A DNA stretch of 64,000 bases, from assembly GCA_965215505.1 (NCBI GenBank), contig OZ244065.1, forward strand, positions 32,001 through 96,000, written 5' to 3'. The notes under the pieces are model-generated. The model searched no databases, had not been told where the DNA came from, and saw nothing but the letters and a program-made list of their open reading frames with translations. This document shows, piece after piece, positions 1 to 64,000 of this stretch. The position numbers and the translations under genes are program-made. Numbering within the stretch: the stretch's first letter is position 1; every line of letters starts with the position of its first letter. This DNA is from Capsulimonadaceae bacterium. GTDB lineage: Bacteria > Armatimonadota > Armatimonadia > Armatimonadales > Capsulimonadaceae.

Positions 1-645
1 GCGGACGTCGGCGATCCACCGCCCGTCCGCATCCAGTTCCGGGGGCAGGTAGCCTTCCGTCCCGTACAACTCCGTGGGGGCGTCGCGCTCGTGGCCCGCC
101 CCGAAATACTGCGCCGCGCCGAAGTCCAGCAGGCACAAATGCCCCTGGGGGGTGATGCGGATGTTGGCGGGCTTGAGGTCGTGGTGGACGATCTGGCGTG
201 CGTGCAGGAAGGCCAGGGCGTCGCACAGGCTGACCGACCATTTCAGCACCCACTCGCGGGTGAGGGGGTGCCGCCGGGCGATGATGTCGTCGAGCGTCTT
301 GCCGACGATGAACTCCTGGGCGATGTAGAAGTGGGCGTCGCTCTGGAACGCCTCGTAGAAGGTCGGCATGAGCGGGTGGGGGCTGGCCTGCATCCCGACC
401 AGGCGCTCCCGGTCGAAGAGCGCCTTCAAGGGGGCTTGGTCGCGCGGGTGGCGGGCGGGGAAGAACTCCTTGAGGGCGATCTGCCGGCCGGGCGTCTCAG
501 GGTCATGAGCCAGGTAGACCGCCCCATAGGCGCCCAGGCCTACCATGCGCTCGATGACGTACCGCGTGTGGTGCCCCGGCACTTCCTCGCCGGGGGCCAG
601 CAGCATCACGTCTTCATATCGCTTCCGCTTCGCCAAATTTCCCAT
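1..645 (-). CDS. Ser/Thr protein kinase (Hanks type), N-terminal part; runs off the window start
   Basis: Manual minus-strand translation from ATG 645: MGNLAKRK...GLGAYGAVY (Gly loop), ALKEF, HHDLKPANI, LLDFG, GTEGYLPPE. Not in the ORF track. Confidence 0.93.
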   Translation of the reverse strand, partial: MGNLAKRKRYEDVMLLAPGEEVPGHHTRYVIERMVGLGAYGAVYLAHDPETPGRQIALKEFFPARHPRDQAPLKALFDRERLVGMQASPHPLMPTFYEAFQSDAHFYIAQEFIVGKTLDDIIARRHPLTREWVLKWSVSLCDALAFLHARQIVHHDLKPANIRITPQGHLCLLDFGAAQYFGAGHERDAPTELYGTEGYLPPELDADGRWIADVR

Positions 646-662
646 TCCCTCGCCGACAGGAC

Positions 663-691
663 TTGACAATCCCTTCCGGTTTGGGTATTAT
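663..691 (+). promoter_or_regulatory. sigma70-type promoter upstream of tRNA-Glu
   Basis: TTGACA (663-668), 17-bp spacer, TATTAT (686-691). Confidence 0.75.
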
Positions 692-740
692 ACCCCCCGT
701 GACGTAAAAGGGTTCCGCCCGCTGCGTTCCGCTAGTTTCA

Positions 741-812
741 GGCCCCATCGTTTAACGGTTAGGACAGCGCCCTCTCACGGCGTAAATCGCAGTTCGATTC
801 TGCGTGGGGTCA
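741..812 (+). tRNA. tRNA-Glu (anticodon CTC), CCA not encoded
   Basis: Cloverleaf: acceptor GGCCCCA/TGGGGTC, anticodon arm GCGCC-CTCTCAC-GGCGT, T arm CGCAG-TTCGATT-CTGCG, discriminator A. Confidence 0.95.
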
Positions 813-902
813 GTCATATGTCTACTATAATCTCCCGCAGGCTCCCGTGCCGTGGGAGATTTCTCTTTTGATGCTCCGTCTCACGCACCTGGAACTGCCC
901 CC

Positions 903-1403
903 ATGGACCGACTGTACGCGCCCTGGCGCATGGCCTACGTTGAACAGCCCTCCGCGCCCGCCCCGGACGCCACCGGCTGCGTCTTCTGCGACAAGGCGGC
1001 CTCGACGGACGATGTCGCCAGCCTCATCGTTCATCGGGGCAAGGCCTGCTTCGTCCTCCTCAACCTGTTCCCCTACAACAACGGACATTTGATGGTGGTC
1101 CCGTACCTGCACACGGCGACTCTAGACGACCTGGACGCGGAGGCGACGCTGGAGATGCTGACGCTGGCCAAGGCGGCGCAGGCGGCTCTCGCGAAGGCGA
1201 TGCACCCGGAGGGCTACAATCTGGGTATGAACCTGGGAACGGCGGCGGGGGCGGGCATCGCGGATCACCTGCACCTGCACGTCGTCCCGCGCTGGAACGG
1301 GGACACGAATTTCATGCCGGTCCTGGCCGACGTCAAGGTGCTGCCGGACGCACTGGAAAATAGCTGCCGCAAACTGCGCGAGGCGTGGGCCTCTCTGGGA
1401 TAG
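903..1403 (+). CDS. HIT family protein (Ap4A phosphorylase/hydrolase-like)
   Basis: MDRLYAPWR start, CVFC, LNLFPYNNGHLMVVP, AGAGIADHLHLHVVPRW histidine triad. Confidence 0.93.
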   Translation: MDRLYAPWRMAYVEQPSAPAPDATGCVFCDKAASTDDVASLIVHRGKACFVLLNLFPYNNGHLMVVPYLHTATLDDLDAEATLEMLTLAKAAQAALAKAMHPEGYNLGMNLGTAAGAGIADHLHLHVVPRWNGDTNFMPVLADVKVLPDALENSCRKLREAWASLG

Positions 1404-1418
1404 GAAGGGTGGACGGGG

Positions 1419-2066
1419 ATGGCGGAGGCGGACTTGACGCAAAAGGGGCGTCTCATTCTGGAAATGGCGGAGCAGGCGAGCGTCTGCCCGGCCTGCGACC
1501 TGTCACAGACGCGCAACAAAGTGGTCTTCGGCGACGGCAACGCGGACAGCCCCCTGATGCTGATCGGCGAGGGGCCGGGTCAGAACGAGGACGCGACCGG
1601 CCTGCCGTTCGTCGGGCGCGCGGGGACACTGCTCGACGAGTGCCTGCGGGACGCCGGGATGCTGCGGAAGCACATCTACCTGACCAATGTCGTCAAGTGC
1701 CGCCCGACTCTGGAGGAGATGGGCCGGATAAAGAACCGCCCGCCGCGCGCCGATGAGAGCGGGACCTGTATCCCCCTCTGGCTGGAGAAGCAGATCGCCG
1801 TCGTCCAGCCCCTCGTCATCCTCTGCCTCGGCGCACCCGCCGCCAGCGCCGTCATCCACAAGAACTTCAAGATGACCCAGGAGCGCGGTCAGTGGTTCGA
1901 GAGCAAATACGTCCGCTACGCCATGGCCGCCCTGCACCCCGCCTACATCCTGCGCCAGGAAGGCGAGGCTTACGATCAGGCGAAACAGTTCCTCGTCCAG
2001 GACCTGATCGCCGCCCGTGATAAGGCCAAGACGGCCAAGGCCGAGCCAAAGATGACTCTGTTCTGA
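1419..2066 (+). CDS. Uracil-DNA glycosylase, family 4 (4Fe-4S)
   Basis: CPACDL, IGEGPG, PFVGRAG, NVVKCRP, HPAYILR motifs. Confidence 0.93.
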   Translation: MAEADLTQKGRLILEMAEQASVCPACDLSQTRNKVVFGDGNADSPLMLIGEGPGQNEDATGLPFVGRAGTLLDECLRDAGMLRKHIYLTNVVKCRPTLEEMGRIKNRPPRADESGTCIPLWLEKQIAVVQPLVILCLGAPAASAVIHKNFKMTQERGQWFESKYVRYAMAALHPAYILRQEGEAYDQAKQFLVQDLIAARDKAKTAKAEPKMTLF

Positions 2067-2092
2067 GGCCCCCCCGCCCCAGCCGGACGTCG

Positions 2093-2335
2093 CTACTTCG
2101 TCTGCTTGGCGTATTTGGCGGGGTGCTTGTCGAACAGGCGCTTGCAGTTGGACGTACAGAAGTAGTACGTTTTGCCCTGATAGGTGCTTTTCCCGACGGC
2201 GGCCTTCTGCGATGGCACGGGGAGCCTCGTCACGGGGCAGACGATGCCGGAGGCCGTGCAGACGGCAGGAGACGCCAGGGTGAGTGCCATCAGGAACCCG
2301 CCATACGCCGCTCGAATCTTAAAACTTCTGTTCAT
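2093..2335 (-). CDS. Small exported YHS-domain protein
   Basis: Signal peptide from MNRSF, then CPVT...YQGKTYYFCTSNCKRLFDKHPAKY. Confidence 0.85.
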   Translation of the reverse strand: MNRSFKIRAAYGGFLMALTLASPAVCTASGIVCPVTRLPVPSQKAAVGKSTYQGKTYYFCTSNCKRLFDKHPAKYAKQTK

Positions 2336-2375
2336 TGGTTGACCTTCCTGCTCCGTCGATCCGCACTCCGCCGGC

Positions 2376-4382
2376 CTATGCCGCCATTCGGAGAGCGGCG
2401 GGATCGGTCGCAGCCTCCAAGGGGAACTGCCGCACCAGTTCATTCAAATAGACTGTCATCGTATTCAGGCGCAGGGCGGCCTCGTTGATCTCCTGAATGC
2501 TGCCCGTCTGCGACTCGACCGTGACGGAAACATTCCGCGCCTGCGCGGTCACCGCTTCCGATGCACTGTCCAGGACCTTCAGCACCTGCTCGTTGTCCCC
2601 TGTCGCCGCGTGCATCGTGTCCATCGTCGCCTGGACGGTCTGCATGGCGGCAGCCATAGTCACCGCCGTGATCCGGGCGGCCTTGACCTCGGAGGCGACG
2701 GATTGGGCGGCAGACTGGATCGAGGAGAGCGCCGCGCTGGCTTCTTGACTGCGCGCGGCACCTGCGGCGACCTCCTTGGTCATGGCTCCGATGGCCTGAA
2801 TGGATGCATCGACTTCGGCACGGATGCCGTCAACCAGGTCTGAAATCTCTCGGGTGGCGGTCGTCGAGCGTTCCGCCAGCTTGCGGACCTCGCTGGCGAC
2901 CACGGCGAACCCGCGGCCCCGCTCGCCGGCGTGCGCCGCCTCGATGGCGGCGTTCAGGGCGAGGAGGCTGGTCTGGCCGGCGATGTCGTCAATGGTTTCC
3001 ACGATCGAGCCGATCTGGCCGCTTTTGCGTCCCAGCTCGACCACCGTGAGTGAGGAGTGGTCCACCTGCTTCCGGATGCGCGCCATGCTCGCGAGGGTTT
3101 GGGTGACCGCTTCCCCGCCGGCCACGGCGATGTCGGCGGCGCGCTCGGCCGAAGCGGCCGTCTGCTGGGCCGAGTGAGCCACCAAACGGGCGGCCTCCCC
3201 CGCCTCGCGTATTCCCTCCCCCGCCTGCTCGACCGCCCGACGCTGGGACACCGAGACGGCAAGCATCGTCGCCGTGGCGCGGACGGACTCGGCGATGGAG
3301 GACGTCACCTCGTCCATGGCATGGGCGACCTGACCGGCCACGCCGCTCGCGTGTGAGGCGGAGGAGGAGAGCTGCCCGCTCGTCTGGGCGACGGTGTCCG
3401 CGCCGGCGCTCACTTGTGTCATGAGGTGGCGCAGTTTCCCGATCACGGCATCCAGCGATGACCTCGCTTCCTCAAGCGCGCGCGTCCGCTCCTCTACGCG
3501 GCTCTCCAGGGTCTCGTTCGCCTGCCGGATGACACCGGCGCTCTTGTTGAGCTGGATCAGGAACCCGGCGACACAGGCCAGCAGCAGGGCGCAGAACAGG
3601 CCCAGAGCCAGGTCGTAAGCGTTGCTGCGTTCCTGGCGGGCATGATAGAGCGCCTGGTCCGCCTGGAACAGCCCGTCGTTCTGCCGGCCGGCCGGCAGGG
3701 TCACGATCTGGTCGAGGAGGCCATCCACGGCGGCGCGCTGGGTCAGGATCAGGCGCGCGTGGGCGAGCAGCAGGTCAAGGTCAGGCTGGGAGTCCTTCGG
3801 GAACCGGGGGCGCGCTTTGTCCAGCCCATCGGCCAGGCTCAGAATTTCGGCCTCGCCGCCCTTCGCGTTCCCGGAATCGTAGATCAAGACCTTGCGGAGA
3901 AGCTTGTCCGCCTGCGCCGCGCCGCCCGTCCCCCGCACGCCGTCGGCGTTCCGGATGCCGTCTTCCAGCACCGGCAGATAAGCCACCGAGTTCTTGAGGA
4001 TGGCGTTCTTGGATTTGAAGTCCTCGATCAACTGCTGCTGCCGCGAAATGGTGTCCAAGTACTCCCGTAACGGCGCGTCGAGCCTGCCCGACGGATACAG
4101 GACGTGGGCGTCTCCGGGAAGGCGAACCGCCGCCGCGCTCAGGTCTTCGGAGGTGGAGACGACCGGGTCATAGTTGGTCAGCAGGGAGAAACGCAGTTCA
4201 AGCGCCTCCTGAGTCAGAAGTCCATCCTGCTCTTTCATCCGGCGGAGATCATCCACGAGCCGCGTGTGTTCAGCCATCTGGCCCGTCCGGGAATTGGCGA
4301 ACAGGAAGCCAAGCAGCGCAAGCGCCATGATGCTCAGGGACCACCACTTCAGGTGCGCCTTTGTCTTGCCTCTTTCGCTCAT
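2376..4382 (-). CDS. Methyl-accepting chemotaxis protein with DAHL-like periplasmic sensor
   Basis: Two TM helices flanking a [21 protein letters not shown]-like region; MCP hairpin [40 protein letters not shown]. Confidence 0.92.
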
Positions 4383-5425
4383 TTCGGGTTCTCCGGTTGT
4401 TTCGGACTGTCTGGCTGCTTCCCGGTGGTGCTATTAAGGAATCCGACGATCTGGACAAGCTCCTTGGGCTCCAGGGGATGGCCCAATTGGTACATCGCCA
4501 TGACCTCGACGGCTTGGGGAAGGGTGGTCGCCGAGCCGTCGTGGAAGTAGGGCGCGGTGAGGGCGACGTTACGCAGGCTCGGAACCCGGAAGACGTGTTT
4601 GTCGCTCTCGCGGCCGGTGACGGCGTACCGCCCGAGGTCGGCATCGGTCTCGTGGCCTCGGGCGGCGAAGTAGTCGCCCATGACGCCGAACTTCTGGAAC
4701 ATGTTGCCGCCGATGTTGGCTCCCTGATGGCAGGAGACGCAGCCGTCCTGCTTGAAGAGGAGATACCCTTGCTTTTCGTCGGCGCTCAAAGCTGCCCGGT
4801 CTCCGCGCAGGTAGCGGTCGAAGCGGCTGTCCGGGGTGAGCAGCGAACGCTCATAGGTCGCGATCGCGTCGCGGACGTTCCGGGGATGAAGCCCGTCCGG
4901 GTACAGCGCCGCAAAGGCCGCCCGGTATTTGGAGTCCCGGCGCAGTTTGCCCATGATCTCGTCCCAATCGGACCCCATCTCTTTGGGATTGTGTGTCGGG
5001 CCGTTGACCTGGTCTTCCAGGGTGTTCGCCCGCCCGTTCCAGAACTGCCTGTAGTTGAGGCCGCTGTTGAGGACCGTCGGCGCGTTGACCCCGCCGAGCG
5101 CGCCCCCGATGCCGACGGAGTGGGTCAGCTGGTCGGTCCCGCCCTTGCCCAGAGCGTGACAGCCGGCACAGGAGAGGGTGTCGTCATGGGAAAGGCGCTT
5201 GTCCTGAAAGAGTTGAGCGCCGAGTGCGACCTTAGCGGCATCCAGCTCAACTCTTTCGGGTATCGGCTGGATAGGTTCTTCCAGAATGTGGGCGCTCGGC
5301 TGGAGGTCGGCGGACAGCGGCGTCCACGCCTGGGCCGGTTTGGGCTTGGGCAGCAGGAAGAAAGTCGCCGCCAGGAGTATCAGAAAAGCCGAGGTCGTCA
5401 GCAGGAGAAAGATCGGTCTTTTCAT
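4379..5425 (-). CDS. Di-heme cytochrome c peroxidase (CCP/MauG family)
   Basis: CAGCH and CVSCH heme motifs, [34 protein letters not shown]-terminal signal/anchor. Confidence 0.93.
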
Positions 5426-5637
5426 CGCGCCCTCATAGATGTTGCCCTGGCTGATGTAGTGCCCTGGCTGATAGTTCTAAAAGGGATTATGGGCGTTTCA
5501 ATGATAAACTGTAGTACGTCCGTATTGGCGGCGGCCGGCCTGGACATCCCGCCGTCGGTGATGGAGGGAAACGCCGCGCCAATGCCGAACTCAGAACCAA
5601 TCGTACCCTCAGAAGCTGAACTGGAGATGACACCGTA

Positions 5638-6468
5638 TTGAGCGACGCATACCGACTCGCCGCCATTGACCTGGACGGCACGCTGCTCGGCAGCGACCAT
5701 GCCCTCAGTCCGGGCAACGCCGCCGCCGTCCGGCGGGCGGCGTCTGCCGGCGCGAAGATCGTCCTCGCCTCGGGCCGTCAGTGGCGCACGATTGACGCAT
5801 TCGCCGGGCAGCTCGATCTGCCGCCCGAGGCACCCATCATCGCCTATAACGGCGCGATGATCCGCACGCACGGCGGCGAAACGTGGTTCCACCAGCCCCT
5901 TCCCGCCGAGGCTTCCGAGGCCATCGTCCGCTACTGCGTCGCGAACGGCTACCACCTCAACCTCTACCACGACGACACGCTTTATGTCCAGAATGACACC
6001 GTCTGGGGGCGACTCTACCGTGAGCGGACCGGCACGGTTCCGCACATCACCGATCTGGCGCGGTTCGACGGCGAGCGGCCCACCAAGCTGCTGCTGATCG
6101 ACACATTGGAAACCACGAATCGCCTGCTGGTCCACTTCCAGGCCGAGTTCGGCCGGTCGCTCTACATCACCAAGACCGAGGACGAGTTTTTGGAGTTCAT
6201 GGACCCGGACATCAACAAGGGCGCGGCGCTGAAGGAGACTGCCGAGCGGTTGGGCGTGACGGCGGCGCAGTGCGTGGCCTTCGGCGACTCCTACAATGAC
6301 CTCGCGATGGTCGAGTGGGCGGGCATGGGCGTCGCGATGGGGAACGCGCGGGCCGAGCTAAAGGCGGTCGCCGAGCGCGTCGCCCCGACCGCCGACGAGG
6401 ACGGCGTCGGCGCGGTGCTGGACCAGCTCTTCCCGGTCCAGGACCAGCTCTTCCCGGTCCATCCATAG
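5638..6468 (+). CDS. Cof-type HAD-IIB hydrolase
   Basis: DLDGTLL, ASGR, NKG, FGDSYNDLAM, AMGNA. Confidence 0.93.
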   Translation: MSDAYRLAAIDLDGTLLGSDHALSPGNAAAVRRAASAGAKIVLASGRQWRTIDAFAGQLDLPPEAPIIAYNGAMIRTHGGETWFHQPLPAEASEAIVRYCVANGYHLNLYHDDTLYVQNDTVWGRLYRERTGTVPHITDLARFDGERPTKLLLIDTLETTNRLLVHFQAEFGRSLYITKTEDEFLEFMDPDINKGAALKETAERLGVTAAQCVAFGDSYNDLAMVEWAGMGVAMGNARAELKAVAERVAPTADEDGVGAVLDQLFPVQDQLFPVHP

Positions 6469-7506
6469 GACGAGCAGGAAGTGCGGGAACGTCAGGGCCG
6501 CGATCAGCGACAGGTAGAGGTACACGAAAGCCCCCGCCGTGACGTGGGCGCGTCCGTGCCACCAGAACAGGGCCGCCAGCATCGCCAGCGCCCCGAGCGT
6601 CATCGGCAAAGCCTGCCGCGCGACTCGCAGGATGGGTCTCGCCGTCTCCCCGCGCGCCAGAAGGGCGCGGCCGGCTTCATCCAGCAGCATCAGCCGGGCG
6701 AGATGACGGGCCGAGTGCCAGACGCAGAAGTAGACGCCGACCGCCAGGATCGGCGGCACCAGGCTGAAATAGATCAGCAGCAGGCACACCTCTCCGGCAT
6801 CCCGCCGAAACCCCGGACGGTGCGCTCGCCACGACTGCCACAGGTAGGCCGCGCCGAGCGCCGCCAGTACGGCCATCCCCGCCTCCCGACCCTGTCCGCG
6901 CGGTGTCCAGGCCGGGGCCGAGCCGTACCAGCCGAGGATGCCCCCGGCGACCTGCGCGAACACCGACGGGAAGGCCAGTGCGGGCAGGACAATCGGCAGA
7001 CCGCCCCGCACGAGCCACACCGTCAGCCGCTCGCCCCAGCCCCGAGGTGCCGGCCTCCCCTCGAACGCTTCCAGAAAATAGGCGTCGCCCTGTCCCCAAT
7101 GCAGCCACGAGAACAGCAGGAAGACGGCCAGAGCCGCCGGCGGCAGAGTGTGCCAGAAGGCGAGATAGACGGCCACCAGGGACATGTATCCCAGCACGAA
7201 GAGGAGCAGATAACGCGGCGTCAGCCGGCGGCGACGCAGGAACAGCGGTGCCAGATGGTCCAAGGCTCCGTGCGGCAGGCCCAGGAAGACCATGCCGAGT
7301 AGGAACGGGAGGAACTGCCAGCGGGCGGCAAAGCCGGGCAAAAGGTGTGAGAGGAGCAGCACGGCCAGCAGCGTCCCCCAAGCGGGGTAGGTCAGCCACC
7401 TTCGGAGACGTCTGACGGCCTGGTTCGGGGCCGGAGCGTCCGGGCCGCCGCCAGGAGGAACGGCCCCAGCGGGAGGCTCCGGATGATCTGCGAATCGCTG
7501 TGCCAT
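6358..7506 (-). CDS. blh: Brp/Blh beta-carotene 15,15'-dioxygenase (retinal synthesis)
   Basis: GLPHGALDH, HWGQGD, WHSARH and LTFPH His motifs; multiple TMs; GGAGG 7 nt before ATG 7506; next to crtY and rhodopsins. Confidence 0.92.
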   Translation of the reverse strand: MAQRFADHPEPPAGAVPPGGGPDAPAPNQAVRRLRRWLTYPAWGTLLAVLLLSHLLPGFAARWQFLPFLLGMVFLGLPHGALDHLAPLFLRRRRLTPRYLLLFVLGYMSLVAVYLAFWHTLPPAALAVFLLFSWLHWGQGDAYFLEAFEGRPAPRGWGERLTVWLVRGGLPIVLPALAFPSVFAQVAGGILGWYGSAPAWTPRGQGREAGMAVLAALGAAYLWQSWRAHRPGFRRDAGEVCLLLIYFSLVPPILAVGVYFCVWHSARHLARLMLLDEAGRALLARGETARPILRVARQALPMTLGALAMLAALFWWHGRAHVTAGAFVYLYLSLIAALTFPHFLLVLWMDREELVLDREELVQHRADAVLVGGRGDALGDRL

Positions 7507-8594
7507 GTGCCGGCCTCCGAAAGAAAAGCGGTCAATGCCTCGGGCGGGACGTGGGCGAAGAGCCGCTGGAAATGGCCTGGGAATGCGCCTGGGTCGTCCC
7601 GCAGAGCGCGCAGGAAGACGGCGTCGAAGAAGCGGTAGCGGGCCGGGGCGGGCCGCTCACGGAACCGATCCAGTGTCCCGGCCGCCGCCGCGTCGGCGAT
7701 CTGCCGGCACTGTTCCTGGATGCGCGCGAACGTGTACCCGCTGGAGGGCTTGGTACACCCGCCCGCCGTGCCGATGAAGAACACGCGCCCGTCGCGCTTG
7801 GGGAAGGGCCGCATCGTCATCGGGATGGCCCCGGCTTCCTCGCGCGTAACCGCATATTCGGTCACGCCGCGCTGCCGCGTGAGGTGCGCCGAGATCTGCG
7901 CCCGGTGCTGTTCCGGCGTCTGCCTCGCCGCCCGGCTGTCCTGGATGTAGGTGTCCTCGACCAGAGCCTCTGTGGGGGAGAAAGGGAGAGTGTAGAGGAA
8001 GTGCAGGCCGTCCGACTGCGACACCCGGAAGTCCATCAGCGTACAGCGCGTGGAATCAAATTGGGGCGTCTCCGTTCGGACGAATTGCCCGAAGAATCTC
8101 TGCGTCAGGGCATCGCCGTCCTCGGGACATGAGCGTAGTCGGCTGTCGAAGACGTAGTCGGCCGGGTAGATCGCGCCTCCTGCCCGCACCACGGCATGGC
8201 CCGGCGTGGCGTCGCATGACTCCACGGGGCAGCCCAGAGCGAGCGTGACATTGCCCGACCGGCCGATTTCTTCCACGACATGGGCATAGAAGTCCCTGCT
8301 GTGGAGGCAGGCGTAGCCGACGGAGGGTGACGTCTGGGTCGCCGCCCGGCCCGCCGCGTCGAAGACATCCCAGCGGTGCCAGCAATGGGCCGCGAGGTCG
8401 GTGAACGGGGTGGGGCAGGTGTCCCAGAAACACCAGGTCCGGTCGTCGGCAAACGCCGCCTTACGGTCCAGGATCAGGATCGGGTCTTGGATGCCGCGTT
8501 GCAGGAGATAATGGCAGAGGCTCAACCCCGCCGCTCCTGCGCCGAGGATGATGTATCTGTACCGGGTTCCGGCGGTGGCCACGGGGGCCGTCAC
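7392..8594 (-). CDS. crtY: Lycopene beta-cyclase (CrtY family)
   Basis: GAGAAGLS FAD motif, DRTWCFW, LMDFRV, FLYTLPFS, EAGAIPM, GGCTKPSSGYTF. Confidence 0.9.
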   Translation of the reverse strand: MTAPVATAGTRYRYIILGAGAAGLSLCHYLLQRGIQDPILILDRKAAFADDRTWCFWDTCPTPFTDLAAHCWHRWDVFDAAGRAATQTSPSVGYACLHSRDFYAHVVEEIGRSGNVTLALGCPVESCDATPGHAVVRAGGAIYPADYVFDSRLRSCPEDGDALTQRFFGQFVRTETPQFDSTRCTLMDFRVSQSDGLHFLYTLPFSPTEALVEDTYIQDSRAARQTPEQHRAQISAHLTRQRGVTEYAVTREEAGAIPMTMRPFPKRDGRVFFIGTAGGCTKPSSGYTFARIQEQCRQIADAAAAGTLDRFRERPAPARYRFFDAVFLRALRDDPGAFPGHFQRLFAHVPPEALTAFLSEAGTWHSDSQIIRSLPLGPFLLAAARTLRPRTRPSDVSEGG

Positions 8595-8603
8595 TTTCTA
8601 AAG

Positions 8604-8631
8604 GAGCCGCCCGTCCGGAAGCGGGCGGCTC
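8604..8631 (-). terminator. GC hairpin between rhodopsin 1 and crtY (weak terminator or attenuator)
   Basis: GAGCCGCCCG-loop-CGGGCGGCTC followed by CTTT on the minus strand. Confidence 0.55.
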
Positions 8632-8651
8632 TCGGCCTGATGGGCAGGGAG

Positions 8652-9518
8652 TCAGCGCGTTTGGCCCTCCGGGTGGCCCGTACCCGCATTGATGCGGAGG
8701 CTTCCTGAGCCGTCGGCGTCCTGCGGCAGCCGCTCCGGACTCTCCAGATCGTCCCCGGACAGTGCTTTGACCGCGAGATAGGCAGTCACGCCGAATCCCA
8801 CCTTGTTGATCACGTCCCCAACCGAAGAAGCGACGTTGAACCAGTCCAGGTTGATGCCCCACGAGAGGTGCGAAGCCGACAAACCCTCGAACCAGTAGAC
8901 GATGGGGTAGATGCCCCACAGGCTGACGAGGTACAGGTTCATTGATTTGATCCCGTGCCGGATCGGGAGCGGCTGCGACGCGGCTAGCCGGCTGCCCTCG
9001 GTCAGCAGCAGGTACAGGATCACGGCATAGCCGAGCGTGGAGATTGTACCCCAAATGTAGTGCGCCTGGATAGCGCCCGCTGTGCCGGGGAACCAGTGGC
9101 CATGAAGGGTGGTCCCGTACAGTTCCCCGATGAAGCCCGTCACGATCATGAACAGGTCGGCAAGGATCAGCTTCCAGGCGAAGGCGAAGCCGCGCACCTT
9201 CAGCATCTCCGGGTACTTCAGCAGCAGGAGCGGCGTCGTCACCGTCCAGTCCACATACCGGACGTCCGTCGGGAACGGTCTGTCCGGCGCGTACTGGGCG
9301 GTGAGGTAGTAGTAGGCCACGGCGGCGACCCCGCAGATCATGGCCGAAGTGACCATGGTGCCACGGTAGGCGGGCAGGATTTTCTCACGTTCGGAGAGGA
9401 AGAAGACGAAGGCCGCACCGAGCGCGAACATGGCGGTGAAGAGGCTGTAATGCACGAACGCCTCCGAAGTCGTCCAGTGCGTGACGGCGTTGTCGAGACC
9501 TACATGGTCAAGGCCCAT
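8652..9518 (-). CDS. Microbial rhodopsin 1, DTK motif (Exiguobacterium ESR-like helix C)
   Basis: Helix C PTDVRYVDWTVTTPLLLLKY (D85/T89/K96, BR numbering); helix G GDVINKVGFG with retinal Lys; 7 TM. Confidence 0.93.
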   Translation of the reverse strand: MGLDHVGLDNAVTHWTTSEAFVHYSLFTAMFALGAAFVFFLSEREKILPAYRGTMVTSAMICGVAAVAYYYLTAQYAPDRPFPTDVRYVDWTVTTPLLLLKYPEMLKVRGFAFAWKLILADLFMIVTGFIGELYGTTLHGHWFPGTAGAIQAHYIWGTISTLGYAVILYLLLTEGSRLAASQPLPIRHGIKSMNLYLVSLWGIYPIVYWFEGLSASHLSWGINLDWFNVASSVGDVINKVGFGVTAYLAVKALSGDDLESPERLPQDADGSGSLRINAGTGHPEGQTR

Positions 9519-9875
9519 CGAAAACTCTTTCTAATCAGTGCGGACCGGTGCGTTTCCGGGACGCCTGACGGCGGGAATATATGACATTGTACGCGCATGG
9601 GGCGGGCGTTAAACGTGCCGCGCTCGATGCCAAGGACCCGCCGCATCTTGTGACACACATGTTCAAGCAAGGGTTGACAGCGCCCCCCCATATGTGGTAT
9701 TTACCAGGATAGCCGTCTAGGTGGCAACGTGATAATTGCCACCCGTCATTGCCCTCCACTCGGGGCAGTAGACTTAGTCAGGAGAACACAGGTACTCGGG
9801 TAGGGAGTGCCTACGCACGGTAGCGTTTTTACCGCAGGAAGGTCTGACGTCAACTCATTTAGAAAAGGTCTCACA

Positions 9876-10691
9876 ATGCCTGACACGAACGTGCTCAGCT
9901 CCGGCGCGTACAGCGCCGTCTACAACGGACTCTCTCTCGCCGTCGCCGCGATGCTTGCGGGGACTCTCTTCTTCTTCTTCTCGCGCACACAGGTCGGTTT
10001 CAAGTACCGTCCTGCCCTCCTGGTATCGGCGCTCGTCACCGCCATCGCGTGCTACCACTACTTCCGCATCTTCAACAGCTGGGTCGATGCCCACGCGGTC
10101 AACGCCTCCGGCAGCTACGACCTGACCAAGAACACCTTCAACGACGCCTACCGCTACATGGACTGGATTCTGACCGTGCCCCTCCTGCTCGTGGAACTGG
10201 TCGCCGTTCTGGGGCTGCCGAAAGAGGAGAGTCGCGGCCTGCTCGTCAAACTCGCCGTCGCCGCCTTCTTCATGATCGCGCTCGGCTATCCGGGTGAGAT
10301 CCAGACGAACCTGGGCCTGCGGACGCTTTGGGGCACGCTCAGCACGATCCCCTTCGTCTACATCCTGTTCATCCTATGGAAGCAGCTCAGCACGTCGCTC
10401 GAGCATCAGCCGGCGGCAGTCAAGCCGCTCGTCCGCGGCGCGCGCCTCCTGACCCTGGCGAGTTGGGGCTTCTACCCCATCGCCTACATGATCCCCCTGC
10501 TCGGCAACGGCATTCCCTACGAGGGGAAGCAGATCGGCATTCAGGTCGGCTACACCATCGCGGACATCATCGCGAAGGTCGGCCTCGGCGTGTTCATCTA
10601 CTTCATCGCCATGGCGAAGACCGAGAACGACGCCCGGACCGGCGCTAACCCCTTCGAGCCGACGATTGGGGCGGCCACGGCACCGGCCTAG
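9876..10691 (+). CDS. Microbial rhodopsin 2, xanthorhodopsin/Gloeobacter-like proton pump (DTE)
   Basis: YHYFRIF, FNDAYRYMDWILTVPLLLVEL (D/T/E), LGYPGE, LWGTLSTIPF, WGFYPIAY, IADIIAK; AAAAGG RBS before ATG 9876. Confidence 0.95.
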   Translation: MPDTNVLSSGAYSAVYNGLSLAVAAMLAGTLFFFFSRTQVGFKYRPALLVSALVTAIACYHYFRIFNSWVDAHAVNASGSYDLTKNTFNDAYRYMDWILTVPLLLVELVAVLGLPKEESRGLLVKLAVAAFFMIALGYPGEIQTNLGLRTLWGTLSTIPFVYILFILWKQLSTSLEHQPAAVKPLVRGARLLTLASWGFYPIAYMIPLLGNGIPYEGKQIGIQVGYTIADIIAKVGLGVFIYFIAMAKTENDARTGANPFEPTIGAATAPA

Positions 10692-10730
10692 TCCCGTCCC
10701 GCGACAGGAGGGATGCTCCTCCAAACACAA

Positions 10731-10757
10731 AGCCGCGCCCCTTCACGGGGCGCGGCT
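10731..10757 (+). terminator. Intrinsic terminator-like hairpin after rhodopsin 2
   Basis: AGCCGCGCCCC-TTCAC-GGGGCGCGGCT perfect 11-bp stem with T-rich flank. Confidence 0.7.
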
Positions 10758-10810
10758 CCTTCACCTTTTGGTTTTCCTTGCACTGCGGTGAATAGAAAAT
10801 GGGGTTCCGG

Positions 10811-10978
10811 ATGACAAAGAGGCCGATCAAGTTCGTCGCCTGGGCCGTGATCGCGGCTGGATTTTTTCTGGCGAACTACGCCGCCCAGCATTCCTGGCCG
10901 CTCTGGACGATCACGATCACCGGGGCCGTCTTCATCGGCGCGGTCGTGGCATACGTCCTGACGGCGCAGTCACAGTAG
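10811..10978 (+). CDS. Small two-TM membrane protein (55 aa)
   Basis: Manual translation MTKRPIKFVAWAVIAAGFFLANYAAQHSWPLWTITITGAVFIGAVVAYVLTAQSQ*; below the ORF-track cutoff; fills the intergenic gap. Confidence 0.6.
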   Translation: MTKRPIKFVAWAVIAAGFFLANYAAQHSWPLWTITITGAVFIGAVVAYVLTAQSQ

Positions 10979-10992
10979 GCGAGTGAGACAGG

Positions 10993-11694
10993 CTAGTTCA
11001 GCGAGGACAGCCTGCCGAGCGCCTGGGTGTCCACGGGTAGGATCGTCCCTTCGGCTTCCGTCCGGGTGCCGAACGTCTCCTGGATCGCGTCCTGCGCCTC
11101 GATCTCCGCGCGCAGGAGTTCGGCCTCATACTCCAGCCGACTGACCGTGTCGCCGATCTCCAGCAGACTCTGTTTCTCCGCCAGCGGCACTTGCAGGACG
11201 CTGGCGACGGCATAAGACAGGTAGGCAGGCTCCTGGGGGAGCTGCAATGCGCCGAGGGAACGGCCCGTCATCGCGAAGAGCGCGCGCAGGTATTTCTTGA
11301 AGAGGCCCGTTACAGTTTCGGTGACGGGCTGCACGCGGACGGGGTCGTCCGCCCCTTCGGACAGCGGCTCGACGCTCGCGGAGAGGTAAGGCTTGTCGTA
11401 GGATGTCCGCGTCACGCGGAAGCGCGTCTCCCCGAAGACCAGGATGTTCATGCGTCCGTCCGGCATCTCCTCGAACTGGGTGATGCGCGCCGTGGTGCCG
11501 ACCAGGTGCGGGACGACCTGCCCGCCTTCTTCCGCGCCGTCTTGGATCAGGACCACGCCGAACGGCGAGTTCTCCTCCCGGCACCGCATGATCATCTCCC
11601 GGTAGCGCGGCTCGAAGATGTGCAGGGGGAGCGGCATGTCGGGGAACAGAACGACGTGCAGCGGGAACAGGGGGATGTCATCATAGTCTACCAT
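10993..11694 (-). CDS. LON peptidase substrate-binding (Lon-N) domain protein
   Basis: IPLFPLHVVLFP, PLHIFEPRYR, FGVVLI, VGTTARI, DGRMNI. Confidence 0.92.
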   Translation of the reverse strand: MVDYDDIPLFPLHVVLFPDMPLPLHIFEPRYREMIMRCREENSPFGVVLIQDGAEEGGQVVPHLVGTTARITQFEEMPDGRMNILVFGETRFRVTRTSYDKPYLSASVEPLSEGADDPVRVQPVTETVTGLFKKYLRALFAMTGRSLGALQLPQEPAYLSYAVASVLQVPLAEKQSLLEIGDTVSRLEYEAELLRAEIEAQDAIQETFGTRTEAEGTILPVDTQALGRLSSLN

Positions 11695-11721
11695 GGCATG
11701 CTCACTTGCTAGTCGGGGCGA

Positions 11722-12003
11722 CTACTCCGGGAGGATGGCGATATAGCCCAAGTCCTGCCCGAGCCGGAGGAACTCGTCCGCAGTCTGCGGGAGGCCGTAT
11801 CTGGTCTGGTGGGAGCCGTTATACAGTTCGACCGCCTTCTGGGCGAAACCGAGCGGCGTCATGGCGCTGAGGAACAGGCCCTTCCAGCCCAGCTCCTTCG
11901 CCACCCGCGCCTTGGCCTGGGCCAGAACATCGTCGGCGTCCGGCCCGGTCAGCACCTCGTCCACCTTGCGCCCCGCCACTTCCATCGTCACCCGGACCTT
12001 CAT
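11722..12003 (-). CDS. Hypothetical protein (93 aa), probably leaderless
   Basis: Clean ORF with GC3 bias; TATAAT 6 nt before the ATG. Confidence 0.7.
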   Translation of the reverse strand: MKVRVTMEVAGRKVDEVLTGPDADDVLAQAKARVAKELGWKGLFLSAMTPLGFAQKAVELYNGSHQTRYGLPQTADEFLRLGQDLGYIAILPE

Positions 12004-12069
12004 GGCGTGATTATACCCACTTCGTCCCCAAACCGCTCTGCCCCCTTTCTCGTCTCGTCGCTCCCTTTC

Positions 12070-13134
12070 TCATGCACGTCCCTCCGCCTGTCCCAGGGCG
12101 CGGTCCACGTCGTCGCGGAACGAGCGGAGCATGTCCTCGTCCCCGGTCGCCAGGCAGACGCAGTTGTCCCCGGCTTCGTAGTAGACCAGAAGGGTTCCGT
12201 CTTTGATGACCACCCCGGTCGGGAAGACTATGCCGCCTTTCTCCCTGCTGAACTCATACGTCTCCTGTGGGCCGAACACCCACTCCGGCCACCGCGCGAG
12301 GACGCGGCCCGGATCGTCCTTGTCCAGCAGTGCAATGCCGAAGCGGTACTCCCAGCCGCCCTCCGTCGGTTCCACGCCGTGGAAGATCAGCGCCCACCCA
12401 TCGGGCGTCTCCAGGGGCGGCGGCCCCGCCCCGACCTTGCCGCTGCTCCAGCCGGGCTGGTCATCCTCCTCTAGCACACAGCGCGGGTTGCCCCAGTGGA
12501 TCAGGTCCTCGCTCTCCGAAATCCAGATGTTCTCCTGCGGCCCCGCCGTCGGGCGGTGCAGAAGTTGATACTTGCCGCCGATGAGGCGCGGGAACAGCAC
12601 GGCGTCTTTGTTGTAGGGGTGGATCGCCAGCCCCAGGCGCGTCGCCGTCCGGAAGTCGCGCGTCGTCGCCAGGCAGACGCCCGCGCCGCGGCGCGACCAG
12701 CCGACGTAGGTGATGACGTACTCGCCCCGGTCCGCCAGGAAAGTCAGGCGCGGGTCCTCGCATCCCAAGTTGTCGTACCAGGCCGCTCCCTCGTTCGGGG
12801 AGAGCAGGGGCGTCTCCTCGATGCGCCAGCCGCCGGCCCCGTCCGCCGAGCGGGCGACATGGAGGTGGGAGTGGTCCTGGTCGTCAATGACTCTTAGAAG
12901 CAGCACGACCTCGCCGTCCACCAGGCACGCACCTGGGTTGCAGACGGCTTTGCAGGGGAACGGCATGTCCTCCGGCCGCAGGATCGGGTTCTTCGGGCTG
13001 CGCGTGAACAGCTCGCGCGCCCGCTCGATGTAGAGCGCCGGGATCGCCGAGGTCCGCTGCCGCGCCCCGGCGCGTTCGTCGGCCTCGATCTCCCTCTTCT
13101 GCGCTGCCATGGTCTGTTCCATGAAGTGCCTCAT
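12070..13134 (-). CDS. Glycoside hydrolase family 130 (mannoside phosphorylase/glycosidase)
   Basis: NPILRP, CNPGA, GCEDPRLT, NKDAVLFP, KVGAGPPP, WALIFHG, IVFPTG; GGAGG RBS before ATG 13134. Confidence 0.88.
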   Translation of the reverse strand: MRHFMEQTMAAQKREIEADERAGARQRTSAIPALYIERARELFTRSPKNPILRPEDMPFPCKAVCNPGACLVDGEVVLLLRVIDDQDHSHLHVARSADGAGGWRIEETPLLSPNEGAAWYDNLGCEDPRLTFLADRGEYVITYVGWSRRGAGVCLATTRDFRTATRLGLAIHPYNKDAVLFPRLIGGKYQLLHRPTAGPQENIWISESEDLIHWGNPRCVLEEDDQPGWSSGKVGAGPPPLETPDGWALIFHGVEPTEGGWEYRFGIALLDKDDPGRVLARWPEWVFGPQETYEFSREKGGIVFPTGVVIKDGTLLVYYEAGDNCVCLATGDEDMLRSFRDDVDRALGQAEGRA

Positions 13135-13153
13135 CCTCCCCTCTGTGGGGCCG

Positions 13154-13729
13154 TCATCGCACGGGTTCTGCGGCCCAGGCGTTCGAGGGCGCGTCGAGTT
13201 CCGGGGCGAATGAGCAGCTGGCCACCTGCATCCCATTCCAGAGGCTGACGCCCCCACCCAGGCGGCGACACAGGAGGCCGGGCATCGAGAAGAGGTTGTG
13301 CAGGAGGTGACGCTCCTGCAACCCGGAGGTCGTCGCCGGGAGAGGGAACTCAAGCCACAGGCGGTGGCCACTGGTGAACTCGATCTCCAGAACCGAGGCG
13401 GGCGGCGACCCCTCCCCGACAGCAGGCATCGCGCTCTGCCTGGCCTGGTACTCGGCCTGGGTGATCTCCAGGGGCAGGGCGGGGAGCGGCCCGGAGTCAA
13501 GCAGTTCTTCGGGAATCGTCTCCATGAGGAGACTGATGCCGATGAGGGTCGCCCCCGCATAGGCCGCCGACTGGTTATATCCGGTGATGACCAGGCTGGG
13601 CTGTGCGAAGATCTTGGGGCTGATCTGCTGTAATATCCGGCGTGCCTGCACCGGATCGTTCTGGATGAACTTGTGTGTCCTGCCATTGATGAGATGAAGA
13701 TCGATCTCAAGAAATCTCTGGGTCGTCAT
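13154..13729 (-). CDS. Hypothetical protein (191 aa, two similar halves)
   Basis: RBS-preceded ORF; LEIDLHLINGRTHKF and LEIEFTSGHRLWLEF suggest an internal duplication. Confidence 0.7.
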   Translation of the reverse strand: MTTQRFLEIDLHLINGRTHKFIQNDPVQARRILQQISPKIFAQPSLVITGYNQSAAYAGATLIGISLLMETIPEELLDSGPLPALPLEITQAEYQARQSAMPAVGEGSPPASVLEIEFTSGHRLWLEFPLPATTSGLQERHLLHNLFSMPGLLCRRLGGGVSLWNGMQVASCSFAPELDAPSNAWAAEPVR

Positions 13730-13810
13730 TTCGGGTTTCCTTTCGTCGGCCCCGTGGCCCCGTCAGAGATGCCGCAGGCCTGCGGTGAGCGGACTCGGCA
13801 CGGGTCACGC

Positions 13811-14044
13811 TCAGGCCCAGGCCGCCGGAGTGCCCGACGGCCCGTACTCTTGCCCCCGGATGTCCATGAGCTGAGATTTTCCAAGGCCGCCGCGCATCGC
13901 GGCGCGCGCGGCAAGGAACTCGTCTGTCGCCTCCATCTTCTCCTGTTGGGCGGCACGAAGCCGCGCCCTCGCGGTGCGGTAGCGCCCTTCCGCGCTTAAC
14001 TCCGTCGGCGGCTCGGCCGGCGTCCGTATCTCGGTGGATTCCAT
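13811..14044 (-). CDS. Small helical hypothetical protein, paralog of 15160-15435
   Basis: RYRTARARLRAAQQEKMEATDEFLAARAAMR shared with the paralog. Confidence 0.65.
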   Translation of the reverse strand: MESTEIRTPAEPPTELSAEGRYRTARARLRAAQQEKMEATDEFLAARAAMRGGLGKSQLMDIRGQEYGPSGTPAAWA

Positions 14045-14080
14045 GGTCTTACCCCGCCATTTCATCGTGGCTTAGGCGCT

Positions 14081-14239
14081 TCAGACGTCGTCGAAGTCCG
14101 TGTCAACGCCGAAAACCTCTTGGGCCGTCATTTCCCGCGTCTTGATGTTGACGTAGAGGACGCCGATCAGGGCCGCGCCCAGAACGACCAGAACGAACGG
14201 GTAGGTGCGTGTCGCCCCCCTCGGCTGCTGTGGTGTCAT
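14081..14239 (-). CDS. Small single-TM protein (52 aa)
   Basis: AAGGAG RBS then MTPQQPRGATRTYPFVLVVLGAALIGVLYV... Confidence 0.6.
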   Translation of the reverse strand: MTPQQPRGATRTYPFVLVVLGAALIGVLYVNIKTREMTAQEVFGVDTDFDDV

Positions 14240-14259
14240 TTCGATCTCCTTGCGCTGTC

Positions 14260-15096
14260 TCACCGGAAGAGGTGATCGGTCAGGCCTGTGTTCGGGCGGG
14301 CGTCCTGGATGAACGTCTGGCCGACGAACTCGCCCTGGGCATTGGCCGCGTCCACCTCTGAGGGCAGCCAAACGCCCGCCGTCAGGACCGGATTTCGGAA
14401 AGTGTAGACCGCGTGCAGCGCGCCGTCCTGGCCGTGTTCCTCCCGCCGGCGGATGATCCGGGTGTTCGGGTCGATCCAGACCAGCCGGAACGAGGTGTCG
14501 TGCATCCGGGGGGCGTAGCTCAACCGGAAGACCGCGCAGGGCGTCCCTTCGACGGGCTGCACCCCCTGGAACCTTGCGTCCGCGTAAGACAGGTAGAACT
14601 CATTGAGTAGGCCCGTGTCGAGCAGCGTCGTCACCTTGCCAGGTGCCTGGGACTCGTCCTGGTTCTTGTGGATGAAGCCGATGCGGATGTGCTGGGTGAA
14701 GCCGTCCATGACCAGCACGCCGTTCAGGCCGAGGACCTTGCCGTCCAGCCGGATCATGTCCGGCTGCTTGTAATGCAGGGTGCCGTTGCCGGCGACCTTG
14801 TAGAGCTGGCCGAACTCCTTGCTGATCTGTTCGCCGGCCTTTTTGTCGTACCGGCCCGTCCTAAGCGTCACCGTGAAGTCCTGGAGGCCGGGCTGGACGT
14901 AGGCATGGATGTCGCGGCTCAGGCCCGGCATCTGGGGACGCGGCGGGGCGGGCTGCCCCGCCGCGACCGCCGCGAGGTGGACGGGCGCTGCGGTGGCCGG
15001 CACGAGGGCGGAGAGTAGGGCGGCGGCCGCCGCCAGGGGCCGGAGCCGATGGGCGCGCACGCCGAAAATCTTGACGCTTATCTTGAAGCTCTGCAT
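14260..15096 (-). CDS. Exported LolA-like / outer-membrane lipoprotein-sorting fold protein
   Basis: Signal peptide; YKQPDMIRLD, RLVWIDPNT, GVWLPSEV. Confidence 0.7.
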   Translation of the reverse strand: MQSFKISVKIFGVRAHRLRPLAAAAALLSALVPATAAPVHLAAVAAGQPAPPRPQMPGLSRDIHAYVQPGLQDFTVTLRTGRYDKKAGEQISKEFGQLYKVAGNGTLHYKQPDMIRLDGKVLGLNGVLVMDGFTQHIRIGFIHKNQDESQAPGKVTTLLDTGLLNEFYLSYADARFQGVQPVEGTPCAVFRLSYAPRMHDTSFRLVWIDPNTRIIRRREEHGQDGALHAVYTFRNPVLTAGVWLPSEVDAANAQGEFVGQTFIQDARPNTGLTDHLFR

Positions 15097-15159
15097 GACT
15101 TGTTCCTCATTCACTTTCTGCCGCCCTTATCTGGCCGGCAGAGACTCGAAGGTGAGCGT

Positions 15160-15435
15160 TCAATGCTGACCTTCTCGCCGGACGCCTAGGCGGGCCGACT
15201 CCGCTGCCGAGGCTTGGCCGTCTTGACCCGGCCAAATCTCCTCCATCCGGTCGCGGAGGGCGGCGCGGGCGGCCAAGAACTCGATGCCGGCCTCCATCCT
15301 CTCCTGCTGTGCGGCGGAGAGCCGTGCCTTTGCTTGCCGGTATCGCTCCTCCATCGAGGCGGGAGCCACCATGCCGGGAAGGTGATTCACCAAGAGCCGA
15401 GGCGTGACTTGCCGGCCGTGATCGTCTGCATACAT
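15160..15435 (-). CDS. Small helical hypothetical protein, paralog of 13811-14044
   Basis: AGGAG RBS; RYRQAKARLSAAQQERMEAGIEFLAARAALR. Confidence 0.65.
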   Translation of the reverse strand: MYADDHGRQVTPRLLVNHLPGMVAPASMEERYRQAKARLSAAQQERMEAGIEFLAARAALRDRMEEIWPGQDGQASAAESARLGVRREGQH

Positions 15436-15469
15436 GGCGTTGACTCCTCTCGAGTGTTTGACGTTGCCT

Positions 15470-17143
15470 CTAATGCACCGCGACGGGGGCGGTGCCGGGT
15501 TTCGGCTTCTTGAGCAGCAGCAGTGTCGGCACCATCGCGACACTGATGAGCATCAGGACGAGGAAGGTGTCGTTGAAACTCATGGCGAACACCTGCCGTG
15601 TCAGCGTCCCGTCAATGAGTCCTAGTGCCCCCGCCTGCGCCTGGGCCTGGCCGTACCCGTGGGCGAGCAAAGTCCCGGCCAGCCCCGACACCCGCTCGTT
15701 GTAGGCCGGGTTGGCCGGGGTCAGGTAGCCGACGAGGTTGGCGCGATTGATGTGCTGGTGATTCTCCAGAGTGGTCGCCAGGATGGCGATCCCCACCGAA
15801 CCGCCGAGCTGTCGCGCCAGGCCCAGCAGGCCCACCCCCTGGTTGACCTCGGCCGGCTTCAGGCTCCCGACCGCGAGGGAGTTGACGGGGATGAACAGGA
15901 ACCCGATTGAGGCGCCCCGGATGATGAGCGGCCAGAAGGTGTCGGGGTTCCCCGACTGCGAGTTTAGGTGCGCCAGGCCCCACATGCCGATCACCGACAG
16001 CACGATGCCGATGAAGGTCAGCAGGCGCGCGTCCGGGGACACCTTGGGGTTGTTGCTGATGACGCCGCAGAAGACGATGCTGATGGCCGTCGCCAGGCCG
16101 CCAGGCAGCAGCGAGACGCCGCTCTGCAAGGCCGAGAGGCCCTGCTGCTGCTGGGCCAGCAGCGGGTACAGGTAGTTGACGCCGTACATCCCGAAGCCTA
16201 CGGCGATGAACAGGACGATGCCCGCCGTCAGCGACGTGTTTTTCAACACGCGCAGGGCGATGACCGGGTGCGTGTTGCGGGGTGAGAGCTGCCAGGCGAT
16301 CAGCCCGAGCAGCGAGACGACCGAGAGGACCGACAGCCGTGTGATCGTGGCGCTGGCAAACCAGTCGTCCTGCTCGCCCTCTTCCAGCACATACTGGAGG
16401 CAGCCCAGGCCGGCCGCCAGCAGTCCGATCCCCGCCCAATCGGCCCGGAGACTTTTCTCCGCCGCCTGCGTGTCATGCAGGAGGAAGAAGACGATGCCGC
16501 CCGCGAGGATGCCGATGGGGACGTTGATGAAGAAACACCAGTTCCAGGTGAGGGCGTCGGTGATATATCCGCCTAGGGCGGGGCCGATGGTGGGGAAGAC
16601 GACCAGGCCCATCAGGAAGACCGGCTGGACGATGGCCTGCTCCTTGGGCGGGAAGACCTGGACCAGCGTCGCCTGCGCTGTGGAGATGAGTGCCGCGCCG
16701 CCCGCGCCTTGCAGGATGCGCCACACGACCAATTCCCCGAGGCTGTGGGAGGTTCCGCAGAAGAACGAGGCGACCGTGAACAGGATGATCGAGCCGGTCA
16801 AATAGTTCCGCCGTCCGAACAGCGAGTTCAGGAAAGCGGTCATCGGCAGGACGACGACGTTGGACAGGATGTAGCCCGTGGAAACCCAGGCGATCTCCTG
16901 CGTCGTCGTGCTGAGGTTGCCGGCCATCTGGGGCAGGGCGACATTGATGATGGTGGTGTCCAGCACCTCCATCGCCGCTGCCAGGATCAGGCCGACTAGG
17001 ATCAGCCACCGGTAGCGGGTGTTCGCCATGGCGGCCGCTTCCGCCGATGCGGCCGCCTCCGCCGATATTCTGGGCGGCTGGGCCGGCCCGTTCAACTCGC
17101 GTGGGGTGCTGCGGGAACGCCCGCGTGCCGTTGATGTCGCCAT
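15470..17143 (-). CDS. DHA2 (EmrB/QacA) family MFS efflux permease
   Basis: MEVLDTTIINVALP, RILQGAGG, GPALGG, WNWCFFINVPIG, ARQLGGSVG; ~14 TM. Confidence 0.94.
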   Translation of the reverse strand: MATSTARGRSRSTPRELNGPAQPPRISAEAAASAEAAAMANTRYRWLILVGLILAAAMEVLDTTIINVALPQMAGNLSTTTQEIAWVSTGYILSNVVVLPMTAFLNSLFGRRNYLTGSIILFTVASFFCGTSHSLGELVVWRILQGAGGAALISTAQATLVQVFPPKEQAIVQPVFLMGLVVFPTIGPALGGYITDALTWNWCFFINVPIGILAGGIVFFLLHDTQAAEKSLRADWAGIGLLAAGLGCLQYVLEEGEQDDWFASATITRLSVLSVVSLLGLIAWQLSPRNTHPVIALRVLKNTSLTAGIVLFIAVGFGMYGVNYLYPLLAQQQQGLSALQSGVSLLPGGLATAISIVFCGVISNNPKVSPDARLLTFIGIVLSVIGMWGLAHLNSQSGNPDTFWPLIIRGASIGFLFIPVNSLAVGSLKPAEVNQGVGLLGLARQLGGSVGIAILATTLENHQHINRANLVGYLTPANPAYNERVSGLAGTLLAHGYGQAQAQAGALGLIDGTLTRQVFAMSFNDTFLVLMLISVAMVPTLLLLKKPKPGTAPVAVH

Positions 17144-17191
17144 CGTGATCCTCCCATCCGTCTCTGTTTGGTGCTATATGATATATCGCAA

Positions 17192-17211
17192 TATAATATG
17201 CCGGCTAACTA
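17192..17211. promoter_or_regulatory. Putative MarR operator upstream of the efflux gene
   Basis: Imperfect palindrome, minus strand ATAGTTAGCCGGCATATTAT, resembling ATAGTTTGGTGGTATATAAT in the marR promoter. Confidence 0.55.
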
Positions 17212-17277
17212 TTGCGGTTGAAAAAAGACCGGCCTAAGCCGGCACGTCGTCCCGAAACTTACCCCGCAGTCAGCCGA

Positions 17278-17808
17278 TCATGTGTTAGGAGTCCGCTCCC
17301 GCATGGCGTTCTCGATCCGCGACAGCCACCCACTCAGTGTGCATTTCTCCGCCTCATCGAGAGGCATGGATTGGGAGAGGGACAGCACATTCGTGTGCAG
17401 GAAGCCATCCAAAAATTGCCGCGTCTTGTCCGTCATCTGGATCGTCAGCGCCCGGCGGTCACGGCTGTCGTGGCGGCGCTCGACATAGCCTTCGCGTTCC
17501 AGCCCATCGAGCAGCCCCGTGATGGTCCCGCGGGTGACGCCCAGGTTCTCCGCGATGTCCGAAGGGCTGGGGTCCTCCTGTCCCGTGAGTTCTTCGGAGA
17601 ACAGGTAAACCAGCACATAGAACTTCCCCTCGGTCAGCCCGTGATGAGCCAGGTCGTTGTTGAGGCCCGCGCTCAATGTCCGGGCAAGGGACTGGACCTG
17701 TGAGATCACCCCGATCGTGGCGATGTCTATCATCGGGTAGCGCCGCGACATCGCCTGGAAGAACTCGCTCCGAAGCGGCGGTTTGCAGTATACTGTCTCT
17801 TTCTTCAT
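17278..17808 (-). CDS. MarR family transcriptional regulator
   Basis: SPSDIAENLGVTRGTITGLLDGLEREGYVER...DRRAL winged HTH. Confidence 0.93.
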   Translation of the reverse strand: MKKETVYCKPPLRSEFFQAMSRRYPMIDIATIGVISQVQSLARTLSAGLNNDLAHHGLTEGKFYVLVYLFSEELTGQEDPSPSDIAENLGVTRGTITGLLDGLEREGYVERRHDSRDRRALTIQMTDKTRQFLDGFLHTNVLSLSQSMPLDEAEKCTLSGWLSRIENAMRERTPNT

Positions 17809-17817
17809 TGTCACCAT

Positions 17818-17846
17818 ATTATATACCACCAAACTATAATTGTCAA
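17818..17846 (-). promoter_or_regulatory. Consensus sigma70 promoter of marR with overlapping operator-like box
   Basis: TTGACA-17 bp-TATAAT exact consensus, 9 nt before ATG 17808. Confidence 0.85.
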
Positions 17847-18580
17847 CCTTCCGAGGAAACTAGTTCCGGCGTCACTGCGAAAACCTCGGCGAACGCGCCG
17901 ATGGTGACGGCTTCTACTTCGGTCCGTATGGGGCACCGGCCGCCGAGAAGCTCGGCCAGTGAGGTGACATCGCGGTCGCGGATGCCGCACGGGACGAAGT
18001 CCCGGCGGAACGGCGTCAGGTCGGTCGTGACGTTCAAGGCCCAGCCGTGCATCGAGACCCAGCGCGAGACTTTGATTCCGATGGCCGCGATCTTGCGGTC
18101 GCCGACCCACACTCCGGTCCGGCCTGCCACACGCCCCCCGGTCAGACCATAAGAGGCGAGGGTGCGGATGATGACCTCCTCCAGGTCGCGCAGATATCGG
18201 TGCAGGTCCTGCCCGTGCTGCCGCAGGTCCAAGACGGGGTAGCCGACGAGCTGGCCGGGCGCGTGGTAGCTCACCTCGCCGCCTCGGTCCACGCGCTCCA
18301 CGGCGATGCCCCGCGCGCGCAGGGCGTCTTCGTCCGTCAGCAGGTCCGCCTCGTGGCTGCCCCGGCCGAGCGTGATGACGGGCAGGTGTTCCAGCAGCAG
18401 CAGCGTGTCCGGGATCTCGCCCCGCTGCCGCCGTTCGGCCAATACATACTGCTGTGCGAGGGCGGCCGGGTAGGGGACCGGGGCGGCGTGCGAGATGACG
18501 CGGCAGACCGGCCTTCCGGGTGCATCAGCACCGGGCGGCTCAACATTGGGAACGGTCGGTTCGGGTATAATCGGTGTCAT
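17843..18580 (-). CDS. lipB: Lipoyl(octanoyl) transferase (start uncertain)
   Basis: LLEHLPVITLG, DRGGEVSYHAPGQLVGYP, RKIAAIG, SMHGWALNV, VPCGI. Confidence 0.93.
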   Translation of the reverse strand: MTPIIPEPTVPNVEPPGADAPGRPVCRVISHAAPVPYPAALAQQYVLAERRQRGEIPDTLLLLEHLPVITLGRGSHEADLLTDEDALRARGIAVERVDRGGEVSYHAPGQLVGYPVLDLRQHGQDLHRYLRDLEEVIIRTLASYGLTGGRVAGRTGVWVGDRKIAAIGIKVSRWVSMHGWALNVTTDLTPFRRDFVPCGIRDRDVTSLAELLGGRCPIRTEVEAVTIGAFAEVFAVTPELVSSEG

Positions 18581-19400
18581 GGCGCGTCCCAACCTATCGT
18601 ACCTCAAAAACGTGATCTTGTTCCTGTTCGGCCTGCCGCTGGGGGCCTTGACCGGGCTGACCGCCATCGCCGGCAGCGTATTCGGCGTCCCCGCCGTCCG
18701 GTCGCTGCTGGGCCTGCGCCCCGCGCGGGCCGTCGGGGTGGGCCTGGCGGTGACGTTCTTCGCCGCCCTCGCCTCCATCCTCTCCTACGCGCAGCACGGG
18801 TACGTCTTCGCCGGGCTGGCCCTGCTGCTGGCCGTCTGCCAGATCGTGGGGGCGGCCTCGGGCGAGCGCCTGGCCGCGCGGCTGCCGGTCCTGGACCGCC
18901 TGCCGTGGCTCTGGGGGACGGTCGTGGTCCTGGGCGGCGTGGGGATGCTGGCGCAAGGGGCGGGGCTGGTAGGGCCGCACGCCCCGTGGGGCGCGGGCTT
19001 CGCCCACCATGCCTGGTTTTACCCCGCCGCCGCCCTACTCGCCGCCGCCGTGGGCCTGGTCAGCCGGGTTCTGGGCCTCGGCGGAGTCCTGATGGTCCCG
19101 GCGGCCATTTATGCTCTGGGGATGCCGCCGCACGCCGCACAGGGGACGGCCCTGGTCGTCCTCGCCCTGGCGTCCCTGCCGGGGATGCTCATCCACGCCC
19201 GGCGCGGCGACGTGGAGCCTCAGTCGGCCACCTGGCTCTCGGTGGGGGCGGTCTTCGGCGGCTTGGCCGGGGCACTCTGGGCGGTGACGGCGCTCGACGA
19301 GCGGGGGGCGGTCACTCTGTTCGGCCTGGTGCTGCTGGTCTCCGGCCTGATGCTGCTGATCTCCGGCCTGATGGCCTCGCGGCGCGGTGCCCCCGTCTAG
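18579..19400 (+). CDS. TauE/SafE (TSUP) family membrane protein
   Basis: Two-repeat ~8-TM pattern, LGLGGVLMVP, AQGTAL; TATAAT 7 nt before ATG 18579. Confidence 0.8.
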   Translation: MARPNLSYLKNVILFLFGLPLGALTGLTAIAGSVFGVPAVRSLLGLRPARAVGVGLAVTFFAALASILSYAQHGYVFAGLALLLAVCQIVGAASGERLAARLPVLDRLPWLWGTVVVLGGVGMLAQGAGLVGPHAPWGAGFAHHAWFYPAAALLAAAVGLVSRVLGLGGVLMVPAAIYALGMPPHAAQGTALVVLALASLPGMLIHARRGDVEPQSATWLSVGAVFGGLAGALWAVTALDERGAVTLFGLVLLVSGLMLLISGLMASRRGAPV

Positions 19401-20050
19401 CCTGGAGGCCGCACGGCCCGCGCCAGCCACCACTGGTCCACCCTCTCGAAGGCTGCGGACAGAGGCGGCTCGCCGGTCATCTCGATGACGGCACGGCTCT
19501 CCCCGGTGAGCCGCGCCTCGATCTCACGCAGGGGGTGGCCCCACGGCGCGCGCCGCGCCTTGATCGCCGCCTCCTTCAAGGCCCAGAACAGCAGCATCCC
19601 CGCCGGGTCGTCCTCCGCCCCGAAGCGGGCCGCGATCTGGCCGCGCTCGCCCTCCGTGAAGACGCGCCCCCCCAGCCCGTGATGCACGGATCGGATGTGC
19701 TGGGCGTCTATCCCCACGCCGCCCTCCTGCCGGGTGTCCGAGAGCGTGGCCGCGCCAAGCCCGTGGCTGTGCGAGAGGGAGAGCGTCACGGGCGGGATTT
19801 CGGGACCGAGGACGCAGGGGGCAACGCCCTCCCGGCCGATGGCGAACGACAAAGGCCCCAGCCCGAACATCTCCCCGATGAGGCGCTTCGCAGCCAGTCG
19901 GCCCGCGAGCCATTCCGCCCGGCGTTTGGGCGACGGCGGGGCATGGTAGAGGGCCATTTCGGGAGCCGTCAGCCAGTGCGCGGGGTCCTGTGCGGCGGCC
20001 CACTCGGGCCGGGCGATGATGGTCTTCGGGAGGGTTGCCTGTTGTGACAC
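19397..20050 (-). CDS. 4'-phosphopantetheinyl transferase (Sfp-like)
   Basis: RRAEWLAGRLAAK, SLSHS, VGID, FWALKEAAIKA; TATACT 6 nt before GTG 20050. Confidence 0.85.
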   Translation of the reverse strand: MSQQATLPKTIIARPEWAAAQDPAHWLTAPEMALYHAPPSPKRRAEWLAGRLAAKRLIGEMFGLGPLSFAIGREGVAPCVLGPEIPPVTLSLSHSHGLGAATLSDTRQEGGVGIDAQHIRSVHHGLGGRVFTEGERGQIAARFGAEDDPAGMLLFWALKEAAIKARRAPWGHPLREIEARLTGESRAVIEMTGEPPLSAAFERVDQWWLARAVRPPG

Positions 20051-20073
20051 CGGGAGAGTATACCGTTTGAACC

Positions 20074-20104
20074 AAAAAAAGGCCCCCGCCTTCCGGCGGG
20101 GGCT
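20074..20104 (-). terminator. Intrinsic terminator after the pilin-like gene
   Basis: GCCCCCGCC-GGAA-GGCGGGGGC followed by a T7 run on the minus strand. Confidence 0.85.
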
Positions 20105-20168
20105 GAGTTGTGACAGAGAAAACAAGCAACGCCACAGAGAAAACAGCGCGAAAAAGACAAAAGAAGCG

Positions 20169-20609
20169 TTAGAGCGTGTGGACCGCCAGCGGGTTGTTGG
20201 CGGACTGATAGTAGGGGCAGTTCGGCACCGTGCTGATCGGGTTAAAGCTGTAGTAGGTCGTGCTGCTCGATGGACAGGTGGGGCCTTTCACCGGGTCCGT
20301 CAGGGGTGACGATCTTACATACGGGGTAAGGTTGCTCCATGTTACCGCCGTGGCGGAGTTGGCCGGGACCTTGTTGTCCATGGCGTACTGCTCCTTGGCG
20401 ACCAGGAAGTCGTTCAGGTTCTTGACGCAGGATCTCGCCTGCGACTTGTCGCGAACGCCGACGAACGACGGCAAGGCGATGTTGAGCAGGACTCCGATGA
20501 TCAGTACCACGATCATCAGCTCGACCAGGGTGAACCCAGCCTGGCGGCGCGGGCGGCGCGACTTGAGGCTAGGTGCCGTGGGGGAAGGTGTAGGAGTGCG
20601 GTGTTGCAT
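20169..20609 (-). CDS. Type IV pilin/pseudopilin-like protein (prepilin N-methylation motif)
   Basis: Basic leader, then G|FTLVELMIVVLIIGVLLNIALPSF; C-terminal Cys residues. Confidence 0.9.
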   Translation of the reverse strand: MQHRTPTPSPTAPSLKSRRPRRQAGFTLVELMIVVLIIGVLLNIALPSFVGVRDKSQARSCVKNLNDFLVAKEQYAMDNKVPANSATAVTWSNLTPYVRSSPLTDPVKGPTCPSSSTTYYSFNPISTVPNCPYYQSANNPLAVHTL

Positions 20610-20803
20610 TTCGGTTCGGCCTCGTTTCTCAGGACTCAGCGGTTGCAGGACTCAGCGGTTGATCGTGCCGTAGCGGCGGCCTCTATGCCCCAATCATCGG
20701 AAGGATCTCGCCCGTTCATTAGGCCGACTTCAGGTGGATTTTGCCGGCAGGGCCTGGCGATGTGTCTCGAAGGGAACGGCGTGTGCTACAATAGGCCAAA
20801 CGG

Positions 20804-21685
20804 ATGAAGTCCCTTCTGATTGTCAACCCGGCGGCGGGACAAGGACGGCCGCAGGAGGCGTTGGAGGCGCTGCAAGCCTCCCTCGCCCCCGTCCTCGGCG
20901 GGGTGGTGGTGACGCAGGGGCGCGGGGACGCGGAGCGCGCGGCGCGGACGGCGGCTTCGGACGGCTACCATGCGGTGCTTGCGGCCGGGGGCGACGGCAC
21001 GGTGAACGAGGTCGTCAACGGGCTGCTTGCCGCCGGGGGGGCGCTGCCGCTCGGCCTGGTGCCGCTTGGGACGCAGAACGTCCTCGCGTCCGAGCTGGGC
21101 CTGCCCGCCGACCCGGACGCCACCCTGGCCCTGCTGAGGAATGGGCGCACGCGGCGCATTGACGTCGGCTTGGCCGGGGGACGCCACTTCGTCCTCATGG
21201 CCGGCTTCGGGTTCGACGCCCAGGTGGTCGGCGAGGTCCTGCACCCGGTGAAGGCGCTGCTCGGCCCCGCCGCCTACGCCTTCGCGGCGGCGGGGACGCT
21301 TGCGAAGTACCGCAGCACGCACATCCGCCTGCGGCTTGACGGCGAGGAAGTCCGCTCCGAGGCGTTCCTGGTCGTGGTCGCCAATGCCGCCTCGTATGCT
21401 TATCGGCAGATCAAGCTGGCCCCGTTCGCCGCCCTGGACGATGGCTGGCTGGACGTCTGCGTGTTCGAGCGGGCGCGCGGGGACCGGGTCGGCTTCGCCT
21501 CGCAGATGATGGCGGTCCTCGCCCGGCGGCATCTGCGCGATCCGCGCGTCCGTTACTACCGGGGGAAGCACCTCGTCCTCGACTCCGAGCCGCCGATCCA
21601 GGGGCAGCTCGACGGCGACACGTTCGGCGGGACGCCCATCGAGATCTCCCTGCTCCCGAGCGCCCTGCCCGTGTTCGTGCCCTAA
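20804..21685 (+). CDS. YegS/BmrU-family diacylglycerol/lipid kinase
   Basis: NPAAG, AAGGDGTVNE, PLGTQN, AGFGFDA, DDGWLDV, QLDGD. Confidence 0.93.
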   Translation: MKSLLIVNPAAGQGRPQEALEALQASLAPVLGGVVVTQGRGDAERAARTAASDGYHAVLAAGGDGTVNEVVNGLLAAGGALPLGLVPLGTQNVLASELGLPADPDATLALLRNGRTRRIDVGLAGGRHFVLMAGFGFDAQVVGEVLHPVKALLGPAAYAFAAAGTLAKYRSTHIRLRLDGEEVRSEAFLVVVANAASYAYRQIKLAPFAALDDGWLDVCVFERARGDRVGFASQMMAVLARRHLRDPRVRYYRGKHLVLDSEPPIQGQLDGDTFGGTPIEISLLPSALPVFVP

Positions 21686-21706
21686 CGCTTCTCTCTTCCT
21701 AACACT

Positions 21707-22456
21707 ATGTGGAACTCATTCGCCCTCGCGGTCCAGGCCTTGACGCGGCTGCCGGTCCTGCCGGACCTTTCGGCGACCCGCGCCCAGGCGCGTCGCTCCG
21801 TGTTCCTGTTCCCCCTCGTCGGCGCGCTCCTCGGCGCATTGCTGGCTGCCGTCTGGCTGGGGGGCAGCCGCCTGTGGGGCGGGCAGCCGCTCGTGGCCGC
21901 CGCGCTGACCCTGGCCGCCGGACTGCTCCTCACCGGCGGGCGCGGCCTGGGCGGCGTCGCCCGTGCCGCCGACGGGCTGGCCGGGCGCGGCGGGGGCGGG
22001 GACCGGGCGCGGGCCTTCGCCGTCATGCGCGACCCGCACCGGGGGACGGCGGGCGTGGTCGCGGCCGGCGCGGCCCTCGCCCTGCGCCTGGCGTTCCTTG
22101 CGGCCCTGCCTCCCTCCATCGCCCTGCCCGCCCTCGTGCTGGCCGGCGCGGCGGGCGGGTGGGCGGTGGCCTTCTCCCACAGCGCCTTCCCCGTGGCGGG
22201 GGGCGGGGAGGGCGAGACGGCCCCCGCCGAGGCCGGCCCGACCGAGTTCCTGGGTGCCACCGCCGTCGCCATCGTCTGCGGGGCCGTGCTGCCCACGCGC
22301 GGTCTGCTGACCCTGTTCGCCGTCGTCCTCGTCGCCGCGCCGGCCGCGGCGGGCGTCAACAGGCTGCTCGGCGGCCTGAACCCGCCCCTGTGTGCCGCCC
22401 TGGGCGAGATCGCCGAGATCGCCGCTTTGGCCTGCCTGTCTTTGTCCGTTCGCTAG
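21707..22456 (+). CDS. CobS (cobalamin synthase)-like membrane protein with degenerate motifs
   Basis: LTRLPV, FPLVGALLG, LTGG...ADG, MRDP..G..G match CobS, but HxDGxxD is replaced by RGLGGVAR. Confidence 0.75.
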   Translation: MWNSFALAVQALTRLPVLPDLSATRAQARRSVFLFPLVGALLGALLAAVWLGGSRLWGGQPLVAAALTLAAGLLLTGGRGLGGVARAADGLAGRGGGGDRARAFAVMRDPHRGTAGVVAAGAALALRLAFLAALPPSIALPALVLAGAAGGWAVAFSHSAFPVAGGGEGETAPAEAGPTEFLGATAVAIVCGAVLPTRGLLTLFAVVLVAAPAAAGVNRLLGGLNPPLCAALGEIAEIAALACLSLSVR

Positions 22457-22479
22457 GGAAAACTTTTTAGGAGAGATTC

Positions 22480-24042
22480 ATGTTCGTTCCCAAACTCAAC
22501 ACCCGTCAGCAGTATCAGATCTACGTCAATGGCGAGTGGCGCGACTCGTCCTCGGGGACGTTCCTGCCCAACCTCAATCCCGCGCACAAGTCGCAGGTGC
22601 TGGGCCACGTCGCCGAGACGACAGACGCCGAGGTGGACGAGGCCATGAACGCCGCCGAGGCCGCGTTCCCCGCCTGGCGCGCGGTCAGCGGCAACATGAA
22701 GACAAAGATCTTCCTGCACCTGGCCCAGATCCTCTACGCCCGCTTCGGCGACTTCCAGCAGACCATGAGCCGGGAGATGGGTAAGACGCTGTTCGACTGC
22801 AAGCTGGACCTGGATGAAGCCATCGGCGTCGTCGAGTGCGTCGCCCCGCAGGGATTGTCGCTGAAGGGCGAAACCTATCAGAAGAACATTGATGGCGTGG
22901 TCATGGAGAGCCGCCTGGAGCCGCGCGGGGTGGCCGCCATCATCACGCCGTTCAACTTCCCCGTCGCCATCCCCGTCGCCCAGGTCGTCGCCGCGCTCGT
23001 GACCGGAAACACGGTCGTCTGGAAGCCCTCCCACCTCATCCCCGAGTCGTCCCAGGCCATCGCCGCCGCGCTCGACGAGGCGTTCGCGTGGGCCAAAGAG
23101 ACTCTGGGCGTCACGGTCCCGCCCGGCACCTTCAGCATGGTCAGCGGGGACGTCGGGCCGGGGCAGGCGGTCGCGACGCACCCGGTCGTCAAGTGCCTCT
23201 CCTTCACCGGCTCCAAGCCCGTCGGCGACGCGGTGGACGCGACGGCGAGCGGCCTGGGCAAGCGCGTGATGAAGGAAGTGGGCGGCATCAACGTCTTCTA
23301 CGTCCACCGGGAGGCCGACATCGCCCGCGCCGCCAAGAACTTCGTCTACGGCAAGACCATCACCGGCGGCCAGCGCTGCACCTCCATCCAGGAGGTCCTG
23401 TGCGACGGGCAGGTCTATGACGCCTTCCTCGCCGCTGTCCTGGAGGAAACAAAAGGCATCGTCACCGGCGACGGCTGCTCCGAGGAACTGGCCGAGGCAG
23501 ACAAGACGCCGGGCCTCTATTCGCTCCCGCCGCTGGTGTCTGAAGAGCAGCAGGCCCGTGTCCTGGGCCTGATCGAGCAGTCGGTCGGACAGGGCGCTCA
23601 GATCGGCCACCAGGTCGCCGTGCCCGAGGCATTGGCGGCCGAGGGCTACTACGTCCCCTTCACGATCATCGAGGACGTCGGCCCCGAAAACGTCCTGTAC
23701 ACGACCGAGATCTTCGGCCCGGTCGGCGTGCTGACGCGCGTGAAGAACATCACGGAGGCGATCAGCATCATCAACGCCAAGATCGGCATCGTCGCCTGCA
23801 TCGACAGCCGGAACAAGGACGCCTCCGAACACTTCATTCAGAGCGTCCTGCGGACGCGCGTTGATGACGGCCGCCACGGCACGGGTGCCTTCTGGGCCAC
23901 CCGCTTCGGCGGCGACCGGGGTGCCGGCTCGGGCAACCCGGCCTTGGACGAGAACATGGTGATGGGTTACGTTCTGTGGAAGACCATCTACCGCGCCTAC
24001 AAGCCCTTCGCCGAGCCGGAGGACGACGACGCGGGCATTTGA
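22480..24042 (+). CDS. Aldehyde dehydrogenase family protein
   Basis: ITPFNFP, WKPS, SFTGS, KEVGG, GQRCT, EIFGPV. Confidence 0.93.
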   Translation: MFVPKLNTRQQYQIYVNGEWRDSSSGTFLPNLNPAHKSQVLGHVAETTDAEVDEAMNAAEAAFPAWRAVSGNMKTKIFLHLAQILYARFGDFQQTMSREMGKTLFDCKLDLDEAIGVVECVAPQGLSLKGETYQKNIDGVVMESRLEPRGVAAIITPFNFPVAIPVAQVVAALVTGNTVVWKPSHLIPESSQAIAAALDEAFAWAKETLGVTVPPGTFSMVSGDVGPGQAVATHPVVKCLSFTGSKPVGDAVDATASGLGKRVMKEVGGINVFYVHREADIARAAKNFVYGKTITGGQRCTSIQEVLCDGQVYDAFLAAVLEETKGIVTGDGCSEELAEADKTPGLYSLPPLVSEEQQARVLGLIEQSVGQGAQIGHQVAVPEALAAEGYYVPFTIIEDVGPENVLYTTEIFGPVGVLTRVKNITEAISIINAKIGIVACIDSRNKDASEHFIQSVLRTRVDDGRHGTGAFWATRFGGDRGAGSGNPALDENMVMGYVLWKTIYRAYKPFAEPEDDDAGI

Positions 24043-24070
24043 CCGCCTCCGTCCGCTTCTCCGGGAGCAT

Positions 24071-24508
24071 TCACCGAGTCGGGAATAAGTAGATGCGCGG
24101 GAGGGTGACCCGCATCGTCTCTTCCACGAAGCCGACCCAGAGGAAGAACAGGGGCACGAACAGGGCGATCGCCAGGCGTATTGCCAGGGGCAGCACCGAG
24201 GGGGCGTGGGGACCCGCCCCGCGCCGGGCGACTCGGTCCAGGGCGAGCGGCACCGCAGAGAGGGCGGCGGCGGCGGCGAGGCTCCAGGCAAGTGCGGCCA
24301 GGGATTGTCTGAGGGCGAGCAGGACCAGCAGGCAGAGGGTCAGGCCCGCCGCGAGGGCGCTCACGAGTGGGGCGTGGCGCGCGCCGGACGCGGCCTGCCT
24401 CACGGCCAGCGCACACACGCCGAGGAATCCCGCCGGCAGCAGGAGGATCAGCAGGAAGGCGGCCACGAGGCGCACCGGCCCCGGCAGTGTGATGACCCAA
24501 GCCGTCAT
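24071..24508 (-). CDS. Hypothetical 4-TM membrane protein
   Basis: GAGGGG RBS before MTAWVITL; hydrophobic segments; last gene of the minus-strand toxin/immunity run. Confidence 0.6.
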   Translation of the reverse strand: MTAWVITLPGPVRLVAAFLLILLLPAGFLGVCALAVRQAASGARHAPLVSALAAGLTLCLLVLLALRQSLAALAWSLAAAAALSAVPLALDRVARRGAGPHAPSVLPLAIRLAIALFVPLFFLWVGFVEETMRVTLPRIYLFPTR

Positions 24509-24540
24509 GTTCGTCCCCTCGATTTCGCAGAACGGCCCGT

Positions 24541-25008
24541 TCAGTCGGGCCGTGGGGCGCGGCCATAAACCGCGCGGATCTTTTGGACCGCCTCGTAGTG
24601 CCGGTCGCCCGGCGCGATCTGGAAGTCCATCGTCAGCCGCCCCTGGGCATCCCACTGCTGCTCGGCCACCCGGAAGCCGTACTCGGCCAGCACCTCGGAC
24701 CGCAGCCGGCCGGCCTCGTCCCACTCGCGCTCAGTCCGGTAGGGTTTAGTGTCGTCGAAGACCCACTCGGACTTGAGCTGTCTCGAGGGGTGCCAGGTAC
24801 GGTAGCGCCCGTGCATCTGGCCGTCCACGAACTCGGTTTCGTCCTGGAGGGTGCCGTCGGGCCAGAGGCGGTAGGCGACGCCGGTAAAAGGCTGCTTACG
24901 CCAGGTGTAAGTGACGCCGTCTTGTGTGTCGAGGTCCTCGTGTTCGATACGCCGCGTGTGTGCCCCCCCGCCGCTTTTATGGCTCTGTGCCCCTTCCCTC
25001 TGACCCAT
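24541..25008 (-). CDS. YwqK-like MORN-variant repeat protein (putative immunity), copy 2; start uncertain
   Basis: PFTGVAY, DGQMHGRYRTWHPSRQLKSE, EWDEAGRL. Confidence 0.75.
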   Translation of the reverse strand: MGQREGAQSHKSGGGAHTRRIEHEDLDTQDGVTYTWRKQPFTGVAYRLWPDGTLQDETEFVDGQMHGRYRTWHPSRQLKSEWVFDDTKPYRTEREWDEAGRLRSEVLAEYGFRVAEQQWDAQGRLTMDFQIAPGDRHYEAVQKIRAVYGRAPRPD

Positions 25009-25420
25009 CCCCGCGTGGGTCAGCCCCATAGGCGGCCCGAAAGTTCTGGAGAAGATCATAATGGGGATGGCCCGGCTTCAACTCGAAGTCGAGGATGAGC
25101 CGGCCCGCCTCGTCCCACTGCTTCTCGGCCACCCGGAAGCCGTACTCGGCGTGAGACTCGCGCCGCAGCCGGCCTGCCTCATCCCACTTGCGGTCCGTCC
25201 CATAGGCCACCCCGTTATAGTATTCCGTCTCGGACTGACGTTGCCCCGAGGGATACCAATCCCGCGACACGCCCTGCTGCTTGCCACCGACAAACTCGAT
25301 CTCGCTCCAGAGTGTTCCGTCAGGCCGCAGTTCGTAGCCGGTCCCGGTGAAGGGTGCCTCGCGCCAGTAATAGGTCACGCCTTCCTGCGTGTCGAGTTCG
25401 TCAAGGCCCACGCGCTGCAT
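24977..25420 (-). CDS. YwqK-like MORN-variant repeat protein (putative immunity), copy 1
   Basis: PFTGTGYE, GKQQGVSRDWYPSGQRQSE, KWDEAGRL; close paralog of 24541-25008. Confidence 0.8.
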   Translation of the reverse strand: MQRVGLDELDTQEGVTYYWREAPFTGTGYELRPDGTLWSEIEFVGGKQQGVSRDWYPSGQRQSETEYYNGVAYGTDRKWDEAGRLRRESHAEYGFRVAEKQWDEAGRLILDFELKPGHPHYDLLQNFRAAYGADPRGDGSEGRGTEP

Positions 25421-25596
25421 CTGTCGCCCCTCTGCGCTTGCCGGTCCTGGCTTTAAGTCGAGCCGGAAACATGTCCGTATGACCTCCGCATGACCTCCGC
25501 ATCTTCTGAAGCAGAGTGAAGTCGGGATGATTCAGTGCCGGGCAGGGCCGTCCCGTGTCCCCTGTTCGGGCTTCGGCTAAGGCGCTGGGCCGCTCC

Positions 25597-26181
25597 TCAT
25601 CCGCCCAGCAACCGCCTGTCCTTGGATGCGAAGTGCGGCGAGGCAATGACGCGCCTCAGCAGGAACTCCATCAGGCAAGTGCCCGCCAACTCGGAGGAAG
25701 AAGCGCCCCGGCTGAAGTTGGACGCGCGATTGGCGAGCAGCAGGACTTCATCCGAAAGGCCCTCATACTCCTGCGGCGTCGTATAGAAGATCGCTCCCTG
25801 CGAGGGCGGGATGTGAAGTCCTTCTTCGGGGCGGTCCCAGCCGGGATCGGGCAGGAGTTCTTCCCGGCCAGCCTGGGCTGCATCCGGCGTGACCGCGTAG
25901 CGCGCCAGGGCCAGCGATACCAGCCGCGCCTCCTCCGGCGTGTGGATGGCGTTTGTATTGTCAGGCAAGACCGGTGGCCATATGCGCTCCGTCTTCCGGG
26001 TGTTCGGCACGAACAGGACTTCGATGGTCCTGTTCAGGGTCACGGCCAGAACGCCCGTGTAGAGCAGAGCGACTTCGTCAGGCTTCTCCCAACTTTGCAG
26101 TTGAGCGCAGAGAAAAGAGCCGTGTTGCGGTGAAGAATTTACTGCGTCATTCTTCGTCAGGCCGAAGGTGACTCCCGGCAC
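25597..26181 (-). CDS. Hypothetical protein in the toxin-downstream array (possible orphan immunity)
   Basis: 194-aa ORF co-oriented with neighbours; lower GC at the 5' end; no recognisable motif. Confidence 0.5.
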   Translation of the reverse strand: MPGVTFGLTKNDAVNSSPQHGSFLCAQLQSWEKPDEVALLYTGVLAVTLNRTIEVLFVPNTRKTERIWPPVLPDNTNAIHTPEEARLVSLALARYAVTPDAAQAGREELLPDPGWDRPEEGLHIPPSQGAIFYTTPQEYEGLSDEVLLLANRASNFSRGASSSELAGTCLMEFLLRRVIASPHFASKDRRLLGG

Positions 26182-26327
26182 CCCGTATCACAACGATGGC
26201 TCCCCCTTAAAGCGTTTTTAGGCGTTTCTTGTTAAAGCCAGCCTGTCGCTGGCCGGCAAGAACCGTCTGGCTTTTCCTCCCTGCCCGAGACACTGACTGT
26301 GATGGCCCGACTGTAAGCGTGTTGCTA

Positions 26328-26894
26328 TCAGTCACGTCTCGGTGCGAAGGTTCTAAAGTCAGTCTTGTGTAAACTCGCGCCTTTAAAGATCGCCCCTGCC
26401 ATTTCTCCACCTAAAAAGATCGCGTGGTCCAGCTTGGAACCTGAAAAATCTGCCCCAGTTAGATCTGCTCGTGCGATTGTCGAGTACGCCAACTCAGCCC
26501 CAGTCAAATCCGCCCCAGCGAGGTTGACTCCATCCATGACGAAGTTACCAGTCAGATCGGCACCGCGCAGGTTTGCGTGGGAGAGATCAGCACTGTCAAG
26601 CTCCGCACCACTGAGATTGGCCCCAGCCAGGTTCGCGCCCGAGAGGTCCGCGAACGAGAGCTTCGTTGCCTGAAGGTCGGCTCCGGCGAGAGCGGCCCCA
26701 GCTAGCGGTGCGCCACGCAGGTCATGGAGGTCGTAGACGTCATCCACTTCCGCAAATCCCTCGATCAGGGGCGTCCACGGCTGCCGCGTCTGCAAGGCTG
26801 TGACTATTTTTTTGAGGAGGGCCTGACCATGGGCTGTCTGCCATCGCCCTTGGAGCCTCTGTCGCTGCTGGTAGTGCCAGTCTTCATCTTCCAT
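26328..26894 (-). CDS. Pentapeptide repeat protein directly downstream of the toxin (candidate immunity)
   Basis: A(D/N)LxG repeats (ADLSGANLAGANLSGAELDSADLSHANLRGADL); 12-bp gap after the effector; AT-richer DNA. Confidence 0.88.
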   Translation of the reverse strand: MEDEDWHYQQRQRLQGRWQTAHGQALLKKIVTALQTRQPWTPLIEGFAEVDDVYDLHDLRGAPLAGAALAGADLQATKLSFADLSGANLAGANLSGAELDSADLSHANLRGADLTGNFVMDGVNLAGADLTGAELAYSTIARADLTGADFSGSKLDHAIFLGGEMAGAIFKGASLHKTDFRTFAPRRD

Positions 26895-26906
26895 TTCCGT
26901 TACTCC

Positions 26907-29555
26907 TTACGATCCTGGCGGCCAAACGTGGAAAGGTGGGAAGCTTCCATGGCCAATCTTGCTTAGGAAGCCCTTGAGACGGCTCTGTATGGCTTGGACC
27001 TCGGAATAGCGCTGCTGGAGTACGGCCTGCCCGCGCTCCGTGAGGCTCGCTGGGGGGTTACGCATCTCCGACTCAAGTGCCTCCCTTACGTTATTCAAAG
27101 CTCGGCTGGCGCGCTGCAAGTCCCCGATGTGGCTGAATGGGGTGCCGTCATCTCTGCGTGCTACGACATTACCCTGCGCCTCTTGCCGTGCGGCCCAGTA
27201 GTGATTGTGGCCGGCCTCGCTGTTTGCTTCTCCGACAGGGTCCGCTTTGACATTCTCCAGTGTCTCGATCGCCCTGGCTGCTCGACTGCTCAGGCCGGTC
27301 CCCTGTTCAGGAGGGGGCGTTGGCCCAGCCTCTGTGCCTTCCTCTGCCTCATCGGGGGTAGCGGCTTCCTCTTGTCCGCCTTCGCCGCCCGGACTGTTGC
27401 CCGTCTGCACTACGGGATCGCTCCCGCCCGACTCACTCTCGCCCCCGCCGCCTTGCTCTGGCGGTGCCTCACCCGGCATCCCGCCGTCCCGCTCGCCGAG
27501 TTGCACGAGAGGGTCCCCCTGTGGGGCACTTTCAGCCGCATCACCCGGAGGCGGGGTATCTTTGCCACCCAGACCCTCGGGGCCAGCCCCACCGCCGCCA
27601 GGTTCGTCGGGACCACCTTCTGGGCCGCCGCTAGGTTCGTCGGCCGGAGCGCCGCCTTCGGGTCCGCCGCCGCCTTCGGGTCCGCCCGCAGGCCCTTCGG
27701 GGGGAGCACCGCCACTCCCAGGCCCTTCGGGCGGGGCACCGCCCTCGGGAGTGCGGGTGATGTACCTGCTCGGCACGTCCCCCTTGATCAGCACTTCCCG
27801 GTCGCGCACCGAATTCGCCCGGTCCTGCTGCGCCCGGTCCAGCCGCTCCTGGTTCTTGGGCGTGGGGTTGGCGTCGTAGCGCGCCTGGGCGTCGCTAATG
27901 TAGCCGTCGTGGGCGTTCAGCACGTCCGCGTGGTCGAGGATCTCCACGCCGTCCACTTTGCCGTCGGCGATGTCCTGGCGCAGGCCGCCCCGGTCCAGGG
28001 TGAGCAGGTCGCCGCCGTAGTCTTTGGAGGTGCCGAGCTGGTCGCTGAACGAGGTGTAGGGGCTGTCGCTCTTGGCCGGCTCCGCGCCGCGTACATGCTG
28101 CTGGACGGTGGCCTGGCCGTCGGGGTTGGCCGGGTGCAGGTCGCCGTTCTCGTCGAGGTAGGACTTGCGGGAGCCGGGCTTGCGGCCCTCGGGCGACTCC
28201 GGGGCGCGGTCCTTGCGGTAGATCTTGTCTTCCGGCTTCGTCTGTTCCTCGGGCGGCGTCTCTGCGGGCGCGGCCTCGCCGTCCCCGGCATTCTCCGGTT
28301 CTTCGGGCGGGGCCTCGCCCTCCGAGCCGCCGGGCGAGTCGCCGATCGGCTTTGTCGGGTCGGCCTCGGCGGCAGTCTCGGGGGCGTCGGCGGGGCGTTC
28401 CCCGCCCCCGCCGCCTTCCTCCGCGCCGCCGCCTTTCGTGGCCCCTCCGCTCTCGCCCGTCTCCCCCTCACCCTGCGCTCCGGTGCGCTCCGAAGGCGCG
28501 TTTGCGTCTGAAGGCGAAGCCCCCTCGGCAGCAGGCGCGCGGACTGGCTCAGGCACGGGGGCGGGTTCCGGCGTCGGCCCGGCGGCCGAGTTCGAGTTTC
28601 CCTCTGACCCGCCGCCTGTCCCCTCCGTACCGCCGCTGCCTTCCCCGCTCCCGCCACTGCCCCCCTCATTGGAACCGCCGCCGTCCGAACCGCCTTTGCC
28701 CTCGCCGGCACCGGCTTCCGACTTGCCGCCGTGGTCGAGCAGCGGCAGGAAGGAGGCGACGGTGTTGGCGTCGTCCCGGATCCTTCCCTCGGGGAGCAGG
28801 CTGATGCCCCGGCTGATGGCCTGGCTGAAGAGGACCCCTTTGCCCAATGCCATCGCGCCCGCCTTGAGGCCCATCAGCAGGGTGCCGCCCGCCGCCGCGA
28901 CCGGAATGGCGAGGATCGCGCCGCCGACGAGGGCGGCATAGCCGCCGTACTCGCCGATCTTGTTGAAGAGCGCCTTTTCGGGGTCGTCGCCCTCGCCGGC
29001 CTTGCCGATGGTGTCGCCGCCGATGATGACGCTGGCGCAGCCGTGCCCGATGATGAAGCCGCAGCTCCCCCTGTCGCCGACGCGGGCGGCGTGCTGGCGG
29101 GCCGCGCCCAGCCGGACGCTGACGCTGCCCTGGGTGACGTGTTCCAGGGAGTCGGGCGCGCTGTGCTTGTGCTTATTGCAGGCGACCTTGCTGCCGATGT
29201 GGGCGGCGACGTGGCGCTCGGGTCCGACATGGATGGAGGTTTCCCCGGTGAGGATCGGGCCTTCATCGTCCCCCAGGTGTTCCTGCCCCCGGTCGGCGGC
29301 GCTGTTGGAGACGGCGGCCCCGGTGGCCGCCGCCGTGCCGCCGACGACGAGCGTGGCCCCGACGTAGATGCCCAGGAGGGCGATGGGAGTCGCCGTGCCC
29401 GCCGACAGCACTTCCAGGGCGCCGGAGGCGGCCACGAGGGCGCAGCCGATGCCGATGCCGATGACCGCCCCGATGCCCATGCCGATGCGGCGGTAGGTCT
29501 GGGCCTCGCTGTGTTTTACCTGGTCGCTGACGCGAGCCGCTTGGGCGTTTGGCAT
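26907..29555 (-). CDS. prePAAR-TMD-PAAR-TMD polymorphic toxin with ART-like and Ntox28-like domains
   Basis: AARVSDQVKHS prePAAR; TM hairpin; PAAR (AAHIGSKVACNKH...AARVGDRGSCG...GCASVIIG); second TM region; G/E/P linkers; YR..TSFS..RDREVLIKG (27753-28226); AARQEAQGNVVARRDDGTPFSHI (26907-27293). Confidence 0.88.
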   Translation of the reverse strand: MPNAQAARVSDQVKHSEAQTYRRIGMGIGAVIGIGIGCALVAASGALEVLSAGTATPIALLGIYVGATLVVGGTAAATGAAVSNSAADRGQEHLGDDEGPILTGETSIHVGPERHVAAHIGSKVACNKHKHSAPDSLEHVTQGSVSVRLGAARQHAARVGDRGSCGFIIGHGCASVIIGGDTIGKAGEGDDPEKALFNKIGEYGGYAALVGGAILAIPVAAAGGTLLMGLKAGAMALGKGVLFSQAISRGISLLPEGRIRDDANTVASFLPLLDHGGKSEAGAGEGKGGSDGGGSNEGGSGGSGEGSGGTEGTGGGSEGNSNSAAGPTPEPAPVPEPVRAPAAEGASPSDANAPSERTGAQGEGETGESGGATKGGGAEEGGGGGERPADAPETAAEADPTKPIGDSPGGSEGEAPPEEPENAGDGEAAPAETPPEEQTKPEDKIYRKDRAPESPEGRKPGSRKSYLDENGDLHPANPDGQATVQQHVRGAEPAKSDSPYTSFSDQLGTSKDYGGDLLTLDRGGLRQDIADGKVDGVEILDHADVLNAHDGYISDAQARYDANPTPKNQERLDRAQQDRANSVRDREVLIKGDVPSRYITRTPEGGAPPEGPGSGGAPPEGPAGGPEGGGGPEGGAPADEPSGGPEGGPDEPGGGGAGPEGLGGKDTPPPGDAAESAPQGDPLVQLGERDGGMPGEAPPEQGGGGESESGGSDPVVQTGNSPGGEGGQEEAATPDEAEEGTEAGPTPPPEQGTGLSSRAARAIETLENVKADPVGEANSEAGHNHYWAARQEAQGNVVARRDDGTPFSHIGDLQRASRALNNVREALESEMRNPPASLTERGQAVLQQRYSEVQAIQSRLKGFLSKIGHGSFPPFHVWPPGS

Positions 29556-29575
29556 GATGGTGGTACCCCGCCGGG

Positions 29576-30340
29576 TCAGCCGGCGGCGCTCGGGGGCACC
29601 CCAAGCCGCGCCAGCGCGCGGCGGGCCTCCTCAGACACGGCCCGGTCTCCCGAGCGTGCATACTGCTCCAGTCGGCGGCGGCTGTCCGGGCCGGGCAGAA
29701 AGCCCAGGGCCTCGGCGACGTTCGAGAGCGGGTCGGGCCGGCGCGGGTCGCGCGGGGCGGCGACGATCCGCGCCAGCAGCGGGCGGACGGCCTCCCCCTC
29801 CCACCTGGCGAGCGGCGGCAGGAGCTGGGAGGCGAGGTAAACGTCGCCCCGCGCGAAAGCCCGCTCCAGGGCCTCCCGCACGTCCGGGGCGAGTTCCGGG
29901 AAGTCCATCCGCAGCAGGGCGCGCTTCAGCCTGGACTCGAAGCCGCAGGGGCCGTAGAGCGCCAGGATCTTCCGGAAGACGCGCACGCGGTCCTCGCGGT
30001 GGTCCACCGACGAAAGCCCGAACAGGTAGACGGCCTCCGCCAGCTCATCGTAGACGTTGTCATAGTCGTAGATGCGGTGCGGCGCGAACTCCATCTGCCG
30101 GTCAACGCGCGCGTCCACGAACTCCTCGACTTTGGACAGCCCGGCCGGGTCGCCCCAGGCGGTCAGGACGAGGGCGGCCTGATAGGCGAGGTACAAGTCT
30201 CCGTCACCGAGCAGGGCGCGCACTGGGCCGATGCGTTCTGCGGGGACGGGGTCCAGGAGCTGGACTTCGTCCAGGCCGACGACCCGGCCGTCCTCGTCCT
30301 GGTAGAGTAGGCGCTGGATGTCTTCCGAATAGGCAGTCAT
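29576..30340 (-). CDS. Helical (HEAT-like) protein, candidate immunity for the upstream toxin domain
   Basis: AYQAALVLTAWG, PHRIYDYDNVYDELA, EALGFL...EEARRALARL; lies between the chaperone and the effector. Confidence 0.65.
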   Translation of the reverse strand: MTAYSEDIQRLLYQDEDGRVVGLDEVQLLDPVPAERIGPVRALLGDGDLYLAYQAALVLTAWGDPAGLSKVEEFVDARVDRQMEFAPHRIYDYDNVYDELAEAVYLFGLSSVDHREDRVRVFRKILALYGPCGFESRLKRALLRMDFPELAPDVREALERAFARGDVYLASQLLPPLARWEGEAVRPLLARIVAAPRDPRRPDPLSNVAEALGFLPGPDSRRRLEQYARSGDRAVSEEARRALARLGVPPSAAG

Positions 30341-30786
30341 GTGTTGAGTTTCATCGTGATGAGCGCCTGCTCCAAGACGGGGCGGTGCTTCGCGTACAGC
30401 GTGTCCAGGGCGGTGCCGGTGACGCTGACGACGAGGTCGCCGTGGCGGAAGTGCGTCTGCTGCTGGCGCATCAGGGCGTCCTCAGAGCGCCAGGTGAAGT
30501 CCACCTGCTCGGCGGGCAGGTTGTCTACCGTCGTGGGGCGGCGCGACAGCAGCCGGAACTCCGGCAGCATCCCCTCGGCGGCCTGGATCTGCCGCGTGAC
30601 GTAGGCGGGGAGCGTATCGCCAGCGACCACCGGCGCGCGGGTGATGACCAGGCTGAATTCGCCCTTCTCGTCGGGGTCCACCGGGTCCAGCGGTCCGCCC
30701 GCCGGGACGACGAAGGCGTTGACGGTCCGGTCCACGGTCCGGGCGGGAATGACGAAGCGGACCTCGTTGGTATAATAGGTTTTCAT
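30337..30786 (-). CDS. DUF1795/DcrB-like Eag effector chaperone
   Basis: YYTNEVRFVIP..VDRTVNAF, FSLVITRA, YVTRQI, VDFTW, MRQQQ; lies between vgrG and the prePAAR effector. Confidence 0.85.
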   Translation of the reverse strand: MKTYYTNEVRFVIPARTVDRTVNAFVVPAGGPLDPVDPDEKGEFSLVITRAPVVAGDTLPAYVTRQIQAAEGMLPEFRLLSRRPTTVDNLPAEQVDFTWRSEDALMRQQQTHFRHGDLVVSVTGTALDTLYAKHRPVLEQALITMKLNT

Positions 30787-30801
30787 AGACTGTCTTCCGC
30801 G

Positions 30802-32745
30802 CTAGGAGAACGGCGTGTGGAAGGTCGGGGCCGGCGGCGCCTTCGGCGGGGCCGGGATGACCGGCGGGCTGGTCGGCGGCACGGGCGGCAGGGCGCCGGT
30901 GTTGATGTCCACCACGGCGGCATCAATGTGCAGCTCCGTTTTCGCCCCCACCTGCGTCGTGACCCCGCCGACCTGCATCTGTTTGCCGGAGCCGATGTCC
31001 ATGTTGAGGTTGGAGGCCAGCCGGGCGTTCGTCTCCGTGGCCACCGTCAGGTCGTTCTTGGAGAAGATACCCATCTTCTGGCCGGCCACGATCTGCAAGT
31101 CCTGGGCGGCGGTGATGCTGACGGTCTTGCCGGAGAGTTGCAGGTCGCTGGCGGCGCTGATGACGATCCGGTCGCTGACGATGTGGACCTGGCCGTCGGA
31201 GCCGATGTTGATGATGTTGTTGGAGTTCAGGTACAGCCGGCTGAAGTTGCCGTGACGCTCCATGTGCAGCACGTCCTTGGCGTGGCTGCCGTTGATCACC
31301 GTGACCGAGTTGTGGCTCGCGCCCACCTCGGTCGCCATCATGATCTTGTTCTTCGTTTCCAGCCGGACGTTACTGAGCTGACCCAGGGAGTGCATCGCGA
31401 TGGCGTTGCCTTCGGGCGTGCGCCAGCGCTTGGTGCGCTTCTGGTTGTGGGCGTCGGGCACGCCGCCCTCGCGGATGCCGCCGATCACGACCGCTTCCGA
31501 GTCCCAGTCGCCGAGGAACTCGACCAGGACGCGCTCGCCGACCTCGGGGATCGAGTAGAAACCGGTGTACCCGGTGGACTTTGCCCCGCCCGCCCCGCCG
31601 CCGTAGGGGGTCAGCGTGTGCAGCCAGGCGCGCTGGCTCGAGGGCTGGGGGTCCAGGTGTTCCCACTCGAACTCCACCTGGATTCGGCCCTGGTGCAGCG
31701 GGTCGTGTTCGTTGGCCGTCACATGCGCCCATAGGGCGCGGGACGACCACTGCGGGCGCGGGCGCTCCGGCGCGAGCGGCAGGGTCATCGGCTGGAGCCG
31801 GAACTCCTGGGTCGCGGTCGTCTGCTGCGGGCTGCCGGTGACCAGGATGTCACGGATCAGGTGCTGCTGGCCCTCGAACACGACCACGTCGCCGGGGGAG
31901 AACGGCAGGACCGCCCCTTCCAGGGTGAGGTGGTAGCCGCTGGTGTCCACGCGCGAGGTGGCCTCGCTGACCTTCTTGTTGATAGCGGGCGCGTCCGGAA
32001 TACTGTAGTACATGGCGGCCAGCCGCGAGAGCTGGGCGTTATGGGCCGCCACCTGGGCGCTGACCACGCCGGCGGGGCCGCCGCCCGCCCCGGCGAGATA
32101 CGGCAGGGCCTGGAGCGTCCCTTCGAACTCGATCTCCGTCCACCCGAAGGTCTCGTCCGGCAGGGGGGAGGAAGGCTCGGTCCCGCGCGCCCCCAGGACC
32201 ACCTGACCGGTCCGGTCGCGCAGGGCCATCGGCACCCCCCAGGCGTGCAGCATGCGGCTGAGATAGGCGAAGTTCGTCTCGCCGTGCTGGACGCTGAGGG
32301 TGATCGGGATGTCAAGGTCTGCGGCCTGGTCTATCTTGATCAGGGGGTCGGACTTCGCGATGTGTTCGGCGATCTCCAGCAGGGTGGTGGCCTGGAAGGT
32401 GCGGTAGCGCGGGATGAGGTCGGCGCGCTTGGTGAAGGAGACGCAGGAAAGAAGCAGGGAAGACGTGGAGGCGTTCCGCCGCCCGCGCACGTCCTCGATG
32501 TAGCCGCGGAAGCCGTTAAAATGCTCCGCCAGGTCGTTGTCCTTCCACTGGATGTCGATCGGGCAGTTGAGGAGCTTGCCGGCCACGAAAGCCGTCTGCC
32601 GGTCCTCGTACCGGCTGCCCTCCTGCCACTTCAACGTCAGCTCGGCGCGCGAGTGGTCGTAGAGGGGCCGCGAGATCACCACCTCGGTCAGCAGGTGCCG
32701 ACTCGACAACTCCTCCGCGCCGACGATCTGGATCTGAAAAGCCAT
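30802..32745 (-). CDS. vgrG: VgrG-like spike protein (gp27-gp5)
   Basis: VQHGETNFAYLSRM, VTANEHDPLHQGRIQVEFEW, YSIPEVGERVLVEF (OB fold), WRTPEGN, C-terminal beta-helix repeats. Confidence 0.9.
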   Translation of the reverse strand: MAFQIQIVGAEELSSRHLLTEVVISRPLYDHSRAELTLKWQEGSRYEDRQTAFVAGKLLNCPIDIQWKDNDLAEHFNGFRGYIEDVRGRRNASTSSLLLSCVSFTKRADLIPRYRTFQATTLLEIAEHIAKSDPLIKIDQAADLDIPITLSVQHGETNFAYLSRMLHAWGVPMALRDRTGQVVLGARGTEPSSPLPDETFGWTEIEFEGTLQALPYLAGAGGGPAGVVSAQVAAHNAQLSRLAAMYYSIPDAPAINKKVSEATSRVDTSGYHLTLEGAVLPFSPGDVVVFEGQQHLIRDILVTGSPQQTTATQEFRLQPMTLPLAPERPRPQWSSRALWAHVTANEHDPLHQGRIQVEFEWEHLDPQPSSQRAWLHTLTPYGGGAGGAKSTGYTGFYSIPEVGERVLVEFLGDWDSEAVVIGGIREGGVPDAHNQKRTKRWRTPEGNAIAMHSLGQLSNVRLETKNKIMMATEVGASHNSVTVINGSHAKDVLHMERHGNFSRLYLNSNNIINIGSDGQVHIVSDRIVISAASDLQLSGKTVSITAAQDLQIVAGQKMGIFSKNDLTVATETNARLASNLNMDIGSGKQMQVGGVTTQVGAKTELHIDAAVVDINTGALPPVPPTSPPVIPAPPKAPPAPTFHTPFS

Positions 32746-32775
32746 AGTGTAGTGCCTCCGGGCGGTCGGCGACGC

Positions 32776-35460
32776 CTAGCGCGTCGTCGCCAGGTGCCCG
32801 ACGTTCGACGTCAGGGAAAAGCTCTGTGCCGCTCGTGGGTAGGCGTGCTGCGCGCCGTAAGTCACGGTGTAATCGTGTGTCCCGCTGGGGAAGCGGTAGG
32901 AGTGGTTCAGAATCACCTCCTCGCTCACGGTGGTCCCTGGTGCCAGCGTGATGAACTGGCGCGGGCCGGGGTCGGCGGGGCGCTGGGACCGATGCCCGGT
33001 GAACGGGAGGAGCTGGCCGTCCGCCCGGATCTGGAACACGTCATCCCCGATCTTGCCGCTCGCGCACGCGCTGATCTTGTCGAGGAACACGGGATGTCCC
33101 GAGACGTTGGCGAACGTCAGCACGGCATGAACGTCTTTGCCCTGGGGCGTGACGGCAAGCCCGACGGTCGCCGGGATGGTCACGAGCGTCGGGGCCAGCG
33201 TCGTGGTCTGGCCGCTCTCGCCACTGGAACGGCCCCCCACCTTGCTCTGAACGCGGTAGTGATAGAGGCCGCCTGGAGTAACGGTCGTGTCTGAAAAAAA
33301 GTTGTTGCGCGTTGACTGGGGCCATTTCCCCCCGCCGGAACCGCCGCTGCGGTACAGGAGGTACACGGCGCCGTTCGGCACGCTGTCCCAATGCACGTTG
33401 ATCTGGGTCGGCCCGGCCGGCTGGGCCACCAGCCCCGTCGGGGTGGGGGGCGGCAGAACGGGCACCTTGACCGCCGCGACGGGGGGCAGAGGCGGCGTCG
33501 GCGTCGGCGGCCTGTCGCTCGTCGTCGGCGGCGATGTCGGAGCCGGGCGGGGCGTGACGGGTGGCTGTGGCGGCACAATCACCGGGGGGGTCACGGCGGC
33601 CGCCGTCCTGCCGGATGACGCCGCTGACCCTGATGCCCCCGCGCTCGTGGCCGCCGCTGCCGCCTGGGCCTGCTTCCTCTTGTCCGCCTCGTCTTGCCTT
33701 GACTTCGCCCGCGCCTCGGCCCTCGCCGCCGCCGCGATCTGCTCCGGAGTCAGCGTCAGCGTCTCGGGGAACGAGAGCGCATCGGGGAAGGTGAAGGCCC
33801 CCTTCTGGCGTCTCACGGGCAGGGACACGCCGGAGTCATTGCTCTTCTGCTGCAAGGCGGTCGCGCTCAGGATGAGAGTTTCGGTCTTCCCCTGCGGGAC
33901 CTGATCCGTGACATCCAGCTTGACGGGTTCATAGGCGTTGTGGCGGTCCCGGTAGACGGGGCAGATGCGCGTGTGCTGTTGGCCGTCGAGCAGATAGTTG
34001 ACCGTCAGGAACTTGATGTCCTTTCCCCGCAGGCCGCCGAGGTCGCCGATGTTTATCAGCACCAGCGCGCCCGGCGACCGGGCGACTTTGATCGTCTGCT
34101 GGACCTTCCATTCGTCGCGCAGGCCGGCGACTTTGGTGATGTTCAGGTAGGCGGCGTCGGACATCGCGGGGAAGGTGTAGCTGCTGAACTCCGGCTCTTT
34201 GCCCGCCTTAGGCGCGAGGCTGAGCTGGTAGCGCTGGTGGGCGCGGCCCGGCCAGCTCCAGCCGATGGGCCAGCGGTATCCATAAAGGCGGGCCGGCCCC
34301 TTGAAGACGAGCTGGCTGCCGTTGAAGGACCCGACGATCGGCTGCTGACCGGCGAGCGGCGTGTTGTCCTCGTCCAGAAGTGTCATCGTCGGGTCCAGGT
34401 CCCGCAGGTCCACGCCGTCCGGGAGCTGCCCGGCCTCCAGGCCTTCGAAGGCGGGCGTCACCACGATCACCGGATGCTTTTCGGAGGGGACGCCCCAGAC
34501 CAGCCAGAATAGGAACAGCAGGATGCCGAGCAGGGCCACCCAGTCGCGCCCCATGCGGAGCCAGGGGACGTAGCGGACGCGGACCGGGCGGGCCAGGGCG
34601 AGCGGGGTGCTGACGCTGCCGGCGGCTTGGGCCGCGCCGCGCACGGTGGCGTAGTAGGAGCCGCGGTGGGCGGGGGGCGGCAGCAGGCACTGCCAGACGC
34701 CCGGAGTCCGCGCCGTGAGGGCCTGCTGGATGTCGCCGACGGTTTCGGCGTCCCGTTCCAGGGCGTCCTTGGTCGGCGCGCGCAGGATGGTCATCCCGAC
34801 GGTGGGGGGCAAAAAACTCTTGTTGGCGAGCCGGACGGCGAAGCGCGCCTCGCGCCGCCACGGGCGGGTGACGACGAAGGGGGGGACTGCGGTGATCTGG
34901 AGGTCGCTTTCGGTCGGCAGTCCGACCCAGCGCAGGGGTAGGTCCTGGACGATCTCGCCGGGGTCGCCGGTGCGGCGCGGGTCGAAGCAGGTCAGGACGA
35001 AGCCGAAGGCCTGCGTCTTCCGCTTCTCGCCGGTAGGGGGCGGCACGAAGACCACCTCGAACGATGCTTCCTCGCCCGGCTGGAGCAGGATGCCGCCCTC
35101 GCGCTGCGGGGTGCCGCCGAGTGGCGGGCGGCGGATGTAGAAGGCCGGGTTCAGGTCGGTCACGGTCAGGTCGAAACGGTACGCTATCGGCTCGGGGTTG
35201 CCCACATGGATGGTTTCGACCTTGCCGGGCCAGACCAGGTCGCGGTCGGTAATGCGCGACTGCTTCGAGTCCGGCGTCTCCTCGGCGTCCGCCGAAGCCA
35301 GCGGCTTGCCCGGCGTGAAGGACACCGAGGCCTCCCCGCCGGATTCCATGTCCTCGTCCGCCCCGCCGCCCCCGCCGCCGGAACCGTAGCCGCCCGCAAA
35401 GCCTGAGAGGCCCGACAGACCGGGGATGAAGCCCAGGAAACTTAGAAATCGTCCAAACAT
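32776..35460 (-). CDS. Large bitopic membrane protein (Ig-like N-terminus, TM, Pro-rich linker, FN3 and C-terminal Ig-like domain)
   Basis: TM WVALLGILLFLFWLVWG; PTPTGLVAQPAGPTQINVHWDSV..YLLYRS..FSDTTVTPGGLYHYRVQS FN3. Confidence 0.8.
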   Translation of the reverse strand: MFGRFLSFLGFIPGLSGLSGFAGGYGSGGGGGGADEDMESGGEASVSFTPGKPLASADAEETPDSKQSRITDRDLVWPGKVETIHVGNPEPIAYRFDLTVTDLNPAFYIRRPPLGGTPQREGGILLQPGEEASFEVVFVPPPTGEKRKTQAFGFVLTCFDPRRTGDPGEIVQDLPLRWVGLPTESDLQITAVPPFVVTRPWRREARFAVRLANKSFLPPTVGMTILRAPTKDALERDAETVGDIQQALTARTPGVWQCLLPPPAHRGSYYATVRGAAQAAGSVSTPLALARPVRVRYVPWLRMGRDWVALLGILLFLFWLVWGVPSEKHPVIVVTPAFEGLEAGQLPDGVDLRDLDPTMTLLDEDNTPLAGQQPIVGSFNGSQLVFKGPARLYGYRWPIGWSWPGRAHQRYQLSLAPKAGKEPEFSSYTFPAMSDAAYLNITKVAGLRDEWKVQQTIKVARSPGALVLINIGDLGGLRGKDIKFLTVNYLLDGQQHTRICPVYRDRHNAYEPVKLDVTDQVPQGKTETLILSATALQQKSNDSGVSLPVRRQKGAFTFPDALSFPETLTLTPEQIAAAARAEARAKSRQDEADKRKQAQAAAAATSAGASGSAASSGRTAAAVTPPVIVPPQPPVTPRPAPTSPPTTSDRPPTPTPPLPPVAAVKVPVLPPPTPTGLVAQPAGPTQINVHWDSVPNGAVYLLYRSGGSGGGKWPQSTRNNFFSDTTVTPGGLYHYRVQSKVGGRSSGESGQTTTLAPTLVTIPATVGLAVTPQGKDVHAVLTFANVSGHPVFLDKISACASGKIGDDVFQIRADGQLLPFTGHRSQRPADPGPRQFITLAPGTTVSEEVILNHSYRFPSGTHDYTVTYGAQHAYPRAAQSFSLTSNVGHLATTR

Positions 35461-35514
35461 GTGTTGTTTCGTTCCACTCCTTGCGGAGTAAGACTCTCTG
35501 AGATTGGCCGCGCT

Positions 35515-35979
35515 TCAATGCGCCGACGGTCGTTTGACGTGGCTCGGGTTCGGTCGGTTCAAATGGAATTCGACGGTATACGGGATCGTGGAGTGCGGCC
35601 ACGGGTTGATCAGCCGCGTCTCGGTGTGGCCCTGCCACTGGAAGATCAGCCACAGCCGCTCCCCCGGAAACCGCGAGATCGGCGTCAGCCCCTTCGGGTC
35701 TATGGACAGCTTCCCCTGATCGCTCTCCGGCACCGCGCGGTCGCCGATCCCGCCTGTGGAAATAGAGGCGGGGACGAGGGCCTGCGTGCCGTCCGAGTAG
35801 ACCTCGATGGCTTGCAGGTTCACCTGCACGCGCTGGGCCGATGGGGCCGGCTTGACAGGATGCCGCTTGTGGGACAGAGCGCCCAGGACAACGCCGACCA
35901 GAGCCGCCCCGAGAAAAACGGCGAGCCACTTTGCGAAGAAGCGCGCGGGCCAACATGTGGACGCGAAGAGGGAAGCCAT
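35515..35979 (-). CDS. Hypothetical single-TM protein in the injection-system operon
   Basis: N-terminal TM (WLAVFLGAALVGVVLGAL) followed by a beta-rich domain; co-oriented. Confidence 0.6.
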   Translation of the reverse strand: MASLFASTCWPARFFAKWLAVFLGAALVGVVLGALSHKRHPVKPAPSAQRVQVNLQAIEVYSDGTQALVPASISTGGIGDRAVPESDQGKLSIDPKGLTPISRFPGERLWLIFQWQGHTETRLINPWPHSTIPYTVEFHLNRPNPSHVKRPSAH

Positions 35980-36054
35980 AAGCTCTGGTTCATCCTGAGA
36001 GGTGGTCGGTATGCCTCAGACAAGGCCTTGTGAGGTCGTTTGCGCCACATGAGA

Positions 36055-37167
36055 CTATTTGCGCCACATGAACCCGGTGCCGCTGCGCCGGGGCGTCTCG
36101 ACCGCCGCCGGGTCCTCCTCCCGGCTCGCCGCCGGCGCGGCGCGCGGGTCGCGTGCCGCCATCACGGTCTCGTGGTCGAGCTGGCGGCGCTCCGGGGCCG
36201 GGGCGGCGGCCTCCAGGGCGGCCAGGAGGGGCGGATAAAGCTGGAGCAGCCGGTCCAGGCACTCGCGGGCCATCAGGAAGGCCTGGCCCATGGTCCACTC
36301 GGCCGTCTCCAAATAGTTCAGTGTGTCTTCCAAATAATCCACCGCCTCCTGGTAGATCCGCAGGCCGGGCGAGGGCAGGGCCAGAAGCTGGGCGCGCTGT
36401 GCGGCCAGGATGCCCCCGACGATGCCCATGTAGGCGCGCGGGGAGGCGTTCCCGTCCGCGACACCTGCCAGCGGTCCGAGTGACCCGGCCAGGGCGGTCG
36501 CGGCGGCGTAGCGCTGGACGGCCCCCGACGAGTGCTTGACCAGCAGGTCCAAAGCCTGCCGTGCGAGCGACCGCAGCTCCTGCTGAGAGCGCCACTGGCC
36601 GGCGTGGCTGGAAAGGAACATCGTCTCGGGGATAAAAGACCGGTCCAGGCTGAGGCCGGTCGTCGTCTTCTCGAACTGCGCGATCTGGACCCAGTCCACC
36701 GTGTCGTCGCCGTTGTCCGCGGCCAGACGGTAGGAGGCACGGATACCCCGGCACCCGAGCAGGCCGGTATCCACGGAGGAATGCAGGTGCGGCTCGGGGG
36801 CGCGCTCGGTAAGCGACGCGCCGACGTAGAGCGGCACGATGTTCGCCCGCGCCTCGACGGTGCCGCGCAGGGCGAGAGCCGGGTCGTCCGGAATTTCGAT
36901 GATCTGCCCCTGCCGCCCGACGGCCAGGCAGCCGCGCACGGCGACCGAGTACAGCCGGTCGCCCTCCGGACTGGGGCGGCTGACGGCGTCGTCGGCCAGA
37001 TGCAGCAGGCCCGCGACGCGCCCGCGCTGGAGGGTCCACCGCACCAGCTCCTCCAGGTAGAACGTCTCCTGCTTGAACTGTCCGGCCTGCATCAAGCGGA
37101 CGCTGTCCCAGTCCACGGAGACCAGATCGAACTTACGCATCAGGGGGAACCTCTTGAGAAATGTCAC
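36055..37167 (-). CDS. TssK-like baseplate subunit (divergent)
   Basis: VDWDSVRLMQAGQFKQET resembles the TssK N-terminal W..G....HF.Q motif; GCLAVGRQGQIIEI; DRSFIPETM; position after the TssF/G-like genes. Confidence 0.65.
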   Translation of the reverse strand: MTFLKRFPLMRKFDLVSVDWDSVRLMQAGQFKQETFYLEELVRWTLQRGRVAGLLHLADDAVSRPSPEGDRLYSVAVRGCLAVGRQGQIIEIPDDPALALRGTVEARANIVPLYVGASLTERAPEPHLHSSVDTGLLGCRGIRASYRLAADNGDDTVDWVQIAQFEKTTTGLSLDRSFIPETMFLSSHAGQWRSQQELRSLARQALDLLVKHSSGAVQRYAAATALAGSLGPLAGVADGNASPRAYMGIVGGILAAQRAQLLALPSPGLRIYQEAVDYLEDTLNYLETAEWTMGQAFLMARECLDRLLQLYPPLLAALEAAAPAPERRQLDHETVMAARDPRAAPAASREEDPAAVETPRRSGTGFMWRK

Positions 37168-37213
37168 TCAAAGAAATATACCCTATTTCGCGCCGGACTG
37201 AGAACACCCCGGC

Positions 37214-38827
37214 TCAGAGCGTGATCGGGTCGCCCGCCGGCCCGCCCCCGGCCGCCTTCGCCCCGAGCCGCGCCCCGGACTGGAACTCGTGCTGGAGGTA
37301 GGAGGGGCGGTCCAGGCGGGCCGCCGACTCGCGCCACAAGACCTCGACGCGGCAGCAGACCGGCAGGAACAGGCGCAGCAGCAGGGCCAGCGTCGCGCGC
37401 GCTTTCTCCGCGCCCTCGTCCTCATCCGACAGCGGCATTTCCAGGGTCACCCCAGGGTACTGGAGCAGGGCGGCCCCGCCCAGTACCGCCGTGCTGCCGA
37501 GCTGCGCCAGGAGTGTAGCGGGCCGGCTGAAGGCGGGCGCATAGCGCCGGGGGTGGACGACGACATCTGGGTGGATCAGCCGCCGCGCGGCGGTCTCGAA
37601 CAGGACGAACGGGTCGGCGGCCTCGCGCCGCCAGGCGACCAGCGACCAGAGCTGCGTCCGCTCCGTCTCGTCGAGCGCGCTCAGGTCCAGCGCGGCGTCG
37701 TCCGGGCCGCCCACGCCGAGAACGCCGCCCCCGTCTGCCCACTCTTCCAGGCGCGAGGCCAGCAGGGTGCGGGCGTTGCGCCCGCCGGTCACGGACAGGA
37801 ACCAGCCGTCCAGCCGGCCCGTCCCCGCCGCCCTCTGGTCGGAGATGCGGCCGTGTATCCAGCCGATCCCGGCGAGCGAATCAATAACGGCGGTCGCCAG
37901 CAGCGCCTCGGTCGTGACGACCTCCATCAGCTCGCGGACGATGAGCGCGCGCTCCCGCTCCGTCTCATGGGAGAGGGCCGTCAGCAGGGCGCGCAGGAGC
38001 GCGCGCTGCCCGTCCGCCTCGGCGGGGGTCAGCTCGGTCCACATGCCGTCTTCCGCCGCCATCTCGGGCAGCGCGCCGAACAGCAGCAATGCCCAGCGTT
38101 TCAGTGTCTCCGTGGCGGCGGGGCGGTCGCGGTCTTCCAGGCCTTCGATGCCGCGCGGCGGCAGCTTGTCGGCCATCAGGGGCCAGGCCAGCCGGCAGGC
38201 GGCGCGCAGGTCCGGGTCGGCGGCCCGCCGCGTCGCCGTCGCGATCAGGCCCGGTCGGCGGGCGGGGTCGGACTCGAATAAGACCCCGAGAACGTCGTCG
38301 GCCCCGACCTCCATCATGACGCGCTCTTCCGGCGTCGGCGTCCGCATCAGCTCGGGGTAGGAGGCGCAGACCTGCTGGGCCAGGTCTTCCAGTGGGGACT
38401 GCGGCCGGGCAGGCGGCGGGGCGCCCGGCAGCCCCGCCAGCAGGGGCGGCACGAAATGGGCCAGCCGACCCACGGTGCGGGTCACGCGCCGCTCCCCCCC
38501 GGCCTCGCCTTCCGGCACGAAATAATCCACGGTGTCCGCGCGCACGCTGACGGCGAGGCGCGGGCGGACCTCGGCCGGGATGACGTAGTGGACCGTCAGG
38601 CGCTCACTGAGCGGGTCATGGGAGGGGCCGGGCGGGTCCTGCGCGCGGACCTCGGGGTCGGCGAAGTGGCCGAGTTCGGGCAGCATCCGCAGGTTCTCTT
38701 CGGGGATGCCCAGGGCGTGAAGCGTCCTCCAAGCTTCCAGCAGGTAGCTCGGCCAGTTCAGCCCACTGAGCTGCGGGAATACGACCGTCCGTGCCGCCTT
38801 GTCCGGCGTCTCTTCGGCCTGGGTCAT
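37214..38827 (-). CDS. TssG-like baseplate wedge subunit (divergent, extended)
   Basis: ATG overlaps the stop of the upstream gene; C-terminal LGSTAVLGG...LLRLFLPVCCRVEV...ARLG pattern typical of TssG. Confidence 0.55.
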   Translation of the reverse strand: MTQAEETPDKAARTVVFPQLSGLNWPSYLLEAWRTLHALGIPEENLRMLPELGHFADPEVRAQDPPGPSHDPLSERLTVHYVIPAEVRPRLAVSVRADTVDYFVPEGEAGGERRVTRTVGRLAHFVPPLLAGLPGAPPPARPQSPLEDLAQQVCASYPELMRTPTPEERVMMEVGADDVLGVLFESDPARRPGLIATATRRAADPDLRAACRLAWPLMADKLPPRGIEGLEDRDRPAATETLKRWALLLFGALPEMAAEDGMWTELTPAEADGQRALLRALLTALSHETERERALIVRELMEVVTTEALLATAVIDSLAGIGWIHGRISDQRAAGTGRLDGWFLSVTGGRNARTLLASRLEEWADGGGVLGVGGPDDAALDLSALDETERTQLWSLVAWRREAADPFVLFETAARRLIHPDVVVHPRRYAPAFSRPATLLAQLGSTAVLGGAALLQYPGVTLEMPLSDEDEGAEKARATLALLLRLFLPVCCRVEVLWRESAARLDRPSYLQHEFQSGARLGAKAAGGGPAGDPITL

Positions 38828-40470
38828 GCCGCCACCCGGCCTTCGATGCGGAACGTGGAAAGCACGAAATACTGCGACAAGATGGAGGCGAGATAGTTCG
38901 CCATGTCCGTCAGCAGGAAGTCCGGGACCTCGGGAGGCGCGGCCCGCTCGAAGGTGATCCGCAGGCTCTGGACCAGCGGCACAGAGTCCGGGGAAGGTAC
39001 GCCTTCTCCTTCGAAGGTGGACTCGCGCGCAAGCACGGAGGGCCAGAGGTAGGAGCGCCAGTGGATGCCGCCCGTCTCGGGGTCGTTGACGATCTCGCGC
39101 ACGGCGGATCGGAATCGGAGCATCTCGCCCAGGTCGCCCCGCCGCTGCCGGATGATCTCCCACAGGTCCCCCTCGGTCAGCAGCGGCGGGCGCAGGACGC
39201 TGTGATACCAGGCCGTCCGCGCCCACTCGGCGCGGTCGGACGGCCCGCCCACCGTGGCCCCGCCCAGGGCGAGGTAAGGGATGCTGAACCGCAGCGGCGC
39301 TTTCTCCAGCGAGGTCGGCGTGTCCAGCATCCCCATCCGGCCCCGGCCCCAGGAGCCGTAATAGATTTTGACCTGCGTGACGCCCGCCTGCACCTGCGGG
39401 AACTGCACCTGTACGTCCGGCTCGGTCGCCGCCGGGTCCTGGCTCGGCAGGCGGACGAGCGAGGAGGGCACGTCCAGCCCGTCGTGCCGGACCGTGGCGG
39501 CGAAGATGCCGGGAACGCCGGTCATCCGCAGGGCGTGTTCCTGGCCGACGTGCGGAAAGGGGGGATAAAAGATGTTGTCCGACAGGCCCGTCTGGACCAC
39601 CGGGACCGCATTCAGACTGACCCAGGCGGGGCCGGAACGGCGCGCACCCAGCGCGCGCAGGGCGGCTGCGGCGTGTCCCTGGGGGGAGGGAACGACTCCC
39701 ACGAACCGGAAGCCCGACTCCAGGCCCCGGTCGAGTCGTTCCGAGGCCAGCAGCGGGTGGGGCGGCGCGTTGCCCGCGCCCATCCCCAGCCGGACCATTT
39801 TGCGCCCGTAAGGGTGAAAAGGCGGCAGCCACAGGTCGAGCTGGCGCTGGTTCATGCGCGCCGTCTGCATCTCGCGCTCGAAGGCCATGTAGCCGTCGTA
39901 GCGCGTGAAGGACGCCGGGCGGAACCCGGCACCGGGAGTCAGGACCCACCAGGAGGCGCGTGCGAGCGCGGCCAGGGCTTCCTCGGGGACGCCGAGGAAT
40001 GCGAGCTGGCCGCGCTCCAGGGTGATCTCGACCGGCTCGGTTCCGGGCTGGTCCACGTCAATGACGGCCAGACAGTTGCCCCCGGACCACTGCACGGCCG
40101 CATCGCGCAGGGCCGTCGGCTGAATCCAGCCCGCGCCGCAGGCCATCCAAGGGGAGCCGGCGGAGTCGGTGAACGTCAGGCCCTCCGTGACGTCGGTCGC
40201 ACGGGCGGGGGGGCGCACGGGGACGGCCAGAGTTTGTGCCGGGAACTTCCAGTCACCGAGCGGAAAAAACTGTTCCTCCAGGTGGGCGATGGACGACCGT
40301 TCGGCCTGAACGTAGTGTTCCTGGACTGCCCCCTTCCAGCCGGCGAGCATGGCGAGGAAGGGGGCGTAGTGTGTCTCGTAGTCTGCCACGACACGGTGGC
40401 GCATCTCGCGCGGGATGCGCGCGAGGATGTCGCGGACGTTGGGCGGGAGTTCGGTTTCGTCGTCAGCCAT
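38824..40470 (-). CDS. TssF-like baseplate wedge subunit (divergent)
   Basis: PAQTLAV, LNAVPVVQ (cf. TssF LNCxPxxN), ALGGA..GG, RPPLLTEGDL; 548 aa; follows the tube gene. Confidence 0.6.
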   Translation of the reverse strand: MADDETELPPNVRDILARIPREMRHRVVADYETHYAPFLAMLAGWKGAVQEHYVQAERSSIAHLEEQFFPLGDWKFPAQTLAVPVRPPARATDVTEGLTFTDSAGSPWMACGAGWIQPTALRDAAVQWSGGNCLAVIDVDQPGTEPVEITLERGQLAFLGVPEEALAALARASWWVLTPGAGFRPASFTRYDGYMAFEREMQTARMNQRQLDLWLPPFHPYGRKMVRLGMGAGNAPPHPLLASERLDRGLESGFRFVGVVPSPQGHAAAALRALGARRSGPAWVSLNAVPVVQTGLSDNIFYPPFPHVGQEHALRMTGVPGIFAATVRHDGLDVPSSLVRLPSQDPAATEPDVQVQFPQVQAGVTQVKIYYGSWGRGRMGMLDTPTSLEKAPLRFSIPYLALGGATVGGPSDRAEWARTAWYHSVLRPPLLTEGDLWEIIRQRRGDLGEMLRFRSAVREIVNDPETGGIHWRSYLWPSVLARESTFEGEGVPSPDSVPLVQSLRITFERAAPPEVPDFLLTDMANYLASILSQYFVLSTFRIEGRVAA

Positions 40471-40573
40471 GGGTGTCTTGGGGCGGAGGGCTGCTCCGGC
40501 GGGGTGTGGGCCGACGTGGAACGGGAGGGAGCGGTGACGCCCCCCCCCGTCCGAGTGATCTGCAAGATCCTGG

Positions 40574-41017
40574 TTACGCTGCGGGCGCTTCCGGCTCGCC
40601 GGCCTGCACCGAAAGGATGTTGTCGCCGGTGTAGTCCACGTTGTTCTGGATCATCACGCCCCGGATGACCACCTCGACGAAGTTGCCCTGGTCGGTGCCG
40701 TTCGTGGAACCCTCCGGGTACTCCTTCTCGATGTAGGAATGGACGTAGGACTTTTGCAATGTCCACATCTTCTTGACCGTGTGAGAGCGGTCCAGAGTCT
40801 GAAGCTCGACCGTCTTGAATCGCTTCGGCCCCTGCGGCGCGAGCGCCCACAGCGCGATCATGGTGTCATGGTCCAGGGGGAGCGTGACGGTGAACTGCAT
40901 CACCGGGACCTGGACCGCCTCGCGGACCTTCTTGTCTTCATCGAGGTCGTGGAGTATCTCCACCCTGGCGTCGAAGACGCGGTTGATCTTGGTTCCTTGA
41001 ATGGTTAGATTCGGCAT
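40574..41017 (-). CDS. Hcp/TssD-like tube protein
   Basis: 147 aa, beta-rich; IALWAL...KTVELQTLDR...KKMWTLQKSYVHSYIE resembles TssD W..K.G.I.F...AY...Y.E; AAAGGA RBS; directly after the sheath-like gene. Confidence 0.65.
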   Translation of the reverse strand: MPNLTIQGTKINRVFDARVEILHDLDEDKKVREAVQVPVMQFTVTLPLDHDTMIALWALAPQGPKRFKTVELQTLDRSHTVKKMWTLQKSYVHSYIEKEYPEGSTNGTDQGNFVEVVIRGVMIQNNVDYTGDNILSVQAGEPEAPAA

Positions 41018-41120
41018 CTCGAACTGTCCTTTCATCGGGAATGCACGGGGCACCACTGCGGCGCGAGGTGCTGCGGTCACCGGGGCGGCTCTCCCGCCCC
41101 GGTCGAGTCAGACCATGTTG

Positions 41121-43670
41121 TTAGAAGCTGATTCCGAACTCGTCTACCAGTCCCTGCTCGAAGTAGAGGACTATCTTGAAGTTGTTTCCCCCTTCGCGCT
41201 GCACCTTAAACTCCTGTCCGGTCTTGAGTGCGCTCGGGAACGAGTTGACGAGCTTCTCGGGGTCGTACCACTTGGTCCACTTCAGGATGTAGTTCAGGTG
41301 GTCCGACAGCATCCCGACCGCCTTCTCGTTGTCCTCGGGCATGGAGCCGCCGTAGCCCAGCTCCCAGGCCGCGCGCAGGAGCCGCTTGAGGTAGACCTCC
41401 TGGCGGAACAAGTGCAGGTGCCGGTAGGACTGCTCGCCATCCTCCTTGTGGAGCCGGCGCAGTGTGCGCGGCACCGAGAGGAACGGCGACCGGCCGGAGA
41501 CGTGGGTGAAGGCCAGAAACGGCATGCTGCTGCTCAGAAGCTCGCTCATCAGGCCGTCGTTCAGGAAGTGGTCGGTGGGCAGGTCGGTCTCGCCAAGGTA
41601 GGGGTTGATGGACAGGTCAATGCCGACGCCGGGCAGGTCGGACCGCATGGAGGTCACTTCCTTCTTGGCGCGCTGGAGCTTCCGGCGCAGATAGTCCGGC
41701 ACGTCGTTCGCCATCAGCCGCCCCGCCGCGACGTAGCAGGACCGGACGGTCAGCTCGGGCACGTCCACGCCGACCTCGATCCCGCCCTCGGCCGTCTTGC
41801 CGGTGACCAGCTTGCCGTCGGGCGGCATGATCGTGAAGTCGGGCAGGCACAGGATGCCGCAGTCGCCCGACTCGCGCTCCACCACGGCGTCTATGGCGTA
41901 GGCGTCGTTGAGGTTCTGCAAATACTCGCGCCGCGCCCGCCCCGCCTGGACGCGCTCCTCGGGCGAGAAGAGCACCTGGAAGCCGTACTGGTAGCCCCAA
42001 TCCATCAGCGGCAGCATCTCGTCTACATAGGTCGTCTTGCCGTAAGTGTCGGCGTCCGGCATGACCGCGTCCTGGGCGGCACGGATCGACTCCAGGAGGG
42101 GGTCATCCAGCATGATCGAGTTCTGCTTGCGCTTCGCGGGCCGCTTTTTCTTGAACTCGGCGACGTTCGGCACGATCACGAACGAGATGGCGTCGCGGAA
42201 CTGGTTGTTGGCCTGGGCGTTGGCCCCTTCGAAGAACCGCTTCAGCTCGTCGGGCCGCGACAGGAAGAGGTGGGGCAGGTCTTCGTTCGCGACGATCAGC
42301 TCCGGCTTCATGCTGTCCGGCAGGCGCACGTCGGAGGGGAATTCGTTGAACAGCAGATAGACGCCCATGATCGTCTCGAACAGCGGCGTGACCGTCTGGA
42401 GGAACGACTCGACGGCATTGCTGTAGACCCCGAGGAACATGTCGTGGTAGTGTTCCACGTCCCGGATGTCCGGGTTCAGCAGGGCCAGCTCTTTGGGGTT
42501 CTGCAAGACGGTCGCGACGAGGTTGCCCATGAGCGGGGCGATCATGCCCCGGTCAATCATCTTGTCCATGAATTTGCCGACCGCGATGGGGAACCGCTTC
42601 TCGTGGGGGACCAGGGCGATGTCCTGGCCGGCGACCAGCTTGCCCTGCTCGCGGATCTTGTCCAGCGCGGTGTCCAGGGTCCGCACCGTGATGGCCGTGC
42701 CCGTGGAGCCGCCCTCGGACTTGACCAGTTCGCCGCCCTCCTCGCCCTTGCCTTCCAGCAGCTTCTTTTCGCCCTCCAAGAGCTTCTTGCCCTTCTTGCC
42801 GTCTGCGGCGGGGGCTTCCAGCGCGGGCAGGGTGGGCATGGAGCGCGGCGAGGCGATCAGCGACCGGTCCTTGCCGAACTCGATCTGGTACACGTTGGGG
42901 TCGATCGGGCCGCCGCCGGGCGACTGGCGTTTCAGCTCGTTTGCGGTCTGTTCCAGCCCGTAGACGACGGTGGGCAGGACGCGGACGGTGTCTTCCAAGG
43001 CACCCTGGAAGTCGTCGGCGGCCACCTGATAGGCTTCGAGGGCACGGGCGGTGTCCTTGGAGGCGGGGTTGCGCTTGACTTCCAGCATCAGGCGGTCGTT
43101 CTTGACCTGGACGTCCTCGGCGATCTTCCGCATCAAGGTCCGCTGGTTTTTTGGCTTGAAGGCGAACAGGGAGGCGTCCACGTCCACGCGGAAGGTGGAG
43201 ACGTCCTGCCGGACCCGCTTCTTGATCAGGTCGCGCAGGCAGCGGATGTACGGGTGGTCGGCGCTGACGCGGATCTTCTTCCAGCCCGGCCCACCTTCCA
43301 GCGAGAACTCGATCTGCGGCGGGCCGGGCGCTTCCTCAACGGGGGACGCTTCTTCTCCTTCCGCGGCACCCGCCTGGGTCATCTGCGGGCCGCGGACGCG
43401 GTAGTAGAAGCCGGGCTGGAACTTGTCGAGGAACTCGGTGAAGGAGGTGACCGTCAGGTTCTCGCGCACCAGCGACAGGAACTGCTCCTCCGACATCTCC
43501 TCGACGCGGGAGAGCAGGCTGCCCAGCGAGGGGGTGTACTCCCGGTCGCGCTCCAGGGCCTCGGGGTCGAGGTACTCGTCGAGGTTGACCTTGGCGAAAA
43601 GGATCGCGCGGTTGGTCTTCCCCAACATGCTGCGGTTCGCTTCCATGATCGTCTCATTGGTGATTGGCAC
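41121..43670 (-). CDS. Contractile sheath-like protein (TssC-like C-terminal half, long N-terminal extension), 849 aa
   Basis: First gene of the structural operon, AAGGAG RBS; C-terminal FVIVPNV, ILCLPDFTI, SCYVAAGRLMA, PRTL resemble sheath motifs; position before tube and baseplate. Confidence 0.55.
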   Translation of the reverse strand: MPITNETIMEANRSMLGKTNRAILFAKVNLDEYLDPEALERDREYTPSLGSLLSRVEEMSEEQFLSLVRENLTVTSFTEFLDKFQPGFYYRVRGPQMTQAGAAEGEEASPVEEAPGPPQIEFSLEGGPGWKKIRVSADHPYIRCLRDLIKKRVRQDVSTFRVDVDASLFAFKPKNQRTLMRKIAEDVQVKNDRLMLEVKRNPASKDTARALEAYQVAADDFQGALEDTVRVLPTVVYGLEQTANELKRQSPGGGPIDPNVYQIEFGKDRSLIASPRSMPTLPALEAPAADGKKGKKLLEGEKKLLEGKGEEGGELVKSEGGSTGTAITVRTLDTALDKIREQGKLVAGQDIALVPHEKRFPIAVGKFMDKMIDRGMIAPLMGNLVATVLQNPKELALLNPDIRDVEHYHDMFLGVYSNAVESFLQTVTPLFETIMGVYLLFNEFPSDVRLPDSMKPELIVANEDLPHLFLSRPDELKRFFEGANAQANNQFRDAISFVIVPNVAEFKKKRPAKRKQNSIMLDDPLLESIRAAQDAVMPDADTYGKTTYVDEMLPLMDWGYQYGFQVLFSPEERVQAGRARREYLQNLNDAYAIDAVVERESGDCGILCLPDFTIMPPDGKLVTGKTAEGGIEVGVDVPELTVRSCYVAAGRLMANDVPDYLRRKLQRAKKEVTSMRSDLPGVGIDLSINPYLGETDLPTDHFLNDGLMSELLSSSMPFLAFTHVSGRSPFLSVPRTLRRLHKEDGEQSYRHLHLFRQEVYLKRLLRAAWELGYGGSMPEDNEKAVGMLSDHLNYILKWTKWYDPEKLVNSFPSALKTGQEFKVQREGGNNFKIVLYFEQGLVDEFGISF

Positions 43671-43710
43671 GGTCTCGTCTCCTTTGAGTTATCGCGGCGG
43701 GGCAAAAGCG

Positions 43711-43736
43711 GAATGGAAAGGCTGAATTGAAAGGCT
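43711..43736 (-). promoter_or_regulatory. 13-bp direct repeat upstream of the sheath-like gene
   Basis: Minus strand AGCCTTTCAATTC AGCCTTTCCATTC followed by a partial CGCTTTTGC. Confidence 0.45.
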
Positions 43737-43846
43737 AAACAGAAGTGCGCGAACAAAAAGAGTGTCGGGCCACCCTCACGACAATCATTCCCGTTTCCGG
43801 GCCGCCTGACACCTAACGAACGGGCGGATTTCGCGGCTGGTTTGAG

Positions 43847-44503
43847 TCACGCGGCGGAGCGGGCCACGAGCAGAAGCCACAGCCAGTAGCCAAGGCCCAG
43901 GCCGCCCCCCAGCGCGACCGCCAGCAGGACATAAGCCGGCCAGCCGGTGCGCGGGCGCAGGCGCAGAGTCGCCCGGTCCGGGAACGCTTTCTCCTCCTCC
44001 CAGGCCGGCCAGAGGGAGTGGGAGGCCAGCGACTTGTCGGGCGTCAGCCGGTGCCCGCGCCAGTCGCACAGGTCGAAGCAGCAGGGCCGCTCGGCCTTGT
44101 CAAGGATGAGCGCGACCACCCGGTCAATGCGGTCCTCGGCGTCCGCGTAGGTGTACTCAATGTTCCCGGCGACAAGCGTCGGCGGCCCGACTCGGTACAG
44201 GTCGCGCCGCAGCACCAAGGACAGCTCCGCGTAGGCCTGCCCCTCGCTCGTGAGCTGGGAGGCGAGGGAGGCGCTGCGCGGCAGGAACCTTTCGCCGAAC
44301 CAGAAGTGCCGCGAGATCCGCTCCAGGGCCTGCCGGGACCGGCGGACATCTTCATGGTTGATGCAGTCCTGGTATAGCTCCGCGAAGGTCGCGTGGAGCG
44401 GGTAGTCGCGCAGCCAGAACGGGCGGATGTCTGAAAGTTCCGGGATCGCGACCTTCACATCCACCGTACCCGTCCTGCCCGATTGTCCTGTCGAAATGCT
44501 CAT
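43847..44503 (-). CDS. C-terminally anchored membrane protein with putative tandem ubiquitin-like (YukD/EsaB-like) domains
   Basis: Two repeats ending FWFGERFLPRSASLA..LSLVLR and DWRGHRLTPDKSLA..LRLRP; C-terminal TM. Confidence 0.55.
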   Translation of the reverse strand: MSISTGQSGRTGTVDVKVAIPELSDIRPFWLRDYPLHATFAELYQDCINHEDVRRSRQALERISRHFWFGERFLPRSASLASQLTSEGQAYAELSLVLRRDLYRVGPPTLVAGNIEYTYADAEDRIDRVVALILDKAERPCCFDLCDWRGHRLTPDKSLASHSLWPAWEEEKAFPDRATLRLRPRTGWPAYVLLAVALGGGLGLGYWLWLLLVARSAA

Positions 44504-44629
44504 AACGGTTACCGGACACCCATTCGCCACCCGCCGACGGGATTCCTGCCCTCACTTTTTTCGGCCCGCCTGTAGGACATTCGGGCATCGGCGTTGAATA
44601 GGACGGGCAGCGACCGCGAGAGGATCAAC

Positions 44630-47600
44630 ATGACACGGAAAAAGATGCAAGGCGGAAGAGCCTGCCGGGCACGTCGAGGGTGGATGAGTCGGGGGGCTGC
44701 GCTGCTGGCGGCCATGCTGGGGGCTACGGGCGGCGCGCAGGCGCAGCAGGCGGCGAAGACCGTGCCGCACCCGACGGATCTGTCCCAGGGGAACACGCTC
44801 TACCTCGTCGGCTACGCCCACCTGGACACGCAGTGGCGCTGGTCGTACCCGCAGGTGATCCGGGAGTTCATCCCCAACACCATGCACAACAACTTCCGGC
44901 TGTTCGACCAGTACCCCGACTACGTCTTCAACTTCAGCGGGTCGCGCCGCTATGAGATGATGAAGGAGTACTATCCGGACGACTATCTGAAAGTGAAGCA
45001 GTACGTCAAAGCCGGCAAGTGGTTTCCCTGCGGCTCGTCGGTGGATGAGGGCGACGCCAACGTGCCCTCCGCCGAGTCCCTGGTGCGCCACACCCTCTAC
45101 GGCAACCATTTCTTCCGCCGCGAGTTCGGCGTCGCCAGCCAGGAGTTCATGCTCCCGGACTGCTTCGGATTCCCTTACGCCCTGCCGACAGTGCTCGCCC
45201 ACTGCGGCATCCAGGGCTTCTCCACCCAGAAGCTCACCTGGGGGTCGGCGATCGGCATCCCCTTCCCGGTCGGCGTCTGGCAGGGGCCGGACGGCAAAGG
45301 CGTCGTGGCGGCCCTGGACCCCGGCAGCTACGCCGCCGGGTTCAACGAGGACCTGAGCCGGAACACGAGCTGGCTGGCGCGCATCCAGAAGACCGGCGCG
45401 TCGTCCGGCGCCTTCGTGGACTACCACTACTACGGCACGGGCGACCGGGGCGGGGCACCCGATGAGCGGTCCGTCGGCTGGATGGAGAAGAGCATCGTCG
45501 GGCCGGGACAGGTCAAAGTGGTCTCCGCCAGGGCCGACGAGCTGGTCAAGACGCTGACGCCGGCTCAGGTCGCCAGGATGCCGCGCTACAAGGGCGAGCT
45601 TCTGCTGACCCAGCACTCGGCGGGGTCCATCACGTCGGAAGCCTACATGAAGCGGTGGAACCGCAAGAACGAGCTGCTGGCCGACGCGGCGGAGCGCGCC
45701 TCGGTCGCCGCCTCCTGGCTTGGCGGGGCGAGTTACCCCACCAAGCGGCTGTATGATGCCTGGGACCTGGTGCTGGGTTCGCAGATGCACGACATGCTGC
45801 CGGGGACCAGCCTCCCCATCGCCTATGACTACTGCTGGAACGATGAGCTTCTGGCCCTGAACCAGTTCGGGGCGGTGACACAGGACGCGGTCGGCTCGGT
45901 CGCGTCCGCCCTGGACACGCGGGCGAAGGGCGTCGCGGTCGTCGTCTATAACCCACTGGCGACGGCCCGAGAAGACGTGGCCGAGGCGACCCTGACTTTC
46001 CCAAGCGCGGCCCCGGCACGGATACAGGTCTACGGCCCGAGCGGCCTGCCCGTGCCGACCCAGACTCTGGCGCGAGAGGGGAACACGGCCAGAATCCTGT
46101 TCCTGGCCCGCGTCCCTTCCACCGGCTTCGCGGCCTTCGACGCACGGCCCTTCACATCCAAGGCGGGGGCGGGCGGCCTCAAAGTCGGCCCCAACTCGCT
46201 TGAAAACGCCCGGTTCCGGGTGACGCTCAACGTGGACGGCGATATCGCCTCGCTCTACGACAAAGTGAATCACAAGGAGACGCTGGCGAACCCCGCCCGA
46301 CTGGCCTTCCAGTACGAGAATCCCAGCGCGTTTCCTGCCTGGAACATGGACTGGGCGGACGCCCAGAAAGCTCCGCGCGGCTATGTGAACGGCCCGGCCC
46401 AGGTGCGGGTCGTCGAGTCCGGCCCGGTGCGGGTCGCCCTGGAAGTGACGCGGACGACTGACGGCTCGCGGTTCGTGCAAACGATCCGGCTGGCGTCCGG
46501 CGGGGCAGGGGACCGCGTCGAGGTGGCGAACAAGATAGACTGGCAGACCCGGCAGACGGCCCTCAAAGCGTCCTTTCCGCTTACGACCCCGAACCCAAAG
46601 GCGACTTACGACCTGCAAGTCGGGGCCATCGAGCGGGGCAACAACGACCCCAAGAAGTACGAGGTTCCGCAGCACCAGTGGTTCGACCTGACTGCCGTGG
46701 ACGGCAGATACGGCGTCGCGGTCCTCAACGACTCCAAATTCGGATCGGACAAGCCCGACGACGGCACCGTGCGTCTGACTCTCTTGTACACCCCCGGTGT
46801 CCGGGGCGGCTACCAGGATCAGGCGACGCAGGACACCGGGCGGCACGACATCCTCTACGCGCTGGCCCCCCATGTGGGCGATTGGCGGCAGGCCAATGTC
46901 CCCTGGACGGCCAAGCGGCTCAACCAGCCTTTAATGACTTTCCAAACGCCTTCCCACGCCGGGGCGCTGGGCAAGACGCTCTCGCTGGCCTCCGTCAGCA
47001 CCCCGCAGGTCGAGATCTCGGCCGTGAAGAAGGCCGAGGACAGCGGCGAGATCATCGTCCGCCTGCGGGAGCTGCGCGGGAAACCTGCATCAGGCGTACA
47101 GGTCAGGATGGCCGCCCCGATCCTCTCGGCCCGCGAGGTGAACGGGCAGGAGGCACGGCTCGGCCCGGCGACCGTAAGGAACGGCGTCCTGACCACCGAC
47201 ATCGGCGGCTTCGGGCTGCGCGCGTTCGCGCTGAAGCTGGGCCGCCCGTCGGCCCACTCCGCCCCGATCCAGAGCCGGCCCGTCGCGCTCGCCTATGACA
47301 TAGACGCGGTCAGCTTCACCCGCGCGCCCGCCGACGGTTCCTTCGACGCATCGGGCCGGACATTCCCCGGCGAGGCGATGCCCGCCACGGTCGTCGCCGA
47401 CGGGATCGTGTTCAAGACCGGCCCGACGGCGGACGGCGCGAAGAACGCGCTGTCCTGCCGGGGGCAGACGATCGCGCTGCCCGCCGGGCAGAGGCGGGTG
47501 TACCTGTTGGCTGCCTCCTCGGACGGCGACATCCCCGCCCGCTTCACCGTCGGCGGCGAGACCTATCCGGCCACGGTGCAGGACTGGGGCGGCTTCATCG

Positions 47601-49006
47601 GGCAGTGGGACAATCGGCTCTGGCAGGGCGACGTGCCGGAACTGTCTTACGACTGGCACAACGAGTTCGGCGGCCTGACGCCCGGCTATGTGAAGCCCGC
47701 CGAGGTGGCCTGGTTCTCCTCGCACCGGCACAACCCGGCGAGCGGCAACGAGTTCTACGCCTACAGCTACCTGTTCAAGTACGGGTTCGACGTCCCCGCC
47801 GGGGCGGCCTCGCTGACGCTGCCCGATGACCCGCGCATCCGCGTCTTCGCCGTCTCCGTGACCGGCGGCGGGCACGACAGCGCCGTGGCCTCCCGACCCC
47901 TGTCCGACACGCTGGCCGACCACAAGGCAGGCGGCGGGCCGGAGACCGCGCCGACCATCTCGCCTGGGGGCGGCACGTTCCACGACGCGACCGTCGTGAC
48001 CATCCAGCACCCGCTCTACTGGCGCGTCGGCGGCCTGCACTACACCCTGGACGGCAGCGCGCCGACGGCGGCCTCGCCGGTCTACACCGGCCCCTTCACC
48101 CTGGAAGACGTGGCGACGGTCCGGGCGGCGGAGATCGACGGGGTGGGCGCGACGCAGAACATGGGACAGGTCGCGAGCGCCCGGCTGGACATCCACGACA
48201 CGACGCCGCCGCTCGTCGCCTCCGGGATGCTGCTGCCGGGACTGCCGCAGGCGACGGTGGACTTTTCTAAAGCCGTATCCAAAGAAACCGCCGAGCAGGC
48301 GGCCAACTACCACTTCGATGGGGCGCTGGCCGTCAAGTCCGCTTCGCTGGACGCGAACGGCCGGACCGTCACGCTGACTCTGGACCAGGCCCCGATGCCG
48401 GCCACGGTGGCGAAGCTCACGGTCAGAGGCGTCCGGGACACGTCCCCCGCCGGCAACCTGATCGTCCCCCAGCCGGTGGACGTGACCGGCGGCGTTCGGG
48501 TCTTCGCCAGCGGGCCGCTCCAGGCGAGTACGCCCCAGGAGTTCCGGGTGGCCGACCTGCCGGTCGGGGCGCGCGACCCGTGGACGATCAACCTGTTCGT
48601 CCGGATGGACCATCAGCCGGAGAACCGCACCATGATCGCCGGTTTCGGGCGGGCGACCGACGGGCAGAGTGGGACGGGGCGCTATCTGAGCAAGTTCGCG
48701 AACGGCATCCACTTCTGGAGCGCCAACGCGGACGTCGAGACGACCACGCCGCTGGACCTCGGCCGGTGGCAGATGCTGACAGCGACCTATGACGGCCAGA
48801 CGCTGCGGGTCTACAAGAACGCCGCCCAGATCGCCGCGCAGAAGGTGGACCTCGCCGACGACCGCCCGCGCGTCGAGGTGATGCCGAAGGACCCCTGGGA
48901 GCAGGAGCGCGTCCTGAACGGCGAGGTGCGGGACATGACGATCTGGAAGCGGGCGCTCTCGCCCGAACAGCTCCAGATGCTGTCCCAGGCCGGGGGAATG
49001 AAGTAG
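44630..49006 (+). CDS. Secreted GH38 alpha-mannosidase with Fn3-associated/Ig-like and LamG domains
   Basis: AHLDTQWRW, ESLVRH, MLPDCFG, GTGDRGGAP, QMHDMLPG; HYTLDGSAPT; WQMLTATYDG LamG; signal peptide. Confidence 0.93.
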   Translation: MTRKKMQGGRACRARRGWMSRGAALLAAMLGATGGAQAQQAAKTVPHPTDLSQGNTLYLVGYAHLDTQWRWSYPQVIREFIPNTMHNNFRLFDQYPDYVFNFSGSRRYEMMKEYYPDDYLKVKQYVKAGKWFPCGSSVDEGDANVPSAESLVRHTLYGNHFFRREFGVASQEFMLPDCFGFPYALPTVLAHCGIQGFSTQKLTWGSAIGIPFPVGVWQGPDGKGVVAALDPGSYAAGFNEDLSRNTSWLARIQKTGASSGAFVDYHYYGTGDRGGAPDERSVGWMEKSIVGPGQVKVVSARADELVKTLTPAQVARMPRYKGELLLTQHSAGSITSEAYMKRWNRKNELLADAAERASVAASWLGGASYPTKRLYDAWDLVLGSQMHDMLPGTSLPIAYDYCWNDELLALNQFGAVTQDAVGSVASALDTRAKGVAVVVYNPLATAREDVAEATLTFPSAAPARIQVYGPSGLPVPTQTLAREGNTARILFLARVPSTGFAAFDARPFTSKAGAGGLKVGPNSLENARFRVTLNVDGDIASLYDKVNHKETLANPARLAFQYENPSAFPAWNMDWADAQKAPRGYVNGPAQVRVVESGPVRVALEVTRTTDGSRFVQTIRLASGGAGDRVEVANKIDWQTRQTALKASFPLTTPNPKATYDLQVGAIERGNNDPKKYEVPQHQWFDLTAVDGRYGVAVLNDSKFGSDKPDDGTVRLTLLYTPGVRGGYQDQATQDTGRHDILYALAPHVGDWRQANVPWTAKRLNQPLMTFQTPSHAGALGKTLSLASVSTPQVEISAVKKAEDSGEIIVRLRELRGKPASGVQVRMAAPILSAREVNGQEARLGPATVRNGVLTTDIGGFGLRAFALKLGRPSAHSAPIQSRPVALAYDIDAVSFTRAPADGSFDASGRTFPGEAMPATVVADGIVFKTGPTADGAKNALSCRGQTIALPAGQRRVYLLAASSDGDIPARFTVGGETYPATVQDWGGFIGQWDNRLWQGDVPELSYDWHNEFGGLTPGYVKPAEVAWFSSHRHNPASGNEFYAYSYLFKYGFDVPAGAASLTLPDDPRIRVFAVSVTGGGHDSAVASRPLSDTLADHKAGGGPETAPTISPGGGTFHDATVVTIQHPLYWRVGGLHYTLDGSAPTAASPVYTGPFTLEDVATVRAAEIDGVGATQNMGQVASARLDIHDTTPPLVASGMLLPGLPQATVDFSKAVSKETAEQAANYHFDGALAVKSASLDANGRTVTLTLDQAPMPATVAKLTVRGVRDTSPAGNLIVPQPVDVTGGVRVFASGPLQASTPQEFRVADLPVGARDPWTINLFVRMDHQPENRTMIAGFGRATDGQSGTGRYLSKFANGIHFWSANADVETTTPLDLGRWQMLTATYDGQTLRVYKNAAQIAAQKVDLADDRPRVEVMPKDPWEQERVLNGEVRDMTIWKRALSPEQLQMLSQAGGMK

Positions 49007-49010
49007 GCCC

Positions 49011-50516
49011 GTGGCGCTCCAAAGCCTGTCACGCATCCTGCGTCCGCCGCCCTCCCTGCGCGGGGCTGTGCTTGGGGCACTGCTGGTCCTGCTCCTCGCC
49101 GTTCTTGGGGCGGGCGGCAGCCGCTGCGCGGCCCACCCGGCTTCCATCGCCGCCGCCACGGCCAAAGTGCAGCCGGACGGGTACTTCTCCGTGGAGGCGC
49201 GGTTTGACCTGCTGGCGTTCGTCCTGGACGACACGCCGCAGCGCATCGGTGATGCCCCGATGAACGCCCTGCTCGACGGCCCCGGGTCCGACTTGCAGGC
49301 GCAGCTTGGCGAAGCTGAGGGCCGGTTCCGGCATGACTTTCAGGCGTCCGGCGGGTCGGGGCCGGGCGTCGTTGACGCGGTCGCTTTCCCGAGCGTGGCC
49401 GACGTGCAGAAGTGGCGCGACTCGGGAATCAAGCCGCGCCTGCCGGTCACGATGACGGTGACGGTTTCGGGCCACCTGCCGCCGGGCGCGTCTTCGGTCT
49501 CGTTCCGGTTCCCGAACGTGCTGGGCATGATCGTGGTGACGACGGAGTTTCCCTACCGAGAGCCGATCTCCGAGCCGGTGGAAGCCGGGGCCTTCAGCAC
49601 GCCCCTGCCCCTGACCGCCGCCCTCCCGGCCGCCGCCGCTGTGGAGACATCATCTGCCCCCATGACGGCACCGGCTGTCCCGGTGGTCAAGGCGATCACC
49701 GCGCCCAAGCCCAAGCGCGCGGTAGCCAAAGCGCCGCACCCGACAACCGTTGCAACTCCGCAGATGCTCGCTACGCCCCGTCTTATTCCGCCCTCGGTCG
49801 CGCCTCCCGCCGCGCCGAAGCCTGCCCCGGCGGTTGGGCCACGGCTTGCCGTGAGGCCGGTAAGTCGATCCACCTTCAGGCCAACCCAGGCGGTTCAGCC
49901 CGCTCCGGCGGTGCCGATCATGGCTCCGCCCGCGCCGCCCGTCACGCACCCGCTGCCCTGGCCGGTGCTGGTGTTCCGCTATGTCCAGATGGGCTACACG
50001 CACATCCTGCCCCAAGGGCTGGACCATATCCTGTTCGTGCTCGGCCTATTCCTGCTCTCCACCCGGCTCAAGCCGCTGCTGTGGCAGATCACCGCCTTCA
50101 CCGTGGCGCACTCGCTGACCCTGGCGCTGTCTTTGTACGGCTTGGTGCGCCTGCCGCCCACCATCATCGAGCCGGTGATCGCCGCCTCCATCGCCTTCGT
50201 CGCGATTGAAAACCTGTTCACGACGGAGCTGAAGCCGTGGCGGCCGTTCGTCGTGTTCGGCTTCGGGCTGGTACACGGCATGGGGTTCGCGGGCGCGCTG
50301 AAGGACCTGGGGTTGCAGCGGCACGACTTCCTGACGGCCCTAGTGGGCTTCAACGCGGGCGTGGAGCTAGGGCAACTGTCGGTCGTGGCCCTCGCCTTGC
50401 TCGCGGTCGGCTGGCTCCGTTCCCGGCCAAGCTACCGCCGCCTGGTCGTCGTCCCTGCCTCGGTCATGATCGCCGCCGTCGCCGTGTTCTGGACCTTCCA
50501 GCGAATCCTGGCCTAA
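49011..50516 (+). CDS. HupE/UreJ family protein with exported N-domain and Pro/Ala linker
   Basis: GYTHILPQGLDHILFV, TAFTVAHSLTL, EPVIAASI, FGLVHGMGFA, FNAGVELGQ. Confidence 0.9.
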   Translation: MALQSLSRILRPPPSLRGAVLGALLVLLLAVLGAGGSRCAAHPASIAAATAKVQPDGYFSVEARFDLLAFVLDDTPQRIGDAPMNALLDGPGSDLQAQLGEAEGRFRHDFQASGGSGPGVVDAVAFPSVADVQKWRDSGIKPRLPVTMTVTVSGHLPPGASSVSFRFPNVLGMIVVTTEFPYREPISEPVEAGAFSTPLPLTAALPAAAAVETSSAPMTAPAVPVVKAITAPKPKRAVAKAPHPTTVATPQMLATPRLIPPSVAPPAAPKPAPAVGPRLAVRPVSRSTFRPTQAVQPAPAVPIMAPPAPPVTHPLPWPVLVFRYVQMGYTHILPQGLDHILFVLGLFLLSTRLKPLLWQITAFTVAHSLTLALSLYGLVRLPPTIIEPVIAASIAFVAIENLFTTELKPWRPFVVFGFGLVHGMGFAGALKDLGLQRHDFLTALVGFNAGVELGQLSVVALALLAVGWLRSRPSYRRLVVVPASVMIAAVAVFWTFQRILA

Positions 50517-50547
50517 ATGGAAGCGCAAAAAGGAGGCGAAAAGAAAA

Positions 50548-50571
50548 GGGCGCGATGAATCGCGCCCCTAC
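50548..50571 (-). repeat. GTAG-type REP-like hairpin, also a likely terminator
   Basis: Minus strand GTAG-GGGCGCGATTCATCGCGCCC followed by TTTTCTTTT. Confidence 0.6.
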
Positions 50572-50583
50572 CTGGCTTCCGCC

Positions 50584-51726
50584 CTAATTCTCGTTCGGCA
50601 CACTGTTCGCGACCACCAGTACGTCTATCCCGCGCACCAGGCGGATCAGGTCGTTGATGATGGACCCTTGCGCCATCTCCTGCAAGCGAGTCCGGCCCGA
50701 ATGGCCGATCACGATCTGGCTGACCTGGTGCGCGCGCGCGTAATCGGCCAGCGCCTGGGCGATGCCTTTGCCTTCCGTCCGCTCGATGCGGACGCCGAGC
50801 CGGTTGGCGAGGGCGAAGTCGCTTTCCAGAACCTTCTGCTGCTCCAGCGTCACCTTCCCCTGCGGCACATAGACGGCCACCATGTCCGCCTGGAGGCGCT
50901 GGGCGATGCGCCAGCCCCGGCGCAGAAGCCGGTCGGAGGGCTTGTCGGGCGAGATGCAGACCATGACCCGTTCCTGCGTCTGCCACGGCTCGGAGACGTG
51001 CTGCTCCTCGCGGTAGGTTTGGACGTTCCGGTCCACCGACCCGGCGACCTCGCGCAGCATGATCTCGCGCAGGGCGGACAGGTTGCCCTCGGTGAAGAAG
51101 TTTTCCAAGGCCTGCGGGACCTTGTCGGGGGGGTAGACGTCGCCGCGCTGCAAGCGGTTGATGAGCGAGCGCGGCGTGAGGTCCTTGGTGACGATCTCGT
51201 CGGCCTCCGTCAGCACCCAGTCGGGGACGGTTTCGCGCACCTTGACGTTCGTGATCTGGTAGATGGTGTCGTTGAGGCTTTCGAGGTGCTGCACGTTCAT
51301 CGTGCTCTCGACGTTGATCCCGGCGTTCAGGATCTCGATCACGTCCTGGTAGCGCTTCTCGTTCTTGGAGCCGGGGATGTTGGTATGAGCCAGCTCGTCC
51401 ACCAGCACCCACTGGGGCCGACGGGCAATGACGGCCTCGGTGTCCATCTCCTCGAAGGTCGCGCCCTTGTACTCGATCTTCCGGCGCGGGATGACCTCCA
51501 GGTCCCCGATCTGCGCCTCGGTGTCCTTGCGCTTGTGGGTTTCGACGTAGCCGATGACCACGTCCTGGCCGCTCTCGTGCTTGCGGCGGTTCGCCTCGCA
51601 CAGCATCTCGAACGTCTTGCCGACACCGGCGGCGAAGCCCAGCAGGATCTTAAAGCGCCCCCGGCTGGCCGCGCGCTCCGCCTTCTGGACCCGCGCCAGC
51701 AGTTCTTCGGGTGTGCATCTGTTCAT
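50584..51726 (-). CDS. kdpD: Stand-alone KdpD N-terminal (KdpD + Usp) protein
   Basis: GFAAGVGKT, VDELAHTN, KRYQDV, NVQHLESLND, VRETVPD, NFFTEGNLSALRE, Usp domain; no TM or kinase. Confidence 0.92.
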   Translation of the reverse strand: MNRCTPEELLARVQKAERAASRGRFKILLGFAAGVGKTFEMLCEANRRKHESGQDVVIGYVETHKRKDTEAQIGDLEVIPRRKIEYKGATFEEMDTEAVIARRPQWVLVDELAHTNIPGSKNEKRYQDVIEILNAGINVESTMNVQHLESLNDTIYQITNVKVRETVPDWVLTEADEIVTKDLTPRSLINRLQRGDVYPPDKVPQALENFFTEGNLSALREIMLREVAGSVDRNVQTYREEQHVSEPWQTQERVMVCISPDKPSDRLLRRGWRIAQRLQADMVAVYVPQGKVTLEQQKVLESDFALANRLGVRIERTEGKGIAQALADYARAHQVSQIVIGHSGRTRLQEMAQGSIINDLIRLVRGIDVLVVANSVPNEN

Positions 51727-51783
51727 GCCCCTCTTGTTCCACGCCCGCCCCGCCGGTTCCTGCTTCCCCGGCCGTGGCGGACC

Positions 51784-53508
51784 TTAATGCTTCATCATCA
51801 GGTGCTCGACGACCGGCCCCAGGGCGAGGGCGGGCAGGCAACTCAGGCCGACGACGATGACGGCCGTGCCGACGATCAGGGAGGCGAATTGCAGCGTGTC
51901 CGTGGGCAATGTCCCGGTCGTCGGCGGGCGGCGGCCCTGCCGCGCGAACAGGCCCGCCAATGCCAGCGCGGGGATGGCGAGGCCGAAGCGCCCGGCCATC
52001 ATCGCAATCGCCGTGGTGGTGTTATAGAACGGCGTGTTCCCGTTCAGGCCGGCGAAGGTCTGCCCGTTGTTCGCGAAGCAGCTCGTGTAGGCGTACAGGA
52101 CTTCGGTCAGCCCGTGCGGGCCGTCGCTGCCGATCCCCGCAAGGCCGGCCTTCGTTTCGAGCGCCAGGGCGGTCAGCAGCAGGACGGCGAAGGGCGTGGC
52201 GACGGTGTAGAGCGTGATCAGCTTCACCTCGCGCGGCCCGATCTGCTTGCCCAGATACTCGGGCGTCCGGCCCACCATCAGCCCGGCGATGAACAGGCCG
52301 ACGAGAGCGACCATGAGGATCGAGTACAGCCCCGTCCCCAGGCCGCCGAAGATCATCTCGCCCAGCAGCATGTTGACCAGCGGGACCATGCCGCCCAGGG
52401 GCATGTAGCTGTCGTGGGAGGAGTTGGTCGAGCCGGTCGCGCCGTTGGAGGTGACGATGGCGGTCAGCACCGAGCCGCCGATGCCGAAGCGTGTTTCCTT
52501 GCCCTCCATGTTGCCGCCCGGCTGCCCCGCCGTCACCGCCGGGATGAGGTTCGCCGACCGGACGATGGCCGGGTTGCCCCCCTGCTCCGGCGGGGCGCAG
52601 AAGGCCAGGCCGGCGACGAACAGCGACGTCATCACCCAGAACAGCACCCAGCCCTGGCGGGGCCGCCCGACCATGCGCCCGAAGGTGTGGGTCAGGGCGG
52701 CGGGCAGGGCCGCGATCGCCAGCATCTCCAGGAAGTTCGTCAGCGGCGTCGGGTTTTCGAATGGGTGCGCGCCGTTGACGTTGAAGAATCCGCCGCCGTT
52801 GGTGCCCAGGTTTTTGATCAATTCTAGTGCCGCGACCGGCCCCTGCGCGATGGTCTGGCCGCCGCCTTCCAGGCCCGTCGCCGCCGTGTAGTGGTGGAAG
52901 TTCATCGGGACACCCTGCCAGACCAGGACGAGGCTGCCGAGGAGCGAGAAGGGCAGCAGCACCCAGAGCGTCGCCCGCGTCAGGTCCACCCAGAAGGAGC
53001 CGAGCTTGTCCGTGTCCCGCCGGGCCAGGCCTCGGATGAAGGCGACGCCCAGCGCCAGTCCCGCCGCGCCCGCCAGGAAGTTCTGCCCGGCCAGCCCGAC
53101 GACCTGACTGAAATAGGACATCGTGTTCTCGCCGCCATATGCCTGCCACGTCGAGGTGGTCGCGAAGCTGATGGCCGTGTTCATCGCGAGGTCCGGCGTC
53201 ATCGGCGTGGTCAGGCTCGCCTTGTCGTACCAGGGGAGGAAAGCCTGTAAGCGCAGGAGGGCATAGAGAATCAGCGTCCCGACGAGGCTGAAAAGTGTGA
53301 ACGAGAGCGCGTACTGCTTCCAGTCCATCTCGGCCTCCGCGTCAACGCCGGTCACGCGGTAGACCAGCCGCTCGCACGGTCGGAGCAGGGGGTCGAGGAG
53401 TGTCTTGCCGTCGTCAAAGACCCGCGCCATGTAGCCGCCGAGCGGCCTGACGAGGAGGAAGACGACCAGCAGGAAGGCCGCGTACTGTAATAAGTTCTCT
53501 ACACTCAT
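51784..53508 (-). CDS. kdpA: Potassium-transporting ATPase subunit A, second divergent copy
   Basis: GTNGGGFFNVNGAHPFENP, NMEGKETRFG, MVGRTPEYLGK; filter variants TTSTWQ and NNGQ. Confidence 0.92.
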   Translation of the reverse strand: MSVENLLQYAAFLLVVFLLVRPLGGYMARVFDDGKTLLDPLLRPCERLVYRVTGVDAEAEMDWKQYALSFTLFSLVGTLILYALLRLQAFLPWYDKASLTTPMTPDLAMNTAISFATTSTWQAYGGENTMSYFSQVVGLAGQNFLAGAAGLALGVAFIRGLARRDTDKLGSFWVDLTRATLWVLLPFSLLGSLVLVWQGVPMNFHHYTAATGLEGGGQTIAQGPVAALELIKNLGTNGGGFFNVNGAHPFENPTPLTNFLEMLAIAALPAALTHTFGRMVGRPRQGWVLFWVMTSLFVAGLAFCAPPEQGGNPAIVRSANLIPAVTAGQPGGNMEGKETRFGIGGSVLTAIVTSNGATGSTNSSHDSYMPLGGMVPLVNMLLGEMIFGGLGTGLYSILMVALVGLFIAGLMVGRTPEYLGKQIGPREVKLITLYTVATPFAVLLLTALALETKAGLAGIGSDGPHGLTEVLYAYTSCFANNGQTFAGLNGNTPFYNTTTAIAMMAGRFGLAIPALALAGLFARQGRRPPTTGTLPTDTLQFASLIVGTAVIVVGLSCLPALALGPVVEHLMMKH

Positions 53509-53696
53509 CTTGATGGTTCCTACTGACTTGCTTGGAACCGTCATCAGATGAGGCGTTCATCGGCTGACTGAATGTTCCGAGCCTCGATGAACGTCTTGGT
53601 CCATCCGCCGGGCTGCCTCAAGTTGTCTCTTGGTCGGCAGCAGTTTCTTGTGGGTAGGTGATTGACTGACGGTACACGGTGCCGGCCCCGGTCCCG

Positions 53697-53815
53697 GCGA
53701 GTGGTTGAAAACCACTCGCTAGGAGAAGCGTCCTGCGGACGGGCAGAGGCGGCGCATGGGCTTTATCTTCTGTCCGAAGGACACCTGGCCTAGCGAGTGG
53801 TTTTCAACCACTCGC
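53697..53815. repeat. REPIN/MITE-like element: perfect 27-bp inverted repeats, each itself a hairpin
   Basis: GCGAGTGGTTGAAAACCACTCGCTAGG (53697-53723) and its exact reverse complement (53789-53815); inner imperfect IR. Confidence 0.8.
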
Positions 53816-53893
53816 TCTCGCTCGGCATCGCGTAACAACATCGGCGATTAGCGAGAGGGCCGCGCCGGACAAGTCCGGCGCGGCCCTGGCGGG

Positions 53894-53959
53894 CTACTTT
53901 TTGCCCTTCTTCTTGTCTTTCTTCTTGTCGTCCTTCTTGTCGTCCTTCTTCTTGCTCAT
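53894..53959 (-). CDS. 21-aa Lys/Asp-rich peptide after kdpC
   Basis: AAAGGAGG RBS then MSKKKDDKKDDKKKDKKKGKK*. Confidence 0.5.
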   Translation of the reverse strand: MSKKKDDKKDDKKKDKKKGKK

Positions 53960-53998
53960 CGCATCCATCCTCCTTTCCTCTGTGTTTGTGCGCTCTTG

Positions 53999-54652
53999 TC
54001 ATTTCTTCGCCGGCGCGGGCGGCATCGGGGCGGCCTTATCCAGGGCCACGTTCAGGGTCAGCACGTTGACGACCGGCTCGCCCAGGAAGCCGAAGGAGCG
54101 GCCCCGCGTGTTCTGCTTGATCAGGCCGCGCACGGTGTCGCCCGTCATGCTGCGCGCCTTGGCGACGCGGTCGGCCTGGAGTTCGGCGTTGGCCGGGCTG
54201 ATGTGTGGGTCCAGTCCCGAGGCGGACCGGGTGACGGCGTCCACGGGGACGGGCGTACCGTCGGCCAGGCCGTTGTCTTTGCGGTAGGCCGCCGCCAGGT
54301 CCTTGACGCCGTCGAAGTTGGTTGGGTCGTCCTTGCCGTTCGCCAGCTTCTTGTGGATGCCGTTGATCAGCTTGTCGCTGGTCGGGCCGAGGTTCGTGCC
54401 GCTGCTGGCCGTCGGGTCGTAGCCGCTGCCCGCCGCCGAGGGGCGGGGGTGGAAGTACTCGGGCTTGGTGAAGCCCTGGGCCAGCAGCTCGGAGCCGATG
54501 ACCGTGCCCTGCGCGTTCGTAATGAGGCTGCCGTTCGCCTGGTGCTTGAAGGCGACCTGTGCCAGCCCCCAGACGACCAGGGGGTAGACGCCGCTCACGA
54601 GCAGCAGCAGGACCAGAGTGATCCTTAATGAGATGACCAGTTGTTTTGCCAT
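53999..54652 (-). CDS. kdpC: Potassium-transporting ATPase subunit C
   Basis: YPLVV, ANGSLI, YFHPRPSAAG, SGTNLGP, SASGLDPHISP, VNVLTLN. Confidence 0.96.
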   Translation of the reverse strand: MAKQLVISLRITLVLLLLVSGVYPLVVWGLAQVAFKHQANGSLITNAQGTVIGSELLAQGFTKPEYFHPRPSAAGSGYDPTASSGTNLGPTSDKLINGIHKKLANGKDDPTNFDGVKDLAAAYRKDNGLADGTPVPVDAVTRSASGLDPHISPANAELQADRVAKARSMTGDTVRGLIKQNTRGRSFGFLGEPVVNVLTLNVALDKAAPMPPAPAKK

Positions 54653-54664
54653 AATAAGAAGTTC

Positions 54665-56857
54665 CTAATGTGCCGGGGCGCAGTGCAGCAGGACGACGAT
54701 CTGGTCCAGCAGCCAGATGAACGGGAACGGCAGCACGATGCCGCCCAGGCCCCAGACCGCCAGGTTCCGGCGCAGGACCTGCGCCGCGCCCATGGGAGTG
54801 TACGGGACGCCCTTCAGGGCGACCGGGATCAGCGCGATGATGATCAAGGCGTTGAAAATGATCGCCGCCAGCACCGCCGAGTAGGGCGAATGCAGCTTCA
54901 TGATGTTCAAGGCCCACAGCGGCCCGTGCATCGCGCCCGCCGACAGGTAGAGGGTCGAGAACATGGCCGGGATGATCGCGAAGTACTTGGCGACGTCATT
55001 CGAGATCGAGAACGTCGTCAGCGCGCCGCGCGTCATCAGGAGCTGCTTGCCGATCTCGACGATCTCAATCAGCTTGGTCGGGTTCGAGTCCAGGTCAACC
55101 ATGTTGCCCGCCTCTTTGGCGGCCTGCGTCCCGCTGTTCATGGCGACGCCGACGTCGGCCTGCGCCAGAGCGGGCGCGTCGTTGGTGCCGTCGCCGGTCA
55201 TCGCGACGAGACGGCCCTCGGCCTGCTCCTTCTTGATGAGCGCCATCTTGTCTTCGGGCTTTGCTTGTGCCAGGAAGTCGTCCACGCCCGCCTCCTGCGC
55301 GATGGCGGCGGCGGTCAAAGGGTTGTCGCCCGTGATCATGACGGTCTTGATGCCCATGGCCCGCAGGTGGTCGAAGCGCTCGCGCATCCCGCCCTTGACG
55401 ATGTCCTTGAGGTAGATGATCCCCAGGGGCCGGTCATTCAAGACCACGGCCAGCGGCGTGCCGCCCTGCTTGGAGATGCCGTCGGCGATCTCCTGGAGAT
55501 GTGCGGGGACGGTCCCGCCGCTCTGCGTGACGTAATCCGCGACGGCCTGCACCGCGCCCTTGCGGACGCGCACACCGTTCATGTTCAGGCCGGACATGCG
55601 CGTCTGGGCGGTGAACGGGATGAACTCCGCGCCTTCCTCCAGGTGCCGCCCGCGCAGGCTGTACTTTTCCTTCGCCAGCACGACGATGGAGCGGCCTTCG
55701 GGGGTCTCGTCGGCCAGTGAGGAGAGCTGGGCGGCGTCCGCCAGCTCGTTCACGTCCACGCCGGGGAGGGGCAGGAACTCGGCGGCCTGCCGGTTGCCCA
55801 GGGTGATCGTGCCGGTCTTGTCCAGCAGCAGCACGTCCACGTCGCCCGCCGCCTCGACGGCCTTGCCGGACATGGCGAGTACGTTATACTGCATGACCCG
55901 GTCCATGCCCGCGATGCCGATGGCCGAGAGCAGGCCGCCGATGGTCGTCGGGATCAGGCAGACCAGCAGCGCGATCAGGATGGTGATACTCGGGGCGGTC
56001 CCGGCCAGCCCCGCGCCCTGGGCCTGCCCCACGTTGTACTGCGCGAAGGGCAGCAGGGTGACGGTCGCCAAGAGAAAGATAATGGTCAGGCCTGCGATCA
56101 GGATGTTCAGGGCGATCTCGTTGGGCGTCTTCTGCCGCGAAGCGCCTTCCACCAGGCCAATCATGCGGTCAATGAAGGTCTCGCCCGGATTGGCCGTGAT
56201 CTCGACTTTGATGCCGTCCGAGATGACCTTGGTACCGCCGGTCACGGCGGAGCGGTCGCCGCCGGCCTCGCGGATGACCGGGGCCGACTCGCCGGTGATC
56301 GCCGACTCGTCCACGCTGGCGATGCCTTCAATGATCGTGCCGTCGCTCGGGATGACGTCGCCGACCTCGCAGACGACGATGTCGCCTTTGCGGAGGTCCG
56401 GCGCGGCGGCCTCTTCGATCTGGCCGTTCTTGCCGATGCGCTTGGCCTTGGTGGTCGTGCGGGTCTTGCGAAGCTCGTCCGCCTGCGCCTTGCCGCGCCC
56501 CTCGGCGATGGCCTCGGCGAAGTTCGCGAACAGGACGGTGAACCAGAGCCACATGGCGATCTGGCCGGTGAAAGCCCGCTCCCAGCCGCCCATGGGGACG
56601 CCCAGGGACGGGACCAGGCTCGCCAGGAAGATGACCGTCGTGATGACGCTGCCGACCCAGACGACGAACATGACCGGGTTCTTGGCCTCGGCGCGCGGGT
56701 CCAGCTTTTTGAAGGCATCGCCCAGGGCGCGGCGGACGATGGGCGGGTCGAACAGCGGGCGGGAACGCTTGCCGGCCGGCGGCACCGACGGGGCCTGCCC
56801 CGTTGGCCCCGTGCCGTTCACGCTCTGCGCCGATGGATTTTGTTGAATGGTTGCCAT
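54665..56857 (-). CDS. kdpB: Potassium-transporting ATPase subunit B
   Basis: [39 protein letters not shown]. Confidence 0.97.
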
Positions 56858-56867
56858 TGTTGATCCT

Positions 56868-56894
56868 GTGGGGGCGGGGCTTGCCCCCGCCCCC
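56868..56894 (+). repeat. GTGG-type REP-like hairpin between kdpA and kdpB
   Basis: GTGG-GGGCGGGGCTTGCCCCCGCCC. Confidence 0.5.
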
Positions 56895-56914
56895 TAGTTC
56901 TAGAACGTCTTCCC

Positions 56915-58735
56915 TCAGAACGTCTTCCCAGAGTTCATCAGGAAGTGTTCCACGACGGGACCCAGCGAGACGCCGGGGAAGTAGGTCAATGCGCCGACGA
57001 TGACGATGACGCCCACCAGCAGGCCCGCGAAGAGCGGCGTGTCGGTCGGGAACGTGCCCGCGCTGGCCGCCACGCGCTTCTTTTTGACCATGCTGCCGGC
57101 GATCGCCAGCAGGGGCACGATCATCAGGAACCGGCCCACGAGCATCGAGAGGCCCTGGGTCAAGTTCCAGTACGGCGTGTTGACGGAGATGCCCGCGAAG
57201 GCGCTGCCGTTGTTGCCGGTCGTCGAGTCATAGGCGTACAGGATCTCGGAGAAGCCGTGCGGGCCGCTGTTGTTGGTGTTGGCCGAGGCCAGCACATTCA
57301 GCGAAGGCGGCGTACTCTGCACCGTGTTCCAGTAGGCGGCGGGGTGGGGGACATGGGCGACGCTCGAAACGGCGGTGAAGCACAGCACGTCGGCGGCCAG
57401 GACCAGGGTCGCCAGCATCGCCATCTTGATCTCGAAGGCTTCCACCTTCTTGCCCAGGTATTCCGGCGTCCGCCCGACCATCAGGCCCGCGATGAAGACG
57501 GCGAGGATCGCGTACATCAGCATCCCGTACAGGCCCGCGCCGACCCCGCCGAAGATCACCTCGCCGGTCATGATGTTCGCCATCGGGACCAGGCCGCCGA
57601 TGGGCGTGAACGAGTCATGCATCGAGTTGACCGCGCCGCAGGAGGCGTCCGTCGTGACCGTCGCAAACAGGGCCGACCGGGCGACTCCGAAGCGGGTTTC
57701 TTTGCCCTCCATGTTGCCGCCGCTGTCACCCAGCACGGAGGCGCGCGTTTCTACGCCCTGGGCGGCGATCAGCGGGTTGCCTTTGGCCTCCTGGGTGTAG
57801 GCGACCGAGACGCCGACGAGGAACAGGAAGCCCATCGCCCCCCAGAGCGCCCAGCCCTGCTTGACGTTGCCGACATACAGGCCGAACGTGTAGACGATGC
57901 CCGCGCCGATCAGGAAGATGGACAGCACCTGCAAGAAGTCCGTCAGGGCCGTCGGGTTCTCGAACGGGTGGGCGGAATTGACGTTGAGCGGCCCCCCACC
58001 GTTCGTCCCCAGCATCTTGATCGCCTCCTGCGAGGCGAACGGCCCGCCGGGGATGATCTGCGAAGCGCCTTCCAGGGTCGTCGCCGTGTGGTAGGCGTGG
58101 AAGTTCTGGATGACGCCCTGCTGGCACAGGACCAGCGCGTAGACGATGCACAGCGGCAGGAGGACGTAGACGGTGGACCGGGTCAGGTCAACCCAGAAGT
58201 TGCCGATGCTGGCCGCCGAGCGTCGGCCCAAGCCGCGCACCAGGGCGATGGCGATGGCGATGCCCGTGGCCGCCGAGAAGAAGTTGTGCGAAACCAGCCC
58301 GACCATCTGCGAGAAGTACGACATCGTGCTTTCGCCGCCGTAGGCCTGCCAGTTCGTGTTGGTGGTGAACGAGATCGCCGTGTTGAAGGCGAGATCCGGC
58401 GTCATCGCCGTCGCATAGGACGGCGCGTTTTTGGCGTCCCCGAAGTGCATCGGGTTCAGCGGCAGGAACGCCTGCCAGCGTAGGACGGCGTAGGTGAAGA
58501 CGAGGGTGACGACGCTGAACAGCAGCATCGCCAGCGTGTAGGTCGTCCACGGCATTTCTTCGTCTTCCTTGACGCCGCCGATGACGTAGACGAGGCGCTC
58601 GATGGGGCGGAAGATAGGTGTCAGCCAGGTCTTCTCCCCCTCGAACACCTTGTACATGAAGGTCCCAAAAGGCTTCGTCAGGGCCAGGATCAGTCCGATG
58701 AAGAGGACGATCTGTAGCCAGCCGATCACAGTCAT
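56915..58735 (-). CDS. kdpA: Potassium-transporting ATPase subunit A (canonical)
   Basis: TNTNWQ, GTNGGG, ASCGAV and NNGSAF filter motifs. Confidence 0.97.
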   Translation of the reverse strand: MTVIGWLQIVLFIGLILALTKPFGTFMYKVFEGEKTWLTPIFRPIERLVYVIGGVKEDEEMPWTTYTLAMLLFSVVTLVFTYAVLRWQAFLPLNPMHFGDAKNAPSYATAMTPDLAFNTAISFTTNTNWQAYGGESTMSYFSQMVGLVSHNFFSAATGIAIAIALVRGLGRRSAASIGNFWVDLTRSTVYVLLPLCIVYALVLCQQGVIQNFHAYHTATTLEGASQIIPGGPFASQEAIKMLGTNGGGPLNVNSAHPFENPTALTDFLQVLSIFLIGAGIVYTFGLYVGNVKQGWALWGAMGFLFLVGVSVAYTQEAKGNPLIAAQGVETRASVLGDSGGNMEGKETRFGVARSALFATVTTDASCGAVNSMHDSFTPIGGLVPMANIMTGEVIFGGVGAGLYGMLMYAILAVFIAGLMVGRTPEYLGKKVEAFEIKMAMLATLVLAADVLCFTAVSSVAHVPHPAAYWNTVQSTPPSLNVLASANTNNSGPHGFSEILYAYDSTTGNNGSAFAGISVNTPYWNLTQGLSMLVGRFLMIVPLLAIAGSMVKKKRVAASAGTFPTDTPLFAGLLVGVIVIVGALTYFPGVSLGPVVEHFLMNSGKTF

Positions 58736-58747
58736 TGCGAAAGCTCC

Positions 58748-58831
58748 TTAAAACCGTTCCGGCCGGATCAAAGCGTACAGCAGGTAGACCGTCAGCCCGA
58801 TCGTCGCGATCCCCGCGAGCCAGATTTCCAT
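58748..58831 (-). CDS. kdpF: K+-transporting ATPase subunit F
   Basis: MEIWLAGIATIGLTVYLLYALIRPERF*; AAGGAG RBS; directly upstream of kdpA. Confidence 0.93.
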   Translation of the reverse strand: MEIWLAGIATIGLTVYLLYALIRPERF

Positions 58832-58853
58832 AGTTACTCCTTATTCGCCGGCC

Positions 58854-58937
58854 TTACAGCCGGTCGCACCCGTAGGTGTAGCCGATCGCGATCACGAAGA
58901 ACAACAAAGTCGTCGCCAGGAACAGAAAGTCTTGCAT
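58854..58937 (-). CDS. Small hydrophobic peptide upstream of kdpF (27 aa)
   Basis: GGAGG RBS; MQDFLFLATTLLFFVIAIGYTYGCDRL*, of the type seen ahead of kdpF in some operons. Confidence 0.75.
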   Translation of the reverse strand: MQDFLFLATTLLFFVIAIGYTYGCDRL

Positions 58938-58965
58938 CCCCGTCGCCTCCTCCGCGACACTGCCT

Positions 58966-59019
58966 ATCTTATCCGATTCCATATAAAGAAGGTGTAAAGA
59001 AGGGGCGGGGCGGCATAAA
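58966..59019 (-). promoter_or_regulatory. KdpE-box promoter of the kdp operon
   Basis: TTTACA-ccttc-TTTATA (11-bp period, as in the E. coli KdpE site), 10 bp, then TAAGAT; extra TTTATG upstream. Confidence 0.75.
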
Positions 59020-59052
59020 GGTTTCGTTGAGATTTGCCGTCTTGGGTCGTTG

Positions 59053-60411
59053 TCAGGGATTGTCCGCGAACCTCTGGTCCGCCTGAAGCGTCCCCTCCAG
59101 CACCCGGAGGCGGGCGCGGAGTTCAACCGTCTCCTCCTCGCTGAACTGCTCGGCGCACCCGGCGACGATCTTCCGCCCCTTCTCGACCAGCGTGTGGCGG
59201 TAGTCCGGGTCCGAAACGGTCGCCGCGATGTCCGCTAGGGCGCGCAGCATCCGCAGGCTGACGGCGACGTCTGCCTTCGCGTACAGGCGGATCTGCTCGA
59301 AGGCCGACTCGACGAGCCGGTCGAAACTGAGCCACGGCAGGCCGACGCGGACGACGCCCGGCGGGTCATACAGCAGCGAGGCGGGCGGCTCCCGCATGGC
59401 GAACCGGATCAGGACGCGGCTGAGTTGGTCCACGCAGCCGATGGCCGTGCTGGGGTCGTTCACGGCGGGCGAGATGGCCTTCAGGGCGATGTCCACGATC
59501 TGGAGGATGCCGTACTCCACGTCCTGCTGCAACGTCCGGGTCGGGCCGAACTCGAAGGCGGCGCGCAGCTCGGTGACGCGCTCCGGGGACAGCTTATCGC
59601 CTTTAGAAACCATCAGCAGTGGGACGCCCTCTGGGACGAAGTGGCCGACGCGGCGCAGGACGCGGACAGTCACGCCGATGGCCCGCGCCGCCGCGACGAG
59701 CCGCTTGGTATCTATGAAGCGGACGTAGCCCGAGACGCCGCTGAGGACCGGCGCTTCGCGCGCGCTCGGCTCGAGCTGCCGGTCGGCGTGCCGGAACGCC
59801 TCGGTCAAGCGGTCGTGCCGGACGGGGTTCGGCATGGTCTGATCAATGATGGCCTCCGTCTCCTGCGCGATCCGGTCCACGATGTGGTTGACGCTGATCG
59901 CCTCGGAGATGTGGTGGATGAAGTAGAGCAGCCACGCGACGCAGGCCAGCGAGAGCAGCATCGCGCCCAGCACGGTCAGGACCGGTTCAAACGGGCGCGG
60001 CAGGCTGCGGGCGGCGGGCAGGGCGGCCAGGCAGTAGGTGAAGGTGCCCAGGAAGATGCCGAGGGTCTGCTGCGTCACCTTGTCCTGAGAGAAAGAAACG
60101 ATGATGCGCGGGGAGAACTGCATGGAGGCCAGCGTCAGCGTCATCAGTAGGATGGCGAAGACGATGGAAACGACCGTCATCATGGCCGCGGCGATGCCGC
60201 CCAGAATGACCTGTGCCACCAGGGGGTCGGAGTGCGAGGGGAAGAGCGCCCGAGGCACCCAGGCGCTGACTCTCGGGACCGCCTCCTCCAGAAGCGACAG
60301 CAGGCCGCCGGTCAGCCCGAGCGCGACGGCGATGATGAGCGGGCGGACCAGGAAGCCGCCGCGCAGGTTATACATCAGGTGGCGGAAGAGGAGGGGCAGG
60401 TGTCTGTACAT
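59053..60411 (-). CDS. DUF2254 family membrane protein
   Basis: LASMQFSPRI, LGTFTY, FIHHI, SGYVRFID, RTLQQDVEYG..VDIALKAISPAVNDPSTA. Confidence 0.88.
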   Translation of the reverse strand: MYRHLPLLFRHLMYNLRGGFLVRPLIIAVALGLTGGLLSLLEEAVPRVSAWVPRALFPSHSDPLVAQVILGGIAAAMMTVVSIVFAILLMTLTLASMQFSPRIIVSFSQDKVTQQTLGIFLGTFTYCLAALPAARSLPRPFEPVLTVLGAMLLSLACVAWLLYFIHHISEAISVNHIVDRIAQETEAIIDQTMPNPVRHDRLTEAFRHADRQLEPSAREAPVLSGVSGYVRFIDTKRLVAAARAIGVTVRVLRRVGHFVPEGVPLLMVSKGDKLSPERVTELRAAFEFGPTRTLQQDVEYGILQIVDIALKAISPAVNDPSTAIGCVDQLSRVLIRFAMREPPASLLYDPPGVVRVGLPWLSFDRLVESAFEQIRLYAKADVAVSLRMLRALADIAATVSDPDYRHTLVEKGRKIVAGCAEQFSEEETVELRARLRVLEGTLQADQRFADNP

Positions 60412-60423
60412 GGTGACGAAGTT

Positions 60424-61146
60424 CTACCCCGAGCGGGGGTAGCGCGCCCCCGCCCATGTCTGCGGCAGCCGTTCCTCATAGGCGGCGCGGGTGTCGCGCA
60501 TCTCCGGGGTGGTGGCCTCGCCGTAGGTCAGCCGGTCCAGGAAGCCGACCACTTCGCCCAGGCTGCCCTCCACGACGTTCGCGGCGGCTGGGCGGCTGGG
60601 CGTCAGGTCTTTCGCCCCCCGTGTCAGGTTGTAGTGGAAGGAGTGAATCAGCCGGTCTATCGCGTGCAGCTTTTCGCGGGTGGAGCGCGCCCGGTCGAAG
60701 TCCGACAGGAAGGTCCGGAACGCCTCCATGCCCCCAGCCCCGTAGAGCTGCCGGTTCCGGTAGGTCTGCCAGTACTGCCCCCAGGTGGTCCACCAGCCGC
60801 AGGCGGGGCAGCGCATCTCCTCCGCCTTGGCGGCGTCGCTGAGGTCCTTCCCGGCCCGGCGGATGATGCTCTCCGCGCCTACGCGGGCGCACCGGGGGCA
60901 GGCGACCAGCCCGCCCGCCGCCGCCGTCACGGTCAGGATGCTCCGGCACCGCAGATAGAGGGCCAGGCCGACGTCATCCGTCAGCGCCTCGTCGGTGATG
61001 CCCCGCGCGTCCGCCTCGTAAAGCCGGCGGAGCCTGTCCTGGCGCACCGGGGCCGCCCACACCACTTCGGCGATCCCGTTCTCGGATACGGCATCAGATG
61101 CGGCGCACGGGCCGGTAGATTCTAAGCCCCCAACATGCATGCTCAT
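60424..61146 (-). CDS. Hypothetical protein with CxxC...CxxC zinc-ribbon motifs
   Basis: CPRC and CPAC; RRLYEADARGI; IDRLIHSFH. Confidence 0.7.
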   Translation of the reverse strand: MSMHVGGLESTGPCAASDAVSENGIAEVVWAAPVRQDRLRRLYEADARGITDEALTDDVGLALYLRCRSILTVTAAAGGLVACPRCARVGAESIIRRAGKDLSDAAKAEEMRCPACGWWTTWGQYWQTYRNRQLYGAGGMEAFRTFLSDFDRARSTREKLHAIDRLIHSFHYNLTRGAKDLTPSRPAAANVVEGSLGEVVGFLDRLTYGEATTPEMRDTRAAYEERLPQTWAGARYPRSG

Positions 61147-61175
61147 GGTGCTGAATGTCCTTTGCTCCCCTGATA

Positions 61176-62021
61176 TCAGGCCGCCCTCCTGGCCTTGATG
61201 ATCTCGGCACGGATGCCGTCTACGGTGACGCCCTCCTGAAACAGAACCGCCGCCGCCTTCCCCTTCCCCACAAGGACCAGGCCGAGCAGCAGGTGTTCGG
61301 TCCCGACGGATGCTCTGTCAAACCGGTGGGCCTCCTGTGCGGCCAGGGCCAGCACCTGGCCGGCGCGCTCCGTCAGCGCCGCCGGCTCGGCCCCCGCCCG
61401 CAGGTCCGTACCTGCTTCCCGTTCCGGCCGTTTCGTGATCTTGCGGCTTGAGGTCATCTGCGCCAGCAGTTCCAGGTGAACCTTCTCAGGCTCGGCCCCC
61501 AGAAGACGCAGGACGTGTACGCCGGCGGAGCCGGAGTCGCGCAGCAGTCCCAGGAGCAGATGTTCCGTGTCCACGCAGCACTCGTGCCGCCGGCACGCCT
61601 CGTCCGTGGCGTGACGCAAAACTTGATGTGTGCGGGCGGTCAGCAGGGACGTGCCTGCGGCCGGAGGGGCCGCCGAAAGCGGTCCGAGGGCGGGGCCGCC
61701 CTCTTCATCAGATGGAACAGGCCGCCTGCCCTGGCGCTCCCCGCGCATCTTCCAGTGTTCCATCCAGCCGAGCCAGAGGAACAGGGTCCCCAGGAAGCCG
61801 GTGACGGAACTGAGTTCCGTGACAGGGCTGTGGTGCAGCGCCCCGATGACCCGGAGCAGGTAGGAAACGGCCGAAAGGCTGAGGCCGGCCCGGAGGAGGT
61901 GAAGCAGATAAAGCCGCCGCCCGTCCCCGTCCTTTTGGGCCGCCGCCAGGGCGGCATGGCTGACGAGCAGCAGAAGAAGGCAGGCACCGAACGCCGCCCC
62001 GTAGAAATAGAGAAGAGACAC
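61176..62021 (-). CDS. Membrane protein fused to a double Clp-N domain
   Basis: Three N-terminal TMs; two VxTEHLLLGL Clp-N repeats; no AAA+ domain. Confidence 0.8.
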   Translation of the reverse strand: MSLLYFYGAAFGACLLLLLVSHAALAAAQKDGDGRRLYLLHLLRAGLSLSAVSYLLRVIGALHHSPVTELSSVTGFLGTLFLWLGWMEHWKMRGERQGRRPVPSDEEGGPALGPLSAAPPAAGTSLLTARTHQVLRHATDEACRRHECCVDTEHLLLGLLRDSGSAGVHVLRLLGAEPEKVHLELLAQMTSSRKITKRPEREAGTDLRAGAEPAALTERAGQVLALAAQEAHRFDRASVGTEHLLLGLVLVGKGKAAAVLFQEGVTVDGIRAEIIKARRAA

Positions 62022-62025
62022 TTCA

Positions 62026-62643
62026 TCACCAGAGCGCGACCGCGTCGGGGAGGCTCGCCTTCAGCCAGCGGAGGCAGGCGTTCCGCGCCGCCGCGCAGGG
62101 CGTCTCGCCGGTGCCGACGATGCGGAACGCGCGGGCGTAGGCGGTTGGGGGGGCGCAGGCCAGCAGTGTGAACTCGTAGCCGGAGGGGGTCGGCTCCACC
62201 TCGCCCAATGCGCTGACGTACTGGGGTGCCACCTCCCAGCGGGCGTCGAAGACTTCCCGCCGGACGGCCTGACGCAGCAGGCCGGCCCAGTCTTCCACGC
62301 CGTCGGGGAGGATCAGCATTCCCACCTTCTCGCGCTCGGCGCGGGTGCGCCGGAACAGGGTTTCGCCCCAGACGTAGTAGAGATACCAGTCGTCATCGGT
62401 CAGGTAGGCCGGGGGCAGCGGGTCGGGGAGCAGGATGCCGTAGACATTCCGCCCGTCGCGGTTCCAGCCGACCCGCTGGCTGTGCCCCGTCCGCTCCAGC
62501 CTGGCGTCGAAGCGGTCCGCGAAGAGGCGGGCCAGCCTGTAGTCCGCCTCTGCGGACGTGTGCCAGCGGTCTACCGCGCCGGGCGGCGGCGCGGCAGGCG
62601 CAGGCCGAGATGACTGAAGGGGGGACGAGAAGAAGGAAGGCAT
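62026..62643 (-). CDS. Hypothetical protein (205 aa)
   Basis: GAGG RBS; first gene after the KdpE-box-like promoter. Confidence 0.65.
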   Translation of the reverse strand: MPSFFSSPLQSSRPAPAAPPPGAVDRWHTSAEADYRLARLFADRFDARLERTGHSQRVGWNRDGRNVYGILLPDPLPPAYLTDDDWYLYYVWGETLFRRTRAEREKVGMLILPDGVEDWAGLLRQAVRREVFDARWEVAPQYVSALGEVEPTPSGYEFTLLACAPPTAYARAFRIVGTGETPCAAARNACLRWLKASLPDAVALW

Positions 62644-62672
62644 GGCGACACCTCAAACGATCCTAATGCCGC

Positions 62673-62737
62673 AGTATATCCGATTGGGGATAAAGAAGCC
62701 GTAAAGAACCGAGGGGGCCGTGTAGAGATTGTATAAA
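62673..62737 (-). promoter_or_regulatory. Second KdpE-box-type promoter
   Basis: TTTATA-caatc-TCTACA ... TTTACG-gcttc-TTTATC, 10 bp (cccaatcgga), then TATACT; same architecture as 58966-58998. Confidence 0.7.
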
Positions 62738-62739
62738 GA

Positions 62740-63462
62740 TCAGCCCGAACCGCCATCGGAGATGCCGTCGGTCGTGCGGAAGCGGTAGCCGACGCCGGGT
62801 TCGGTGACGATGAAGCGGGGGCGGGCGGGGACGTCCTCGATCTTGCGGCGCAGGTGGCCGACATGGACGCGCAGATACTGCGTCTCCTCCACGTCTTCCG
62901 GCCCCCAGACGGCGGCCAGGAGCTGGCGGTGAGTCACCACCCGGTCGGCGTTCTGGGTCAGGTAGCGCAGGATGCCGTATTCGTGCGGCGTCAGCTTGAG
63001 TTCCGAGCCGCCCTTGAAGACCAGCCGGCGCGCGTAGTCCATCATCAGGTCGCCCGCCGTGAAGGTCGGCGCATTGGCGGGCTGCGCGCGCCGGTGACGG
63101 CGCAGGGCGGCGCGGATGCGGGCCGTCAGCTCGTCCATTCCGAACGGCTTGGTCAGATAATCGTCCGCGCCCTCGTCCAGCGCCTGCACTTTCTGCCGCT
63201 CCTGGGCGCGGGCGGACAATACTAAAATTGGCACGTCACTCCAGGCGCGCAGGCGGCGGCAGACCTCCAGCCCGTCTATGCCGGGCATCATCAGGTCCAG
63301 GATGACCAGGTCCGGCGTTGCTGCCGACGCCAGGCGCAGCGCCTCCTCGCCGTCCGCCGCCGCCCGGACCTCGTAGCCCTGCGCGCGTAGGCCGCCTAGG
63401 ACGGCGCGGCGGATCTCCGGCTCGTCGTCCACGACAAGGATAGAAACGGTTTCGGTTTCCAT
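62740..63462 (-). CDS. kdpE: KdpE-like OmpR-family response regulator
   Basis: LVVDDE, LDLMMP, GADDYLTKPF, VTHRQLL.VWG, YLRVHVGHLRRKIE..PARPRFI.TEPGVGYR. Confidence 0.9.
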   Translation of the reverse strand: METETVSILVVDDEPEIRRAVLGGLRAQGYEVRAAADGEEALRLASAATPDLVILDLMMPGIDGLEVCRRLRAWSDVPILVLSARAQERQKVQALDEGADDYLTKPFGMDELTARIRAALRRHRRAQPANAPTFTAGDLMMDYARRLVFKGGSELKLTPHEYGILRYLTQNADRVVTHRQLLAAVWGPEDVEETQYLRVHVGHLRRKIEDVPARPRFIVTEPGVGYRFRTTDGISDGGSG

Positions 63463-63471
63463 GAAAGCGGG

Positions 63472-64000
63472 CTACTCCGTGGGCAGCGAGAAAGAAAAGA
63501 CCGCGCCGGGCGGCTCCCCTGCGGGAGCATTGCGCGCCCAGATGCGCCCGCCGTGGGCGGCGACGACGGCCCGGCAGAGGGCCAGGCCAAGTCCCGTTCC
63601 GTGGATGGTGCCGCCGGCGTGGCGGGCGCTGCGATGGAAGCGCGTGAAGATGGCCTCTTCGTCGCCCGGCGTGATGCCCTCGCCGAAGTCGCGCACGTCC
63701 ACGCGGACGGCGGGCGGCCCGGACTCCGACCGGGACAGCGAGACGTAGATGGGGCTGCCGGCGGGCGTGTACTTCACCGCGTTGCCGAGCAGGTTGGTGA
63801 AGACCAGCGCGACCTGGACGTAGTCGGCGCACACTAGAGGCAGGTCGTCCTCGGCCGTGACACGGACGCGGTCGGCGTCCGCGACGGGCAGGCGGTCCAG
63901 GGCCGTCCCGACGATCTCCAGCAGGTCGCACCAATCCTTGCTCGGGTTCCAGGCCCCGGCCTCCAGGCGTGACAAATCGAGCAGGTTGCTCACCAGCGTC
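63472..64000 (-). CDS. Sensor histidine kinase, C-terminal HATPase part (KdpD-like); begins beyond the window end
   Basis: NLLDLSRLEAG, NLLGNAVKYTP, DFGEGI, GTGLGLALC..VVAAHGGRIWA. Confidence 0.9.
   Translation of the reverse strand, partial: TLVSNLLDLSRLEAGAWNPSKDWCDLLEIVGTALDRLPVADADRVRVTAEDDLPLVCADYVQVALVFTNLLGNAVKYTPAGSPIYVSLSRSESGPPAVRVDVRDFGEGITPGDEEAIFTRFHRSARHAGGTIHGTGLGLALCRAVVAAHGGRIWARNAPAGEPPGAVFSFSLPTE

Follow-up and report, generated by a model that had tools for sequence, protein, structure and literature searches.

Gene content of the locus

We analysed a window of 64,000 nucleotides, which is the whole stretch of DNA taken from an Armatimonadota bacterium of the family Capsulimonadaceae, and we focus here on an 849-codon ORF within a same-strand array of genes (Table 1). 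This ORF is a genuine gene. Base composition clearly marks it as coding sequence (GC1/2/3 = 0.64/0.38/0.92), and in each 150-nt bin over the whole gene GC3 is highest in this frame. A plus-strand ORF of 909 aa that overlaps it (41001..43730) was set aside as a high-GC shadow of the usual kind. The start is a GTG codon at 43670 with AAGGAG (43679-43684) located 8 nt upstream, and homologues share the same starting point, where they read MPIT or VPIT. The terminator-like hairpin in the intergenic leader is not significant, as 4 such sites were found where shuffled sequences give an expectation of 3.1.

Two segments of the product deserve to be located precisely. The segment LTVTSFTEFLDKFQP corresponds to residues 72-86, and the K/E/G tract KKGKKLLEGEKKLLEGKGEEGG corresponds to residues 291-312 (42735-42800). 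A 9-nt unit occurs twice in tandem (42783-42800) inside the region coding for the K/E/G-rich linker.

Downstream of the 849-codon gene are found genes for a TssD-like tube protein, a VgrG spike, an Eag-type chaperone and a prePAAR/Ntox28 effector, along with six proteins without assigned function, two of which carry a transmembrane helix. Each gene of the cluster is present in a single copy in the genome. When the sheath protein and its neighbours were searched against Pfam, NCBIfam and PHROGs, the matches were confined to VgrG, DcrB, HEAT and Ntox28. A preliminary description of this DNA had placed the 849-aa protein in the sheath position before the tube gene, and g168, the candidate tube gene, is indeed the next gene downstream on the same strand.

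Table 1. Coordinates of genes and protein segments in the cluster, numbered from the first nucleotide of the window.
Feature	Coordinates	Strand	Evidence
Pentapeptide-repeat ORF, 188 aa, directly after effector gene; candidate immunity protein	26328..26894	-	Repeats in translation
Effector, 882 aa, C-terminal Ntox28	26907..29555	-	Ntox28 E 1.1e-34; motif and helices in sequence
254-aa protein, weak HEAT-repeat match	29576..30340	-	PF13646 E 2.8e-5, below cut-off
DUF1795/DcrB-family protein, candidate Eag-type effector chaperone	30337..30786	-	PF08786 E 3.9e-23
VgrG-like spike, 647 aa	30802..32745	-	Phage_GPD E 3.6e-9, Phage_base_V E 2.5e-10, above Pfam cut-offs
g894, candidate envelope anchor	32776..35460	-	Hydropathy and sequence
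g154, small protein, N-terminal hydrophobic helix (residues 12-38)	35515..35979	-	Hydropathy
g370	36055..37167	-	ORF; no Pfam, NCBIfam, PHROG or meaningful PDB sequence match
g537	37214..38827	-	Frame-wise GC3, sequence
g548, candidate baseplate wedge (Baseplate_J/TssF-like), lead only	38824..40470	-	Atlas feature search
g168, candidate Hcp/TssD-like tube, 147 aa	40574..41017	-	Alignment, Atlas, F1 HMM, four-copy model
Sheath gene, 849 aa	41121..43670	-	ORF, composition, homologue alignment, AlphaFold2 fold
Alpha/beta TssC-like sheath core (predicted), residues 445-849	41121..42338	-	VIA; pLDDT mostly 80-95
Helices matching N-terminal helices of VipB/TssC (predicted), residues 332-443	42342..42677	-	VIA 5mxn_A
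Predicted disordered linker with K/E/G tract, residues 253-329	42684..42914	-	pLDDT < 50 in both models
Helical insertion (predicted), residues 140-250	42921..43253	-	DSSP of full-length and N-terminal fragment models
Conserved N-terminal segment, residues 1-135	43266..43670	-	pLDDT ~80-95 outside loop; VIA; alignment
Intergenic leader, 176 nt	43671..43846	-	Terminator-like hairpin 43777-43758 and AAGGAG 43684-43679, read from sequence
g227, 227 aa, directly upstream of sheath gene	43847..44530	-	GC3 0.87; hydropathy; tblastn synteny

Predicted fold of the 849-aa protein

Searches with the protein sequence returned no Pfam, NCBIfam or PHROG match, and no sheath-family model responded even at E <= 10, including that of TssC/VipB (PF05943); Phage_sheath_1 (PF04984) likewise gave no match. 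The profile of its family matched nothing meaningful among PDB sequences. When this profile was compared by hhalign with the single TssC and TssB sequences of E. coli O157, the probabilities were 0.6% and 0.15%, respectively, and the TssB value is uninformative because even TssC escapes detection by the same comparison. Given that no sheath sequence model matches, the assignment of this protein as a sheath depends on predicted structure.

The AlphaFold2 model has a mean pLDDT of 73.9 and a pTM of 0.74, with 128 residues below 50. A Foldseek search of the PDB gave four matches at E <= 0.001, all of them V. cholerae sheath entries (E 3.5e-4 to 7.4e-4, TM to target 0.48-0.51) and involving the TssC-sized chain of 430-473 residues. 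The next rows are M. xanthus T6SS and CIS sheaths; the top five are all T6SS sheaths. With VIA, sheath chains alone fill ranks 1-28 (Z 12.5-19.6), superposing 282-385 residues at an rmsd of 3.6-6.1; the score then falls to Z 8.4 at rank 29, where an unrelated pair of helices appears. Tail sheaths were also returned by BFVD, a library of viral structures. The predicted model, which is not an experimental structure, therefore carries the conserved two-domain core of contractile sheaths (VIA, BFVD) and the three-dimensional fold of TssC (Foldseek; VIA Z 16.2-18.2 over 308-385 residues). VipB/TssC chains align with model residues 337/401..841 in this Z range; the alignments over 401..841 score Z 16.2-17.7, and 5mxn_A pairs model residues 337..839 with chain residues 19..474 (Z 17.7, rmsd 6.1, 385 residues).

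A fold match obtained with a model of medium confidence could be an artefact, in which case the protein would be unrelated to sheaths. The modest mean pLDDT, the 128 poorly modelled residues and the absence of sequence-level support for sheath identity all lend this explanation some weight. However, the matches fall in well-predicted regions (residues 420-850 and 20-95, pLDDT 80-95), 28 independent sheath entries precede the sharp drop in Z, and the genomic context, with its tube and VgrG genes, agrees independently. We therefore judge an artefact to be very improbable.

The preliminary description saw a long N-terminal extension on a protein whose sheath-like part was confined to the C-terminal half. 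That confinement does not hold: single-chain phage and CIS sheaths align with the model from residues 14-19 to 837-842 (VIA Z 17.8-19.6), and on this basis we assign residues ~16-135 to the sheath core. What survives of the extension is internal extra material, in the form of helices (140-250) and a disordered stretch (253-329). According to the model, the supposed extension thus resolves into three parts, namely a core segment in the position of TssB, a helical hairpin and a disordered K/E/G linker.

Residues 1-135 are predicted to form a helix (5-15) and four strands (21-24, 87-93, 119-123 and 131-134) together with a variable acidic loop (96-115). Invariant positions in the family alignment are N12, M15, T19, R21, F77, F80, K83, P86, Y90 and R91, and the segment is also aligned in a related Bacillota family. 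In the model, it appears to be a part of the sheath core that takes the topological place of TssB. The insertion that follows has long antiparallel helices (173-200, 205-226 and 228-249) in both the full-length and the fragment models by DSSP, and the linker varies in length over the family, as reflected by gap-rich alignment columns.

When the N-terminal fragment 1-445 was modelled alone (pLDDT 67.6), VIA found only generic helical-hairpin matches with Z up to 8.4, and Foldseek found no match at E <= 0.001 and did not recover TssB/VipA. The isolated fragment cannot take its in-context conformation, and so this result neither supports nor excludes a likeness to TssB. Because the isolated half gave no TssB/VipA match, we regard a TssB-TssC fusion as a reading of the predicted topology rather than as demonstrated homology. 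The proposal that this is a single-chain sheath lacking a separate TssB is borne out by the predicted contractile-sheath fold (Foldseek, VIA) and by the lack of a PF05591 match in the genome.

Conservation and synteny in Armatimonadota

A homologue search yielded 71 relatives, the full-length ones having ~820-920 aa and a few partial matches having 540-681 aa. None of the 71 contains a Pfam domain, and the alignment reveals conservation from end to end. The family is present in 11 of 301 sampled Armatimonadota genomes, and canonical TssC was found in none of 301 sampled genomes of the phylum. At 22 genome loci inspected for synteny, a homologue of g168 follows the sheath gene in 21 and a VgrG gene is nearby in 19; tblastn places g227 upstream of the sheath gene in 18. 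The homologues thus co-occur with VgrG genes and with predicted tube genes.

The candidate tube protein

The true start of g168 was set to M22 from the alignment. An Atlas feature search placed 29 of 30 matches in the TssD (PF17642) set, with a top score of 0.96, and the nearest neighbours in feature space are TssD clusters from Bacteroidota. The HMM of F1, a neighbour family of the Bacillota relatives described below, also matches g168 (E 3.7e-5; hhalign 60%). F1 in turn matches TssD (PF17642) in 18 of its 24 members, and its profile matches a PDB entry titled Hcp1 (6bdc_A, E 0.0015). Direct searches with g168 gave no Pfam match, and its family profile found nothing meaningful among PDB sequences. 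A profile search for remote relatives closed on a family of 58 proteins, none with a tube-family Pfam domain; the weakest match in this family carries the unrelated domain PF02706.

A four-copy complex model of g168 passed with a median of 0.43 versus 0.00 for the best control, a mark reached by 20 of the solved homo-pairs (n = 30) and by one of the single chains (n = 23). The runs had at least 54% of contacts in common, with partner pLDDT values of 71-75. The result may stem from a resemblance to Hcp rings whose structures are solved.

Putative baseplate and membrane proteins

Directly upstream of the sheath gene, g227 encodes a protein whose single hydrophobic helix lies at the C-terminus (residues 199-223 in a hydropathy scan), and hence it is probably tail-anchored in the membrane; it has no Pfam, NCBIfam or PHROG match. 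Among the downstream genes, the g894 product combines a single transmembrane helix (residues 303-327) with a linker rich in Pro/Thr/Ala and a stretch weakly similar to FN3 (fn3 E 0.22), and g154 has no family match. No cluster protein matches a Pfam family of TssJLM or of the T6SS-iii membrane complex, and three proteins with single hydrophobic helices are found instead.

For g548, 10 of 30 Atlas matches fall in a set in which 23% of members belong to PF04865 (Baseplate_J), with a score of 0.94 and a recognition value of 2168 that lies below the mark of 2300; there is no Pfam or PDB sequence match. The ATG of g537 overlaps the g548 stop codon (ATGA), and g537 has no family match and nothing meaningful in PDB sequences. 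Separately, the HMM of F7, another Bacillota neighbour family, gives a doubtful match to g537 (E 0.005). No gp25/TssE-like gene was recognized in the cluster.

Spike and effector module

The best NCBIfam rows for the VgrG-like protein are TssI/VgrG models below cut-off, and its PHROG matches are all to baseplate hubs. The N-terminus of the 882-aa effector includes AARVSDQVKH, which fits the prePAAR motif, and the protein also has hydrophobic helices and long G/E/P-rich linkers. A possible frameshift, suggested by a switch in GC3 at 27350-27800 of the effector gene, was dropped because this stretch codes for a G/P/E-rich low-complexity sequence that accounts for the switch. According to PMC7773334, Eag chaperones are DUF1795 proteins, the prePAAR motif is AARxxDxxxH, and the combination of VgrG, a DUF1795 chaperone and a prePAAR/TMD effector is described as a T6SS module type. 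Domain matches and the AARxxDxxxH motif identify the same arrangement of VgrG spike, PAAR-type effector and candidate chaperone at this locus.

Canonical T6SS components elsewhere in the genome

We searched the 6.18-Mb genome, which is a single contig, for canonical parts. TssB (PF05591) gave no match at E <= 1, nor did VipB/TssC (PF05943) or the TssD, TssF and TssK HMMs match anywhere in the genome. No small TssB subunit is evident beside the sheath gene either, the upstream g227 being a probable membrane-anchored protein that lacks a family match. As for ClpV, whose absence from the locus had been noted in the preliminary description, nothing in the genome reaches the TIGR03345 cut-off of 884.95 bits, and the best two rows (435.5 and 430 bits) are ClpB/ClpA-like genes distant from the cluster. 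The sole gp25 match above cut-off is ~1 Mb from the cluster and adjoins a separate canonical sheath gene, and the sole PF04984 match in the genome is likewise another gene (C1:1033785).

Probable assignment to a T6SS-like apparatus

VIA Z values for T6SS, CIS and phage sheaths are within ~2 units of each other, and thus the fold alone cannot assign the protein to the T6SS class. Streptomyces CIS (19.6), cyanophage (19.5) and PVC/AFP-type (17.8-17.9) sheaths score level with those of T6SSs, single-chain sheaths are usual in phages and eCIS, and neither TssJLM among the cluster proteins nor ClpV in the genome can be recognized. These observations would fit a sheath that belongs to a prophage tail or to a released particle resembling a phage tail, such as an eCIS or a tailocin. 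However, the T6SS sheaths that fill the top five Foldseek ranks, and the alignment of helices 337-400 with the VipB N-terminus, argue against this reading and in favour of a cell-anchored T6SS-like machine, as do the T6SS-type TssD resemblance of the tube, the spike-chaperone-effector module of the type that PMC7773334 assigns to T6SS, and the membrane helices in three cluster proteins. Moreover, PHROGs are blank for the sheath and give only baseplate-hub matches for VgrG, the cluster has no recognizable genes for a tail fibre, tape measure, terminator, capsid or lysis, and the related Bacillota family was confirmed in none of 71 candidate viral matches. We therefore consider a released particle or prophage tail to be unlikely.

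On balance, we think it likely, on the strength of the predicted fold and its gene context, that the 849-aa protein is the subunit from which a contractile sheath is built, in a chromosomal injection apparatus of an Armatimonadota bacterium that is T6SS-like but highly divergent. We read the cluster as a new T6SS-like variant.

A sister family in Bacillota

The preliminary description pointed to similar proteins of ~800 aa near phage-baseplate genes in Bacillota. Such relatives do exist, with a length of ~720 aa, in Paenibacillus, Clostridium and Lachnospiraceae, where the source names are 'transcriptional regulator' or hypothetical; in 15 metagenome loci, however, the genes beside them are TssD-like, DnaJ, FHA, PP2C, VWA and Hsp70-like, and neither recognizable phage-baseplate genes nor a recognizable VgrG were found. 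The hhalign comparison of the two sheath families is strong (probability 99.95%, E 5e-38, columns 19-852 vs 10-718, 665 aligned). This sister family occurs in at least 509 metagenome stretches; no relatives were found in plasmid records, and in IMG/VR viral contigs 71 pattern matches yielded no confirmed member. When HMMs of the Bacillota neighbour families were run against the window proteins, their matches were limited to the sheath protein (E 9.7e-27) and the candidate tube protein, apart from the doubtful F7 match.

The Bacillota clusters lack a recognizable VgrG, and so a spike does not invariably accompany this family of sheaths. The sheath fold might have been co-opted for a role other than injection, such as an intracellular scaffold or a regulated cell death device, and the existence of full-length relatives in conserved DnaJ/Hsp70-like/FHA/PP2C/VWA/TPR clusters is in keeping with this idea. 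In Armatimonadota, however, the sheath-tube pair travels with VgrG at 19 of the 22 loci inspected, and the same-strand array described here holds a complete module of chaperone, effector and candidate immunity protein that is sensible only for injection. A non-injecting role for the present protein thus seems quite improbable to us.

Proposed mechanism

If the protein is indeed the sheath of a T6SS-like apparatus, one chain of 849 residues would constitute the whole protomer, with residues ~16-135 supplying N-terminal core elements and residues ~332-849 the TssC-like body. The insertion (hairpin 140-250 and linker 253-329) would loop out where the TssB C-terminus meets the TssC N-terminus in canonical sheaths. 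Protomers would polymerize around a tube built from the TssD-like protein of 147 aa, on a baseplate that may be made of unassigned cluster proteins and that the membrane proteins g227, g154 and g894 may hold in the envelope. Contraction would then expel the VgrG spike bearing the Eag-chaperoned prePAAR/Ntox28 effector. The exposed insertion could be where the sheath is gripped for disassembly or anchored, perhaps by one of the two housekeeping ClpB-like ATPases.

Implications

It is quite conceivable, although we stop short of calling it probable, that these genes represent an unrecognized T6SS-like class with an unsplit sheath equivalent to TssB plus TssC, a TssD-like tube, and baseplate and envelope parts that have no detectable similarity to catalogued families. 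Its sister lineage would be common among monoderm Bacillota, with Hsp70/DnaJ and FHA/PP2C modules accompanying the sheath-tube pair there in place of ClpV and a recognizable spike. If this proves true, the family could represent the T6SS sheath in its ancestral, unsplit form, or else a phage tail that was domesticated independently.

Surveys of T6SSs and contractile injection systems locate loci by using HMMs for sheath, tube and baseplate proteins. The cluster and its much larger Bacillota sister family are invisible to such models, and therefore a branch of contractile machines is probably missing from the catalogues; our literature search found no paper describing the Armatimonadota sheath cluster. 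Given that none of the 301 sampled genomes carries canonical TssC, the cluster may be the only contact-dependent weapon of this type in Armatimonadota. A natural single-chain sheath with N-terminal helices of the TssC type bears on the origin of the two-chain T6SS sheath from one-chain phage sheaths, and the lack of ClpV prompts one to ask how the sheath would be recycled in such a system.

Comparison with known systems

The canonical T6SS sheath is built from two chains, TssB and TssC, which in E. coli O157 Sakai are encoded by ORFs of 166 aa and 463 aa. T6SS TssB/TssC sheaths of V. cholerae (VipA/VipB), M. xanthus and A. vinelandii are the best Foldseek matches to our model, the VipB alignment takes in its N-terminal helices, and the gene context is similar in containing a TssD-like tube, VgrG and an Eag/prePAAR effector. 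The sheath described here differs from them in being one 849-aa chain that lacks a PF05943 or PF05591 match, in the lack of ClpV, and in carrying an insertion of ~190 residues, in which a long hairpin of helices is followed by a disordered K/E/G linker of 77 residues.

The sheaths of Streptomyces CIS (9gtp), PVC (9qgp), the AFP-like particle (6j0n) and cyanophage A-1(L) (8kee) are likewise single polypeptides with the N-terminal segment in the core. Unlike the present protein, phage and CIS sheaths match Phage_sheath Pfam models; in addition, the insertion here is helical and disordered, and T6SS-type genes for tube, spike and effector accompany the sheath gene.

T6SS-iii has separate TssB and TssC, ClpV and recognizable TssE/F/G/K. 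Here, TssB, TssC, ClpV, TssF and TssK are not detectable in the genome, whereas the candidate tube resembles that of the Bacteroidota T6SS-iii: g168 lies nearest in feature space to TssD (PF17642) clusters from Bacteroidota, and the Bacillota family F1 matches both PF17642 and Hcp1. The Bacillota family differs by its shorter insertion and its DnaJ, Hsp70-like, FHA, PP2C, TPR and VWA neighbours, but it provides a full-length homologue with conserved N-terminal motifs, followed by one or two TssD-like genes.

The candidate sheath gene and its neighbours

The window has a G+C content of approximately 67%, and therefore long ORFs are present on both strands. The 849-aa sheath candidate is a real gene. 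Its G+C content at codon positions 1, 2 and 3 (GC1/2/3 of 0.64/0.38/0.92) is as expected of a coding sequence, and its frame has the top GC3 in all 150-nt bins along its length. An AAGGAG sequence is located upstream of the GTG start at 43670 with a spacing of 8 nt, and the homologues share this start at MPIT or VPIT. These features confirm the minus-strand ORF, which carries the previously quoted peptides LTVTSFTEFLDKFQP (residues 72-86) and KKGKKLLEGEKKLLEGKGEEGG (residues 291-312).

The gene belongs to a same-strand array delimited by frame-wise GC3, which is flanked by unrelated genes, namely a GH38 mannosidase gene on the opposite strand and the kdp operon. Pfam, NCBIfam and PHROG searches of the cluster gave matches for VgrG, DUF1795, HEAT and Ntox28 alone. 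A feature search with g548 placed 10 of 30 hits in a set that has PF04865 in 23% of its members, a recognition below our mark, and we consider this a weak Baseplate_J-like lead. The N-terminus of the 882-aa effector, AARVSDQVKH, fits the prePAAR motif AARxxDxxxH, and hydrophobic helices are located in its N-terminal part. A published study (PMC7773334) describes this motif as the mark of those T6SS effectors that have transmembrane domains and depend on DUF1795 (Eag) proteins as chaperones.

Cluster genes and segments of the sheath protein
Feature	Position	Strand	Remarks
g227	43847-44530	same as sheath	C-terminal hydrophobic helix
Sheath candidate	41121..43670	-	next after g227 in array
g168	40574-41080	same as sheath	alignment shifts start to M22, giving 147 aa
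g548		same as sheath	after g168 in array
g537	37214-38827	same as sheath	ATG overlaps g548 stop codon
g370		same as sheath	after g537 in array
g154		same as sheath	N-terminal hydrophobic helix
g894		same as sheath	hydrophobic helix, residues 303-327
VgrG-like gene	30802-32745	same as sheath	Pfam match
DcrB/DUF1795 gene		same as sheath	after VgrG-like gene; Pfam match
HEAT-repeat gene		same as sheath	after DcrB/DUF1795 gene; weak match
882-aa effector		same as sheath	after HEAT-repeat gene; Ntox28 at C-terminal end
Pentapeptide-repeat ORF		same as sheath	after 882-aa effector
Sheath core segment	residues ~16-135		strands 21-24, 87-93, 119-123, 131-134; high pLDDT; many invariant residues
Helical hairpin	residues 140-250		long antiparallel helices
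Linker	residues 253-329		predicted disordered; contains K/E/G tract
VipB-like helices	residues 332-443		match N-terminal helices of VipB
Alpha/beta core	residues 445-849		

Two adjacent paralogous ORFs of 172 and 147 aa (24541-25420, minus strand) are situated downstream of both the effector gene and the pentapeptide-repeat ORF. They have a common repeat-rich sequence (YxWR..PFTG..Y...PDGTL and ...EAGRLR...AEYGFRVAE.QWD) and are possible orphan genes of the immunity type. Between g227 and the sheath gene, the gap of 176 nt (43671-43846) is reduced in G+C and contains a terminator-like hairpin (43758-43777) followed by TTTGTT. The hairpin could set g227 apart from a sheath-tube unit with high expression; a scan for terminator-like sites gave no excess over shuffled sequence.

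A predicted contractile sheath fold

A word-indexed search uncovered 71 homologues of the sheath protein, with full-length members of approximately 820-920 aa and a few partial ones of 540-681 aa. None of the 71 has a precomputed Pfam domain; names are given for only a few, as 'hypothetical protein' in Armatimonadota-type records. Forty align with the sheath protein end to end, and length varies in an acidic loop (residues 96-115) and in the stretch around residues 253-329. The low-confidence parts of the AlphaFold2 model generated from the homologue alignment (mean pLDDT 73.9, pTM 0.74) coincide exactly with these two regions.

Foldseek matched this model to four PDB entries at E <= 0.001, all of them V. 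cholerae VipA/VipB sheaths aligned on their TssC-sized chain (430-473 residues long), followed by the sheaths of M. xanthus T6SS, Streptomyces CIS, A. vinelandii T6SS, PVC and AFP. When the candidates were re-aligned with VIA, ranks 1-28 were all sheath chains (Z 12.5-19.6, 282-385 aligned residues, rmsd 3.6-6.1), and rank 29 was an unrelated helix pair (Z 8.4). A BFVD search also returned phage tail sheaths. A PDB profile search with the sheath family found nothing relevant, and hhalign of the family profile with E. coli O157 TssC reached a probability of 0.6%, with no sequence-level link. The assignment therefore rests on predicted fold and genomic context, by which we judge the 849-aa protein most likely to be a contractile sheath; its sheath-like nature, previously proposed from the sequence, is thus upheld by the predicted model.

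Anatomy of the N-terminal extension

In the VIA alignments, VipB/TssC chains align from model residue 401 (5mxn_A from 337, at its residue 19), and single-chain phage and CIS sheaths align over model residues 14-19 to 837-842. Hence the preliminary description of a protein that is sheath-like only in its C-terminal half holds in that residues 445-849 are TssC-like, but not for the N-terminal half, where the single-chain sheaths already align. TssB is related to the N-terminus of phage sheaths, and because of this established relation we infer that residues ~16-135 take the place of TssB in the two-chain T6SS sheath. By the domain division that the alignment limits provide, the extra material in the model thus loops out where the C-terminus of canonical TssB meets the N-terminus of TssC.

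When residues 1-445 were folded alone (pLDDT 67.6), all matches were to generic helical hairpins (maximum Z 8.4), with none from Foldseek at E <= 0.001, and hhalign of the sheath family against E. coli TssB returned nothing. Therefore, a TssB-TssC fusion is consistent with the predicted topology rather than demonstrated. Within the variable disordered linker (columns ~395-470 of the Armatimonadota family alignment), the short motifs (A/L)LE(G/S)G and G-x-E-(I/L)-V then AL-S..LA-R recur across distant homologues, and a KKLLEG unit is duplicated in the window's protein. They may be short linear binding motifs.

The tube candidate

The g168 protein, which has no match in Pfam or PDB sequence searches, belongs to a closed family of 58 proteins. 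Three lines of evidence point to an Hcp/TssD-type tube. A protein-language-model feature search placed 29 of its 30 nearest clusters in the PF17642 TssD set (top score 0.96). An HMM of F1, a tube-like family adjoining the Bacillota sheath relatives, matches g168 (hmmsearch E 3.7e-5 among 12 proteins; hhalign 60%), and in turn 18 of the 24 F1 members match PF17642 (best E 1.6e-5), and the F1 profile matches 6bdc_A, a PDB entry titled Hcp1 (E 0.0015). Finally, the prediction of a complex of four copies passed: its median score was 0.43, versus 0.00 for the best control. Of the solved homo-pairs, 20 of 30 attain this mark, and so does 1 of 23 single chains. The runs have at least 54% of contacts in common (partner pLDDT 71-75), and strand 112-118 is predicted to pair with strand 39-44 of the next copy. 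A resemblance to solved Hcp rings may account for this pass.

Distribution in Armatimonadota

The genome containing the window (a single contig of 6.18 Mb, 96% complete) has no match to the VipB, VipA, TssD, TssF and TssK models. It also lacks any ClpV above the cut-off, the best rows (435.5 and 430 bits versus 884.95) being two ClpB/ClpA-like genes. The absence of a tssB partner and of a recognisable ClpV, as noted for the window, thus extends to the whole genome. All twelve cluster genes are single-copy. The genome also has a canonical Phage_sheath_1 gene (E 3.1e-18), ~1 Mb from the cluster at 1033785 of contig C1, with a gp25-like gene (1050432, E 1.2e-24) ~17 kb from it; this locus (1033785-1050704) is distinct from the cluster and belongs to a prophage tail or an eCIS.

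Among species-representative genomes, a scan revealed 22 loci with sheath homologues, labelled Armatimonadales, Capsulimonadaceae, Chthonomonadales, Abditibacteriales or HR15 (Armatimonadota), with two exceptions: one MAG labelled Janthinobacterium and one 'uncultured bacterium'. The tube gene follows the sheath gene in 21 of the 22, and VgrG (19), g227 (18) and g548 (14) are also frequent, with missing neighbours mostly at contig ends. Such co-occurrence with tube and VgrG genes is the opposite of what the preliminary description expected for a protein that is not a sheath. The sheath cluster is a patchy accessory system, because the family occurs in 11 of 301 sampled Armatimonadota genomes and 4 of 159 genera; it is present in 7 of 12 genomes of the window's own genus, this one counted. 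Canonical TssC occurs in none of the 301. On the contig assigned to a Janthinobacterium lividum MAG, the Armatimonadota-type cluster is complete, and its sheath has 83% identity with that of the window, although the other hits are from Armatimonadota; mis-binning is a more probable explanation here than gene transfer.

Relatives in Bacillota

At E <= 0.001, an exhaustive profile search returned 255 cluster representatives. Many are 650-800 aa long and have three matching stretches, namely the N-terminus, the ~400-500 region and the C-terminal core; ten that were checked have neither a Pfam domain nor an informative name. A search seeded with one representative gave 163 proteins, whose named members carry the label 'transcriptional regulator' or hypothetical and are from Paenibacillus, Clostridium, Lacrimispora, Lachnospiraceae and other Bacillota. 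The Bacillota and Armatimonadota profiles align with a probability of 99.95% (E 5e-38, 665 columns) over 10-718 and 19-852, respectively, so the homology includes the N-terminal segment. The Bacillota relatives proposed earlier do exist, but Pfam and NCBIfam recognised no VgrG or baseplate gene at the one Bacillota-type locus annotated.

Relatives are encoded in at least 509 metagenome stretches. Conserved neighbours at 15 metagenome loci are VWA, one or two TssD-like, DnaJ-domain and FHA proteins, PP2C phosphatases with TPR, two unknown proteins and an ~880-aa protein with a weak DnaK-like stretch. The family was found in no plasmid records, and 0 of 71 pattern matches in IMG/VR were confirmed. 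In loci L027-L106 (e.g. L051:8275-22072), ~720-aa relatives reside within a conserved ~11-gene cluster (VWA, sheath-like gene, one or two TssD-like, DnaJ-domain, an unknown ~200-aa protein, FHA, PP2C phosphatase, PP2C+TPR, unknowns of ~426 and ~231 aa, and the ~880-aa weakly DnaK-like protein), and some Bacillota-type loci carry a second sheath paralogue. The cluster may encode a contractile system of monoderm bacteria that has so far gone undescribed.

Proposed mechanism and comparison with known systems

Most likely, a one-chain sheath protomer would polymerise around the g168 tube, and its contraction would expel a VgrG spike bearing the Eag-chaperoned prePAAR/Ntox28 effector. Candidate envelope anchors are g227, g154 and g894, and candidate baseplate parts are g548, g537 and g370. 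Because no ClpV is present, a general unfoldase would recycle the sheath, as ClpB does in the Francisella system. Canonical sheaths present a ClpV-binding helix at the site matching the hairpin/linker insertion, and this location makes the surface-exposed hairpin and disordered linker a candidate unfoldase handle. Hsp70/DnaJ genes in the Bacillota sister clusters would fit this idea.

We found no description of a T6SS or CIS in Armatimonadota, or of a fused T6SS sheath, in open-access papers and preprints, and nothing on the Bacillota family in such literature on Gram-positive and Paenibacillus contractile systems. Tentatively, the cluster may represent a new class of T6SS-like machines found in both Armatimonadota and Bacillota, a proposal to which we give slightly less than an even chance. 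The protein resembles a T6SS sheath in its predicted working and falls outside the sequence-defined TssC, TssB and Phage_sheath_1 families, whereas its predicted model and genomic context place it within the contractile-sheath superfamily.
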